From Tubiluchus corallicola (lineage: Eukaryota > Animalia > Priapulida): a stretch of DNA of 64,000 nucleotides. This document shows, in pieces, positions 1 to 64,000 of the stretch (positions are counted from its first letter, which is position 1; each line of letters opens with the position of its first letter). The notes under the pieces are model-generated. The model was not told the origin of the DNA and ran no database searches. It was given only the letters and a program-made list of their open reading frames with translations. The translations under genes were made by a program, and so were the position numbers. The stretch covers positions 124,001 to 188,000 of the forward strand of contig JAQGDQ010000270.1 of the NCBI GenBank assembly GCA_030141605.1, read 5' to 3'.

Positions 1-537
1 TCCAGTTTATTTTCCTATCTAAGCATTCGCTATGAATGGCTAAGCCGTCTGAAACTTTCGTAAGGGCCTGTAACGTCTTGGCAACATTAGTAACATTGTT
101 AGAACATTTAACATAAATCTTTCTTTCTTATTAATCTGTTTATTCACAAAGACTGCTGCCATAATAAGTCTAGATGATGTAACGCCTCGTGGCTTGCACG
201 CTAAAAACAGTGAGGGGAAACCTTAGTGAGCACAAAACATTAAAATATAAACCATAGATAAGAACACGTCACAGGGCCACTGTTTTTTGTTCCATTGGTC
301 ATGCAGCAAAGTTCTATGCATATGATGCACATCACTTTTGGTCATTTCACGCTGAATACATATAAAAAATATAACAATCTAATAATAACTGGAATAACTT
401 CCCAAAATAATATCATTAATTAGTTAGATTATGACAGTGACTGCCAGAGTGTTTATTAACTATTGTAGTTTGTTTTTGACAATTATTACCCATTGTGGGT
501 AATGAGTTGGAGAAAGAAAGCAGACACTGAAAAATTG

Positions 538-609
538 TGGACTAGTCAGAATTTGAACACGAGACCTGGTATTAGTACTTCTATACTCTGTCAACTGAGC
601 TACTAGTTC
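538..609 (-). mobile_element. tRNA-derived SINE head or degenerate tRNA pseudogene (eukaryotic)
   Basis: Minus strand reads GAACTAG TA GCTC AGTTGACA GAGT A TAGAA GTACTAA TACCA GGTC TCGTG TTCAAAT TCTGA CTAGTCC A (72 nt). It has A-box- and B-box-like motifs and acceptor and D stems; the anticodon and T stems are mismatched. Confidence 0.65.
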
Positions 610-832
610 AACGTGACAGAGCAGGTCTGAGATTTCCTCCTTGTAGCACACAATTGCCCAAATATGTGATACATTTCTTAAAACAACAAACAGCTTTCAA
701 AAAATTAAACGGCTTTGTTTAGAAAATTCTGATTTGTAAAACAATTACAATCCTATTGATAGATATCTACTGGACAGTATGACTTGTGTTAATCATCAAA
801 CCATATTAGTACAACATTTTAAGAATTATAAA

Positions 833-936
<104 letters not shown>

Positions 937-1515
937 CGACTGACTGCTGTTGCATTGTTTAGAATAATAATACTAACATAATCAGATCTCAGATTTCTAT
1001 GTTAAGCTCATGAAAGAAAGTAATTTTCCCTGTTCCAAAAATTCTGTATTGACATCCACAAGCGAAAGCAAAGCAGCATGGCAACAGCTATTGGGCTTAT
1101 GTTCTGACATGCTCTCTATTCATTGAGCCTTGTACAAATATCAACGGTGCTCGTAGACAAACTGTCTTTATTTATATAGTTAATTGATAGCTGACCTAGC
1201 ATTATAGCAACCATGGCTACTGATATTGAAAGTGAAAATTACCATGTAGTATTTTTCACGATATGCTGCAAGTAATATAAAAGAATAGATACCGTCTAAC
1301 CACTAAAGTTTTGCATGTATATAAAACGATTAAAGTGTTTGAAGTGCTTTGCCATGTACATAGCTGTTATTTCTCATTCTAGGCCACATTTATGTAACCT
1401 GATCTGATTATGTAAAAACCACTTTGTCAGCCTCTTATACACTCATTTTATTTATAGGTTGTTATTTACGTTTACATGCTAATCTGCAATGTAATGTGAC
1501 CTTTGTATCCATAGG

Positions 1516-1608
1516 ACTTAGGTTCAAACCCAGGCTTAACCTGAGATTTTTCTTAGTTTCACTTAAATTCAGTTTCAGTAATTGAGGGCTTGTTGCATCA
1601 ATATTTTG
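1516..1608 (+). mobile_element. possible 5'-truncated SINE fragment
   Basis: B-box-like GGTTCAAACCC at 1521-1531, then a short body running into a (CTTTA)n tail. Confidence 0.3.
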
Positions 1609-2010
1609 CTTTACTTTACTTTACTTTACTTTACTTTACTTTACTTTACTTTACTTTACTTTACTTTACTTTACTTTACTTTACTTTACTTTACTTTACT
1701 TTACTTTACTTTACTTTACTTCATTTCCCTTTACTTTACTTTCTTTACTTTACTTTACTCTACTCTACTCTACTGTACTCTACTCTACTCTACTCTACTC
1801 TACTCTACTCTACTCTACTCTACTTTACTTTACTTCATTTCCCTTTGCTTCATTTCGCTTTTATTTTATTTTATTTTATTTTATTTTATTTTATTTTATT
1901 TTATTTTATTTTATTTTATTTTATTTTATTTTATTTTATTTTATTTTATTTTATTTTATTTTATTTTATTTTATTTTATTTTATTTTATTTTATTTTATT
2001 TTACTTTACT
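1609..2010. repeat. compound pentanucleotide microsatellite (CTTTA)n-(CTCTA)n-(TTTTA)n
   Basis: Seen directly; it is the source of the spurious ORFs 1582..2121 and 1590..2018. Confidence 0.98.
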
Positions 2011-2042
2011 TGTGTTAATTGTTTTACATGGATCTGTTATAG

Positions 2043-2117
2043 GAATACAAAATTCAGAAAATATTACTGTATTATGATGAAGCAAATCAATGGCCATCAG
2101 CCTACAAACCTGATAAG
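2043..2117 (+). CDS. TMEM145: TMEM145-like protein, internal exon A (EYKIQKILLYYDEANQWPSAYKPDK)
   Basis: tgttatAG acceptor and GTaaga donor, phase 0/0. The peptide matches the recalled TMEM145 motif QNILLYFDDPSQWPAVYK. Confidence 0.88.
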
Positions 2118-2566
2118 GTAAGAATGCGTTTTCTAAAGTCTTTTCAAATGAATTTGTAAATTTGTTTTAATGGCTGTAATATTATTATTTAACTATTACT
2201 AACTTTGCCGAAACCCGACCACGTTGCTGCAACAATTTTTGATTCCGTCATCCAGTCAAAAAAGATATAACGTAATATTTTGAACCACTAAATTCTTTTG
2301 GATATGAAAGGCATGTGCAAAACATTGCGTCACAAAGTGTTTTTCAGCGCCAAATTCATCTCCATTTTTTACAGGAATACGTATTTAATATATTGTTATG
2401 CTTTAATGCATGAGCTTGCATTGTAACACAATGTATATCACGAGTTATTCTATTCTAAAATTTAGCAAAAAAAAAACAATATTCTGATTTCCACAGTTTG
2501 TCTCTGACGTATCCCTACTACTGCATTATAGATACAATTAAGATGAAAGTGAGTTTGTGTTTACAG

Positions 2567-2666
2567 GCGTGTGAAATGAAAGAATCGTTATTGAAACAAG
2601 AAAATGGACAGTTCATCAATCTGACATCAAGTTATTCTTACGCTGGTTGTAGCGAGCTAGCCGAAG
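2567..2666 (+). CDS. TMEM145: TMEM145-like protein, internal exon B (ACEMKESLLKQENGQFINLTSSYSYAGCSELAE)
   Basis: tttacAG acceptor and GTaaac donor, phase 0/1. Matches recalled CxxKESVIRPENNQVINLTxxYxxSGC. Confidence 0.88.
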
Positions 2667-2685
2667 GTAAACATTGACGTATTAA

Positions 2686-3240
2686 CCCTTTCACTACAGA
2701 AGCCAGTATACTGCCACCTGAGCTCAGCACTAAGTACAGTCACTCGGGTAAAGTTTTATTTCACTGCTGTGGCCATGCAGAAACATTGTAGAAAAGTTTA
2801 ACAGCCGTGGGATTGGGGTTGCTTCACAGTAATGCTGTAAACTATCCACTCAACATCTGAAGCCAGGTACATTCCACAATACTGTACTGTATGGTACGTT
2901 CTCATGTAAAATCACATCTTGATGGTTGGTGAAACGTATGTTTAGTCGTTTGTTCTGTATTTCTTATGAAATTATTACATACTATGCATTGGCATTATGA
3001 ACTTTGTGAAAACTGGTTTCTATTTATAAATACGTGCTTATTTATGTGAGAGTGCACATGCGTGCGTGCTTCGTGACTGCATGCATGTGTGCGCATATAT
3101 GTGTGTGCACGTGTACAAATGAAAGCAATATTCATTATTAGTGTTTAATAAAAAATGGCTGTTTTAGTAATGTGCCACAGATAGTCAAATGTGCAAAAGC
3201 CAATGCAGTCCAGTTAAAAAGTAACTACGTAGTGAAAGGG
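2686..3240. mobile_element. non-autonomous piggyBac-type MITE
   Basis: 12-bp TIRs CCCTTTCACTAC (2686-2697) and GTAGTGAAAGGG (3229-3240), each flanked by TTAA (2682-2685, 3241-3244). No internal ORF. Confidence 0.85.
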
Positions 3241-3611
3241 TTAATATTATTTTACAAATATCTTGCTTGTAATGATATACATCATTTGTGCTATTTATAT
3301 TATATCATACATTTATATAATTATTGTACAAAATATTATACGGTATGATGAGCTTGCCAATAATAAGTACTATTTGAAAGTATAAGATTACCTTAATAAT
3401 ATTGTGGCTGTAGTGAGCTTATTGAAGGCAAGCTTTGTAGTGTCTGTTCATTAATTTTCTGAAGATACTCGCTCTTTATCAGCCTAACATCAGACTACCA
3501 ATGTTTTGAATATTTTGTTAAAGGGAAAGAACATGACACAGGCTGATAACCAAACACATACAGTATCATTCGAAAGAAAAATTAAAAATAATGGTTTTGC
3601 TTGCTTATGTA

Positions 3612-3631
3612 TTTACTTCCTTACTTACTTC

Positions 3632-3668
<37 letters not shown>

Positions 3669-3669
3669 C

Positions 3670-3758
<89 letters not shown>

Positions 3759-3960
3759 GCTTTCTTTGCTTTCTTGCTTGCTTGTTATGCATTACTTACT
3801 TACTTACTTGCTTGTTACGTATTTACTTACTTTGCTTACTTGCTTCCTTGCTTGCTTGTTACGCATTACTTACTTACTTTGCTTACTTGCTTCCTTGCTT
3901 GCTTGTTACGCATTTCTTACTTACTTACTTACTGACTTGCTTACTTACTATCTTACTTAT
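3612..3960. repeat. (TTAC)n microsatellite grading into a (TTAC/TTGC) higher-order repeat
   Basis: Seen directly; it is the source of the spurious LTYL-rich ORFs. Confidence 0.95.
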
Positions 3961-4426
3961 TTTTAAGTTTTTAAGCACATTTATAGCTTTAACATTTGAT
4001 AAAGGAGTGATGTTTTTCATGATCTGTTTCTTAATTATTGTAATCTCGTTTGTAATTAAACCGATGCATTAATTTACACAGATCTTATTTTTTGTTGTGT
4101 TGGTAGCTGTGCAAGCATGTGCCAAGCCATTTTTATCAATATTCTATGGAGAGCAACTGGCCGCCAAATGCGTTATATTTATTATTAATAAATCAATTAA
4201 CATGATGTGTTTATCTTTGTCGTACTATGCTAAATTATGCATCAAATATATATCATGCTAGTGACAAATCAGTAAATATCACGAATTCGCCGAATAACCC
4301 AGAAACCGTTTTATTGACAGAATACTAAACTAATGGAAATATATTTTTAAAAAAATTATTACTAGGTATGAAATTCGCAAAGTATCTACGTACTTGGTTA
4401 TAAACTTTGTACGTTGTCACTGTAAC

Positions 4427-4936
4427 CAGACCTGCCAACCATTTGACATAAAAATGAGTGTGAAACGTGGAAAGCCCGGAGGTCATTTAGCGGGTCCAAC
4501 GGAGCAAATTATGCCCATGCCCAAAAGGTTTTGCTTTCTGGGAATCAATATCAAATTACTGGGAATCAATATCAAATTACCAAAAAATTACGACAGCAAA
4601 AAATTAAACTGATTTTTGGGTACTACTGAGCTTTCTTATGCTGTTATTGCAGTTCATTGTGCTTTATATATAATAAATGTTCTCTCATGAAAGAAGCTCA
4701 ATAACATCCTAAAGTGCTTAATTTTCAATACATGTAATAGCCTTTATTGTGAGACTCATGAACACTACTGTATTATTGAGAATAGTACTACTAATTGTGT
4801 TGTGGTTGGTACTGACGGCAAAAGAAGCCAGGTAATTTGCAAACTTGCAAGTCTTGTTAAAACTGAAATCTGATGCGTGTGCACATGTAAAAAGTGCATG
4901 CGACACATGCCTAAAGCATGAGAGTTCACAGGTTTG
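4427..4936. mobile_element. possible degenerate hAT-like MITE
   Basis: Left end CAGACCTGCCAAC and imperfect right end GTTCACAGGTTTG; no TSD recovered. Contains a 21-bp tandem duplication at 4538-4579. Confidence 0.3.
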
Positions 4937-5772
4937 AAACCCTTAATATCTTGCCGATATTGTCGGCAGGAATAAACCAGTCTTCTTTTTCTGCAGACAA
5001 GTTTTGCTCTATTCAGTTCTAGTCAGTTCAGTTTTATTCACTTTTATTGTGTTAGTCTCTTAGCAGAGTTTTTACCAGTGTACAAACTGCACAGAGATAT
5101 TAGATTTTGGGATTATTTTTAATGCTAATGTACAGATTTAACATTAGCTTTGCTCAAAACTTTGCTACTTTTAATTTTTACTACAGTAATGAATAGTACT
5201 TAAGAGTTATTCATTAGGTTTATGAATTAGTTAAAACAGATCATTTTGATTTAAACACGTGACTTACGAAAAGTAATACAAAAAATTTGTTTATACTATG
5301 AGTTTTGTCTTTGTTCAGGAACATTTGTGCACCTTTACCTTTTTAAAACCAATTTTTATTTGATACGCAAAATAATATTCTGCGTAATTTAGTGTAACAA
5401 TTGAACTTTTTGTCTACAATTTGATACAGTGTGTCTAGGAAATACCTGTTTCTAATCAGAGCCTTATAACCTGTATATTTCTTAAGCCTGTTTTCCTACC
5501 ATAAAAAGATAAACGGATCAATTATGCTTTCTTGCTTTTTATCTCCATACTTTCTGCCTATATTTATTGATTTGCTAACTTGATGAAACACTTGAAAGGC
5601 ATGTAGTAAACTGGCTAAAACATCAGTTAGTGTATTATGTGTTAAAATCCTTATAGTTTGTAATAGGCCCAGTAATAAAAGCTATAAAATAATCTTGTAT
5701 TTTGTCCAGCAAGATATGTAACTGATATTGAAATTTTACTCATTCTGGTAAAGACGGGATATTTACTTTCAG

Positions 5773-5870
5773 ATGGTAAACTGTGGATAAAATGTTCCGG
5801 TGGTCGCAGCTTTCGGTCCGCACGGGAACGGTGGTGGTTTATTGCCGTGTCAAATTGCAATTCAACGAAA
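5773..5870 (+). CDS. TMEM145: TMEM145-like protein, internal exon C (DGKLWIKCSGGRSFRSARERWWFIAVSNCNSTK)
   Basis: tactttcAG acceptor and GTgagt donor, phase 1/0, compatible with exon B. Has the hallmark CxxGRSFRSxRERWWxIAxSxC. Confidence 0.92.
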
Positions 5871-6024
5871 GTGAGTTTTCTGTATTTGTTTAATTGCTTA
5901 TCGTAAACTGCTTATGTTAATAATCTTAGTATGTAGAACCAAAAACTGATAAGTGTATAATTTATCTGTAATAGCTGTTTCAATGATAGCGTATTACACA
6001 GATATAAGTGTTTATTTATTCTAG

Positions 6025-6109
6025 GGTCTATATTTAGACTACAAAATTCTGATGACAAATGGTCACCGATCTAACAGGTGGACGTACCATTTCTCAGCCG
6101 ATGAGTTTA
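6025..6109 (+). CDS. TMEM145: TMEM145-like protein, internal exon D (GLYLDYKILMTNGHRSNRWTYHFSADEF)
   Basis: ttattctAG acceptor and GTaagt donor; only frame 0 is open. Has the hallmark MTNG...W..HFSADEF that precedes the 7TM domain. Confidence 0.92.
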
Positions 6110-6115
6110 GTAAGT

Positions 6116-6297
6116 AAAAATTTGTGATAGATGTTCATGAATCCAACCCTGTCTTAGAACTGTTTGCTAGACTTTATTACCTTTTTCAATCAAACAATTG
6201 TCATGTATATTTTCATGTGTACATGTATTAATATTTTATTTTACCTTAGTAAGATTTTGCTATTTTAGCCTTTTGCAAAAACAAATATAATGTTTCC
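6116..6297. other. eukaryote-to-bacterium junction zone
   Basis: Last splice donor at 6110-6115 and first bacterial CDS at 6298, with no N-gap. The breakpoint is probably near 6230-6260 but cannot be placed exactly. Confidence 0.85.
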
Positions 6298-7659
6298 GTG
6301 AGAATACACTTTATTGCTATTGGAGGAGCTGCCATGCACAATCTGGCAATAGCTCTTCATAAAAAGGGCTATGCGGTAACCGGCTCTGATGATGAGATAC
6401 AGGAACCGTCAAGGAGTCGACTCAAGAAGTATGGACTTCTTCCCGAAAATAACGGCTGGGATCCGGATAGGATAGATGGCGGTCTTGATGCGGTGATACT
6501 TGGGATGCATGCCAGAGAGGATAATCCCGAATTGCAAAAGGCGCAAAGCGTAGGTGTAAAAATATATTCATATCCCGAGTTTCTTTACCACAAAACTAAG
6601 GACAAAGCCCGTATTGTTATAGGTGGAAGTCATGGAAAAACAACGATCACATCGATGGTTATGCATGTGCTGGCCCATCTTGAGCTTGAGTTTGATTATA
6701 TGGTTGGAGCCCGGATAGAGGGGTTTGATGTGATGGTAAGGTTAAGTGACTCGGCACAGATAGCAATTTTTGAGGGAGATGAATACCTCTCTTCGCCTAT
6801 CGACAAGAGGCCTAAGTTTCATTGGTATAAGCCTCAGATTGCTCTGTTAACTGGAATTGCCTGGGATCATGTTAATGTTTTCCCCACATTTGAAAACTAT
6901 ATTTCTCAGTTCCGGCAATTTGTGGGTATGATGCCGGACAATGCTATTTTAGTCTATTATGGCGATGATAGCAGATTGATTGAGATTGCAGGAGAGAATA
7001 TGGGCAGGTTAAAAACTGTAAGGTACTTTGAGCATCCTGCCGTTATTAAGGATAATAAGACATATTTAGACAACAGTGGGGAGTTGGTTGGCATAGAGGT
7101 GTTTGGAGGGCATAATCTGCAAAATATTGGAGGAGCAAAGCTTATATGTAATGAACTTGGCATAGGCGATAGCGATTTTTATAATGCCATTAAAGATTTT
7201 AGAGGTGCCGCTTGCAGGCTTGAGGTATTGTCTAAGACAAAAGATAGTATAGTGTTTCGCGATTTTGCTCACTCCCCGTCAAAGCTTGAGGCGACTGTTG
7301 AGGCTGTAAAAAGCCAGTACCCAGAGCGTAAGCTTGTGGCATGTATGGAGCTACACACTTTTAGTAGTCTTAAAGTGGAGTTCCTTCCTCAGTATAGCGG
7401 TTCTATGCGGCTTGCTGACCGGGCAATTGTGTATTATAATCCGGAAACGATAAGCCACAAGCGTCTTGAGCAGATATCTTCGGAACAGGTTAAAGCTGCA
7501 TTTGCCAAAAAGAATATTGAAGTATTTACCGATTCAGGATTGCTTTTTGATGTGCTATCTAAGGTGGATTGGAGCGGGCAAAACCTGCTTTTTATGAGTT
7601 CTGGTAGTTTTTCAGGAAAAGATATTGGCAAGTTTGCATGTAAGCTACACGCAGGCTAA
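6298..7659 (+). CDS. mpl: Mur ligase family, murein peptide ligase Mpl-like
   Basis: HFIAIGGAAMHNLA N-terminus, GSHGKTT P-loop, EGDEY and DFAHSP motifs. Confidence 0.85.
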   Translation: MRIHFIAIGGAAMHNLAIALHKKGYAVTGSDDEIQEPSRSRLKKYGLLPENNGWDPDRIDGGLDAVILGMHAREDNPELQKAQSVGVKIYSYPEFLYHKTKDKARIVIGGSHGKTTITSMVMHVLAHLELEFDYMVGARIEGFDVMVRLSDSAQIAIFEGDEYLSSPIDKRPKFHWYKPQIALLTGIAWDHVNVFPTFENYISQFRQFVGMMPDNAILVYYGDDSRLIEIAGENMGRLKTVRYFEHPAVIKDNKTYLDNSGELVGIEVFGGHNLQNIGGAKLICNELGIGDSDFYNAIKDFRGAACRLEVLSKTKDSIVFRDFAHSPSKLEATVEAVKSQYPERKLVACMELHTFSSLKVEFLPQYSGSMRLADRAIVYYNPETISHKRLEQISSEQVKAAFAKKNIEVFTDSGLLFDVLSKVDWSGQNLLFMSSGSFSGKDIGKFACKLHAG

Positions 7660-7765
7660 AATGTCCAGGCTGGTTAAATACCTTTTTTATAGATATATCT
7701 AAGTTATTAAGTTTGATGCTGGAATAGAAAAGTTATTCTCTAAAAGCTGGTTTTTTGAGCAAAGT

Positions 7766-8510
7766 TTGTATGCTGGAGATTTTTATCACCCATATTGGAC
7801 TAACATTGACTTCTATAGTGACTGGTATTCACATAACAATAAAACATCACTTTCAGGCATACATCATGACTTAATGTCATTAAAGGAGTTACCCATTGAT
7901 AATAATATTGCGGAGATTATTTATTCATCCCATACAGTTGAGCATATTACGGATGAAGCTGCTCAAAAAATGTTTGATGAAGCTTATAGAATTTTAAAAA
8001 AGGGAGGGATTTTGAGAGCTACTACTCCAAACATTGACTTAGGCTATAACGCATTAAAAAATAATGATAAGGGTTTATTTCCCCAGGATTGATCACTACA
8101 GTAAGAAGAAAGCGATGAAAGAGATTAATATTATCAAGCCAATGAAAGATACTTCTATAGAACAAATTTTTCTATATCATTTTGCAGGGAGTGTATCTGA
8201 ATTACATGGAGATGGTGCGGAGGTAAGAGTATCTGACGAGGAATTAAAAAAAGTTTTTTCAGAAAAATCATATGAAGAAGCTCTGAATTACTGCTTATCT
8301 AAGTGTGACTTGGAGGTTCAGGCCAGATATGCGGGAAATCATATAAACTGGTGGAATCCAGATAAGATGACAAGGATGTTCAAAGAAGCTGTATTTACAA
8401 ACATATTCCGGTCAGGTTATGGTCAAAGCCTCTCGCCTGTAATGAGAGATGTTACACTCTTTGACAATACACATCCAAGAATATCCTTATATATGGAGGC
8501 AATTAAATAA
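7766..8510 (+). pseudogene. class I SAM-dependent methyltransferase, frameshifted and 5'-eroded
   Basis: AGDF...YSSHTVEH...EAYRILKKGG...TTPN motifs; split into two overlapping frames near 8075-8090. Confidence 0.7.
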
Positions 8511-8685
8511 AACTACCGTAGCCACATTTTGTATGGGTGATGGGGGGTAAAGCACTAGATTTAAATAGGTAAGACGCGCTCGGGCTGTATTGTGATTTGA
8601 TAGGAAGGTACTACGCGATTTGCCACTACTCATACAAACTTACCGGCATTATCTTTTTTAGTGTGAAGCTTTGCCACTCTCTGGT

Positions 8686-9132
8686 TTCATGTTTTTGGCA
8701 GCCTTGTATTTTCAAAGTGTAGCTTACAGCCAGGCGTGTCATTTTATACGATATACGTTGTGTGTGCTCTCTTTTTGAGTAGTCTGCATGGTAGTACATT
8801 TTGATGTTTTTACAGTGCTCGTTCAGTTTTCTTTGATATGAACTGAGGTTTTTCTCCTTACAAAAGGCTTTACTTTTTCATTTATCAAAGTTTGTTTTTT
8901 GAGCAGGATTTGTATATTTGTTTTATAACTGTTATTAAGATCTGAGAAACAAAAAACTAACTTTATGGCTTACAAGATTATAGAAGATTGCACTGCTTGT
9001 GGAACATGTATTGATGAGTGCCCCGTAGAAGCGATAAGCGAGGGTGATGTATATGTGATTGATCCTGAGGTGTGTGTTGATTCTGCTTCCTGTGTTGATG
9101 TCTGCCCTGTAGAGGCAATTGTGTCTGCGTAG
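8686..9132 (+). repeat. direct repeat copy 1 (non-coding leader plus ferredoxin)
   Basis: Aligns by eye with 11217-11657; the upstream ~230 bp is close to identical. Confidence 0.9.
8965..9132 (+). CDS. clostridial-type ferredoxin, 55 aa, with a variant second cluster motif CVDSASC
   Basis: Hand translation MAYKIIEDCTACGTCIDECPVEAISEGDVYVIDPEVCVDSASCVDVCPVEAIVSA; not in the ORF track. Confidence 0.9.
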   Translation: MAYKIIEDCTACGTCIDECPVEAISEGDVYVIDPEVCVDSASCVDVCPVEAIVSA

Positions 9133-9153
9133 CTCATGGTAATATAACACACT

Positions 9154-9246
9154 GAAGCTGGATTTATAAGTGTATTCTGGTCAAAGTTTCTCGCCTGTAA
9201 TGGGAGATGTTATACTCTTTGACAACACATATCCAAGAGTATCCTT
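9154..9246 (+). repeat. diverged partial duplicate of the methyltransferase 3' end (~8385-8488)
   Basis: Shares ggtcaaag..tctcgcctgtaatg.gagatgtta.actctttgacaa.aca.atccaaga.tatcctt. Confidence 0.85.
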
Positions 9247-9254
9247 CTGGGTGT

Positions 9255-9320
9255 GTATCACAAGCATGCGAAATAATGGGTTATTCCAGCGGTAGTTTCT
9301 ATCGCTTTAAGGAACTTTAT
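9255..9320 (+). pseudogene. IS481-family transposase N-terminal HTH fragment
   Basis: Translates as VSQACEIMGYSSGSFYRFKELY, resembling the recalled IS481-type motif VSQACKIMGYSRDSFYRFKELY. Confidence 0.65.
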
Positions 9321-9546
9321 GGACGAGGTGGTGAAAGCTACACTTCGATACAGTCGAGATTGCTAAGGGTAAGCTAATCGAATACAGAGGAGATTTTTTT
9401 CTTTGAGACCACATCCCAAAATCATGAAGGTGGGTTTAGGTGAAAAATTGCGTGAAGGCAATATTGTAGAGAAATTTAGTAATCCGGAAAATGGAGTGCT
9501 CTAACTAACAGTTCAATTTGTCAGGTCAGGTCCTGTCTAGCACACA

Positions 9547-11216
9547 CTACTCCCTCCAAAAATCTGCCAGAGCTTCTGCCTGACTTAATACTGTTTCTGT
9601 TGCCAGTTTTTGTAAATCCGGGGGATAACCATAACGACGAAGTGTTCTTTTAACGATTACTCTCAGCTTCTTTTTTACTGACTCTTTAACTGTCCAATCT
9701 ATTGTAGCATTGGCTTTCACTTGCTCAACAAGTACCCTTGCAAGCTTTAATAATACTTCATCCCCAAGCATATTTTTAGCACTTTTATTGGATGATACAG
9801 CATCATAGAAAGCAAGCTCATCTTTCGATAAGCCCATTTTTTCGCCACGCCTGTCCGCTTCTTTTATCTCCTTGGCCAGTTCAATCACTTCCTGAATAAT
9901 TTCAGCAGTGGTGATTAAGTTGTTTTGGTAGCGTTTAATGGATGATTCCAACATCTCCTTTAGAGTGCGGCTCTGAACAATGTTGTACTTCGCTCTAGTC
10001 TTAATTTCATCGCGGAGTAGTTTTTTGAGGACTTCCAGGGCAAGGTTCTTATGCTTCATCTCTTTCATCTCCTCAAGGAAGTCGTCATCCAATACAGACA
10101 GTTCCGGCTTTTTAATTCCTGCTGCATCGAAAATATCAACCACCTGTTCAGAAACTATGGCTTTATCAACCACTTGTTTTATAGCTGTTTCAACCTCATA
10201 GTCGGTTTTTCCTCCGGAAGCTTCGCCCATATCTATCTTTTGGATTCGGGCTTTCACAGCCTGAAAGAATGCAATCTTATCTTTGGCATCCATTGCTTTA
10301 TCATGGGGTAGGGCAATTGAGAGCGCTTTTGATAGTGCTGTTACTTCTTTTACATATCTGTTTTTACCATCATCCAAGCTAAGAATATGCTCAACCGCAG
10401 AGATTATTACTTCCAGTTTCTCCTTAATGGGAGCATTGAAATAGCTCTTATAAGCGAATCCATCACCGCCGACCCTGGAGGCAGGTAGGTATGGAACTTC
10501 AGGATCGGCTGCCATAGCGTAGTCAACATGTTGAGTTACAGCACTTTATGAAAGCATTTGAGAAACCACTTCAAGCTTTTCCAACATAAGCTGAACAGCT
10601 TTCTCTTGTGCTTCTGCCGGGTTGCCTTTTCCACCACTATCGGAATAGAAGGACAATGCCTTTTTTAAATCGGATGCGATACCAAAATAGTCTACTACCA
10701 AGCCTCCCGGTTTATCTTTATACACTCGGTTAACCCTTGCTATGGTTTGCATCAGGTTGTGCCCTTTCATCGGTTTGTCGATATATATGGTGTGCATATT
10801 CGGTACATCAAACCCGGTCAGCCACATATCCCGAACAATCACCAGTTTCATTGGGTCTGAGGTGTCTTTTATTCGGTCGGCTAATGCCCTGCGTTCATCT
10901 TTTGAGGTGTGGTGTTTCATCATGCCAGGGCCATCGGATGATGATGCGGTCATTACCACTTTTAAGACATCTTTATCCAAATCATCATAGTGCCAATGAG
11001 GGCATATTTTTATTATTTCATTGTATAGGTCAACAGCGATTTGACGGCTCATGGTAACAATCATTGCCTTCCCCTCAATACCGCTATGTTGTAGGTAAAC
11101 AGGCTTGGTATGGCTTCCTTATAGGTTTGTATCTGTTTGAATGCCGAGTGTAGGGTGGCATTTTCGTCAACAGCATTTTTTAGTTCAAAAATGACCAGGG
11201 GCAGACCATTCACAAA
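9547..11216 (-). pseudogene. hsdR: type I restriction endonuclease subunit R remnant
   Basis: Nuclease motif [13 protein letters not shown] (from ~11216) abuts [20 protein letters not shown] and IARVNR helicase motifs follow, then an in-frame TAA at 10546-10548 and a C-terminal DUF3387-like domain. Confidence 0.88.
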
Positions 11217-11657
11217 TTTCGTGTTTTTGGCAGCCTTGTATTTTCAAAGTGTAGCTTACAGCCAGGTGTGTCATTTTATACGATATATGTTGTGCGTACT
11301 ATCTTTTTGAGTAGTCTGCATGGTAGTACATTTTGATGTTTTTACAGTGTTCGTTCAGTTTTCTTTGATATGAACTGAGATTTTTCTCCTTACAAAGGCA
11401 TTAACTTTTCATTTATCAAAATTTGTTTTTTGAGCAAACTTTGTACATTTGTCTTCTGAATATTTTTAGAATTTTTAAAAAACGAACTTATGGCTTACAA
11501 GATTACAGAAGAGTGCATTGCCTGCGGGACATGTGTTGATGAGTGCCCTGTAGAGGCAATAACTGAAGGTGATATTTATATAATTGATCCTGAATTGTGT
11601 ACCGATTGTGCCTCTTGTGTTGATGTATGTCCTGTGGAGGCAATTGTGCCTGCATAG
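11217..11657 (+). repeat. direct repeat copy 2 (non-coding leader plus ferredoxin)
   Basis: Aligns with 8686-9132 and begins where the hsdR remnant is cut. Confidence 0.9.
11490..11657 (+). CDS. 2[4Fe-4S] ferredoxin, 55 aa
   Basis: Hand translation MAYKITEECIACGTCVDECPVEAITEGDIYIIDPELCTDCASCVDVCPVEAIVPA; two intact CxxCxxCxxxCP motifs. Confidence 0.93.
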   Translation: MAYKITEECIACGTCVDECPVEAITEGDIYIIDPELCTDCASCVDVCPVEAIVPA

Positions 11658-12332
11658 CGAAAGACAGCGTGTTGCCCTACCATACTGGTTGATTGTGGGC
11701 TGGTTTAAACAGAGAGTGTGAAACGGCCCCACCTGGCCTTCCTTGGCTAAAGAGGGTGATCAGGTAGTATAATTCGATTATCCCGGACACTGTTCTGATG
11801 ATATTTTATTTTTTGGAGCGAAGGCTTATTATGGGCTTTTGAAGAGTTCCTCTACCTATCTATTTCGTTTTTTAATAATAAAAATAAGAAGAGCCTTAGT
11901 AAAAGCAACCCCATTATCACAAGAATTTTTGCAGCTTATAGAACAACATGAGCAAGCACCTGCAAATTAGTAATAACCTACCTTGCAGCTGCATACCTAT
12001 TGAGTATTACCAGTAAGCCCCCCTTTTTTATAAAAACGACAACAAAAGCGATAATATCAAACTAAACCAATTTATTTTTACAGCATTAAGCATAGGGTAG
12101 CAGTTCCCTTGAGATTCCTGTATAGAGCGGGTGTGGTATATTGTCACCAAATTTTCTTCAATCAGAGCCTCTAAGATGCCTTTTGCCTTACAAAGGCTTT
12201 GTCGGACCTATCTTACTTTAGCACCTAAAGCAAAATCTTATTATTAACTTTGTGCGAAGGGCGGTTGTGTGTTCTGTCCGGGTATTCCTGTAAAAGGGAG
12301 CTGAGTTAAGTAGTAAGAGTAATTAGATATAG

Positions 12333-15300
12333 ATGAAGTGTAAGCCTGATATATATGAGATACTGAAGAGCCGCATTCTGATTTTAGATGGGGCGATGGG
12401 GACTATGATACAGAGGTGTAATCTTTCTGAGGAGGATTATCGCGGAAGCATAGGTGTATCCAATAAACCTATGAAGGGGAATAACGATATTTTAACGCTT
12501 ACCAGGCCGGAAATTATCGAGAGTATTCATGAGTCTTTTCTGAAGGCTGGAGCGGATATAATAGAGACCAATACATTCAATGCGACGAGCATATCACAAG
12601 CCGATTATGGAACAGAAGGTCTTGTTTATGAGATAAACAGGAGTGCGGCAAAGCTGGCGCGCAGAGTGGCGGACAGCTATACTACTCCGGGGAGGCCGCG
12701 ATTTGTGGCGGGCTCAATAGGACCTACTAATAAAGCGACTTCTATCTCTCCTGATGTTAATGATCCCGGTTACAGGGCGATTACTTTTAATGAGATAAAG
12801 GAGTCTTACCGTGAGGGGATAGATGGGCTTTTTGAAGGAGGGGTGGATATATTGCTGATAGAGACTGTCTTTGACACCCTCAATGCGAAAGCGGCAATGG
12901 TAGCAGCGGAAGAGGTGTTTGCAGACAGGGGTAGGTGCTTGCCTGTGATGGTTTCGGGGACAATTGCCGATGGGAGTGGGCGCACTCTCTCCGGTCAGAC
13001 AGTCGGAGCATTTCTCAACTCTGTGTCACATTTTAACCTGTTATCTGTGGGCTTCAATTGCTCGTTAGGTGCAAAAGAGATGTTGCCATTTCTCAAGGAG
13101 TTATCCGATATATCTCCTTTTTATGTAAGCACACACCCCAATGCGGGTCTTCCAAATCAGTTCGGAGAGTATGACGATACACCCGAGATGATGGGGCATC
13201 AGGTGGGTGAGTTTATAGGGAGAGGTCTGGTAAATATTGTTGGGGGGTGTTGTGGTACTACCCCCTCTCATATTGAGGTGCTGGCAGGGATAGCAGGGGA
13301 GGCTGTTCCTCGTGCAAGAAAAGAGATAGGGAGGGTGACATGCCTGAGTGGGCTTGAATCGCTAACTATCTCGCCAGCTACAAATTTTGTAAGCATAGGT
13401 GAGCGGTGCAACGTATCTGGCTCCAGGAAGTTTGCGCGGTTAATAAAGGAGGGGAAGTATGAAGAGGCTCTTTCTATAGCGAGGAGTATGGTTGAAGGTG
13501 GTATGCAGGTCGTAGATGTAAATATGGACGATGCTATGCTTAATGCAGAGGGGGAGATGGTGAGGTTTCTGAACCTGATGATGTCGGAGCCGGATATTGC
13601 GAGGCTGCCTGTAATGGTTGATTCTTCAAGATGGGAGGTGATTGAAGCGGGGTTACAGTGTTTGCAGGGCAGGTCTGTTGTAAATTCAATAAGCCTTAAA
13701 GAGGGGGAGGAGAAGTTTAAAGGGAGGGCTCTTGCCATTAAAAAGTATGGGGCTGCTGTTGTTGTTATGGCTTTTGATGAGCAGGGGCAGGCTACAAGTT
13801 ACAAACGCCGGATGGAGATATGCACCAGAGCTTACAGGATACTTACAAATGAGGTTAAGTATGCTCCGGAGAATATCATATTTGATCCAAATGTTTTGTC
13901 AATAGGTACAGGCATGGAGGAGCACAACAACTATGCGGTGGATTTTATAGAAGCAGTAAGGGGTATAAAGAGAGAGCTGCCGTATGTGAAAGTGTGTGGA
14001 GGTATTTCTAATATATCGTTTTCATTTCGGGGGAATAACACTGTGCGCAAGGCTATGCACTCAATATTTTTATATCATGCGATAGAGGCGGGTCTGGATA
14101 TGGGGATTGTGAATCCCGGCACGCTGCACTCTTATGAAGAGATACCCATGGATTTGCTGGAGCTTGTGGAGGATGTTGTTTTGAACAGAAGAGATGATGC
14201 TACCGGTAGGCTTATTGAGTTTGCAGAGGGTATAGATACAAAAGGGAAAGAGGCGAAACATGAAGCTAAGGAAGGGTGGCGGTCTTTACCGGTGGAGAAA
14301 CGATTAGAGCATAGCATAGTAAAAGGTTTGACGGAGTATATCGAAGAGGATATTGAGGATGTATTGTCAAATTATGACACTGCTGTCCAGGTTATTGAGG
14401 GTCCGCTGATGAGTGGTATGGGTGTTGTGGGTAAGCTATTTGGGGATGGTAAGATGTTTTTGCCACAGGTGATAAAGTCGGCACGGGTTATGAAAAGGGC
14501 GGTGTCTATGCTACAGCCTGCCATTGAAAAGGGGGAGAGCCACAAGGGGCAATTGCGGAACAGGGAAAAGGTGGTTTTAGCTACAGTGAAAGGTGATGTC
14601 CATGATATAGGTAAAAACATTGTGTCCCTCGTTTTGGCATGTAACAATTTTGAGGTTATAGATCTAGGGGTGATGGTTCCTGCCGATACTATACTTGAGC
14701 GGGCAGTTGAGGAGAAGGCTGATATAATAGGTTTGAGTGGGCTTATAACTCCTTCACTGGAAGAGATGGTTAATGTTGCTAATGAGATGGAGCGCCGCAA
14801 CATGAGCACACCTTTGATTTTGGGAGGAGCAACGACCTCAAAGGTGCACACTGCGGTAAAAATTGCTCCGGTTTATAAGCATCCTGTGGTACATGTAAAA
14901 GATGCTTCACAAGCCAGCCAGGCTGTTCAAAGCCTGACATCAGGTGATAGCTCTTTCCTGGAGGGTGTAAACAGGCGGTATGATGAGCTTAGGACATTAC
15001 AGGAAGGTAAAGGGCAAAGGAGATACTTGTCGCTTGCGGATGCGCGAGCAAACGCATTTGTTCCTGACAGGGAGGGAGATAGTGTCTGTGAGCCTAATTT
15101 TAAGGGGGTTAAGGTTTTAAGCAATTACCCTTTGGATGAATTGAGGAGCTATATCGACTGGACCCCGTTTTTTTTGGCACTTGGGTTTAAGGGAAAATAT
15201 CCTGCTATTCTCAGTGATCCTAAGCAGGGTAAGGAGGTTTGTAAGCTTTATGATGAAGCAAACAGATTGCTCGATGAGGTGGTAGGAGGTGGGATGCTTG

Positions 15301-16004
15301 TGGCAAATGGAGTTTTTGGTATTTGGCCAGCAAACTCTGTGGGAGATGATATTGAGCTGTATGCCGATAAGAGTAGGAACAATATATTGGGCAGGTTTTA
15401 CCATCTCAGGCAACAGAGGGAGGGCCGCAATGGTTCGCCCAATTACTGCCTTAGTGATTTTGTGTCTCCAAAGTCACTAGGGATAACTGATTATTGCGGT
15501 GCTTTTGCTGTTACTGCGGGTTTGGGCCTTGACAAGCATGTGAGGCGGTATAAAAGTGGGAAAGATGATTTTAAGGCTGTTATGCTTACTGTCCTTGCTG
15601 ACCGTCTTACTGAAGCATTTGCAGAGAGGTTGCATGAGCTTGTGCGCAAGGAGTATTGGGGATATGCACCGAAAGAAAAATTGTCGTTAGAAGATATGAT
15701 AAATCTTAAGTATAAAGGGATACGTCCGGCTTCGGGATATCCTGCGTGTCCTGAGCACTCAGAGAAGGGGTTTCTTTTCAACTTACTGGAGGTAGAAAAG
15801 AGCACAGGGATATCGTTGACCGAGCATTTTGCTATGTCTCCCTCTGCTTCTATTTGTGGGCAATATTTTGGTCACTCTGCCGCTTTCTATTTTGGAGTTG
15901 GTAAGGTGTCCAGAGAACAGGTCGAGGATTATGCGCAACGGCGGGGAGTGGATGTGGAGTATGTAGAGAAGTTTCTGTCCTCTAACCTGAGCTATAAAAT
16001 GTGA
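12333..16004 (+). CDS. metH: cobalamin-dependent methionine synthase
   Basis: [34 protein letters not shown]12 motif and [10 protein letters not shown]. Confidence 0.97.
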
Positions 16005-16088
16005 TTATTTTCCTAAAGGCTGGCGTCTCAGGATAAATACCTATTGAGCTTTTTTATACTTTGGTTGCAGGTTAAATTTTTATATAGA

Positions 16089-17042
16089 ATGAAAGTAATA
16101 GATATTATAAAGCAGTCTGATAAAACAATTTTTTCTTTTGAACTTCTTCCCCCATTGAAGGGGCAGGATGCCGGCAGGCTATATCGTACTATCGAAGAGT
16201 TACTGGAGTTTGAACCTAAGTACATAAACCTTACGGCACACAGGGATGAGGTTGAGTATCGTAAGCTTCCCGGTGGGTTACTTAAAAAGCATACTGTAAG
16301 GAAGCGACCGGGGACCGTTGCAATTGCAGCTTCTATACAACATCGATATAATGTACCTGTTGTACCACATGTTGTTTGCGGTGGATTTACCAGTGAGGAG
16401 AATGAGAATATACTAATTGATCTTAATTTTCTGGAGATAAATAATATATTGGTTCTTCGCGGGGACGGGTTAAAGTCTGATGCTGTTTTTAGACCGGAGC
16501 CTGAAGGGCACGCCTATGCTAGTGAGCTTGTTCAGCAGGTTACCGGGCTCAATAGAGGGGAGTACCTTAATCCTGATTTGAAGAATAGCTCTTGTATGGA
16601 TTTTTGTATAGGAGTGGCTGGATACCCGGAGAAGCATGAGGAGTCTCCAAATATGGAGACAGATCTCCACTACTTGAAGCAGAAGGTTGATGCGGGAGCT
16701 GATTATATTGTTACACAGATGTTTTTTGATAATAAAAAGTACTATAGCTTTGTTGACAGATGCCGCGAAGCCGGTATTAATGTTCCTATAATACCGGGAC
16801 TTAAGCCTATTGCTTTGTCAAATCAGATAAGTGTTTTACCCAAGATATTCAGTATAGATATTCCCGAGGAGCTCTCTTCTGAGGTGCGTAAGTGTAAGAC
16901 TAACGACATGGTCAAAAAGATAGGGGCGGAGTGGTCTATAGAGCAGGCAAAGGATTTAATGGCAAATGATGTGCCATGTATTCACATATACACCTACGGC
17001 GTAACCGATAGCATCAGGCAGATCGCCGGGGAGTTGTTTTAG
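16089..17042 (+). CDS. metF: 5,10-methylenetetrahydrofolate reductase
   Basis: FSFELLPP, LRGD, VAGYPEKH and TQMFFD motifs; ATG at 16089 preferred over the track start. Confidence 0.95.
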   Translation: MKVIDIIKQSDKTIFSFELLPPLKGQDAGRLYRTIEELLEFEPKYINLTAHRDEVEYRKLPGGLLKKHTVRKRPGTVAIAASIQHRYNVPVVPHVVCGGFTSEENENILIDLNFLEINNILVLRGDGLKSDAVFRPEPEGHAYASELVQQVTGLNRGEYLNPDLKNSSCMDFCIGVAGYPEKHEESPNMETDLHYLKQKVDAGADYIVTQMFFDNKKYYSFVDRCREAGINVPIIPGLKPIALSNQISVLPKIFSIDIPEELSSEVRKCKTNDMVKKIGAEWSIEQAKDLMANDVPCIHIYTYGVTDSIRQIAGELF

Positions 17043-17191
17043 AGTACGACTTCTGTATGCTGTTTCAAAAAGAGAGCCGTCTAGCTCTTCTTCATTATAA
17101 AGGGCAGTGTTTTAAATCTAAATGGTTATTTTTGTAGATAGAACAGTTCAACTTCCGCGCGTTTTATGTGCGGTTCACTATATATCATTCT

Positions 17192-18361
17192 ATGAGTTGT
17201 AAAAAAAATGCAAGAGGATGTCCATCTGCTAAAATGACAGGAACCTGTGCAAAACTGGAAGTTTTTGATTGGCTTAAAGATATACCTAATACATTTAATC
17301 CCCGCGAGATAGTTGAGGTCAGGTTTAAAAATACCCGAAAAGATTATTACAGGAATGTAAATGATTTGAGGCTGGATACTGGAGATATGGTTGCTGTTGA
17401 ATCCAGCCCAGGGCATGATATAGGAGTAGTGTCACTTGTTGGCGACTTGGTATTGAAGCAGATGAAGGGAAGAAGAGTAACCTATGTTGGTGGAGAGTTG
17501 AGGAAAATTTATCGCAAGGCCAGTCATGTAGATATTCAGAAATGGGAAGAGGCAATTTCTCTGGAGCATGAAACGATGCTTGAAGCCAGAAAGATTGCGG
17601 AAAATCTTGGGTTGGACATGAAGATTGGAGATGTTGAGTTTCAGGGTGACAAGACAAAGGCTATCTTTTATTACATTGCTGAAGAGCGTGTTGATTTTAG
17701 GCAACTCATAAGAGTTTATGCCGATACCTTTAAAGTTAGAATAGAGATGAAGCAGATAGGTGTCAGGCAGGAGGCAGGAAGGATAGGGGGTGTAGGCTCT
17801 TGTGGGCGGGAGCTGTGTTGCTGTTCATGGATGACTGATTTTGTATCTGTCTCAACAACTGCTGCACGGCATCAGGAGATATCGTTAAATCCGCAGAAAC
17901 TTGCCGGGCAGTGTGGTAAGTTAAAATGCTGTTTAAATTATGAGTTGGATTGCTACATTGACGCGCAGAAAGATTTTCCTCCATATAATGTTCCGTTAGA
18001 AACGGAAAATGCTACTTTTTCTTTTCTCAAAGCGGATATTTTTAACAAAGTGTACTGGTACGCTCCAGAAAAAGGGCTTTTGGGGGGAGTTGTAGCAGTG
18101 CCGATAGATAGAGTTAGGGAGATAATTAACCTGAATAAAGAGGGGAAAAAGGTAAGCCGGTTAACTAACAAAGCAGAGAGTGGAGGTGATACTGACAAGC
18201 ATGGCTACCACAATGCTGTGGGGGAGGACAGGCTTGATAGGTTTGATCACCATAAAAAGTCAGGTAAAAAAAGGAAGAAGGGCAAGTCGGCAAATTACCA
18301 AAAGCGGCAAAGTGTAAAAGGCAAAAACGGTGATAAAAGACGTAAAACAAAAGGGCGTTAG
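17192..18361 (+). CDS. ricT: PSP1/RicT (YaaT) family Fe-S protein
   Basis: RVDFRQL, GSCGRELCC and GQCGKLKCCLNYE motifs; basic tail. Confidence 0.9.
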   Translation: MSCKKNARGCPSAKMTGTCAKLEVFDWLKDIPNTFNPREIVEVRFKNTRKDYYRNVNDLRLDTGDMVAVESSPGHDIGVVSLVGDLVLKQMKGRRVTYVGGELRKIYRKASHVDIQKWEEAISLEHETMLEARKIAENLGLDMKIGDVEFQGDKTKAIFYYIAEERVDFRQLIRVYADTFKVRIEMKQIGVRQEAGRIGGVGSCGRELCCCSWMTDFVSVSTTAARHQEISLNPQKLAGQCGKLKCCLNYELDCYIDAQKDFPPYNVPLETENATFSFLKADIFNKVYWYAPEKGLLGGVVAVPIDRVREIINLNKEGKKVSRLTNKAESGGDTDKHGYHNAVGEDRLDRFDHHKKSGKKRKKGKSANYQKRQSVKGKNGDKRRKTKGR

Positions 18362-18836
18362 TTCAACAGTTTTTATCTCTGTAATCCTCCTTGCAATTGT
18401 ATTCTGTAATTGTAATTCGGGTAGTGTTTACAAGGGGGATAAATCTTTTGACAGGTTTGGCTGGTACAAAGATTCACTGCTTGTGTTTAACTTTGAGGTT
18501 ACTGACACAGCGGTTCCGTTAAATCTTTACCTGAATGTCAGAAATGAGGGTGCATACGAGTATAGTAATTTGTGGCTATTTACATCTGTAAGCAGGAGTA
18601 GTGACACTGTTTTTAGTGATACGCTTGAGCTAACGTTGGCGGATCACACCGGTAAGTGGCGTGGGCGCAGTGGGCTATCCGACCTATATAGCAAGCAGTA
18701 TGAGTATAAAAAACAAGTGCATTTCCCTATTTCTGGTAGCTATTCTGTAAATTTTCAGCATGGTATGCGTACCGATAGCGGATATATAAAGGGAATACGA
18801 AATATAGGGTTAGTGATAGAAGCGGCAGAGCAATAA
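18330..18836 (+). CDS. gldH: gliding motility lipoprotein GldH
   Basis: Lipoprotein-like signal, YEYSNLWLF and DTLELTLADxxGKWxG; follows the PSP1 gene. Confidence 0.85.
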   Translation: MIKDVKQKGVSSTVFISVILLAIVFCNCNSGSVYKGDKSFDRFGWYKDSLLVFNFEVTDTAVPLNLYLNVRNEGAYEYSNLWLFTSVSRSSDTVFSDTLELTLADHTGKWRGRSGLSDLYSKQYEYKKQVHFPISGSYSVNFQHGMRTDSGYIKGIRNIGLVIEAAEQ

Positions 18837-18899
18837 GTAGAGTAATTCTTTACTATATTTGTTGTTAAAGAGAGTTGCTTCAATAAATTTAAGTAGGGA

Positions 18900-19646
18900 G
18901 TGGGGAAAAATAAGCTCGCAAAGTTTATCGAATTAGAGTCTTTTGGAAATGTTATTCAGGTTTCATATAAGGATGTGATATCTGGTGAGTTTGGTATGAA
19001 GGGTAGGTGGGGAGCAGCTTTTTTCAACAATGATAATCCAATAGTTCTTGAGCTGGGTTGCGGAAAGGGAGAGTATACAGTTGGACTTGGGAGGCTACTT
19101 CCCGGGAGAAACTTTATAGGGGTAGATATTAAAGGTGCTAGAATGTGGAAAGGTGCTAAGGAGGCAAGTGAGTCACAGATGAGGAACGTGGGTTTTTTGC
19201 GCACCAATATTGAGCTGCTTGGCTCACTTTTTGGCAGTAATGAGGTTTCAGAAATATGGATAACTTTTCCTGATCCTCAGATGAAAAAGTGCAAAAAGCG
19301 ATTGACATCCTCTTATTTTATGAAGTTGTATCGGGAGTTTTTGGCGCCGGGGGGATTAATACACCTTAAAACGGATAGTAACTTCTTGTACCGGTATACT
19401 ATGGCAATGATTGCTGAGAATAATTTTGACGTACTTGCGAAATCGTGTGACATATACAGCTCTACGGTAGGGGATACATCATTGGATATAAAAACATTTT
19501 ATGAACGGCAGTGGTTGGAGCGGGGAAAGAAGATTAAGTATGTGAGGTTTATGTTAAACGGTGGCAGCATTGTTGAGCCTGAGGTTGAAATTGAACATGA
19601 CGATTATCGTAGTTTTGGCAGGAATCGCAGAGGGGCTATTGAGTGA
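18900..19646 (+). CDS. trmB: tRNA (guanine-N7)-methyltransferase
   Basis: LELGCGKGEY, DIKGARMW, TFPDPQ and HLKTD motifs. Confidence 0.95.
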   Translation: MGKNKLAKFIELESFGNVIQVSYKDVISGEFGMKGRWGAAFFNNDNPIVLELGCGKGEYTVGLGRLLPGRNFIGVDIKGARMWKGAKEASESQMRNVGFLRTNIELLGSLFGSNEVSEIWITFPDPQMKKCKKRLTSSYFMKLYREFLAPGGLIHLKTDSNFLYRYTMAMIAENNFDVLAKSCDIYSSTVGDTSLDIKTFYERQWLERGKKIKYVRFMLNGGSIVEPEVEIEHDDYRSFGRNRRGAIE

Positions 19647-19710
19647 GATACTATTGTAGGGTATAGTAATTGATGAAATATCTACATTAAATACACTATT
19701 TTTAGGTTTT

Positions 19711-20034
19711 ATGTCTGACTTTTATGAAAAGGTGTACGATGTGGCCAGGCTTATTCCGTTTGGAAGAGTAACCAGTTATGGTGCAATAGCGAAGTATCTT
19801 GGTTCGCCACAGTCATCCAGGCTGGTAGGGTGGGCGATGAATAAAGCTGGCTACCAGGATAGGTATATTCCAGCACACAGAGTTGTAAACCGCAATGGAA
19901 TGCTATCGGGCAAGGCTCATTTCGGAGCTCCCAATGCCATGCAGGAGCTGCTTGAAAATGAAGGACATGAGATAAAAGATAATTGTATTATAAATTTTGC
20001 AGATATTTTCTGGGACCCACAGTGTGAAATATGA
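19711..20034 (+). CDS. MGMT-family alkyltransferase-like protein (no catalytic Cys)
   Basis: IPFGRVTSYGAIA; PAHRVV in place of PCHRV. Confidence 0.88.
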   Translation: MSDFYEKVYDVARLIPFGRVTSYGAIAKYLGSPQSSRLVGWAMNKAGYQDRYIPAHRVVNRNGMLSGKAHFGAPNAMQELLENEGHEIKDNCIINFADIFWDPQCEI

Positions 20035-20082
20035 GAATATATCTTTTTTGTACGCTTACTAACCTGTATTTTAATACGCAGT

Positions 20083-21177
20083 ATGATTACAACACCTAAA
20101 AGAGTTACCGATATTTTAAATGGCGTAAGCTACCCGGGTAGTAATGAGAGTATAGTGTCATTGGATATGGTACAGGAAATCAGAATAGCCGGAAACAGAA
20201 TAACATTTACTCTGGTTTTTCAAAGAGATGATGATCCGAATATCGACAAGTTGTCCGAGCTATGCACAGCGGCTTTGAAAAGAGAGACTGGGAAAGATTT
20301 TGATATTATTATAACTCCTAAAGCTCTGCATCAAATGGCGGCTCCTGTTTTACCTGATGTTGAGAATATAATTGCTATAGCTTCGGGGAAAGGTGGGGTT
20401 GGAAAGTCTACTGTTTCTGTTAATTTGGCAGTAGCATTGGCTAAGTCAGGGGCAAAAGTTGGGCTTATAGATGCTGATATTTACGGCCCATCAATTCCCA
20501 AAATGCTTGGGCTGGAGGGTGCGCATCCCTCTACGGAGAAGCTGAATGGTAGGGAGATGATTTCTCCCATGGAGAAGTATGGCATTAAGATCTTGTCAAT
20601 AGGTTTTTTTATGCGTGAGCGACAGGATGCCCTGGTATGGAGAGGCCCTATGGCTTCTAATGCGTTGAAACAGTTAATTACTAAAGGAAACTGGGGTGAT
20701 CTTGACTATATGCTTGTTGATCTGCCTCCAGGCACAAGCGATATTCACCTTACTCTGGTGCAGACAGTTCCTGTAACAGGGGCCGTTATAGTAACTACTC
20801 CCCAAGAGGTTGCGCTGGCAGATGTAGTCAAGGGTGTTGCAATGTTTAAAAGCAAATCTGTTGATGTGCCCATATTGGGAATAGTAGAAAATATGTCTTG
20901 GTTTACACCAGAAGAGCTACCTGACAACAGGTATTATATTTTTGGCAAAGATGGAGGCAAAGATTTAGCGAAGGAGATGGAGTTGCCTTTACTGGGGCAG
21001 ATTCCCATAGTGGGAAGCGTTAGAGAAGATTGTGATAATGGTGTACCTTCAGCATGGGATGATACTTCTGTAACGGTAGAGATATTTGATAGCCTGGCGA
21101 AAAATATTGCTCATTATACACATGTGAGGAATAATTTTCGCAGACCAACGCAAAAAGTTAAGGTGAGAAAGAGGTAA
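20083..21177 (+). CDS. mrp: Mrp/NBP35/ApbC Fe-S cluster carrier ATPase
   Basis: ASGKGGVGKST, DADIYGPS, WRGPM, DLPPGTSD and ENMS motifs. Confidence 0.93.
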   Translation: MITTPKRVTDILNGVSYPGSNESIVSLDMVQEIRIAGNRITFTLVFQRDDDPNIDKLSELCTAALKRETGKDFDIIITPKALHQMAAPVLPDVENIIAIASGKGGVGKSTVSVNLAVALAKSGAKVGLIDADIYGPSIPKMLGLEGAHPSTEKLNGREMISPMEKYGIKILSIGFFMRERQDALVWRGPMASNALKQLITKGNWGDLDYMLVDLPPGTSDIHLTLVQTVPVTGAVIVTTPQEVALADVVKGVAMFKSKSVDVPILGIVENMSWFTPEELPDNRYYIFGKDGGKDLAKEMELPLLGQIPIVGSVREDCDNGVPSAWDDTSVTVEIFDSLAKNIAHYTHVRNNFRRPTQKVKVRKR

Positions 21178-21265
21178 CTATGTTTTAATAGTTATCTATT
21201 TTGGGAGAATACGGTTGTGGGTGATAATTTATTATTGAATAAGCAGTTGTTGTAGCTGCTAGTTA

Positions 21266-24200
21266 ATGAGTAGTTTATTGAGCCATTATATCCGAAATAT
21301 CTTATTTCTAGCCTGGGTATGTTTACTTCTCCATGGTTGTTCTACAGAGAAGAATACCACTATGTCTCGGGCATATCATAGTGTGACTTCATATTACAAC
21401 ATCTATTTTAATGCGAAAGAGGATGTGAAACAAGGCATTGAGGCTATTGAGCTCTCTATTGAGGATGAGTATACAAGCATGCTTCCGATTTATAAGTCGA
21501 GTAATCCTGGGACGGCAGACGTAGCCAGGCACGATATGGAAACAGCCATTAAAAAGTGTTCTAAACTTATTGTCAAGCATTCTATAACACGAAAGCCCAA
21601 AAGGAGGAGTAAGAGCTCAGAGAGGTATAAGAAGCTGGCTTCTAAGTCGGAGTTTAATCGTTGGGTGGATGAAAGCTACTTATTAATTGGTAAAGCATAT
21701 TTATACATGCATGATTACCATAGGGCGGTAGAGAACTTTTCTTACTTAGTGCGGAATTTCGGATATGAGAACGCCCGCTTTGAGGCGTATGTGTGGATGG
21801 CAAAGGCGCATGTAGTGAATAATCGGTTTATAAATGCTAGTGAGGTGTTTGATTTGCTAAGCGGTGAGCCGAACTTTCCTATAAAGCTTCGGCCTCATCT
21901 TGAGCTGGTTAAGTCAGATTATTACATCAGGCAGGGCCTTTATAAAGAGGCAATATACCATGTGGAAGAGGCATTAATGTTCAGGCTCTCCCGGAGGGAA
22001 AAAATAAGGTACACCTATATTTTGGCACAGTTGTATGCGGAGATAGGTAAGCCGGAGCTGGCGGTAAAGTATTTCCAGGAGGTGATTAGAAAACGCCCAC
22101 ACTACGATATGCTATTTAATGCCCGCCTTAATAAAGCTATACTGTCAGGAGATAATGCTGATTCTGAAGATCTTATGAGGATGTTGAATAAGATGTTGAA
22201 AGATCAGAAAAACGCAGACTTTCGTGATCGTATATATTATGCTATGGGTAAGGTGGCTATGGGAGAAGAAAACAGATCGGGTGCTGTTGATTTTTATCGA
22301 CTATCGGCAGCTACAAGTACGGTAAACCTGGATCAAAGAGCACTATCATGCCTTGAGCTTGCCAGACTGTATTATGATGATGAAATGTATGTTTTATCGA
22401 AAAGGTATTATGATAGTACCCTGGTTGTTATTAATAAAAACTATTTCGGCTATGACGAAATTAATACACGTTCGTCCAGTCTGAACAGATTGGTAAGTAA
22501 TTTATTAATAGTGGAGAGGGAAGATAGTTTACAGAGGATTGCTTTAATGCCGGAAGAAGAGAGAAATGCAGTAATAGACCAGGTAGTTGATAAAGAGAGG
22601 GAAGAGGGGCTCAAGTGGATGCAGGTGGCAGAGCAGAGTTACGCTTTTTCTGAAGGGGGTCAGAGAACCTCTGCTCAAACAGATGCGGGAGCATGGTACT
22701 TTTATAGCCCAGCAACTGTGAGAATGGGTAAGTTGGAGTTCCAACGAATTTGGGGAGAGCGTAAACTTGAGGATGGGTGGAGAAGGTCAAATAAAGCCAT
22801 TGTTTCTACAGAAGAGCCTGATAGATATGCAGATGACGCAATGAAAGATGCATCTCCCGGCATGGAGAGTGAAGAGGTTGTAGATCAGGATTATAGGGAT
22901 AGATACCTTCGTGATTTACCGCTTACTGATTCTTTGATGAGTGTATCGAATGAACGAATACTTATAGCGCTGTTTAATGCGGGTAGAATCTATCACTCGG
23001 ATTTTAATGATTTTAATCGTTCGATAAAGACGCTGGAGGATATGAATAGGCGGTTTCCTAACAATATCTTTGAGCTTCAGTCGTGGTATGAGCTCTACCA
23101 TGTAAATAAGATAATTGAGAATGAAAGGCGTGTTAGGTATTATGAAAAAAAGATAGTGTCAGGCTATCCTGATTCAAAGTATGCTAAGTATCTGTTGAAC
23201 CCAAATTCTATTGCTGAGCAGAAGATGCTTTCTGATAGTATAAATAGCTTATATAGACAGGCATATAGCCATTACCAAGATCGTAATTTTAATGAGGTGG
23301 AGCGGTATGTTAGTAAGATTATGGTAATGGATCCGGATACATTGCTACTGCCCAAGGTACAATTTCTCAAAGTTATTTCCAGAGCTGAAACCATGAGGAT
23401 GCAAGATTTTTCTGTGTTACTTAAAATGTATATTGACAGCTTTCCACAGGCGGAGTCTCATGATCTGGCACTGAAAATATACAAGCTTGTTACTGATAGC
23501 GCGCTTGTTGATTCTCAGAGGTTAATAGCTTCGGGATATATCAATGAGACTATTGAGAATACAGATTATTTTAAGTCTCAGGAGGCTTTAAATGATGAGT
23601 TTGGGGGCAAGTTTTCCTATGAAGATGATATATTTCATTATTTTATAGTTGTGGTACCATGGGGCGGGGGAGTAGATATTGACAGGCTGGTGTTTGATAT
23701 CGCAAACTACAATATAGATTATTACACAATGCAGGACTTTGATATAGAAAAGCTGGATTTGAATGCCAGGTCCAGAATGGTTGTTGTCAGGAGTATGTCT
23801 TCCAAAGAAGAGGGGCTAGCCTATTTCAGGTCTATTATTAGAAATAGAGATGTGTTTAACTCACTGAGAGGAATTGAGTATGTAAATTTTATAGCTTCCT
23901 CGACAAACTACAGGGTCGTGTTAGCGGATAGCGATTATAGTGAGTACTTAAAGTTTTTTACAAAGAATTACAGCCATTTTGTCGGTTCTGATTTTCCTGC
24001 AGAGGATCTTCCGGATTCTGGTAAGGATCTGCCAAGAGCTGGGGGGAGGCATGAGTCAGAAGGGGTACATAGAGAAAAGGACTCTTTTGCGGAGGTTGCT
24101 GTTACAGAAGAGAAGCAGGCCGTAGGTGGAGAGGGGAGTAGTGTAAAGAGAGTAAGGGGCGATAACAGGTTGGGGGCATATAAATACTCTCCTGCTGCTT

Positions 24201-24544
24201 CACATCAGTTTATGTTGGTAATTCCTCATGGTGAGATAGATAAGGAAGCCTTTAAAACACAAATGGAGGAGTATAATAAGTTAAGTTTTGATTTACCAAA
24301 GATAGCGACAAAGGTTATTAGCTTTGATAAAGAGAGAGATGCTCTGGTAGTTGGAGGGCTTGGTGAGAATTCATCTGCTATGGCATATTTCCGGAAGACA
24401 ATAATGACCCGCTCTCTATATGCATCACTTGAGGGTTATGATTATTATAATTTTATTATTGATGACGATAATCTTGCTATACTTTTAAGAGAGAAGTCAA
24501 TTAATGACTATGTAGAGTTTTTTCGCAAATTCTATTTGGAGTAG
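21266..24544 (+). CDS. sprE: T9SS TPR lipoprotein SprE/PorW
   Basis: Lipobox CSTEKNT..SRAYH...YN.YFN, TPR repeats, EDSLQRIA and WYFY...F..IWG.RKLED.WR. Confidence 0.8.
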   Translation: MSSLLSHYIRNILFLAWVCLLLHGCSTEKNTTMSRAYHSVTSYYNIYFNAKEDVKQGIEAIELSIEDEYTSMLPIYKSSNPGTADVARHDMETAIKKCSKLIVKHSITRKPKRRSKSSERYKKLASKSEFNRWVDESYLLIGKAYLYMHDYHRAVENFSYLVRNFGYENARFEAYVWMAKAHVVNNRFINASEVFDLLSGEPNFPIKLRPHLELVKSDYYIRQGLYKEAIYHVEEALMFRLSRREKIRYTYILAQLYAEIGKPELAVKYFQEVIRKRPHYDMLFNARLNKAILSGDNADSEDLMRMLNKMLKDQKNADFRDRIYYAMGKVAMGEENRSGAVDFYRLSAATSTVNLDQRALSCLELARLYYDDEMYVLSKRYYDSTLVVINKNYFGYDEINTRSSSLNRLVSNLLIVEREDSLQRIALMPEEERNAVIDQVVDKEREEGLKWMQVAEQSYAFSEGGQRTSAQTDAGAWYFYSPATVRMGKLEFQRIWGERKLEDGWRRSNKAIVSTEEPDRYADDAMKDASPGMESEEVVDQDYRDRYLRDLPLTDSLMSVSNERILIALFNAGRIYHSDFNDFNRSIKTLEDMNRRFPNNIFELQSWYELYHVNKIIENERRVRYYEKKIVSGYPDSKYAKYLLNPNSIAEQKMLSDSINSLYRQAYSHYQDRNFNEVERYVSKIMVMDPDTLLLPKVQFLKVISRAETMRMQDFSVLLKMYIDSFPQAESHDLALKIYKLVTDSALVDSQRLIASGYINETIENTDYFKSQEALNDEFGGKFSYEDDIFHYFIVVVPWGGGVDIDRLVFDIANYNIDYYTMQDFDIEKLDLNARSRMVVVRSMSSKEEGLAYFRSIIRNRDVFNSLRGIEYVNFIASSTNYRVVLADSDYSEYLKFFTKNYSHFVGSDFPAEDLPDSGKDLPRAGGRHESEGVHREKDSFAEVAVTEEKQAVGGEGSSVKRVRGDNRLGAYKYSPAASHQFMLVIPHGEIDKEAFKTQMEEYNKLSFDLPKIATKVISFDKERDALVVGGLGENSSAMAYFRKTIMTRSLYASLEGYDYYNFIIDDDNLAILLREKSINDYVEFFRKFYLE

Positions 24545-24650
24545 ATAATGTGGTTTTGTATGAAAATCTAGTGTTATTTTTGAAAAAAGCTCTAATGATT
24601 TGTAACTTTAGGAGCGTGTTAATTTTAATCAAGCTATTAAATCTACTTAC

Positions 24651-26210
24651 ATGAGCAATGCCAGTATTCTTTGGGCTGATGACGAGATAGAGTTACTGAA
24701 GCCACATATTTTATTTTTGGAAAATAGAGGGTACTCTATTACTGCAGTAACTAATGGTAATGATGCTATTGAGCAGGTGGGCAGCAGGAAGTTCGATATT
24801 GTTTTTCTTGATGAAAATATGCCGGGTTTATCTGGGTTGGAGACTCTTTCTCATATAAAAGGGATTGCGCCCGGGGTACCTGTTATAATGATAACTCAAA
24901 GTGAAGAGGAGAACATAATAGAGGAGGCGATAGGTGCAAAGATTTCAGATTATCTTATTAAGCCTGTTAATCCTAATCAAATATTACTGTCATTAAAGAA
25001 AAATATTGAGCAGGGCCGGCTGGTTAAGCAGCAAACAACTTCTGCTTATCAGTCGCAGTTTGCCAATATAGAGATGCAGATAAATGAGTCGCTCACTCAT
25101 GATGACTGGAAAGAGGTGTATCGAAAGCTGGTTTTTTGGGAGCTTGAGCTGGAGGATTCGGGAGATAGCACCATGGATGAGGTTTTGAGAATGCAGAAAG
25201 CAGATGCGAATAATGCTTTTGCAAAATTTATTAAGAACAATTATGTAGGTTGGTTTGACAAGCCATTAGTGGAAAGGCCACTTTTATCTCCCGATATATT
25301 TAGAAACAAAGTGTTTCCCATTCTGGATAAAGGTGAGCAGGTACTTGTTTTGATAATAGATAATCTTCGCTATGACCAATGGATGCTTTTGAATAATACT
25401 ATAAGGGAGTTTTATCATACTGATGAGGAAGACCTTTACTTTAGTATACTTCCAACTTCGACGATGTATGCGCGGAATGCGATATTTGCCGGGTTAATGC
25501 CACTGGAAATAAAGAAGCATTATCCGGATTTGTGGGTAGGTGAGCAAGAGGAAGGAGCTAAGAATCGATTTGAGGAGGAGCTTTTTACCCATCAGATGAG
25601 AAGAATGGATAGAAGCGAGAAGTTTATGTTTGATAAGATAACAAATATTAAGTCAGGCAAGAGAGCTATTGATAGCTTGAATAGTATACTATCAATGCCT
25701 CTTTCTGTGATGGTTTTTAATTTTATAGATCTGATGTCACATTCGCGCACTGAGATGGAGATGATTCGGGAGTTGGCGAAGGATGAGTCGGCATATCGTT
25801 CACTTACAGAGTCGTGGTTTAGGCACTCTACTCTCTTTGATTTGCTTAGGGAGCTTTCGTCTCATGATATGAGGATTGTAGTAACGACAGACCACGGCAC
25901 CGTGAAGGTAGGCAATGCGTTTAAGGTTATGGGGGAGCGCTCAACCAATTCCAATTTGCGCTATAAACAGGGACGAAATCTCAATTACGACCGTCGTAAT
26001 GTTTTTGAGTTGAACAGGCCGGAGAGTGGATATCTTCCCTCTTCCAGTGTTAGCTCTTCTTATATTTTTGCCACCGGGTATGACTTTATGGTGTACCCTA
26101 ATAATTTTAATCATTATGCCGGGTACTACCGCGACACATTTCAGCACGGTGGAGTTTCTCTGGAGGAGATGATACTTCCGATTGTCACTTTGTCGCCGAA
26201 AAAGGGATGA
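24651..26210 (+). CDS. porX: PorX-type response regulator (REC plus PglZ domain)
   Basis: ILWADDEIELLKPH, DENMPG, DNLRYDQW, TTDHG and TFQHGG motifs. Confidence 0.93.
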   Translation: MSNASILWADDEIELLKPHILFLENRGYSITAVTNGNDAIEQVGSRKFDIVFLDENMPGLSGLETLSHIKGIAPGVPVIMITQSEEENIIEEAIGAKISDYLIKPVNPNQILLSLKKNIEQGRLVKQQTTSAYQSQFANIEMQINESLTHDDWKEVYRKLVFWELELEDSGDSTMDEVLRMQKADANNAFAKFIKNNYVGWFDKPLVERPLLSPDIFRNKVFPILDKGEQVLVLIIDNLRYDQWMLLNNTIREFYHTDEEDLYFSILPTSTMYARNAIFAGLMPLEIKKHYPDLWVGEQEEGAKNRFEEELFTHQMRRMDRSEKFMFDKITNIKSGKRAIDSLNSILSMPLSVMVFNFIDLMSHSRTEMEMIRELAKDESAYRSLTESWFRHSTLFDLLRELSSHDMRIVVTTDHGTVKVGNAFKVMGERSTNSNLRYKQGRNLNYDRRNVFELNRPESGYLPSSSVSSSYIFATGYDFMVYPNNFNHYAGYYRDTFQHGGVSLEEMILPIVTLSPKKG

Positions 26211-26244
26211 TTATGTACAGGAGTCAAATGAGTTATCTTCTATT

Positions 26245-26601
26245 TTAGAATGTTAATATTTTATCGCTATCAATTACCCATTCAGCTAAATCTGCCATAG
26301 TTGATTTTTCCGCTCCGTCAAAGTATGGGTGATTTTTATAAATCCCACAACGCGACATGCAAGTCCCGCAAACTTTTACCGGAACACCATTGGCAATTAA
26401 GCCTTTTAGCATTTGAGACAGATCCTGGTCATAGCCTTCTGGTAGTTTACAAGCATCTCTTGCCATATCAACAGAGTCATTCATTAGGAAGATCCTCACT
26501 TTTTCCTCACTTTTTCTAAGTGTTTCGGCAAGTCTCAATCCGTTCCAGACCACATCTGTGTTATCGTAAGGCTCACGATTAAAAATTATTAATATTTTCA
26601 T
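26245..26601 (-). CDS. DsrE/YchN family protein
   Basis: MKILIIFNREPY...LRLA...FLMNDSV...CGTCMSRCG. Confidence 0.82.
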   Translation of the reverse strand: MKILIIFNREPYDNTDVVWNGLRLAETLRKSEEKVRIFLMNDSVDMARDACKLPEGYDQDLSQMLKGLIANGVPVKVCGTCMSRCGIYKNHPYFDGAEKSTMADLAEWVIDSDKILTF

Positions 26602-26916
26602 ATAGTACTCCTTGTTTTTAGGATAGCAAGTTGAGTTCATGCTTTAAGCCGAACTCGTGCTAGTTATTAATTTTTTAAGCCTATCTATATTATGAGCTAA
26701 TGCCCTGAGTCCAATTTACTGTTTTTGTTGTACAATTGTGTGAGTTTCTCTCAAGGTTACACAATTTAGAAGCAGGGTTTTACCATATTTAGCTTAAGTT
26801 TTCAATATCTGATTACTCAAGTGTTGAGGCTTTTGCAGCACACACACATTATTTGTTATTTCTCGCCAAAGGCTCTTCCCCTAAAATCCTCATTTACGTC
26901 AGTAAGTTGTAGCTGT

Positions 26917-28449
26917 TTAGCTATCGTTATCGGAAGATGCAAAGGTGTTCTGTTGTACGTGCGCATCAAAATCCTCGCTCATCTTGGATAAAGTCCTCTC
27001 TTCGTTATTAAAATCATCATCCCCTTCATTCAAATAGCCAAATGCTTCATCGTCTAAGTTTAGAAACTGTGCTAAGCTGCTTTTAAATTTAAGCTCTACA
27101 TCGCCTACAGAGCCGTTACGGTGTTTGGCTATGATCACCTCAGCGATACCTGATAGTGATCGCCCTTGAGTATCCTCCACCATGCCGTAGTATTCAGGGC
27201 GGTGAAGAAAAATTACCATATCTGCATCCTGCTCAATAGCGCCCGACTCTCTCAGGTCTGACAGTTGCGGCCTGTTTCCATCTCTGGATTCTACCGACCG
27301 ATTCAGCTGTGAGAGTGCTATGATAGGAACATCCACCTCCTTTGCAATTGCCTTCAGGTTGCGTGATATGCTGCTAACTTCCTGCTCACGATTGCTTTTG
27401 TTGTCAACTCCCGCTGTCATCAACTGCAAGTAGTCGACAATTACAATGCCTATATTATATTGAGCTTTTAATCTTCGGCACTTGGCTCTAAATTCAAAGA
27501 TAGAGAGAGCCGGGGTGTCATCAATAAAAAGGGGTGCGTCCTCGAGGCTTTTAATCTTTTTATCCAGCTGCTCCCATTCCCAATTGTCAAGTATCCCGGA
27601 TTTGATCTTTTCAGATCCCAGCTCTGTTTCTGAGGCAATAAGCCTGGTTGCCAACTGTGATGATGACATCTCCAGAGAGAACACTGCTACAGGGACATTA
27701 TGGTCGATAGCCATATTTCTGGCCATAGAGAGTACAAAAGCTGTCTTTCCCATTGCAGGGCGTGCTGCAACAATAATAAGGTCTGTTTTTTGCCAACCGG
27801 AAGTTATTTTGTCAAGATGCGAGAATCCGGATGGTACACCACTCAACCCGCTACCTTTTTTGGAGTTTTCCTCTATCTGTTCTATTGCACCCCTGAGAAT
27901 AGATTTTATAGGCTGGGACTGCTTAGTTATTGTCCCTTCTGTAACGCCAAATAGTTCAGATTCAGCATAGTCAACTAATTCATCCAGCTCTATTGCATTA
28001 TCAAATGCTTTATTCTGAATACTGCTTGATACGCGAATAATCTCGCGCTGCATAAATTTTTGTGCAATAATTCTTGAGTGCAATTCAATATGTGCAGCAG
28101 AGGCAACTCTTCCTGTCAGCTCGGTTATATAGACCACGCCTCCTGCCTCATCTAGTTGCTCGTTATCTCTTAGTGCCTGAGTTACAACTATAAGGTCTAT
28201 GGGCTTCTCATTTGCACTTAAGTCCTGGATTGTTTTGAAAATAATCTGATTTTCTTTCTTATAAAAGCTTTCAGGTTTAAGTATATTGGCAATAGAGATA
28301 TACGCGCCCTCTTCAAGCATTAGTGCGCCAAGTACGGCCTCCTCCACCTCGGGTGCTTGCGGAGGGATCTTTCCGTAGTGCTCATTAATAAAGTCAATAG
28401 ATAGTTTTTTAGGCGTATTTTTACGTTTTCGTTGCTCCGTTGTTGGCAT
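26917..28449 (-). CDS. dnaB: replicative DNA helicase
   Basis: ARPAMGKT, SLEM, DYLQL, LSQLNR and DLRESGAIEQDAD motifs; no intein. Confidence 0.97.
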   Translation of the reverse strand: MPTTEQRKRKNTPKKLSIDFINEHYGKIPPQAPEVEEAVLGALMLEEGAYISIANILKPESFYKKENQIIFKTIQDLSANEKPIDLIVVTQALRDNEQLDEAGGVVYITELTGRVASAAHIELHSRIIAQKFMQREIIRVSSSIQNKAFDNAIELDELVDYAESELFGVTEGTITKQSQPIKSILRGAIEQIEENSKKGSGLSGVPSGFSHLDKITSGWQKTDLIIVAARPAMGKTAFVLSMARNMAIDHNVPVAVFSLEMSSSQLATRLIASETELGSEKIKSGILDNWEWEQLDKKIKSLEDAPLFIDDTPALSIFEFRAKCRRLKAQYNIGIVIVDYLQLMTAGVDNKSNREQEVSSISRNLKAIAKEVDVPIIALSQLNRSVESRDGNRPQLSDLRESGAIEQDADMVIFLHRPEYYGMVEDTQGRSLSGIAEVIIAKHRNGSVGDVELKFKSSLAQFLNLDDEAFGYLNEGDDDFNNEERTLSKMSEDFDAHVQQNTFASSDNDS

Positions 28450-28729
28450 GAGATTATAATAAGATTTAAAATAAATTTATTCCCAAACCTATCAATTCAG
28501 GATAGTGAGAGTGTCGGGAGTGTCAAAACACGAAACTTTTGCAGACTCTTTCTTGTAAATACTTTCTTCAAAACCCTTAAGTAAACTGCGGCCTTTCATC
28601 GAATTTCCCTTAATTAGAGTCAAAATATTTCGCCTTGCAAAAGGCCTCAGCACCCAAAATTCGGAAATATTTTTGAATACTCAAAAGTATAACTTTTCGG
28701 GCACTGAAAGTTTATTAAACCATGAATTT

Positions 28730-29719
28730 TTATGAGTTTTGCTCCAGTCCTGTCTCTATGATATTTGTAATGACCTCTTTCAGAGTTGCTCCCATTGCAT
28801 TTATTTGTTGTGGTATAAAACTGGTTTCGGTCATTCCGGGCACAGTGTTTACCTCGAGAAAGAAAATTTCATCTTTTCTCAAGATATAATCGATTCTAAC
28901 TATTCCATTACAGTTACACAGGTCATATATTTTTGATGAAACCCTTTGTACCTCTTCTGTCAATTCACCTGATATTTGGGCAGGGGTGATTTCATCTGCC
29001 ATGCCGGGTATATATTTTGCTTCATAATTAAAGAATTCGTTTTTTGGGAGCACCTCCGTTACCGGGAATATGGTTTTTTTATTTCCTACTTTCATTACTC
29101 CACATGTAAGCTCTTTGCCTTCTATATATTCTTCAATCAACACTTCGTTCCCTTCAGTGAATGCTTTTTTTATTGCTGCGCTCAAGTCTTCTGCTTTTTT
29201 TACTTTTGTTACGCCAAAGCTTGAGCCTCCTGCGTTAGGCTTCACAAATAGGGGTGTGTCAAGTTTGTCGACAATCTCACTTATGGAGTAGTTGCTTTCT
29301 TTCGATAAAATATCAGACTTGGCTATTTTGATATCAAAGTTTCTGAGGTAATTGTTGCAGAAGAATTTGTTAAACGTAAGAGCAGAGGAGCAGGTATTGC
29401 AGGTTGAGTATGGTATTCCCATCACCTCGAAATAGCCCTGTAGTAGCCCATCTTCGCCGGGAGTCCCGTGAATAATTATATATGCATATTCAAATTTCAC
29501 TTTATGGTTGACATATTCAAATGAAAAGTCAGATTTGTTTACGCTGGCAACCTGCTCTCCGTCAACGATCACATGCCACTCTCCATGCTTCATATGTACC
29601 ATCCATGGAGTAAACTTCTCCCTGTCTACGGCATTAAAAACATTTACAGCGCTTTTGACTGACACTTTGTACTCTGAGGAGTTGCCACCTGCAACTATTG
29701 CAATATTTCTTTTTTCCAT
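28730..29719 (-). CDS. ddl: D-alanine--D-alanine ligase
   Basis: GGNSSE, HGTPGEDG, GGSSFG and EVNTVPG motifs. Confidence 0.95.
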   Translation of the reverse strand: MEKRNIAIVAGGNSSEYKVSVKSAVNVFNAVDREKFTPWMVHMKHGEWHVIVDGEQVASVNKSDFSFEYVNHKVKFEYAYIIIHGTPGEDGLLQGYFEVMGIPYSTCNTCSSALTFNKFFCNNYLRNFDIKIAKSDILSKESNYSISEIVDKLDTPLFVKPNAGGSSFGVTKVKKAEDLSAAIKKAFTEGNEVLIEEYIEGKELTCGVMKVGNKKTIFPVTEVLPKNEFFNYEAKYIPGMADEITPAQISGELTEEVQRVSSKIYDLCNCNGIVRIDYILRKDEIFFLEVNTVPGMTETSFIPQQINAMGATLKEVITNIIETGLEQNS

Positions 29720-29774
29720 CTATCGTTATAATAATAAGTTTTTTGTGTATAGCACTGGTAATCAGCTACACTTA

Positions 29775-30824
29775 TCAATGCCGATTTGATATATATGTTC
29801 TCCATTTTTCGATAACCTCTGTCATATCCTTTGGCAGCTCTGAATTAAATTCCATTTGTTCATCCGTATGGGGGTGTATAAATCCTAAAGAGCGGGCGTG
29901 AAGGGCCTGTCTGGGAATAATAGAAAAGCAGTTGTCAACAAACTGCTTGTATTTTGTAAAGGTTGTCCCCTTCAGTATCTTATCTCCACCATAGTTACTG
30001 TCATTGAATAGTGGATGTCCTATGTACTTCATGTGAACCCTTATCTGATGGGTTCTTCCTGTTTTTAATATACATTCAACCAGGCTTACATATCCCAGTT
30101 TTTCTACAACACGATAGTATGTTACAGCAGGTTTCCCAAAATCACCATCAGGGAAGACGGTAAATACCTGTCTGTTTTTCAAGCTTCTTCCTATGTTTCC
30201 CTCAATAGTTTCCTCCTCCTTTTTTGGACTTCCCCATACGAGTGCACTATACTTACGCTTTGTTGTTTTGTTAAAAAACTGCATTGCAAGATGGTTTTTT
30301 GCCTGCTCTGCTTTTGCAATAACCATCAATCCAGTGGTGTTTTTATCTATTCGGTGTACCAGCCCTGGGCGCGGGTCGTCTCCACTATATAGGGGCAGAT
30401 TTTTATATCTGTATGCCAGCGCATTTACAAGAGTTCCGGTATAGTTTCCGTGCCCGGGATGCACAACCATTCCGGCCTGTTTGTTTATTACCAGCAGGTG
30501 GTTATCCTCATACACTACATCCAATGGAATATTTTCAGGTATTATTTTTAATTCCCGCTTTGGATAGTCCATCACTATAGATATACTATCTTCCGGTTTT
30601 ATTTTATAGTTTGATTTTACAGCTATACCATTAACCAGCAAGCATGAGGCTTTGGCGGCAAGCTGTATCCTGCTCCGGGATATGGAGCTAAACCTGTTTA
30701 CCAGAAATTTATCTACACGTAAAGGTTTTTGCCCGGCATCAACGGTAATATTGTAGTGTTCAAAAAGCTCATTACCCTCTTCATTCATGCCATCTTCCGT
30801 AGTTACTTCATTCTGTTTGGACAT
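29775..30824 (-). CDS. rluD: RluA-family pseudouridine synthase, RluD-like with S4 domain
   Basis: VHRIDKNTTG and TGRTHQIRVH motifs. Confidence 0.9.
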   Translation of the reverse strand: MSKQNEVTTEDGMNEEGNELFEHYNITVDAGQKPLRVDKFLVNRFSSISRSRIQLAAKASCLLVNGIAVKSNYKIKPEDSISIVMDYPKRELKIIPENIPLDVVYEDNHLLVINKQAGMVVHPGHGNYTGTLVNALAYRYKNLPLYSGDDPRPGLVHRIDKNTTGLMVIAKAEQAKNHLAMQFFNKTTKRKYSALVWGSPKKEEETIEGNIGRSLKNRQVFTVFPDGDFGKPAVTYYRVVEKLGYVSLVECILKTGRTHQIRVHMKYIGHPLFNDSNYGGDKILKGTTFTKYKQFVDNCFSIIPRQALHARSLGFIHPHTDEQMEFNSELPKDMTEVIEKWRTYISNRH

Positions 30825-31632
30825 GAGGTGTTATGCTCTCTTTTAGGGGTTTAGTTTCTTGTTCTTTTATGCTTAGCAGCAGATTGATATGTGTTCCAAA
30901 AGAGATCTGCTTACTTGTTTCGGGAGATGGGGATTGCTCATATATGCGTGCATTTTTCATATCTTCAGGACCGGTTATTGTTCTATCGTAATTCACCGTT
31001 CCAACGTTTAATGATACATCTTGTAGTGCTCTTTTTGCTTCATCGAGTTTCATTCCTATCAGGTCTGGCACTTTGATTCTTCTCTCACCTATGATTTTAC
31101 CCACCACGAGGTCTATATTTGTGCCGATAGGTACAAGAGTTCCCTGGCTAGCATTTTTTCCGGATATTTTTTGTTCAAGAACAAGTTTATCAAACCTTGA
31201 TGGGCGAAATCTTACATTATTAAGCACCAATCCACTTGACTTAATTAAAACACGTGCCTGCCTGAGAGATACGTCTGTCAGTTTGGGTACTGTCGTTTTT
31301 TTGGGGTTTGGGGATGCGATAGTTAAATAAATTTTTCGTCCTTTTTTAATATAGTGTCCGGCCTGTGGGTTTTGTTCTACAACAGTTCCCGGAGTATAGG
31401 AGACATGGTATACAGAATCAACAACAACATACCTGACATTTTTTTTTGCCGCCATCAACCCTATATCTTTGCTATCCAGTCCGTAAAAGTTGGGAGTAGG
31501 AAAGGCTTCCCCATGGTTTGTAAATTTAGCCAAGAAGTGTAAAGTCAGCCATAGCAGCACTACAATAAACAGTATTGCCAATATTATATTGTAAAAAAAA
31601 GTTTTACTGGTAAGAAACTTTCTAAAGCTCAT
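30808..31632 (-). CDS. PASTA domain membrane protein
   Basis: N-terminal TM helix followed by three PASTA-like repeats. Confidence 0.88.
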   Translation of the reverse strand: MSFRKFLTSKTFFYNIILAILFIVVLLWLTLHFLAKFTNHGEAFPTPNFYGLDSKDIGLMAAKKNVRYVVVDSVYHVSYTPGTVVEQNPQAGHYIKKGRKIYLTIASPNPKKTTVPKLTDVSLRQARVLIKSSGLVLNNVRFRPSRFDKLVLEQKISGKNASQGTLVPIGTNIDLVVGKIIGERRIKVPDLIGMKLDEAKRALQDVSLNVGTVNYDRTITGPEDMKNARIYEQSPSPETSKQISFGTHINLLLSIKEQETKPLKESITPHVQTE

Positions 31633-31702
31633 AACAAATTGTTTGCCAGATTAAAAGGCGCATCTAGTGCACATTAATATATCTGTAAATTTAGTGAAAA
31701 AA

Positions 31703-32830
31703 TCAATCGTAGCACTTTATAATATTATACAGGGTGTCCCTTTCTGTAGGAGTATACCCTGCCTGTGATATCATGTTTATCAATTCTTCAGTGGTTGCTG
31801 TCGGGCTTTGTTCATCTGAGCCGGCCATAGAGTATATTTTTGTTGAGTCGTCAATTGTTCCGTCAAGGTCATCAACGCCAAATGACAAAGATAACTGTGC
31901 CACAGTTTTTCCAGTCATAGGCCAGTAGGCTTTTATATGGGGTATATTGTCGAGAAATAATCTGGAAATAGCATAATTCTTCATGTCTTCTGTCAAAGTT
32001 GCTTCGGCCACATGTGAATAAGCGTTGTTATGGTGTTTGAATTTTAGAGGGATAAACGCATTAAATCCGTTTGTTCTGTCTTGTAAGTTACGCAGGCATG
32101 TCATGTGAGCGATGCGTTGTTCATAGTTTTCCAGTAACCCGTAAAGCATAGTGGAGTTGGAGGGAATATCAAGTTTGTGCGCCTCCTCATGAATTTCTAA
32201 CCAACGAAGTGAGCCTATTTTCTCCGGACATATTTTGCGTCGTAATTTTTCATCAAATATTTCAGCGCCTCCTCCGGGAAGAGATCCTACTCCTGCATTT
32301 TTCAACATTGACAGCCCATGCGATAGAGATACATTGGAGATATTTATCATGTGGTCTATCTCTACAGCCGTAAATGCTTTTATGTGAACATCAGGCAGGG
32401 CTGATTTAATTTTGCCAATGAGTTCTGTATAGAAGTGTATGTCGCGTTCGGGGTGAACACCTCCAACTATGTGAACCTCACTTACATTTGTTCCGACATA
32501 TTTTTCAGCTTTCAATAGTATGTCATCTATATCTGACTCCCAACTCCCTTTTTCTCCTTTTTCGCGACGAAAAGAGCAAAAAGAGCACCTGTTGAGACAT
32601 ATATTGGTCGGCTCGATATGAAAATTGCGATTAAAAAAAGCGTTATTGTCGTTTATTTTTTTCCTGGTATAACTTGACAGAATTGATAGAAAAGGCAGAT
32701 CTCCTTCCAGGTAAAGCAGCAGAGCATCCTCTTCCGTTATCCTTTTACCCTTCAGCGTCTTTTTTGCAACATCCATAAGGCCGGGAGTACTTACATGTTG
32801 CTCCAGTAGTGGAAGCAGGTAGTTTGTCAT
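31703..32830 (-). CDS. mqnE: CofH/MqnC-family radical SAM enzyme, most like aminofutalosine synthase MqnE
   Basis: TNICLNRCSFCSF, EVHIVGG, PGGGAEIF, FIPLKF and HIKAYW motifs. Confidence 0.8.
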   Translation of the reverse strand: MTNYLLPLLEQHVSTPGLMDVAKKTLKGKRITEEDALLLYLEGDLPFLSILSSYTRKKINDNNAFFNRNFHIEPTNICLNRCSFCSFRREKGEKGSWESDIDDILLKAEKYVGTNVSEVHIVGGVHPERDIHFYTELIGKIKSALPDVHIKAFTAVEIDHMINISNVSLSHGLSMLKNAGVGSLPGGGAEIFDEKLRRKICPEKIGSLRWLEIHEEAHKLDIPSNSTMLYGLLENYEQRIAHMTCLRNLQDRTNGFNAFIPLKFKHHNNAYSHVAEATLTEDMKNYAISRLFLDNIPHIKAYWPMTGKTVAQLSLSFGVDDLDGTIDDSTKIYSMAGSDEQSPTATTEELINMISQAGYTPTERDTLYNIIKCYD

Positions 32831-32899
32831 TGCGCCAGGTGAAAATTTATAATATTACAACCCCTTTTTGTATGGTTCTGTACTTTCCTGTGAAACCAC

Positions 32900-32932
32900 A
32901 AAAGGTAAAGAACATTCTGCCCCTTACCTTTT
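32900..32932 (-). terminator. hairpin downstream of rpmH
   Basis: AAAAGGTAA...TTACCTTTT inverted repeat. Confidence 0.5.
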
Positions 32933-32963
32933 ATTGTAAAACTGTATGACTATTTCTTTTTGC

Positions 32964-33122
32964 CTATCTCTTATGGCGCGACTCATCGGAAACGGTCAAT
33001 TTTTTGCGTCCTTTTGCACGACGGGATTTTAGCACCTTACGGCCACCCACTGTAGACATTCTGTCGCGAAACCCGTGCTTGTTTCTTCTTTTTCTATTAC
33101 TTGGTTGAAATGTCCGTTTCAT
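32964..33122 (-). CDS. rpmH: 50S ribosomal protein L34, 52 aa
   Basis: Hand translation [52 protein letters not shown]; not in the ORF track. Confidence 0.97.
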
Positions 33123-33642
33123 ATCCTTATGTTTCCCAATTAATACTTTTAACTATAAACCTGCGCGATCTTAATCTTTAAAATCACAAACTGCCAAGTT
33201 GCAAAAATAAGTTTTTTTTTTGTAGGTGCAAATGTTATAACCTGCCAGTTGGATATTATAAGTTTAGCCACTCCTCAGCCTGTTAAAGAAATAACAGGAT
33301 TTTGAAGAGGTGAGGATGCCAAAAAGCACGTTATATAAGGGCTTTACAAGATATAACTTTTGATTCGGATTGAGAAAATTCAATGGTGAACCACCCTTTG
33401 TCGAAGCAAATGGGAGTTTTGAAAAAAATATTTAATAAAAGGGTGAGTTCTGTAAAGAGTTCATTCCAATTTTTGATCGATTTTACCTTATAATTACCTG
33501 CTTACTGTTCTTTTGGAGAACGTATCAATTCTTTTTACTTTTGGCATATCTGAATTTTGGCTACAGTGTAATTTACATGGCAAGTGATTGGCCAATTGAT
33601 GCACTGTTGCTGTAGGTTGTAATTTTTAAAGCAATAGATCAA

Positions 33643-34575
33643 ATGAAGCTAAATCGTCGTTCGTTTTTGTCATCTGCTGCCTTGGGGGCAGGAGCAGTTG
33701 CACTTCCTTCAATGAAACCTGCAAGCCCTTTGGTACCACTAAAAAAACGTACAAAGTTTGCCGTTTCCACGTATTCTTATTGGCATTTTCGTGATCCCAA
33801 GGTTTCGATTGAAACGGTAATAGATAAGGCCTCAGAGTATGGGTTGGAGGGTGTAGATATTCTTCATCGCCAGATGGATGGTGAGGATAATGCTTATTTG
33901 CAGGGGTTGAAGAGGCACGCTTTTGTAAATGGAGTAGACCTGGTTTCTCTTTCTATTCATCAGGACTTTGTGTCGCCTGATCCGGAAGAGTTGAAGAGAC
34001 ATATTGATCATACGATAAGGTGTATAGAGTTGGCGTACAAAATGGGCATTCCATGCATCAGGCTGAATTCAGGCAGGTGGGGAACCCGCAGCTCTTTTAA
34101 TGACCTGATGGCGCATCGCGGTATTGAAGACCCGATTCCCGGTTATACGGAGGACGATGCTTTTAAGTGGTGTATTGACAGTATTGAGAAGTGTCTGCCT
34201 AAAGCAAAAGAGTGTGGGGTTATCCTTGCTTTAGAGAACCATTGGGGGCTATCATCAACACCAGAGGGGATGCTTCGTATTAAAAGTGCTATTGATTCGC
34301 CGTGGCTAGGTTTTCTCTTAGATACGGGTAATTTTTTGGAAGATCCGTACGACAAGCTGGAGATGATAGCGCCACAGGCTGTGTTTGTTCAGGCAAAAAC
34401 CTATTATGGTGGTGGAGAGTGGTACACCCTTGATTTAGATTATAAGCGTATTGCGGGAATTCTTTCGGATGCCGGCTTTAATGGGTATGTGTCTCTTGAG
34501 TTTGAGGGAAAGGCCCCGGCAGATGAGGGTGTGCCTAAAAGTATAAAAATGCTGAGAAAGGCATTTGGTAGTTAA
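33643..34575 (+). CDS. Tat-exported sugar phosphate isomerase/epimerase (xylose-isomerase-like TIM barrel)
   Basis: NRRSFL Tat motif; ALENH, LDTGNF and SLEFEG motifs. Confidence 0.85.
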   Translation: MKLNRRSFLSSAALGAGAVALPSMKPASPLVPLKKRTKFAVSTYSYWHFRDPKVSIETVIDKASEYGLEGVDILHRQMDGEDNAYLQGLKRHAFVNGVDLVSLSIHQDFVSPDPEELKRHIDHTIRCIELAYKMGIPCIRLNSGRWGTRSSFNDLMAHRGIEDPIPGYTEDDAFKWCIDSIEKCLPKAKECGVILALENHWGLSSTPEGMLRIKSAIDSPWLGFLLDTGNFLEDPYDKLEMIAPQAVFVQAKTYYGGGEWYTLDLDYKRIAGILSDAGFNGYVSLEFEGKAPADEGVPKSIKMLRKAFGS

Positions 34576-34627
34576 AGGCAGAGGAGTAACTTTGCAGCCA
34601 GTTTTTATTTAATAGTTATACCGTGCT

Positions 34628-36592
34628 ATGGCAGAAGAAAATATAAATATATTGAATGATTTTCCTCCTGTTTCAACTAAGGAGTGGGAGGACAAAATAG
34701 CCTCTGACCTAAAGGGTAAGGATTATGAGAGAGCTCTTGTATGGAAAACAAACGAGGGGTTTAATGTGCACCCTTATTATAGAAGAGGGGATATTGAAAA
34801 GGTGGGAGATACTAATGCTCACTCAGGAGAGCCCTCATATTTGTGTGACAGCAACAAAAGTGGTAACGCTTGGCTGATAAGGCAGGATATTATGGTTGAA
34901 GATGTTGCCACTGCGAATAAGAAGGCAGCTGCTCTTTTAGACAAGGGTGTTAATTCACTGGGATTTGTGTTTGAAGGGTGCTCAAAGCTTACCATTCGCG
35001 ATCTTGATATTTTGCTTAGTGGCATTTGTCTTGAGGCTGTTGAGGTGAATTTGGTGTGTAATTGTGTCAATTTATTGTATGCCAGAGTTTTTGCTGAGTA
35101 TATAAGGAAAAATAGCTCTGATAAGTCCAAAGTTAAGGCTTCTGTGAGTGTTGATCCTATTAGCGATTTTATGCTGACCGGCAGGTTTTATTCAGATGAG
35201 GGGGCGGTTTTTTCAGATGTGAAGAGTCTGGTGGAGGATACTTCCGATATTATTGGGATGAGTACGATCTCTGTAGCGGGGAAAAATTTCAGTAATGCAG
35301 GTTCCTCTATTGTACAGGAGCTGGCGTTTTCACTTGCTATGGGGGTAGAGTACCTTACCAACATTACGGATGCGGGTGTTGATGCAGGTATTGTTGCTCC
35401 CAAGATGCGTTTTAACCTGGGGGTTAGCAGTAATTATTTTATGGAGTTGGCAAAGCTGCGTGCGGGGAGGATGTTGTGGGCTCGGATTGTGGGAGCATTT
35501 AAGCCAAAATGCAACTGTCCTGAGTGGTGCTGTGCGAAGGAGAAGTGTTGTGATGGGGAGGTGTGCCGGTGTGCCGGTAAAATGCATATCCATTCCGAAA
35601 CTTCGGTGTGGAACAAGACTGTGTATGATCCATATGTCAACATGCTAAGAACACAGACGGAGGCTATGTCGGCTTCTTTAGGCGGGACCAACTCTTTGAC
35701 GGTGTTGCCATTCAATGTTACTTATGAGGATCCTACCGAGTTTTCCGAGCGTATAGCACGCAATCAGCAGATATTGCTAAAAGAGGAGTCCCATTTTGAT
35801 AAGGTTGCCGACCCGGCAGCAGGGTCATATTATATAGAGTTCCTTACTACATCAATTGCGAAAGAGGCCTGGGAGCTGTTTATGAAGGTGCAGGATAAGG
35901 GCGGTTTTATCGCTGCTTTTTATGAAGGTTTTATTCAGTCTGAGATAGGTTCCATGGCTGAAAAAAGACGTAATAATGTGGCTACGAGAAAGGAGAATTT
36001 ACTGGGTGTGAATCAATTTCCTGATTTTACGGAATATATTGATAGTGAGGTTAACTCACAGCTATTTGAAGTAGAGGAGAGGGCTGTGGAGGGAGCAAAG
36101 GCTGAGACTTTGAAGCTTTTCCGTGGTGCCAGAGATTTGGAAGCGCTGCGATATGCGACAGATAGGCACGCCAGAGATAATAAGCGCCCGGTAGCCTTTA
36201 TGCTTACCATAGGCAATTTGGCTATGCGCAAGGCGAGGGCTCAGTTTTCATGTAACTTTTTTGCTGTTGCAGGCTATAAGGTTATTGATAATAATGGGTT
36301 TAAAACAGTGGGGGAGGGTGTTGAGGCAGCCAAAGCTGCAAGTGCGGATATAGTTGTAATGTGCAGCTCCGATGATGAATACGCCAGTTTGGCGCCTGCC
36401 GCTTTTGAGCAGCTGGGGAGCGATGTAGTGTTTGTGGTAGCAGGAGCGCCTGCCTGTGCTGGCGATCTCAAATCTGTTGGTGTTGAGAACTTTATTAATG
36501 TAAAGACAAATTTGCTGAGTGCACTGAAAGAGTACAATGCAAAGCTAGGGGTGAAAATAAAAGACTGTTGTAAAAGCGGGGAAGGTTGTTGA
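34628..36592 (+). CDS. mutA: methylmalonyl-CoA mutase small subunit
   Basis: DPYVNMLRTQTE, RIARNQQ, DPAAGSYYIE and CSSDDEY motifs; lies upstream of the large subunit. Confidence 0.92.
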   Translation: MAEENINILNDFPPVSTKEWEDKIASDLKGKDYERALVWKTNEGFNVHPYYRRGDIEKVGDTNAHSGEPSYLCDSNKSGNAWLIRQDIMVEDVATANKKAAALLDKGVNSLGFVFEGCSKLTIRDLDILLSGICLEAVEVNLVCNCVNLLYARVFAEYIRKNSSDKSKVKASVSVDPISDFMLTGRFYSDEGAVFSDVKSLVEDTSDIIGMSTISVAGKNFSNAGSSIVQELAFSLAMGVEYLTNITDAGVDAGIVAPKMRFNLGVSSNYFMELAKLRAGRMLWARIVGAFKPKCNCPEWCCAKEKCCDGEVCRCAGKMHIHSETSVWNKTVYDPYVNMLRTQTEAMSASLGGTNSLTVLPFNVTYEDPTEFSERIARNQQILLKEESHFDKVADPAAGSYYIEFLTTSIAKEAWELFMKVQDKGGFIAAFYEGFIQSEIGSMAEKRRNNVATRKENLLGVNQFPDFTEYIDSEVNSQLFEVEERAVEGAKAETLKLFRGARDLEALRYATDRHARDNKRPVAFMLTIGNLAMRKARAQFSCNFFAVAGYKVIDNNGFKTVGEGVEAAKAASADIVVMCSSDDEYASLAPAAFEQLGSDVVFVVAGAPACAGDLKSVGVENFINVKTNLLSALKEYNAKLGVKIKDCCKSGEGC

Positions 36593-36621
36593 AATTAACT
36601 TTTTAAATTGAATAGAGATTC

Positions 36622-38769
36622 ATGAGTCCAAACTTTAAAGATATAGATATTGATGCGTATATAAAAGCACACTGTTCGACAGCTAGATGTGGTGAGAGTG
36701 GAGATGGGCAAAGCTGGGTAACACCGGAGCAAATTCCTGTAAATAGTGCTTACTCGAAGAAAGATATTGAGGGTATAGAGCATCTTGACTATGCGGCGGG
36801 GTTGCCTCCTTTTCTTCGCGGCCCTTATTCTGCAATGTACGCTATGCGTCCGTGGACAGTGCGCCAATATGCTGGTTTTTCCACAGCCGAAGAGTCAAAC
36901 GCATTTTATCGTCGTAATCTTGCAGCAGGACAGAAGGGGCTGTCTGTTGCATTTGACTTGGCTACTCACCGTGGGTATGATTCTGATCACCCCCGTGTTA
37001 TTGGGGATGTAGGGAAGGCGGGTGTTGCCATTGATTCGATTCTGGACATGAAAGTTCTTTTCGATCAGATTCCTCTGGACAAGATGTCTGTTTCCATGAC
37101 GATGAACGGAGCGGTGTTGCCTGTAATGGCGTTTTATATCGTTACTGCTCTTGAGCAGGGAGCAACAATGGAGCAGCTTGCCGGCACTATCCAAAATGAT
37201 ATTTTAAAGGAGTTCATGGTGCGCAACACATATATATACCCACCGGAATTCTCAATGAAGATTATTGCCGATATATTTGAGTTTACCTCTAAACATATGC
37301 CCCGGTTCAATTCTATATCTATTTCCGGCTACCATATGCAGGAAGCAGGAGCAACAGCTGATATTGAGATGGCATATACTTTGGCAGATGGGCTGGATTA
37401 TATCCGCACAGGTATCAAAGCCGGCCTGGATGTAGATGCTTTTGCCCCCAGGCTATCATTTTTTTGGGCTGTTGGGATGAACCACTTTATGGAGATTGCA
37501 AAGATGCGTGCGGCACGTATGGTTTGGGCCAAACTGGTGAAGCAGTTTAATCCCAAGAATACCAAATCTATGGCGTTGCGTACTCATTCGCAGACATCAG
37601 GGTGGTCGCTTACAGAGCAGGACCCTTTCAATAATGTGGGGCGCACCTGTATTGAAGCGATGGGTGCGGTGCTGGGGCACACGCAGTCGTTACATACTAA
37701 CGCGCTTGATGAGGCCATTGCCCTTCCAACCGATTTTTCCGCCCGTATTGCGAGAAACACACAGTTATATATTCAGCAGGAGACAGAGGTTTGCCGCTCT
37801 CTTGATCCATGGGCAGGCTCATATTATGTTGAGTCTCTCACAAAAGAGCTGGCAGATAAAGCGTGGAAGCTTATTGGAGAGGTTGAGGAGCTTGGAGGCA
37901 TGGCTAAGGCTATTGAGACGGGAGTTCCCAAGATGCGTATTGAAGAGGCTGCCGCTCGTGCACAGGGGCGCATTGATTCCCGTTCTCAGACAATTGTGGG
38001 GGTTAATAAGTATTGTCTGGAAAAAGAGGATCCTATAGATATACTTGAAATTGATAATACATCTGTTCGCCAGGCTCAGCTTGAGCGCTTGAAGAAGCTT
38101 CGGACAGAGCGTAATGAGGAGGAGGCACAGGCAGCAATTAAAGCGATTGAGAAATGTGCTGCTTCAGGCAAAGGGAACTTGCTTGAGCTTGCAGTTGAAG
38201 CGGCAAAGAAGCGCGCCTCTTTAGGGGAAATTTCATATGCCTGTGAGAAGTCGGCAGGGCGTTATAAAGCAATAATAAGAACTATTTCAGGAGTGTATTC
38301 ATCAGAGACAAGTAAAGGTAAAGAGTTTAAGGAGGTTGTTAAGCTTGTTAAGCAGTTTGCTGATAAAGAGGGTAGGCAGCCACGTATTATGATTGCTAAA
38401 ATGGGACAGGATGGACATGATCGTGGCGCAAAAGTTGTGGCGACCGGTTATGCAGATCTAGGTTTTGATGTTGATATGGGTCCCCTGTTTCAAACACCTG
38501 AGGAGGCTGCTAAGCAGGCAGTGGAAAATGATGTTCATGTGATGGGAATATCTTCTCTTGCAGCGGGGCATAAAACGCTTGTGCCTGCCGCTATTGCAGA
38601 GCTTAAAAAGCTTGGGCGTGAGGATATAATGATAGTAGTTGGCGGTGTTATACCTCCTCAGGACTACCAGAGTCTTTATGACGCGGGAGTTGTTGCTATT
38701 TTTGGACCCGGAGCATCTATTGTTGAAGCGGGAAGGAAAATATTGAAGATATTGCTGGCAACGTATTAA
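36622..38769 (+). CDS. scpA: methylmalonyl-CoA mutase large subunit
   Basis: [18 protein letters not shown] and [11 protein letters not shown]12-binding motif. Confidence 0.97.
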
Positions 38770-38815
38770 GTTATATAATCAAGTAGTTTTAGAGTAGTAA
38801 CAAGCGTAAAGCGAA

Positions 38816-39658
38816 CTACCTTATCAGGCTATAAAGCAGCTCAATCTCTTTTGCCCATATTGAGTCATCAGGCGTTTCAAGTATGATAGGTATGTCATCA
38901 AAGTGCGGATTATTCATAATGCGCTCAAAAGTGCCCATCCCTAAAAATCCTTTACCTATGCTTTCATGTCTATCAACACGGGAGCCCAACTCTTTTTTTG
39001 AGTCGTTGAGGTGTATGCCTTTTAGATATTTGTATCCGATTAAGTTATCAAACAGCTCAAAGGTGCTTTCAAATCCATCCTCGCTTGCAATATCATATCC
39101 GGCGGTGTAGGTGTGACATGTGTCAACACATACACCCACTCTCTCCTTATCTTTAACCTGCTCTATTATGGCGGCAATCTGCTCAAATGAAAATCCCATA
39201 TTACTACCTTGCCCTGCAGTGTTTTCAATTACGGCAGTAACACTACTACTATTCTCCAGAGCGATATTTATCGATTGTGCTATAGTTGAAAGGCACTCTT
39301 CAGTAGAGATCTTTTTCAAATGGCTGCCTGGATGAAAGTTTAGCATTTCAAGTCCAAGTAGTTCACACCTTTTTATTTCATCCAAAAATGCCGCTCTGGA
39401 TTTATTTAATCCTTCACTTTCAGGATGCCCTAGGTTTATAAGGTAACTGTCGTGTGGGAGGATATGTCTTGGCTCATATCCAAATTTCTTACAGTTTTCT
39501 TTGAATAGCCTGACACTTTCCTCTTCGAGGGGCTTGGATGCCCATTGTCGTTGATTTTTTGTGAAGAGCGCAAATGCTTTTGCTCCTATTGCTTTTGCAT
39601 TTAAAGGTGCGTTTTCTACGCCTCCTGAGATGCTTACGTGGGCCCCTATATACTTCAT
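38816..39658 (-). CDS. nfo: endonuclease IV
   Basis: [30 protein letters not shown] and DRH motifs. Confidence 0.96.
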
Positions 39659-40259
39659 ATAATACAGATATTAAGGATTTTGCAAAACCTGTTTTTTACT
39701 AATATTTTTGCCAAAATCCTCATTTACACCAGCAAACTGCTGTTTATAGTCGAATTTTGTAATTACTGTTCCTCCAAAAATACAGATAAGGGAGAATATA
39801 GCTTTCTTTTTTGCACTTTATTTCAGTTATAAAGTGCATGTGAATCCTACTCTTTTCACTAACGTTTTAGTTGGAAACATTTTTCCAAATCTTTATTTAT
39901 ACCAGTACACTTTTACTTTACCAGGTTTTTTCTCAATACTAACCGAAATCTTTTGCCTCGAAATGCTTTGTAGTAAAAATTGGGACCTTCGTAAAATTCA
40001 TCTTTTTATTAATACTTTTATCAAAAATATATTCAAAATTCTCATTTGTGTCAAAAGAGCGTGGTTTTTCATTGAATTTTTCCTCAGTCTGAGTCAAAAT
40101 ATTTTACTTTGTAAAGATTTCAAGTTGTGATCACAGATATCTGTATTTTTACAACAGATTACGTATAGATAGGCTTGATGATGAAAAGTGGCTGCGCCCT
40201 CTACTATTTTAGTTGGGTATAGCTCAATAAAATATACATAAACAGTTATAGAGTGTGTA

Positions 40260-40607
40260 ATGGGAAAAGAAAGGGGTAAAAAAGGCAGGATTGGAGTAGT
40301 GTATTCAACAAATGACAACTTCGATTATACTTATACCGGGGATGACAGTCGGATAGAGTCTGTACCTCCATCCGGACAAAACTTGAAAGTGACTCTTGAC
40401 AGAAAGCGGCGCAGAGGGAAGTCCGTAACTATTGTTTCGGGGTTTATAGGAGATGAGAATGAATTAAAAGGGCTATGTAAGAAATTAAAAAGTAGTTGTG
40501 GTGTTGGAGGAAGTGTTAAGGATGGGGAAGCTATCATACAGGGAGACTGTAGGGACCAAGTGCTTGCAATGCTGATAAGAGACGGCTACAAGGCGAGAAA
40601 AGTATAA
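40260..40607 (+). CDS. translation initiation factor SUI1/YciH
   Basis: VYST, RRGKSVT, LKSSCGVGGSVK and IQGD motifs. Confidence 0.9.
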   Translation: MGKERGKKGRIGVVYSTNDNFDYTYTGDDSRIESVPPSGQNLKVTLDRKRRRGKSVTIVSGFIGDENELKGLCKKLKSSCGVGGSVKDGEAIIQGDCRDQVLAMLIRDGYKARKV

Positions 40608-40785
40608 GGGTAAGTATGTTCTTCCTCACACGTTGAGATCATTGCAAAGCTCATCTTTTTATTAAATATTCTCTTCAAAACTTTCATTTGTGCCGATATA
40701 GTATTTTTATATTTACTACTTTACTGTTGCCTCCTAGAGCTTTAACTTTGTTTTTACTTATTTTGTAATTTTTTAACAAACAATG

Positions 40786-40818
40786 TTTGTGAAGCAGCAT
40801 TTAAAACCACTATATTTG
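40786..40818 (+). promoter_or_regulatory. Bacteroidota primary-sigma promoter TTTG-N21-TATATTTG
   Basis: Matches the -33 TTTG / -7 TAnnTTTG consensus; no ORF lies between it and the terminator. Confidence 0.65.
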
Positions 40819-40822
40819 TCTT

Positions 40823-40904
40823 ACATTTTTTTCATAAGTTTAGGTTTAGTTAGGTTAGTTTTAGTGAAAGGATGGATTCGCCCGAATCTGTCCTTTTTCT
40901 TTTT
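40823..40904 (+). ncRNA. candidate ~80-nt small RNA
   Basis: Promoter, then TTTTTTTCATAAGTTTAGGTTTAGTTAGGTTAG, then an intrinsic terminator. Confidence 0.55.
40867..40904 (+). terminator. intrinsic terminator
   Basis: AAAGGATGGATTC-gccc-GAATCTGTCCTTT stem followed by a T-rich tract. Confidence 0.75.
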
Positions 40905-41206
40905 CACAACAATCTATTTGGCTGATAAAGAGGCATAAAGTGTGTTGATCTCATCTCTTTACAGGTAATAAATAGTGCAAAGGTTTTGTACAGAGTCGGG
41001 GAGGATGATTGAAAAGAACCTTATGAAAAATTGGATAAACAAGGATTCTTAAGAGAATCTTTATAAGAAGTAACAAATAAAAGGTCTATTTTGCAAGGTG
41101 TATTAAAACATATAGTTGATAGCCGGAGTTATTTGTAATCGTTAAAATTCGGCATCATTATCTCTTGGACACTCTTTTTGCGGAGGCCTCAATATTTTTG
41201 ATAATT

Positions 41207-41617
41207 ATGGGAGCTTATATATCGGCGACACCTCTTTATAAAAAGCTTGGTATAAAAAGTGATTCAACCATTTTGGTATTAAATTCTCCAAAGGAATATG
41301 TCGGTTTTTTCTCGGACTTTCCCGCTAACGTAATAATATGTGAAAGCAGCGAAACCGAGCAGGTTGAATTTATTCATATTTTTGCTAAGACCATTAAAGA
41401 GCTGAAGCATCATTTCACATTGGCAAAGTCGAAATTGAAAAAAAGCGGGGCCTTATGGATTAGCTGGCCTAAGAAAGCCTCTGGGGTGGAGTCTGAGCTT
41501 GATAAGTTTATAGTTATGAGGTATGGACTTGATAGTGGCTTAGTTGATACAAAAATTGCTTCCGTTGACAAAGAGTGGAGCGGGTGCAAGTTTGCATACA
41601 GGTTAGAAGACAGATAA
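41207..41617 (+). CDS. DUF3052-like protein
   Basis: TPLYKKLGIK and WISWPKKASGV...GLVD.K motifs. Confidence 0.7.
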   Translation: MGAYISATPLYKKLGIKSDSTILVLNSPKEYVGFFSDFPANVIICESSETEQVEFIHIFAKTIKELKHHFTLAKSKLKKSGALWISWPKKASGVESELDKFIVMRYGLDSGLVDTKIASVDKEWSGCKFAYRLEDR

Positions 41618-41630
41618 ATACCTGTACGAG

Positions 41631-42176
41631 CTACTTCATCAGATCGCGGATCTTCTTTTCCTGATCACTGTTCCAGTAGCCGCAGTCGAGCCTTAGGAAG
41701 ACTGAAGTGTACGGAATAGTAAGCTCTGTTTTGACCACCAGGATATTAAAGATTTCAGCTGCTTCATCTATGTTTGCAATCAGTTCCTCATGCAGTAGCT
41801 TTGTTATATCTTTCCCCTCTAGTAACGAATAGAGCCCTTTTTTATAAGCTTCCATCCCTTTGGCTTCTGATTCGGGTACAAAGTCTATCTCACGGTCAAG
41901 GAAAATCTCCGGAGATATGTGTTGCGCCTTGTCCACTACTCTCAGAACCTCCCGGATAACATCCAGGTGCTTTTCTTTGGCTGTAATGGTTTTAATGGCG
42001 GGCTTACTTTGGAGTGGGTATGCGGCATCAACTACTAAAATCCAGTTGCGATGGCCTAAGAATGGTAGTTGTTTAGCTAGTTCATCTCTCCAATCGGAGT
42101 CGTTTGATTGTGCTAGTAAGTTTGCTGAAGGTGTTGATAATAAAATGATTAATGGTAGAAGTTTTAGTTTTGCCAT
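41631..42176 (-). CDS. RbsD/FucU-like sugar mutarotase-fold protein with signal peptide
   Basis: LGHRNWILVVDAAYP and TIPYTSVF motifs; Sec-type N-terminus. Confidence 0.65.
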   Translation of the reverse strand: MAKLKLLPLIILLSTPSANLLAQSNDSDWRDELAKQLPFLGHRNWILVVDAAYPLQSKPAIKTITAKEKHLDVIREVLRVVDKAQHISPEIFLDREIDFVPESEAKGMEAYKKGLYSLLEGKDITKLLHEELIANIDEAAEIFNILVVKTELTIPYTSVFLRLDCGYWNSDQEKKIRDLMK

Positions 42177-42467
42177 TCTCTGTTTGTTTATAGTGTTCTC
42201 TATTTCTAGGTCAACAAATTGTTTAAATCAAATTCTGCTTATTATTCACTTTTAAGCTACCTTTTTTGTTTTATTCAAGCATCTCCTGACCGGTATTTGA
42301 TTGCTAATTTCCTGATGTTTTCTTTTCTGGATGTAAAAGTAAGAATAGTTTTTTAGTTGCTGGTGTGAATCCAGATCTGTGTTCAGGTAAATATTTTCAT
42401 ATTTGATGCTTTTCCTTCAGCCTGAATCGAAACGTTTATTTTGTAAATGTTTTTTGTGGTGATTGAT

Positions 42468-43760
42468 TTAAAAAAAGGCTTTTCTTAGCTCTTCAATCTC
42501 ATCGTCACTCATTGGTGCAAAGCTTCCCAGGGATGTCCCCATCACCAGAGACTTGGCGCTGAACTCGGCAACTTCCAACCTGTCGAAAGCCTGCAGCAGG
42601 GAGGCCCCTGTTATTAATACAGAGTCATTTTGTATAATTATTCCGGGTTTGTCTTTTGAGATTCTATCTGGAATCATTTCATTGTTTGCAAATTGAGAGC
42701 CAAACGGAACATTTTCCATGTCTTGCAGGAATATCCAGCTTTCGGGAATAGTCCGTACGTCTAGTTTTTTGTGGCATGCTCCGTAGGCCATAAGGTATTC
42801 TGGTTGTGTCAGGATAATAGCGTTTATCTCAGGGTGAGTTTCATAGATTTTCTGATGTAGCCATGTGGAGCGACTTGGAATTTTACCAGCTTCCCTTTTT
42901 CCACCTTTGATTTGAACAATGTCTTCCAGCTGCAGGTTCCATCTTGTTGCATCGGTTGGAGTAATCAAAAAATCATTTCCCCGCCACCTTACTGAAACGG
43001 TTCCGTAGGTACTCATCATCAATCCCTGGTTGCATGCTCGCCTGACAATTTTTTTAATTTCATCTCTTATCTTTTTTTCATCAGAAGGGTGTTCCACAAG
43101 CTCCAATTCAGGTAAGTTTCGGGGAATCTGACGGTCAAATTCATTCAATTGCTCGTTGGTTAGAAAATAAGGCTTGCCAATAATATTAGAGTTAATTAGT
43201 GTTCTGGAGCAGAACTCGAGGGTTTCAAAGCATTCGTATGCATTAATAATATCTGAGCCTCCGACAACTGCGCCATGATTTTCCATGATAACAGCCTTAA
43301 ACCCTTTAGCAAACTGGTCCGATATCTCATTTCCGAGATCATCGCTTCCTGGAATATGGTATTTGGCAAACCCAATAGGCCCACACACTATTTTTGCCTG
43401 TGGTATTACGTTTGTATTGGGTATCTGCTTTACAATGCTGAATGAGACCAGTGCCGGCGGATGGGCATGTACAACAGATTTTATATCGGGGCGGTTTAGG
43501 TATATAGCTTTGTGAAATGGGTACTCCATAGATGGTTTATGCGGTCCGATAATTTCGCCATTATTTTTCACACACATTATGTCACGGGGCGTTAAAGAGC
43601 CTTTATCTACACCTGAAGGAGTAACCCACATATCGCCCTGTTCATCAATGATAGAGATATTACCTCCTGAGGTGGTTGTTAAACTTTTTTTGTAAATACG
43701 GTCGATAATCATAATTATCTGATCACGAGGGTGTATTAGATTTATATTGTTCTTTGACAT
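42468..43760 (-). CDS. class II aldolase/adducin family, tandem domain (fuculose/rhamnulose-phosphate aldolase-like)
   Basis: SGGNIS, TPSG, PSME..FH, HAHP and NHG motifs; second degenerate domain; ATG at 43760 preferred. Confidence 0.85.
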   Translation of the reverse strand: MSKNNINLIHPRDQIIMIIDRIYKKSLTTTSGGNISIIDEQGDMWVTPSGVDKGSLTPRDIMCVKNNGEIIGPHKPSMEYPFHKAIYLNRPDIKSVVHAHPPALVSFSIVKQIPNTNVIPQAKIVCGPIGFAKYHIPGSDDLGNEISDQFAKGFKAVIMENHGAVVGGSDIINAYECFETLEFCSRTLINSNIIGKPYFLTNEQLNEFDRQIPRNLPELELVEHPSDEKKIRDEIKKIVRRACNQGLMMSTYGTVSVRWRGNDFLITPTDATRWNLQLEDIVQIKGGKREAGKIPSRSTWLHQKIYETHPEINAIILTQPEYLMAYGACHKKLDVRTIPESWIFLQDMENVPFGSQFANNEMIPDRISKDKPGIIIQNDSVLITGASLLQAFDRLEVAEFSAKSLVMGTSLGSFAPMSDDEIEELRKAFF

Positions 43761-44798
43761 GTCTCTCTTTTTATAATTTGCGATTTTGCAAAAGTAAAAG
43801 TATTTATTAAAAATGTATTTATACAGGCTTTTCTTGATGTTCTTTTGTTCTTTATAAAAGAAACCAGGTAGTATGGGCTTGATTTTTCTACAGTGAAGAT
43901 AAAAAAACTGTGTGACTTTTGGGTTATACAACTTTTCATTATTTAGTAGTTGTTTACTGCGACTCCATAGGCAAGAAAGTGTTGGTTAATATACTGATTA
44001 TCACCATATTTGAATTGAAGGAAATTCTCCCGTAATTATATTGCAATAATAAATTGTCTTTTGATGGCTTATATTGTCCTCTTTAATTAAGAAAAAGGGT
44101 CTTAAAAACTGCCTCAGAATGTTGTAGATTTCACTTCAACAGCTTTCTCAAAATTATAGAAAGTAAGAAGGTTTTTCTCCTAATTTCAACTATCACGTGC
44201 TCCCATCTCCTTTAGGCAAAGTAATTTATCAATCTTTTGAGAGCTCAGGGTTAGAATCACATTAGTTGCCTTGCCTAGTTGTGGTATTCTAATAGTTACT
44301 TACTTTTAGATTCCGCATTGTGCTATAATTATTATTGAGTTTATGATAATTATGTAGTAATATTGAAGCGCCAAATGTTGAAGAAAGCATTTCGTAGTAA
44401 CAATCTTACAAAGAATGACACTTAGAGTTTTGCTTGTAAAGTGTTCTCGATGCATAAGAGAGTCAGCTGCGAAAAAGAACACCTGAGTGCATAGGCTTTT
44501 GGTGATGTTGTAGCCGAGGATGCCTACATTGATTTTCCTGGCTATAAAGTACATTCTCGTGAAGAATTGCAAAAGAGTGACACAAGACTTTGTATTGTAA
44601 CTAAAAATAGAATGCTTATGAAGTTACTTGTGGTCTCATTACCAAATGTTGATAAAGCGCCGGTATCCTGTCAAGAAAACCTATTGGCTATACCTGCCTG
44701 CTATGGCATTGGGAAATGGAATTTTACATAAATCACTATTTAACCAGAATAGAGTCAGGTTACTATATTACATTTTTGTTTTTTAAAGCTAGTAGAAG

Positions 44799-45365
44799 AT
44801 GGAAAATGCTGAGCTTGTTAAGCGACTTATAGATAGTGATATTGGGGCTTTCAATGAGGTTTACCATAAGTACCTCAATCGTTTATTTGGCTTTGTTTTG
44901 AAAATTATAAAACAGGAGAGCGATGCTGAGGAGATAGTTCAGGAGGTGTTTGTAAAAGTCTGGTCTTCGCGGCACAAGATTAATGATTATGATTCGTTTG
45001 AGTCTTTCCTTTTTACTATTGCCTATAATAATACCATAAGCCTGCTTCGTAAACGGATGAGCGAACAAAAGTATCTCACCCACCTTCAAAGCCAAGTTAC
45101 TTCAGGCAATGTTGTCGATGAGCTTCATTTTAAGGAGCTCAATGAATGCTACCAAAAGGTTATTGAACAACTTACCCCACGACAGAAAGAAATTTATCTG
45201 CTTAGTCGCGAGGATGGCCTAACCTATAACGAGATAGCTGCAAAGTTGGGATTGTCGAAAAATACGGTCGAAATCCACATGACCAAGGCCCTTTCTTTTA
45301 TAAAAAGACGTTTGGGTAAAACGCTGTTGATCAATGTGTTTTTTATTGATCTTTTTATTTTTTGA
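44799..45365 (+). CDS. ECF RNA polymerase sigma-70 factor (Bacteroides expansion type)
   Basis: AEEIVQEVFVKVW and region 4 TYNEIA...SKNTVEIH. Confidence 0.93.
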   Translation: MENAELVKRLIDSDIGAFNEVYHKYLNRLFGFVLKIIKQESDAEEIVQEVFVKVWSSRHKINDYDSFESFLFTIAYNNTISLLRKRMSEQKYLTHLQSQVTSGNVVDELHFKELNECYQKVIEQLTPRQKEIYLLSREDGLTYNEIAAKLGLSKNTVEIHMTKALSFIKRRLGKTLLINVFFIDLFIF

Positions 45366-45503
45366 AAAAAGTCAAAAATAACATAGTGGTATTTTGTCAC
45401 CAAGGCGTATACCTTATTGAGACAGCAATATTTTTTGCATAGGTTTAGTTTGGTTAGATCGATGTACCCCTCTCAGTAATGGAGTGGTACTTTTAAAAGC
45501 ATT

Positions 45504-46571
45504 GTGACAAAAGAACTACTACATAAGTTTTTGAATAACCAGTGCACTTCTGAAGAGTTTCAAGAGGTGGCAGACTGGATAAATACCGATGGTCCGCTTA
45601 TTGATGGCGAAAGGTGGACTTTTGAGGAGTGGCAGAGTTTTAAGGCTGATAAGCAGTATCGCACAACGGCCCAATACCAGTCTATGCTGGGAAGAATCCA
45701 CAGTCAGATTATTTTTGAACAGTTGACAAAAGAAAAGAGAGTGATTAGAAAAAAGGTGCCAATGCTTACCTGGGTCACCCGCGCAGCTGCGGTTTTACTT
45801 CTTCCCACCACTATTTTTTTGTTGCTTATTCTTTCGCAGCATAATTTTGAGCTTACCTCAATGGTCAAAAACGAAATTGATACGATGGAGGTAGTTGCCC
45901 CAGAGGGTTCTAAAACCAGGTTTTTGCTTTCTGACGGAACCGAAGTTTTCCTTAACCATGATAGTTCGCTGAAATATCCCAAGCGCTTCTCGAAAAAGAA
46001 GCGTGAAGTAATCCTTTCTGGTGAGGGGTATTTTAAGGTAGCTCACAACCCTAAACATCCATTTGAAGTAAAGACCAGAAATTTAAATACAGTAGCTCTG
46101 AGAACGGAGTTTAATGTGCTTGCCTATCCTGGTGAAAAGATGGCAGAGGTTACACTGGTGAATGGAAAAGTAGCTGTTGAAAAAATAACAGAGGGTGGCG
46201 AGTTAAAAATGTTGGGAGAGATGGTTTCCGGACAACACATCACTTATCATATCAGTGAAGATAAGGTTACCGGAGGGCGTGGCAGCGTGGCTAAAAATAT
46301 TTCGTGGATCGAAGGGAGGTTGATTTTTCGCAACGATCCCATCGACCAGATTGCAAGCCGTCTGAGCCGATGGTATAATGTGGAGTTTGAATTTGCTGAC
46401 GACGAGGTTAAAAAGTATACCTATACGGCAACTTTTATGGATGAAACACTTGTTCAAGTGCTTGATCTGATGTCAATTGCAGCGCCTGTTTCCTATAGGC
46501 TTGAAGCAAGAGAGAAACTATCCGATGGTACATTTACCAAACAGAAGGTTACTATTTATTTAAAGAGATAA
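45504..46571 (+). CDS. FecR-family anti-sigma factor
   Basis: TM helix, LSDGTEVFLN, LSGEGYFKV and RLSRWYNV motifs. Confidence 0.92.
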   Translation: MTKELLHKFLNNQCTSEEFQEVADWINTDGPLIDGERWTFEEWQSFKADKQYRTTAQYQSMLGRIHSQIIFEQLTKEKRVIRKKVPMLTWVTRAAAVLLLPTTIFLLLILSQHNFELTSMVKNEIDTMEVVAPEGSKTRFLLSDGTEVFLNHDSSLKYPKRFSKKKREVILSGEGYFKVAHNPKHPFEVKTRNLNTVALRTEFNVLAYPGEKMAEVTLVNGKVAVEKITEGGELKMLGEMVSGQHITYHISEDKVTGGRGSVAKNISWIEGRLIFRNDPIDQIASRLSRWYNVEFEFADDEVKKYTYTATFMDETLVQVLDLMSIAAPVSYRLEAREKLSDGTFTKQKVTIYLKR

Positions 46572-46721
46572 ACCTGACTATAAACTAAAACTTGTCCTGC
46601 TTATGATGAAACAACCAATTTTAAAAAACAGCAGCGGGGAGGTGTGCTGATGTCTCTCTGTAAATTGTAAAGCAAATCTCTAGTCAAAGAGAAACCACTA
46701 AACTTTTAACACTTTAAAAGA

Positions 46722-49700
46722 ATGACAAAAAATAATTATGAGCTGGATTTGAAGACTCTGACTTTCAAAACGATTAAAGCTCTAAAACTAATGAAATTAA
46801 CGGTTCTTGTTCTTCTAATTTCGGCATTGGGCACAGCAATGGCGAGCGAGACCTACTCGCAAACCAAGAGATTGACACTAGAGGCGGGCAACGTGATGGT
46901 GAAAGAGGTGCTAGCCAAAATTGAGTCTCAAAGTGAGTTTCACTTTTTGTATAGTGAAAAAGTCGTAGATGTTAACAGGAGGGTTAATGTTGAATTTGAG
47001 GATCAGAAAATTGAAGACGTACTTAATTTACTGTTCGCCGGTACCGATATTACCTATGTTATAAAGGACAGGATTATTGTTTTGTCGTCGACAGGAGTTG
47101 TTGAAGACAGTGCCGGTACTGCTCAGCAGCAGGCTGTAGTCAGAGGGAAGGTTACTGACACCAACGGAGAGCCCTTGCCAGGAGTTACCATACTTGTAAA
47201 AGGTACCACCAATGGAACAGTTTCGAAAGGCGACGGAAGCTACGGACTAAATGTAGAAGACGACGATGCTATACTGGTTTATTCATTTATCGGATTTGCT
47301 TCCCAGGAAATTGAGGTAGCCGGAAAAACCACTATTAATGCTATTATGCAAACTTCCGCCATTGATATTGATGAGGTTGTGGCCATAGGTTACGGAATGC
47401 AGAAGAAGGTAAACCTAACCGGGTCGGTAACTTCGGTAAAAGCTGAAGAACTGCAAGATATCCCGGTGGCAAACCTTTCGAATGCTATGGCAGGTCGTGC
47501 TCCAGGGGTTCAGGTTGTTGGAACTTCTGGTTTGGCTGGTGCTACTTCAAGCATAAGAATCAGGGGAGGTATTAGCGAGCCCCTTTTTGTTATTGACGGG
47601 GTGATCTCAGGGAAATCGGATTTTGATGCGCTTGACCCCAGTGAAGTGGAGAGTATTAACTTTCTGAAAGATGCGGCTAGTGCTGCCGTATATGGGGCCA
47701 AGGCAGGTAATGGTGTTGTTATTATTACTACAAAAAGCGGAGGTGAGCATAAGCCAAGGTTTAGCTTCAAGTCCTCTTTCTCCACTTCCCGTACAACAAA
47801 GCCTATCCAAAGTTATACAGCAGCACAGGAGCTTGAGTATGTAAACAGAATGATGGAAACCCGTGGACAGCCAATGCCCTATGGACAGAATATTATGGAT
47901 TATTTCAAAGACAAAAGCTATGATATTAATGATCTAATCTGGCAAAATCCTTCGGTTCAGCAACACAATATTAGTGTTGACGGCGGCTCGGATAAGATTA
48001 GATACTATATGTCTCTGGGCTATCATACCGAGGATGGTTCGTATCATAATACAAATTACGATCGTTACAATTTCCGTTCTAACGTAACAGCACATATTAC
48101 CGATCGTTTTAAAATTAACCTAAACATCAGTGGTAATCAACGAAACTATGACCGTTGGTATTGGCCATATGATGGAGCTGAAAACTTTAACGTTACTGAT
48201 TGGTATCGTGCAACTTTTAACTGGACACGTTTATATCCGTTTTATACCGATGCTGATGGCAATCCAACGAATGATCCAAATGACTATCCTGTTCGTCCGG
48301 CAGGTGGTTATCACCCTCCTGAAATCATGCTAAATGGTGGTTATCGTCAAACTAAGCACCGCTCGTTTAATGGAATTTTGCGGTTTGATTTAGATTTTAG
48401 CGAATATGTAAAAGGCTTGTCAACTTCTGTTCAGGCCAATCTGAATGCTTACGATAGAAATATGAAATCATACATTGTTCATAACGAATGGTATGTTTTC
48501 CAATCGGGAAGTACCGAAAATCAATTTATCCCTGGTCCGATTGATTTCACAAAGACAGCATCACACAATTTAAGTGCACAATATCCAAAGATTGAGGAGA
48601 GCGTAGATCTAAAAAGTGCTTACCAGCTTAACTGGTTTATTAACTACGAAAGAGAGTTTGGCTATCATAACATTTCAGCTGTTGCTATTTACGAGCAGGC
48701 AGAGAATAGTAGTAAATGGCTTAATGGACAAGCTGAAGATTTACTTTCGACAAATATAGATCAAATTTTCAACGCTTCATCTGATCCTGAAAGAAGACAC
48801 TTCAGTGGAGGAGAGAGCGAAGGCGCAAGTGCATCTTATATTGGTCGAGCAAGTTACAACTTTGCATCAAAATATATTGCTGAATTTTCATTCAGATACG
48901 ATGGTAACTATCGTTTTGCTCCAGGCAGTCGCTGGGGATTTTTTCCGTCATTTTCTGCAGGTTGGAGGCTTTCTGAAGAAGATTTTATGAAAGGTGTAGA
49001 CTGGTTATCCAACCTAAAATTACGTGGTTCATATGGGACAACCGGCTCTCTTGAAAACATTAGTGGTACCGCTATAGCTCCCTGGCAATGGACAAACTAC
49101 TACAACAAAGCATCTGGTTTTATATTCGGGACAACATACCAGGATGGGATATCGCCGGGAACTATGCCAAATCCTAATATTACCTGGTCAACCATTAAAA
49201 ACTGGAACTTCGGTTTGGAATATGGATTATTTAATAATAGATTGACCGGGGAGTTTGATATTTGGAGTAAAAATATCAGTGATATTCTTGGCCCCAGGTC
49301 GGGGTCAACTCCAACAACATTAGGTGCCGATTTACCATGGGAAAATTATGCCGAACGTAAATGGAATGGTTTCGAAATTTCAGCAACTTATAAGAACAGG
49401 ATTGGTGGTGAACTGTATTATGAGGTGTACGCCAACATGGGGTATGCCATTGATGAATGGGTGGTTTATGATGAGCCTGAATCTTACACTGATGGAACCT
49501 ATAAAGATAATTGGAGAAGTCGTATTGGAAAACCATCTGCAAGAGTTGGAGGCCTGATTTCGAAAGGAATTATCCGTACACAAGAGCAGTTGGATGCCAT
49601 CCCCGAAGGCTATACAGTTTTTGGTCGCGAACCGCAAATTGGCACAATATTATTTGAGGATATAAGAGGGGACGATTACTCGGAAGGGCCTGACGGAAAA

Positions 49701-50225
49701 ATCGACAATAACGACTGGACATATCTGAGCGATAACGGTGCACCCCGTATAAACTATGGTTTTGGAACTAATCTTGAGTGGAAAGGCATAAAGGTAAATG
49801 CCCATTTTCAAGGTGTTGGTGCGTATGATAGAATGGTTGCAACAAAAAACACTAGTAGCGGGGGCGTATTCCAGAGTGATCGTCCTTACTTCGAACTTTG
49901 GGCAGACAATTATTGGACACCTGAAAACCCGGATGCTAAATATCCAAGAGTTGCAGGTTACATGAATCAATCTGAGTTTGGTGGCGGTCCATCTTCATTC
50001 TGGGTAAGGAATGGTGCATATTTACGTTTGAAAAACCTAAACATTCGCTATTCTCTACCCAATATCTGGTTTGAAAGAGTTGGGTTGAATGACATTCAGT
50101 TATACTTTAATGGAACCAACTTGTTTGTGATTTCCGGATTTAAAGAGCATGACCCGGAACAGGCAACACTGGATTCATATCCTCTTATGAAAACCTTTAC
50201 AGGTGGTTTAAGTATTAATTTCTAA
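46722..50225 (+). CDS. susC: SusC/RagA TonB-dependent transducer with N-terminal STN domain
   Basis: EVVAIGYG, LKDAASAAVYG..AGNGV, RYDG.YRF and C-terminal F; alternative start at 46791. Confidence 0.95.
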   Translation: MTKNNYELDLKTLTFKTIKALKLMKLTVLVLLISALGTAMASETYSQTKRLTLEAGNVMVKEVLAKIESQSEFHFLYSEKVVDVNRRVNVEFEDQKIEDVLNLLFAGTDITYVIKDRIIVLSSTGVVEDSAGTAQQQAVVRGKVTDTNGEPLPGVTILVKGTTNGTVSKGDGSYGLNVEDDDAILVYSFIGFASQEIEVAGKTTINAIMQTSAIDIDEVVAIGYGMQKKVNLTGSVTSVKAEELQDIPVANLSNAMAGRAPGVQVVGTSGLAGATSSIRIRGGISEPLFVIDGVISGKSDFDALDPSEVESINFLKDAASAAVYGAKAGNGVVIITTKSGGEHKPRFSFKSSFSTSRTTKPIQSYTAAQELEYVNRMMETRGQPMPYGQNIMDYFKDKSYDINDLIWQNPSVQQHNISVDGGSDKIRYYMSLGYHTEDGSYHNTNYDRYNFRSNVTAHITDRFKINLNISGNQRNYDRWYWPYDGAENFNVTDWYRATFNWTRLYPFYTDADGNPTNDPNDYPVRPAGGYHPPEIMLNGGYRQTKHRSFNGILRFDLDFSEYVKGLSTSVQANLNAYDRNMKSYIVHNEWYVFQSGSTENQFIPGPIDFTKTASHNLSAQYPKIEESVDLKSAYQLNWFINYEREFGYHNISAVAIYEQAENSSKWLNGQAEDLLSTNIDQIFNASSDPERRHFSGGESEGASASYIGRASYNFASKYIAEFSFRYDGNYRFAPGSRWGFFPSFSAGWRLSEEDFMKGVDWLSNLKLRGSYGTTGSLENISGTAIAPWQWTNYYNKASGFIFGTTYQDGISPGTMPNPNITWSTIKNWNFGLEYGLFNNRLTGEFDIWSKNISDILGPRSGSTPTTLGADLPWENYAERKWNGFEISATYKNRIGGELYYEVYANMGYAIDEWVVYDEPESYTDGTYKDNWRSRIGKPSARVGGLISKGIIRTQEQLDAIPEGYTVFGREPQIGTILFEDIRGDDYSEGPDGKIDNNDWTYLSDNGAPRINYGFGTNLEWKGIKVNAHFQGVGAYDRMVATKNTSSGGVFQSDRPYFELWADNYWTPENPDAKYPRVAGYMNQSEFGGGPSSFWVRNGAYLRLKNLNIRYSLPNIWFERVGLNDIQLYFNGTNLFVISGFKEHDPEQATLDSYPLMKTFTGGLSINF

Positions 50226-50238
50226 AAATAACAGAGAG

Positions 50239-51996
50239 ATGAAAAAGAACTTATTATATATTTTTGTAACAAAACTCTTAAGCACTTTCATTGTCACTAT
50301 CCTTCTGTTTAGTTGTAGCGGTGTAATCGATAGAGTTGAAGACCTTGGAAGGTATCCAGGAGAGGGTACTTTTGACGATGTCCAGACAGTAGAGGCTTAT
50401 TTGGCAAACCTGTATGCGATTACCCTAGGGGGGTGGCCGCTTAACGATGGTAATAAAGCTGACGAAAGTGGGAATATTATTGGTCCCGATTGGGTAACGA
50501 CAAGCAATGGTACCATGAAACATTGGCCTTATGCCAGCATTAGAAAGATAAACATTTTTTTAAATGAATTACCTGAAGGCAATATACCAGAAGATAAGAA
50601 ACCGGCTCTGATTGCTCAGGCAAAATTTATGCGTGCCTATCACTATTTCAAAATGGTGGTATACCATGGTGGCGTTCCTATTATTAAGGTGGCGCAGGGA
50701 GTGGAAGACGACCTGAGCGTAAGCAGGAACAGTACTGCCGAGTGTTTCGATTTTATAGTACAGGACTTAGATGATGCCCTTACAGCTTTACCAGCCAAAT
50801 ATGAAGGCCCCGACCGTGGTAGAATTGATAAGGCTAGTGCGTTGTCATTTAAAGGGCGTGTGCTACTGTATAAAGCATCTCCGCAGTTTAATCCATCAAA
50901 CCCTTATGGAAACAGCTATTGGCAAGATGCCTTTGTTGCTAATGAAGAAGCTATTGACTTTTTGAATGAGAATGGATATGGATTATTGGAGAATTATGTT
51001 GATATTTTTGAAACCGATAGTCACAAAGAGAACGTACTTTCTGTAATTTATCAGGATCCAATAAAAACGAACGGACGTGGTGAAGCTTCAGTTCGCCCTT
51101 TATCGGAGTCTAAAAATTATACTGGGGGGGATCAGCCCATTTGGACAGTTGCCGAGGCTTACCCAATGTTGGATGGGAAGCAGCCCGGAACTTCAGGTAA
51201 ATACGATTACAATGTGCAAACCTTCTGGCAGAACCGCGATCCGCGCTTTGCTGCCAACATAGTTTGGAATGGGGAGGTTTACGAGCTGAGTGGGAAAGCT
51301 GATCGTCGTCAGTACACGATGACCAATATTGCGGAGTCGGTTGATGCCTTTGGTTATGTAATTCAGGGTGAGACCCACTACCGTACAGGGTTATACTGCC
51401 GTAAAGGAATTAATGAATCGCTAACTCCGGCTTTGGTTTCGACAAATGATTACGACTGGCCCGAGATTCGCTACACTGAAGTGCTGCTCAATTATGCAGA
51501 AGTAGCTAACGAAACGGGTAGCTCGGACGCAGCTATTCAAGCGTTGAAAGATATTCGTGAACGTGCTGGTATAGAGGTGGGTGCAGATGGGATGTATGGT
51601 CTAAAAGCTGGGATGAGTCGTGAAGAGGTGCGGGAGGCAATTCTTCATGAAAAATACATTGAAATGCTATTTGAAGGAAAACGTTTCTGGGATTTGCGCC
51701 GTCATCGTATGTTAGATCGTTTGGATGGAATGCGTAAATATGGAATTATGGCTATGACAGTTGATGGGCGTGATTACGAGAATGTAACGGCAGACGATGT
51801 AGTTAAAGCCAAAAACTATGAGTGGCTGCCAGAAGATTTTAGCTATTCCGTTGAAGAACTAATTACTAATGGGCCAAAAGAGATGGTTATGCCCGAAAAG
51901 TATTATTTCTTCCCTATTCAGTTATCACATATCGACCGTAACCCGAATCTGGAACAGAACAAAGAGTGGGGCGGATCATTTAATCCTGAGTTGTAA
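50239..51996 (+). CDS. susD: SusD/RagB lipoprotein
   Basis: Lipobox LFSC, RAYHYF, RDPRF, IRYTEVLLNYAE and EGKRFWDLRR motifs. Confidence 0.95.
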   Translation: MKKNLLYIFVTKLLSTFIVTILLFSCSGVIDRVEDLGRYPGEGTFDDVQTVEAYLANLYAITLGGWPLNDGNKADESGNIIGPDWVTTSNGTMKHWPYASIRKINIFLNELPEGNIPEDKKPALIAQAKFMRAYHYFKMVVYHGGVPIIKVAQGVEDDLSVSRNSTAECFDFIVQDLDDALTALPAKYEGPDRGRIDKASALSFKGRVLLYKASPQFNPSNPYGNSYWQDAFVANEEAIDFLNENGYGLLENYVDIFETDSHKENVLSVIYQDPIKTNGRGEASVRPLSESKNYTGGDQPIWTVAEAYPMLDGKQPGTSGKYDYNVQTFWQNRDPRFAANIVWNGEVYELSGKADRRQYTMTNIAESVDAFGYVIQGETHYRTGLYCRKGINESLTPALVSTNDYDWPEIRYTEVLLNYAEVANETGSSDAAIQALKDIRERAGIEVGADGMYGLKAGMSREEVREAILHEKYIEMLFEGKRFWDLRRHRMLDRLDGMRKYGIMAMTVDGRDYENVTADDVVKAKNYEWLPEDFSYSVEELITNGPKEMVMPEKYYFFPIQLSHIDRNPNLEQNKEWGGSFNPEL

Positions 51997-52022
51997 CTAG
52001 TTAATTTATTTAAATGTTTATT

Positions 52023-54950
52023 ATGAATAACCCAAGTAAAAAACTGATTTTAATTGCAATATTTTGTGTACTATTTAATATGCTCCGGGCACAAGAGTAC
52101 AAAAAAGAAGTTGAAAAGCTGCCCATTATCAATGGTGCCTACGAGACCGGTGTTGAAGAAGACTGGCTTATTAAAAAACCAACAGAAAAAGCCCAGGTAT
52201 TCAGAAACAAAAACAACAACGAACTTATCCTTTCTAATGGGATAATTTCACGGTCGTTCCGGTTAAGTCCGAATGCTGCAACAACCAGCTTAAAGGTACT
52301 TGGCAAGCAAGAAGAGCACATCCGTGCAGTAAAGCCCGAGGCTATTGTTTCGGTAAATGGTTTTACTGTGAATGTAGGTGGTTTGCTTGGTCAGCCTAAT
52401 TTGGCATTCCTTTACCCTGATTGGTTGAATGATTTAACCGCCGATCCTCTCTCTTTCAAGTTTACAGGGTTTAAAGTTGGAGCACCCGAGAAGCGTTTTG
52501 AGTGGAAAAGGGTGCGCCATTGCGCACCCGATGCTGAGTGGCCGCCTAAAGGGGTGAAACTGCAAATGGACTACCAGCTGACAGATGTCACACCAGGAGA
52601 CCTGGTTTCGTTGGCACAAGAAAGCAGCATTGGAAGAAAGGAGATTTATAGTGATGTTTTCGCAACGATGGCCGATGCTTGGAGTATTCGTACCAGCCCA
52701 GCGCACGAAAGGAGTTCATTTTTTAACGAGGGGAAACCGGGTGAAATTTACACGCCCAACAACACCGCAGTTTATGCCGAATATAAACTACCTTCAGGAA
52801 CAGGTTTGGTGGAAACATCGATAGATGCCGGCACGGATTTAAGTGGTTTGTGGGGGCCTGGGATCGCTCTGGTTTGGAACGATCGCACAATAAAGTTTAA
52901 TATGCGCCCCGGGAATGAATCGGGTGTAAAAAACAACGGAGCCTGGCGTTTTACTGTTTTTGATGGTAAACGTGAAAATACCCGTGCTGGGGGAAAAGAC
53001 AATGTTGATTTTAGCGGGACTTATTTCTTGCGCCTAAGAATTGACGGTACTAAAGTTTATTGTGAAGCCAAGCCAAAAGATGGCAAGTGGAAAACTTATA
53101 AAGCTATCGATTTTGAAAAGGAAGTTCCTGATCCTATTTCTGTTCGAATTGGGAAAATGGGGCGAAATGCTTTGGGTGAAGACCACGAATTTCCGGGTGA
53201 GCTGGTACGTTTAAGGATGAACAGTTTTGCAGCTTACGGTAAGTTGGATAAAAATGAGATTCAGAAAATTACATCGAAACTTAGCGACCTGCAAAAACTG
53301 CTTATTTCGGTAAATTATGAAATGTATGATGGAGTTCCGGTCTTATCGAAGTGGATAACGGTTAAAAACAGCTCTGGTCAGCCGGTAAAAGTTGATCAGA
53401 TTATTTCTGAATATCTGGGTATTGCTGATCATAATCCTTATGGAGGTTATCGTGGTCGCGAGGATTTGAAAATAAAGCCCAATATTTATTTCGAAACCGA
53501 CATGGCTTTTTCGGCCATGGCAGCCAAAGTTGCCAATGGCCAAACTGTGCATTGGGGTACAGATCAGGATTACGTAACCCAGATTTCATGGATTCAGGAT
53601 GTTAAAAACACCATGCGCATCTATCCGCTTCAGGGTTATCATTTAACTGTTTCCGCAGGTGAATCGTTCGAATCCATACGATCGTTTATGATCCCTTACG
53701 ATTCGTATGACAAAGAACGAAACGGCCTTGCTCAGCGGAAAATGTATCGTGTGATTGCACCATGGGTTACCGAAAACCCGATGATGTTCCACATTACCCG
53801 TTCGAAATGGGAAGATTATACCAACGGAATTAATCAGGCAGCAGAAGTGGGCTATGAGATGGTAAACTTTTCGTTTGGCAGTGGCTTTAGTCCTGAAAAC
53901 GAAAGCGAAGAGAACTACGCAAAAATGAAAAAATATGCCCAATATGCCGACAGCAAGGGGATTAAGATTGGCACCTACTCTTTACTTGCATCGCGACGGA
54001 TTAGCGATAAAGATGATGTGGTAAACCCTAAAACCGGAAGGCCTGGTGGCTTTGCTACTTTTGGAAATTCGCCCTGCTTGGAAAGTGAATGGGGGCAGGA
54101 ATATTTTAGAAAAATGTACCGTATGTTTTCCGAAACAGGTCTTATGACCTTTACCCACGATGGAAGCTACCCGGGTGATGTTTGTGCATCAACTGAGCAT
54201 CCGGGGCATGAAGGTTTGGGTGATTCGCAATATAAGCAATGGAAGAAGATTACCGATTTTTATAAGTGGTGTAAAGGTCAGGGTGTTCATTTACGGGTTC
54301 CCGATTACTACTACTTATCAGGCTCGAACCAAAATGGGGTTGGTTACCGCGAAAACAACTGGTCGCTTCCCCGCCGCCATCAGTTGATTCATACCCGGCA
54401 GAATATTTTTGATGGTACCTGGGAAAGTATCCCATCTATGCGCTGGAGTTTTATTCCATTGGCGCAATATCATGGAGGAGGTCCTGCTGCTACCATTGAG
54501 CCACTGAGCGAGCATCTCGACCATTACGAAATGATGCTGGTAAGCAATATTGGTATGGGCATTCAATCGGCATTGCGGGGCCCGCGTTTATACGATACTG
54601 AAGAGACCAAGCAAATGGTTACTCGCGTGGTTGATTGGTATAAGAAGTACAGGGACATTCTTGAAAGTGATATCATTCACCTGCGTCGTGCCGATGGCCG
54701 CGATATTGATTATATGATGCATGTAAATCCTGAGTTGAAAGAGAAAGGGTTCTTACTGGTCTTCAACCCAACAGATAATGTAGTACGAAAAAAGATTACT
54801 GTACCGCTGTATTACACTGGCCTAAGCAAAAAGGCCAAGGTTAGGGAGCAGGAAAACCCTGCAAAATCATTTAAGCTGAACCGGGAGTACGAAATTGAAG
54901 TAGAAGTGGAAGTTCAACCCAATTGGTATAACTGGTATGTGGTTGAGTAG
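52023..54950 (+). CDS. secreted glycoside hydrolase, alpha-galactosidase-like (GH36-related fold)
   Basis: Signal peptide; APWVTENP, SFGSG, HDGSYPGD.C and GYRE.NWSLPR motifs; PUL context. Confidence 0.65.
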   Translation: MNNPSKKLILIAIFCVLFNMLRAQEYKKEVEKLPIINGAYETGVEEDWLIKKPTEKAQVFRNKNNNELILSNGIISRSFRLSPNAATTSLKVLGKQEEHIRAVKPEAIVSVNGFTVNVGGLLGQPNLAFLYPDWLNDLTADPLSFKFTGFKVGAPEKRFEWKRVRHCAPDAEWPPKGVKLQMDYQLTDVTPGDLVSLAQESSIGRKEIYSDVFATMADAWSIRTSPAHERSSFFNEGKPGEIYTPNNTAVYAEYKLPSGTGLVETSIDAGTDLSGLWGPGIALVWNDRTIKFNMRPGNESGVKNNGAWRFTVFDGKRENTRAGGKDNVDFSGTYFLRLRIDGTKVYCEAKPKDGKWKTYKAIDFEKEVPDPISVRIGKMGRNALGEDHEFPGELVRLRMNSFAAYGKLDKNEIQKITSKLSDLQKLLISVNYEMYDGVPVLSKWITVKNSSGQPVKVDQIISEYLGIADHNPYGGYRGREDLKIKPNIYFETDMAFSAMAAKVANGQTVHWGTDQDYVTQISWIQDVKNTMRIYPLQGYHLTVSAGESFESIRSFMIPYDSYDKERNGLAQRKMYRVIAPWVTENPMMFHITRSKWEDYTNGINQAAEVGYEMVNFSFGSGFSPENESEENYAKMKKYAQYADSKGIKIGTYSLLASRRISDKDDVVNPKTGRPGGFATFGNSPCLESEWGQEYFRKMYRMFSETGLMTFTHDGSYPGDVCASTEHPGHEGLGDSQYKQWKKITDFYKWCKGQGVHLRVPDYYYLSGSNQNGVGYRENNWSLPRRHQLIHTRQNIFDGTWESIPSMRWSFIPLAQYHGGGPAATIEPLSEHLDHYEMMLVSNIGMGIQSALRGPRLYDTEETKQMVTRVVDWYKKYRDILESDIIHLRRADGRDIDYMMHVNPELKEKGFLLVFNPTDNVVRKKITVPLYYTGLSKKAKVREQENPAKSFKLNREYEIEVEVEVQPNWYNWYVVE

Positions 54951-54968
54951 ATGTAGAATGTAAAGGTG

Positions 54969-56306
54969 GACACTGTTTCACAAAGTGTGTAAACTAAAAA
55001 AATACCGAGGGTTTGGCTATTTATAGCTGGACCCTTTTTTCAAATATAACTAAGAACTGATTCAAGACAATGCCCCAGTTTCTGATTGGCATTGACCATT
55101 TTTTAGTTGCTTCTCTGGTTGCCAAAAATACAGATTTCATTACAGCCTGGTCTGACGGGAATGAAAGTTTGTTTTTTGTGTATTTTCTGATTTTTCCGTT
55201 GAGATTCTCAATCAGGTTGGTTGTATAAATTATCTTTCTGATTTCCAGCGGAAACTCAAAGAATACTGTTAGGTCTTCCCAGTTGTCTCGCCAGCTTTTA
55301 ATTGCGTAAGAGTATTTATCCTCCCAAGCTGATGCAAAATCTTCTAAAGCTGCTTTTGCAGCCTCTTTTGTAGGGGCATTATAGATTTGCTTCATATCTT
55401 TTGTAAATGCCTTTTTATCTTTCCAAACCACGTATCTGCTTGCGTTACGGATTTGATGAACAACACATATTTGTGTTTTAGATTCAGGGAAAACAGTTCG
55501 GATAGTATCTGTAAAGCCATTCAAGTTATCTGTTGCCGTAATCAGGATATCGTTAACTCCACGGGCTTTCATATCGGTAAGTACGTTCATCCAAAAGGCA
55601 GCGGACTCACTCTTGCCCAACCATAAGCCAAGAACCTCTTTTTTCCCATCTCTGCGAAGTCCTACGGCAATGTAAACGGTTTTGTTGACGACCTTAGAGT
55701 TCTCCCGCACTTTAAATACAATGCCATCCATCCAAACAATTAGGTATACAATTTCCAGAGGTCGGTTCTGCCACGCTACAATGTCGTTGGTGACTGAATC
55801 GGTAATCCTTGATATGGTGGATGTAGAAACTTCAAAACCGTATAGCTCCCGAATTTGCTCTTCAATATCGCTATTACTCATTCCTTTAGCATAAAACGAA
55901 ACAATGATATTCTCTAAGCCATCGACCATGTTCCCTCCTTTGGGTACAATCATCGGATTAAACGAAGCATCACGGTCTCGGGGAACCTGAATGTTGGATT
56001 CTCCCAGAGTGGTTCGGACTCTCTTCTCTGAATAGCCATTGCGGGCATTCTGATTATCCGATTTTTGATTTTTATCATAGCCTAAATGACCATCGAGTTC
56101 TCCTTCAAGCATCTTTTCAATGCCTCGTTTTTGGAACTCTTGTAAAAAACCATTGAGCTCTTCCCCTGAATTAAACTGTTCAAGGAAATCATCATTTAAT
56201 AAATCTTCTTTTTTCATTACTGTCTAAAGTTTTAAAATTAAACAAAAAAATGCCGAGGGTTGCAACCCTCGGCATTTTCTATTTACACAGTTTATGAGAT
56301 AGTGCT
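54969..56306 (-). mobile_element. IS256-family insertion sequence
   Basis: Imperfect ~25-bp TIRs GACACTGTTTCACAAAGTGTGTAAA and (reverse complement) AGCACTATCTCATAAACTGTGTAAA around one transposase. Confidence 0.88.
55021..56217 (-). CDS. IS256-family DDE transposase
   Basis: RNGY, VPRDR, WMDG, ATDNL, QICVVH and [10 protein letters not shown] motifs; open frame of 398 aa. Confidence 0.96.
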
Positions 56307-56390
56307 TTTAGATCTTTGCAAAGCTCAGCTTTTTATCTGTAGCGCAGATTCCTAAGTGTTCCCGTCTTCAGTAGAGTAACGGTTTTTTGT

Positions 56391-56864
56391 TTATTTTCTT
56401 TTTACCTTACTCCTTGCTGAATAGTTGATATTTAGCGCATGCACCTTTCGGAGCTCTTCCTTTACATCAGTAATAATTCCCATTTTGGTGTATTCATCTG
56501 CTTTCAAAGAGGTAACCATAAATGGAACTTCTGCCTCAGTACGTGCTTCACGCTCCGAAATAATAAAACTCCTAATATCTTCCGGATTGGCAAATGCATC
56601 ATTTAGTTGGATACGTGGTTCTAAACCAAACATTTTCTGATATTGCTCAGTGGGAGTTCCTATATATATGTAACTTACTAATGATTTTTTTTCAAGTTTG
56701 CTTAGTTCTGTTGCTTCTGGTACTCTGACGCGTACTTTCATGGTAACTTCGCGCATAGTGGTTGATACCATGAAAAAGAATAGCAGCATAAATACGATAT
56801 CTGGTAATGCTGATGTTGAGATTGCCGGTATCCCTTTTTTATTATTTTTCCTAAATTTTGACAT
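56391..56864 (-). CDS. exbD: biopolymer transporter ExbD
   Basis: ALPDIVFMLLFFFMV TM motif and LKAD. Confidence 0.92.
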   Translation of the reverse strand: MSKFRKNNKKGIPAISTSALPDIVFMLLFFFMVSTTMREVTMKVRVRVPEATELSKLEKKSLVSYIYIGTPTEQYQKMFGLEPRIQLNDAFANPEDIRSFIISEREARTEAEVPFMVTSLKADEYTKMGIITDVKEELRKVHALNINYSARSKVKRK

Positions 56865-56937
56865 TTACTTTCTCCCTTTTAATTTGTTTATTAACTTGGC
56901 AGAGAAGATCATACTTCTGTTTTGCCTCTTACTGTCT

Positions 56938-57510
56938 CTATTTCCTCCTTTTAGGTTCGGCTTCAGAGATTTTAGATGGAAAAATTATTCTTATCGCATT
57001 TTGGTGCTCCCTGTCAAGATCTGCATAGTTTTTACCCCATTTGCTACGGGCTAACTCCTCTCTGAGTTCGTTAATTGCACCGACGAGTTCATTTTGTACT
57101 TGCAGATAGATGTCATAAGTTGTTCCTACATGATTTCGTAGTGATATAACCCCTCTCGTTACAGGTACTTGTCCAAAGAACTCAACTTCTTTTATTTCTT
57201 TTTCAGGAAGATCTTCTTTATTGGCAGGGTTAGCCATGAACTCTTTTGTTTTTTCACGCAAAACTCTAATAGGAGTTAATTCTCCCTCAACCAGCAGTTG
57301 GTTATTAGAATTTACCAGTACTTCAAATATGTTTCGCTCTTTGATCCTATTGTCATTATCAATAACTTGATCTGGGGGAGGGGGAGGCGGAAGTTTACGC
57401 CTAAGCCCTGAGTCAACATCCATAGTGGTTGTAACCAGAAAGAATATAAGTAGCATGAAGGCAATATCTGCCAGTGATGATGCATTATATTCTGGTAGTT
57501 TTTTAGCCAT
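56938..57510 (-). CDS. exbD: biopolymer transporter ExbD
   Basis: SLADIAFMLLIFFLVTT, poly-Pro segment and ISEAEP. Confidence 0.92.
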   Translation of the reverse strand: MAKKLPEYNASSLADIAFMLLIFFLVTTTMDVDSGLRRKLPPPPPPDQVIDNDNRIKERNIFEVLVNSNNQLLVEGELTPIRVLREKTKEFMANPANKEDLPEKEIKEVEFFGQVPVTRGVISLRNHVGTTYDIYLQVQNELVGAINELREELARSKWGKNYADLDREHQNAIRIIFPSKISEAEPKRRK

Positions 57511-57721
57511 ATTATAATATGAATTCGTGTGTTTAGATAAATTTTAATCAGTACGCCTGCAGTTTAAATAATCATATGTGTCTTGATAATATTACAGATA
57601 CTTTTCCAAACCGATTTGTGCCTCGTAATTTTATTTAAATAATTGCTATCCTTATATAGAAGCTATTACACGCCTAGTCTAAATTTTTCATTGTATAGCG
57701 CTTTCGGGTAAATAAAATGTT

Positions 57722-58171
57722 TTACTTCCAAACCCGGCTTACAGATGAATAAATGATTGAAATAATAGCTCCAAAGAAAAGTATGTACGTTACGTATAAT
57801 ATAGTGTCAGTTGCTTTTGCCCACCACTCTGTTAAAATACCTTTTTTTACAAGTTCAGCTGCCCCAAAAAATTGAGGTATTTCTGAAGAGGCCATGGTAT
57901 TGGCAGCTAAAAATACTGCAGCAATGATTCCAAAAGATATAATGCTCTTTTTAGCATTTGTTTTGGATGAAAACGTCTGGGTGATAGAGAATATCACAGC
58001 AATACCAATTGCAGTAAATAAAAGTACTTTCGCCCACCACAGGATTGTGTTTACACGCCCGTCCATACTCGGAGTATCAACACTTTTTACTAACATCACG
58101 ATAAGTACACCCGAGACTATCAATAGAGCCCACAGCACTATTGATAGTATTTTTGTTATTTTACTGTTCAT
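57722..58171 (-). CDS. conserved 4-TM protein of the Bacteroidota exbB-exbD operon
   Basis: Four hydrophobic segments; sits between exbB and exbD. Confidence 0.7.
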   Translation of the reverse strand: MNSKITKILSIVLWALLIVSGVLIVMLVKSVDTPSMDGRVNTILWWAKVLLFTAIGIAVIFSITQTFSSKTNAKKSIISFGIIAAVFLAANTMASSEIPQFFGAAELVKKGILTEWWAKATDTILYVTYILFFGAIISIIYSSVSRVWK

Positions 58172-58191
58172 ATAATAATGTTAATATGCGG

Positions 58192-58986
58192 TTACTTCTT
58201 ATGCTTATGTCTCACTAGTATATCCAGCAGAGTGATGGATGAATCCTCCATGTTGCTTACAATGCTATCAATTTTTGCAACGCAGTAGATGTAGAAAACC
58301 TGAAGTATAATTGCAACGATAAGTCCTGTTACGGTAGTGATAAGTGCTACTTTAATACCTCCAGCTACAAGACCAGGAGAGATATCTCCGGCAATTTCAA
58401 TAGCGTCAAATGCTTCAATCATACCAATTACAGTTCCCATAAAGCCAAGCATTGGGGAGAGCGCTATGAATAGTGAAATCCAATTCAGTCCTTTTTCTAA
58501 TAATCCGGATTGAACACCACCATATGATACAATTGATTTTTCCACTACTTCAATACCTTCGTCAACACGATCCAATCCCTGGTAGAATATGGATGCGACA
58601 GGCCCGGATGTTTTACGGCACACATCTTTTGCCGCTTCAACTCCTCCTTCTTCAAGTGCATTTTCTACATTGTTGATCAACTTCTTAGTATTTGTTGTCG
58701 CAAGGTTCAGATAAATCACCCTTTCAATGGCAAGAGCCAAGCCTAAAATCAGGCAAACAAGGACAAATGACATAAAAGTAGGGCCTCCTTCAATAAAGTA
58801 TTGCTTCATTCTGCTATGCAGTGATTTGCCTCCTTCCATTGCTAGTGCAGCATCCTCCGCAGAATCGGCTAATAAATCTTGAGATGCTTGTTCCGTAGTA
58901 GTTTCCCCTTCTTGCTCAACAGCCATGGCAGAGAGTCCAAAGCTGAGAGTTCCAAGAATTGCAACCAACGCAAATAGCTTTTTCAT
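58192..58986 (-). CDS. exbB: MotA/TolQ/ExbB proton channel
   Basis: PMLGFMGTVIGMI and GIKVALITTVTGL motifs. Confidence 0.93.
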   Translation of the reverse strand: MKKLFALVAILGTLSFGLSAMAVEQEGETTTEQASQDLLADSAEDAALAMEGGKSLHSRMKQYFIEGGPTFMSFVLVCLILGLALAIERVIYLNLATTNTKKLINNVENALEEGGVEAAKDVCRKTSGPVASIFYQGLDRVDEGIEVVEKSIVSYGGVQSGLLEKGLNWISLFIALSPMLGFMGTVIGMIEAFDAIEIAGDISPGLVAGGIKVALITTVTGLIVAIILQVFYIYCVAKIDSIVSNMEDSSITLLDILVRHKHKK

Positions 58987-59420
58987 AACTAGTTTCAAAT
59001 TTTAAATTTTAAAATTAATAATAAAAACTGATAAGTTGTTTATTGTTCTTTTATGCAAGCTTTATTTCCATGAGAGTAAAATGAAGCCAGCAAAGTGAAT
59101 GAACGTATTACTTAATCCCTCGGCAATGTAAATAATATTTTTAGTATTAAGAAATGTAAAACTATAAAAAAATAAATTTTTTAATACATCTCTTTATAAA
59201 ATCTAATCTATTATTTTTTAGATTAACTTAATATTTAGTGAAAATTTGTTAATAGATTTGTAGTGGTCATAAGAAGCAGGATGGGTGTTTGAGTTAAGAA
59301 ATGCAATAATTTAATCATAGTAAATGTTATTTGCGCATTTTCTTTTTTGATCTAAATTAGGCTTAGTATTTAAGCTAAGTTTCCAGGTTCTAAGTTTTAA
59401 TTAAAAATCGATTTAATTTT

Positions 59421-62087
59421 ATGGATTTTATTAAGAGGGTTTTCTATTTATGTGCTATAAGCCTTATTATTTTGTGTGGTTGTTCAAAACAACATCTTAT
59501 AAATGACAGATCTTTGAGGAGGCAGGTCCATAAGGATTTTTTGGAGCGAAAGAAAAAGATCGCTAATGAGGATGTGTGGCAAGTTTTTGATAGTAAGGTA
59601 ATAACATTGCCAGAGCGTGAGGCTTTAGAGTTTTTGTACGCTTATATGCCGCTTAATGATCTGGCAGATTATGATGGAGAGTTTTTCCTGGAACAAGTTC
59701 GAACAACTTTAAAGGCGAGGGAAACTTTTAAGTGGGGTAAGGAGATTTCGGAGGAGCTGTTCCTTCATTTTGTATTGCCCTACAGGATCAATAATGAGAA
59801 CCTTGACTCTGCACGCACTGTATTTTTTAAGGAGTTAGCACCACGTATAGAGAGCCTGGAGTTGCGGGATGCTATTTTGGAAGTTAATCACTGGTCTCAC
59901 GAGAAAGTGAGCTACCAGGCTTCTGACAGGCGAACATCGTCACCTCTTGCTACACAAAGAAATGCTTTGGGGCGCTGTGGTGAGGAGACCGTTTTTACTG
60001 TTGCTGCCCTGAGAGCCGTTGGCATTCCGTCTCGTCAGGTGTATACGCCACGTTGGGCGCATACTGACGACAACCACGCCTGGGTTGAAGCTTGGGCAGG
60101 TGGTACGTGGCACTATTTGGGGGCGTGTGAGCCTTCTCCTGATTTAAATATGGGGTGGTTTACTAATCCTACAAAGCGGGCTATGTTAACACATACAAAG
60201 GCTTTTGGAAATTATCAGGGAGCTGAAAGTGTGGCTAAGAGAGCCCAGTACTATACAGAAATTAATACGCTGGACCATTATGCGCAGACTAAAAAGGTAT
60301 ATGTGCAGGTGGCGGATGCTGTTAACAAGCCCGTTGAGGCAACTGTTGTGTTTTATGTATATAATTATGCTGAGTTTTCTCCTCTTTTTAAGCAGCAGAC
60401 TAACTCACAGGGATTTTGTGAGTTCATTACGGGTTTGGGGGATTTGCTGATATGGGCACATAGTGGAACTACATATGGGTATCAGAAGGTGTCTGTAGGA
60501 GAGGTAGATACAGTTAAAGTGATACTGGATAGGGATGGAAGTAGAGGGAGGGAGTATGTTATTGAATACGATATGCGTCCACCTGTGGGAGATGCTTTTG
60601 GCAGTCTTGTTCCTCCCGAAGTTACAGAGGAACAAAAGCAGCGGAATAATATAAGATTGAAAGAGGAAGATGCTATTCGTACAGGCTATGAAAGCACTTT
60701 TATAACAAAGGAAACGGCTTACAAACTGGCGCAAAAATACTCACTAGATAAAGAGAGGGTGTGGGCTATACTGAGTAAGAGCAGGGGAAATTGGAGGGAG
60801 ATACAAAAGTTTATTGAGCACGCGCCTAGTTCTAAATTGGAATGGGTACTTCCATTTTTAGAGGTAATGGCAGAAAAGGATTTGCATGATATAACACAGA
60901 GGATAGCTGCCGAAGAGTTTAGCGGGGCATTTACATATTTTGATGCAGGGCAGGATAAGGATATGTTTATTAAGTATGTGCTAAATCCTAGGATAAGGAA
61001 CGAAATGATAGTGTCATATAAGAGCTATTTCCAGCAGGAGCTACCTCAGAGTTTCCAGAAAGAGGCAAGACAAAATCCAGAAGTTTTATTCAGTTTTGTG
61101 AAAGAGAGTGTAAAGATAGATGAAGATGGTGTGTATTACAGCTGCCCTATTACTCCTATTGGGGTTAACAAGCTGATGATGTCAAACGGAGAGTCTAGGG
61201 ATATTTATTTTGTGGCTCTTTGCAGGAGTTTGGGTATTCCTGCTCGTTTGTCAAAAGGGATGGAGATACCACAATACTATTTTAACCGACAGTGGTATAA
61301 TGCCGGTTTTATAGCCAATGAGTCTCCGACAAAGGTTGCGGGCGGATTTTTACAGTTGGGATATGATGTTACGGATGGAGAGTTGGAGCCAAGGTACAGG
61401 CAGCATTTTTCTTTAGCCAAGTTTGATGATGGGGTTTACAAAACATTGAGGTATCCGTTTGCACAATCAGTCAAAGGTTTTTCTAAAAGCATTTCACTGG
61501 ATGAGGGGAACTATCTTTTGGTTACAGGTAATAGGATGAAGGATGGTACTGTTTTGTCTCATTTGACCTTTTTCCCCATTGAAGAAAATATTACTAAAAA
61601 AATATCAATGACGATGAGGAGCTCTTCTGGCTTAGACAGACATATTTACGGAGAGATGAGTACAGATCTACCCTTATATTCTTTCGAAAATAAAGAGGAG
61701 AAAACAGTTGGCAGCCTGTTTTCAAAACCGAACACTATTTTAATATGGCTGGAGCCGGACAGAGAGCCAACAAAACATGTTTTGAACGATTTGAAGTCTT
61801 TACGTAATGAGTTTAGCAGGTGGGGCGGAAATATAGCACTGTTATTGCACAAGGATAAAATTACCTCTTCGTTTAAGCCGATGGATGGGCTGCCTACGAA
61901 TAGTAGTTTTTATACTGACAAGGATAAGGCCGTGTATAGAGCAGTTGCTCAAGCTACAGAGAAGAGTTTAAGTGAGTATCCTATTGTACTGGTGCTGAAT
62001 CGTGAAGGGGAGATGCTCTTTTTGTCGGAGGGTTATAAGATTGGCTTGGGTGAGCAGATGCTCAAAACATTGAATACTGGTGATTGA
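59421..62087 (+). CDS. transglutaminase-like domain lipoprotein
   Basis: Lipobox LCGC, GRCGEE, WAHTDDNHAWVE and a second degenerate domain (ALCRSLGIPAR). Confidence 0.88.
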   Translation: MDFIKRVFYLCAISLIILCGCSKQHLINDRSLRRQVHKDFLERKKKIANEDVWQVFDSKVITLPEREALEFLYAYMPLNDLADYDGEFFLEQVRTTLKARETFKWGKEISEELFLHFVLPYRINNENLDSARTVFFKELAPRIESLELRDAILEVNHWSHEKVSYQASDRRTSSPLATQRNALGRCGEETVFTVAALRAVGIPSRQVYTPRWAHTDDNHAWVEAWAGGTWHYLGACEPSPDLNMGWFTNPTKRAMLTHTKAFGNYQGAESVAKRAQYYTEINTLDHYAQTKKVYVQVADAVNKPVEATVVFYVYNYAEFSPLFKQQTNSQGFCEFITGLGDLLIWAHSGTTYGYQKVSVGEVDTVKVILDRDGSRGREYVIEYDMRPPVGDAFGSLVPPEVTEEQKQRNNIRLKEEDAIRTGYESTFITKETAYKLAQKYSLDKERVWAILSKSRGNWREIQKFIEHAPSSKLEWVLPFLEVMAEKDLHDITQRIAAEEFSGAFTYFDAGQDKDMFIKYVLNPRIRNEMIVSYKSYFQQELPQSFQKEARQNPEVLFSFVKESVKIDEDGVYYSCPITPIGVNKLMMSNGESRDIYFVALCRSLGIPARLSKGMEIPQYYFNRQWYNAGFIANESPTKVAGGFLQLGYDVTDGELEPRYRQHFSLAKFDDGVYKTLRYPFAQSVKGFSKSISLDEGNYLLVTGNRMKDGTVLSHLTFFPIEENITKKISMTMRSSSGLDRHIYGEMSTDLPLYSFENKEEKTVGSLFSKPNTILIWLEPDREPTKHVLNDLKSLRNEFSRWGGNIALLLHKDKITSSFKPMDGLPTNSSFYTDKDKAVYRAVAQATEKSLSEYPIVLVLNREGEMLFLSEGYKIGLGEQMLKTLNTGD

Positions 62088-62142
62088 GGTAGTTTTTTCT
62101 TAACTTGTCAGCTAGATAGGTTTTTTTAAGGCTGAGAGTTTC

Positions 62143-62169
62143 AAAGCCTGTCCGTTTCCGGCAGGCTTT
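62143..62169. terminator. hairpin after the transglutaminase gene
   Basis: AAAGCCTG...CAGGCTTT inverted repeat. Confidence 0.55.
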
Positions 62170-62584
62170 AAAGTGGTTTATTCGAGGTGAGTGTTTTTTT
62201 AAGCTATTCCCGAAGATAAAACTGGGGCAGATCTGGGAAAAAGAGCGATGGGGCGTTGAACTATCGGCTGATTAGCAATAAGTTTTTGGTAGAGGTGGTT
62301 AAAATAAAGTGAGGATTTTATAAAACTCATATTTTTTTAATATTTTGTCAAAATCATATTTAAATTCCTCATTTTACGTCAGTAAACTGCGGCTTTTTTA
62401 TCGAATTTATTTTTTATATATGAATCAAAATCTTCGGCTTTACAAATATTTATGAGGGCAAAGCGCTATAAGTTTAATAGAATTACCATATTAACCTAAA
62501 CAGCATTTCGTATTTTTATTCTAGTTTGTGTTTAATAAAGTATATATAGCTTATAAATTAATTGTAATTTAAAGTTTAAATATT

Positions 62585-63673
62585 ATGAAAAGAGGTATTA
62601 TTTATGTTCTGTTAGTTTTTGTTTTTTCAGCAATAAAGCTAAATGCTCAAGAAGCAAAAGAGCAGGTTAGTATTGGAGAGCTTGAGCCTTATATTTCAGC
62701 TTATATGAAGCCTTTTGCCGATGCCATGTCAATTAGTATGGGTGGTGGCTGGACGCATACAGCTGAAGTAAACAACACCCTGGGGTTTTATATTACTTTT
62801 AATCTTTCTGCAGTTAAAATCCCGCAATCTAGTGGAACTTTTGATACCAGCGATTTAGATATGCCTGGCTATAGTTTCCCAGAAAGTACGGCTCCTACCA
62901 TAAGTGGTAGTGGCACAGGTCCTGATGTTTCACGCGACTTTGATATAGAAGGGGCCCCTGATTTTTACTTTGCTGCACCAGATGGACTAGGATTAAATTA
63001 TGGTGGGATGGTTGCTATTCAAGCGGGGATTGGATTACCTAAAGGAACAGAGGTTATAGGAAGGTTTATCCCTAATATAAGTAAAACTATCAATGGTATT
63101 ATGGACGGGGATGAGTTAAGCTTTAAAAAGATAGGTATGTGGGGGATAGGGGTTAAGCATGATATTAAGCAGTGGATCCCTGTTGTTAAAGAGATACCTA
63201 TTCTTCAAGTATCTGGGCTATTTACTTATTCCAGGCTTTATACAGACTTCTCCGGTTCGAACTTCCAAATTACTCCTGCGCACTTTGGTGCTTTGGACAA
63301 CACAGAAGGAGGAGCCGAGACATGGAGTAATCAGAGGTTTAAAACAGATATATCTTCACTTACCGGATCTTTTTTGGTTGGTGCAAATATTCCGTTTTTT
63401 CAACCATTTATCGGGTTTGGGTTTGCATCTAGCCAGTTTGAGGGTGGTTATAAAGGGTACTACCCTGTTGTTGACTTAGTTGTTAGTAGTGATAAACTTG
63501 AGTATGCGGTAAATGAGTTTGAAGAGGATCCATTGGATGTGGTATCAAGTGTTGATAATTTCAATTTTCAGGCAGGAGCCAGGTTGAAGCTTAGTGTTTT
63601 TGCTCTGCATTACCAGTATATTTTTCAAAAATATAGTATGCATACTTTGGGCCTTGCTGTTGGAATCAATTAG
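62585..63673 (+). CDS. outer-membrane beta-barrel protein, DUF6588-like
   Basis: Signal peptide; GW.HTA, GIGLP.GTE...RF.P and WGIG.KHDIKQW motifs. Confidence 0.65.
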   Translation: MKRGIIYVLLVFVFSAIKLNAQEAKEQVSIGELEPYISAYMKPFADAMSISMGGGWTHTAEVNNTLGFYITFNLSAVKIPQSSGTFDTSDLDMPGYSFPESTAPTISGSGTGPDVSRDFDIEGAPDFYFAAPDGLGLNYGGMVAIQAGIGLPKGTEVIGRFIPNISKTINGIMDGDELSFKKIGMWGIGVKHDIKQWIPVVKEIPILQVSGLFTYSRLYTDFSGSNFQITPAHFGALDNTEGGAETWSNQRFKTDISSLTGSFLVGANIPFFQPFIGFGFASSQFEGGYKGYYPVVDLVVSSDKLEYAVNEFEEDPLDVVSSVDNFNFQAGARLKLSVFALHYQYIFQKYSMHTLGLAVGIN

Positions 63674-64000
63674 TTGAAAGAGATTTGACAGACTAGTTGT
63701 AGCAGGAATCACTGTGTTATGATTCGTTGTTGATACTCAGTTTTTCAACTCTTCTGTCACAATAGCAGAGTTCACTTGCGCCATTATAGGGGTCTGCATA
63801 ACAACTGAGTTATATTTAAATCTCTTTCAAGGTTTAAATGCTGAACTATATAGCTTCGCGTTATTAAATGAATGACCCAATAACAGAATAGTTTTGTAGG
63901 GATATAATATTTTTTTTCATAGTGAGTTTGGTTTTATTCATTTATATTGACTTCTACAGTTTATTTGCAAGAAGTCTGCAGTTTTAGAAATAGTGGCAAG

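Follow-up and report, generated by a model that had tools for sequence, protein, structure and literature searches.

A TMEM145 intron joined to bacterial DNA in an animal genome assembly: very likely a host-cobiont chimera, not gene transfer

Cardinium, a symbiont, belongs to the Bacteroidota. Nine loci assigned to it are reported from ants, in a study that applied border filtering in 163 ant genomes (PMC13320244). In the tsetse fly Glossina morsitans, two Wolbachia insertions of about 0.5 Mb have been described, and these chrWol insertions were validated by Southern blot and FISH (PMC3998919). The stretch of DNA considered here (the window, 64,000 nt in length) resembles the Glossina case in that a contiguous piece of bacterial genome, tens to hundreds of kb long, is attached to animal DNA in an assembly. 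Unlike the situation with chrWol, tests of bridging and of depth fail here, and the donor groups with the Prolixibacteraceae, not with a known germline symbiont.

Bacterial sequence in an animal assembly has also been mistaken for transfer, as the re-analysis of the tardigrade Hypsibius dujardini reports; there, long reads confirmed only 25 of the informative junctions (bioRxiv 10.1101/033464). Cobiont DNA and chimeric sequences are described as routine in such projects (PMC11016177, PMC8862208). As far as those reports describe them, the false transfers in the tardigrade and the ants are like the present locus in having bacterial sequence in an animal assembly, coverage unlike that of the host, and a border lacking support. 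They differ in that the join studied here is gap-free and lies inside an intron of a conserved gene, and it was tested on public contigs only. A full-text literature search, covering titles and abstract openings and with most subscription papers outside its scope, returned no Prolixibacteraceae-to-animal transfer.

We conclude that the join at 6249|6250 is very likely a host-cobiont assembly chimera and not gene transfer, a verdict that draws on contigs only, on a host contig across the join that belongs to the other haplotype, and on three runs (X1, X2 and X3) that represent one sample. Public runs were searched with positions 3970-7660; six were listed, four of them holding part of the stretch, and the contigs of five runs (X1, X2, X3, X4 and X6) were compared, the share for X5 being 0.00. 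The set of records over 5760-6560 is complete and numbers 12 (seven from X1, two each from X2 and X4, one from X6), while the comparison over the wider stretch used 32 of 643 pieces. These are contigs, not reads: rare paths are dropped, some records are filtered out, and contig depth does not equal copy number.

Positions 1-6249 are AT-rich (GC 0.32), with microsatellites of TTAC and TTTAC, and carry four TMEM145 exons on the plus strand. Exon A (2043..2117, phase 0/0) matches the N-terminal domain PF21892 (TMEM145_N) with an E value of 7e-6 and aligns at 56% to a full-length krill (Meganyctiphanes) protein, P0125. Exon B (2567..2666, phase 0/1) matches the same domain with E 7e-5, and exon C (5773..5870, phase 1/0) with E 1e-11, so that three of the four exons, taken singly, match PF21892 (E 1e-11 to 7e-5). 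Exon C is 80-88% alike to animal homologs. Exon D (6025..6109, phase 0/1), which ends HFSADEF plus one nucleotide at a gtaagt donor at 6110, aligns at 57% to both the krill protein and an annelid (Dimorphilus) homolog, P0124, and gave no Pfam match alone. AG acceptors and GT donors flank all four exons in compatible phases; all four align collinearly within the N-terminal portion of the krill protein, and three of them with the annelid homolog as well. When exon C was extended by 11 intron codons and used as a query, it matched 12 proteins, every one with PF21892, those with names being the annelid and krill proteins; the protein matches of these exons support an invertebrate host.

TMEM145 family proteins combine PF21892 with PF10192, the GPR180/TMEM145 membrane domain, which is present in both P0124 and P0125. 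The window exons are collinear with the family up to HFSADEF, but unlike the full homologs the window has no exons for the PF10192 domain, nor any further TMEM145 exon downstream within its 64 kb, the best other tblastn match having an E value of 1.3. Membrane-domain exons are expected to be missing if the contig is misjoined in this intron. Splice ends, domain matches and homolog alignment thus agree with the first-pass annotation, which had described four phase-compatible exons ending HFSADEF before gtaagt at 6110 and no later TMEM145 exons in the window. One contig from run X6, a run only guessed to be RNA, links the end of exon B (loose end at 5771) to exon C and exon C to exon D, skipping a 154-nt GT..AG intron. 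This contig has 7 differences from the window in 100 letters of exon C and ends inside exon D, so it is uninformative on the next exon; it documents the expected exon joins, either in another individual or in a close relative. A dispersed high-copy host repeat occupies 4427-4848, within the long TMEM145 intron; its summed X1 depth is in the thousands, loose ends are numerous, and termini are shared near 4427, 4612 and 4848. The two host haplotypes are strongly divergent over 5407-6249: about 790 nt hold 37 substitutions as well as indels, two of which are a deletion of 12 nt at 6122 and an insertion of 64 nt after 6194.

From 6250 to 64000 the window is a Bacteroidales chromosome stretch of 57.75 kb, open at the window end, as judged from its gene content, an X1 contig, a Mur-ligase tree and a DnaB search. 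From 6298 on it contains 40 non-shadow ORFs of at least 100 aa, which cover 84% of 6250-64000. Bacteroidota markers found beyond the join are GldH, the T9SS proteins PorW and PorX, and SusC; other genes encode MetH, MetF, DnaB, D-Ala-D-Ala ligase, methylmalonyl-CoA mutase and a SusC/SusD-like pair. No tandem repeat occurs after 4580, the bacterial part being free of the host microsatellites, and no tRNA, Rfam match or 16S was found within the window. The first gene, at 6298..7659 on the plus strand, is an intact Mpl/MurC-like Mur ligase of 453 aa with a GTG start and three Mur ligase Pfam domains. It scores below both NCBIfam cut-offs, with 226 of 335.1 bits for murC and 168.5 of 388.7 bits for mpl (TIGR01081); "Mpl" is a label applied to this Bacteroidota group. 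The earlier statement that Bacteroidota genes fill the rest of the window is borne out. So is the placing of a bacterial ligase gene soon after exon D with no gap, although its name, mpl, is not carried by the family score. The claim of intact core genes free of host microsatellites is correct in both respects, with the amendment that accessory genes are broken at 7.7-11.7 kb.

The boundary 6249|6250 falls after the first 140 nt of the intron, and 48 nt separate it from the ligase start codon downstream. It is gap-free, the window containing no N, and blunt, since the two continuations and the window have a single base in common at 6250 (a T). When the 200 nt before the join are compared with the 200 nt after it, the longest common word has 8 nt and lies away from the join, and no repeat or IS end was found at the join except a 26-nt, 77%, three-copy family that we judged to be chance. 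A composition change-point locates the switch only roughly, at 6250-6350, and the CpG ratio fails to separate the two sides (0.61 vs 0.62-0.80). We considered the AG at 6248-6249 as the acceptor of a next exon and rejected it, as the X2 continuation is, by eye, unlike the next residues of the homologs (YILETN, YILRTN).

At the contig level, none of the 12 records bridges 6249|6250, and loose ends are present on both sides. A bacterial contig of 12,888 nt from X1 (depth 55.5) has as its last 2,470 letters positions 6250-8719 with 0 differences, and it passes 6250 unbroken to extend 10,418 nt upstream, into sequence that is not the host intron. The X2 bacterial contig (1,435 nt) extends 914 nt beyond 6250, with the same 30 upstream letters as in X1, and the X3 bacterial contig extends 8 nt beyond 6250. 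On the host side, the first 140 nt of the intron that follows exon D (6110..6249, plus strand) are covered by two X1 haplotype contigs that both reach 6249, at depths of 93.5 and 74; the first is the window's own haplotype (0 differences, depth 75-93.5 overall) and the other is the second haplotype (74-85 overall). An X2 host contig of 1,076 nt carries exon C, exon D and base 6250 and then runs 172 nt on into AT-rich DNA unlike the bacterial sequence. This contig belongs to the other haplotype, and the window's own was traced only to 6249; from both haplotype contigs ending together, we infer that the window's haplotype continues past 6249 as well. Neither continuation, host or bacterial, recurs elsewhere in the window. 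Each side therefore continues in its own context, the host side by way of the other haplotype only, and no independent sequence among the 12 contig records bridges the boundary.

Because one X1 host haplotype and the bacterial 6250-8719 both match with 0 differences, X1 represents the same or a near-identical individual and strain, and its sample may be the source of the window. If so, X1 provides independent support for neither side, yet it is the right place to seek the join. In run X4, from another study, host pieces are identical to the window up to 6238 and the one bacterial piece shown, 7529-7673, has 0 differences; these pieces stop short of the join, and missing cover elsewhere is no evidence. 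The X2 and X3 contigs also break around 7529-7673, a stretch that may have a second copy elsewhere.

Depth changes at the join as well, and the direction of the step reverses between runs: from 167.5 on the host side to 55.5 on the bacterial side in X1, from 5.95 to 30.5 in X2, and from 3.45 to 12.8 in X3. Relative to a single host contig, bacterial depth is about 0.6-0.75 in X1, 5-6 in X2 and about 4 in X3, so that the bacterial-to-host ratio shifts about 7-10-fold between runs of one sample. By these rough contig depths, the bacterial side is not at host or half-host depth in every library (55.5 vs 74-93.5 in X1, 30-36 vs 5.95 in X2, 13-14 vs 3.45 in X3). The bacterium is nonetheless abundant in the sample, its contig depth being about a third of the host diploid depth in X1. 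Host depth in X2 and X3 is about 3-6 and bacterial depth 13-36, and several of their contigs have one-letter deletions, as error-prone long reads would give.

The first-pass annotation had presented a bacterial chromosome starting inside an intron, with a recent insertion or a misjoin as its explanation. The proposed start is contradicted by the bacterial DNA continuing upstream of 6250, and the misjoin or artefact reading fits the separate continuations, the lack of a bridging record and the depth step. Two of the signs it had named for an artefact, bacterial DNA upstream of the ligase (10,418 nt in X1) and a depth step at the junction, were both found on contigs. Of the host continuing past the join into ordinary host DNA, what we could see is the other haplotype (172 nt, X2), the window's own reaching 6249 only, and its question about spanning reads has an answer at the contig level, where the count is 0 of 12.

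The bacterium is likely a member of the Prolixibacteraceae, going by its sequence. Its Mur ligase groups with Mariniphaga and Tangfeifania rows with support of 99/96 in a single-gene tree of 46 rows (the 45 best full-length loci among L001-L081, with the window added), and its DnaB is 83% to one JGI metagenome protein, the best named match being Prolixibacter denitrificans at 73%. The ligase clade and the best named DnaB agree on this family (Mariniphaga, Tangfeifania, Prolixibacter), a placement that depends on a one-gene tree plus DnaB matches. The best relative of the ligase is at 67% among the best 80 of 576 genome loci and at 65% among the best 80 of 563 metagenome loci. Thus no close relative was found in the databases searched, the ligase reaching no more than 67-68% and DnaB no more than 83%, and an exact 43-nt search of metagenome contigs gave 0 matches. 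The gene upstream of the ligase varies among relatives, being a divergent metallo-hydrolase-type gene in 33 of 125 loci (35 of 160 loci were excluded for a short flank or a partial match). As a weak lead, the opposite strand of the bacterial loose end appears by eye to start M-T-V-N-L-H, faintly like metallo-hydrolase-type genes (MNLHS, MKLHK). A TAnnTTTG motif, which we take to be the Bacteroidota -7 element, lies at 6282..6289 on the minus strand and points at the join; it is possibly the promoter of a divergent bacterial gene removed by the join, and the window shows no enrichment of the motif (88 copies, against 77.6 +/- 8.3 in shuffles).

A real and very recent germline insertion, placing at least 57 kb of bacterial DNA in one TMEM145 allele with a free-living donor also in the sample, is scarcely credible on these data. 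Large symbiont insertions do exist, as with Wolbachia in tsetse (PMC3998919), and ants have their nine Cardinium-derived loci (PMC13320244). One sample contains both the bacterial DNA and the haplotype of the window, the join has no N gap, and a free donor would explain the contigs that continue upstream; moreover, since it is the other haplotype that runs on across the join into host DNA, that X2 contig taken alone would permit an insertion on the window's own haplotype alongside a free donor. However, a copy inserted on that haplotype should bring the bacterial stretch to a depth of at least 75 in X1, and an insertion plus a free donor should exceed the host, whereas the 55.5 seen is lower than the depth of each host haplotype (74-93.5). 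At such a depth a junction path should also split the bacterial contig near 6280, to judge from how k-mer contigs are built (k = 31, from the 30-nt contig overlaps), yet that contig is unbroken over the join and none of the seven X1 records bridges it. The 7-10-fold variation of the depth ratio between runs likewise argues against an insertion, as do the bacterium's relatives of the Mariniphaga/Tangfeifania type, presumably free-living organisms and not intracellular germline symbionts. The state of the genes is compatible with either origin: core genes are intact, a few accessory genes are broken, and the X1 bacterial contig has the same letters to 8719, but a very recent insertion would look intact too. 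The variant in which a marine-type Prolixibacteraceae member very recently inserted at least 57 kb into the TMEM145 intron in an individual or a subset of cells absent from the public contigs strikes us as very improbable.

We also considered a rare real molecule, either a somatic or mosaic join or a PCR or whole-genome-amplification chimera present in several copies, too rare to enter the contigs. Contigs do lose rare variants, and the join sits exactly at the end of both X1 host contigs. That shared end would be explained without any junction by a haplotype bubble closing at a difference 30 nt upstream, there being one other letter in 6195-6249; an amplification chimera would still be an artefact, and a somatic join is without positive support. 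Such a molecule is accordingly a most improbable source of the join.

In the assembly chimera that we favor, the TMEM145 intron would have been joined at base 6249 to an internal point of the chromosome of a co-sequenced bacterium. The seed was probably one or a few chimeric long reads, formed by ligation or amplification, and in a library with thin host depth and abundant bacterial DNA such reads may not have been outvoted. TMEM145 would in that case be intact and resume on another contig, and the bacterium, carried in or on the animal, would form a replicon of its own. The agreement to the base between the join and the end of both X1 host contigs, which has a chance of about 1% by a rough estimate, is not fully explained by this account: a bubble closing at 6249 would account for the shared contig end, but not for its match with the join. 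The coincidence may mean that the assembly pipeline joined sequences at a break in a short-read graph.

Very likely, then, a host contig in the assembly has at least 57 kb of bacterial genome attached to it. The TMEM145 gene model would be cut short as a result, and about 40 genes would falsely appear as "horizontally transferred". For curation, we recommend splitting the contig at 6249|6250. The real content is a co-sequenced bacterium having no close relative in the databases searched, which can probably be assembled from the same runs and which could be either a stable associate of the animal or an environmental passenger. If an insertion were true instead, large bacterium-to-animal transfer would be extended beyond Wolbachia-type symbionts, to a lineage of Bacteroidales that is not known for germline symbiosis.

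The broken accessory genes of the bacterial stretch lie at 7.7-11.7 kb, core genes being intact. A class I SAM methyltransferase at 7703-8510 (plus strand), with PF08241 in its first part, is spread over two frames with a break near 8058-8092; since the X1 contig has identical letters, the break seems to be the bacterium's own rather than an error in the window. A type I restriction subunit, HsdR, lies in three pieces at 9547-11243 on the minus strand (a C-terminal part, a D3 domain and a short HSDR_N fragment), with most of the N-terminal and helicase region missing. On either side of it, 8674-9133 and 11206-11658 form a duplicated segment, 81-88% alike, bearing two small 4Fe-4S ferredoxin genes (8929-9132 and 11460-11657), and the end of the X1 bacterial contig at 8719 falls inside the first copy. 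At 9175-9377 (plus strand), a 72-nt copy (89%) of the 3' part of the methyltransferase precedes a short relic of helix-turn-helix type (PF13551, E 3.5e-4), which we take to resemble the start of an IS481-like transposase.

Farther along, an MqnE-like radical SAM gene of the futalosine menaquinone route is found at 31703-32830 (minus strand), just below its cut-off with 430 of 434.6 bits. A small ORF at 32967-33152 (minus strand), absent from the 100-aa list, reads like ribosomal protein L34 (rpmH). An IS256-family transposase that passes its NCBIfam cut-off is located at 55021-56217 (minus strand). Just before it, at 44799-54950 on the plus strand, an ECF sigma factor, a FecR-like anti-sigma factor, SusC, a SusD-like gene and a 978-aa protein with a faint Pfam match make up a locus of the polysaccharide-utilisation type.
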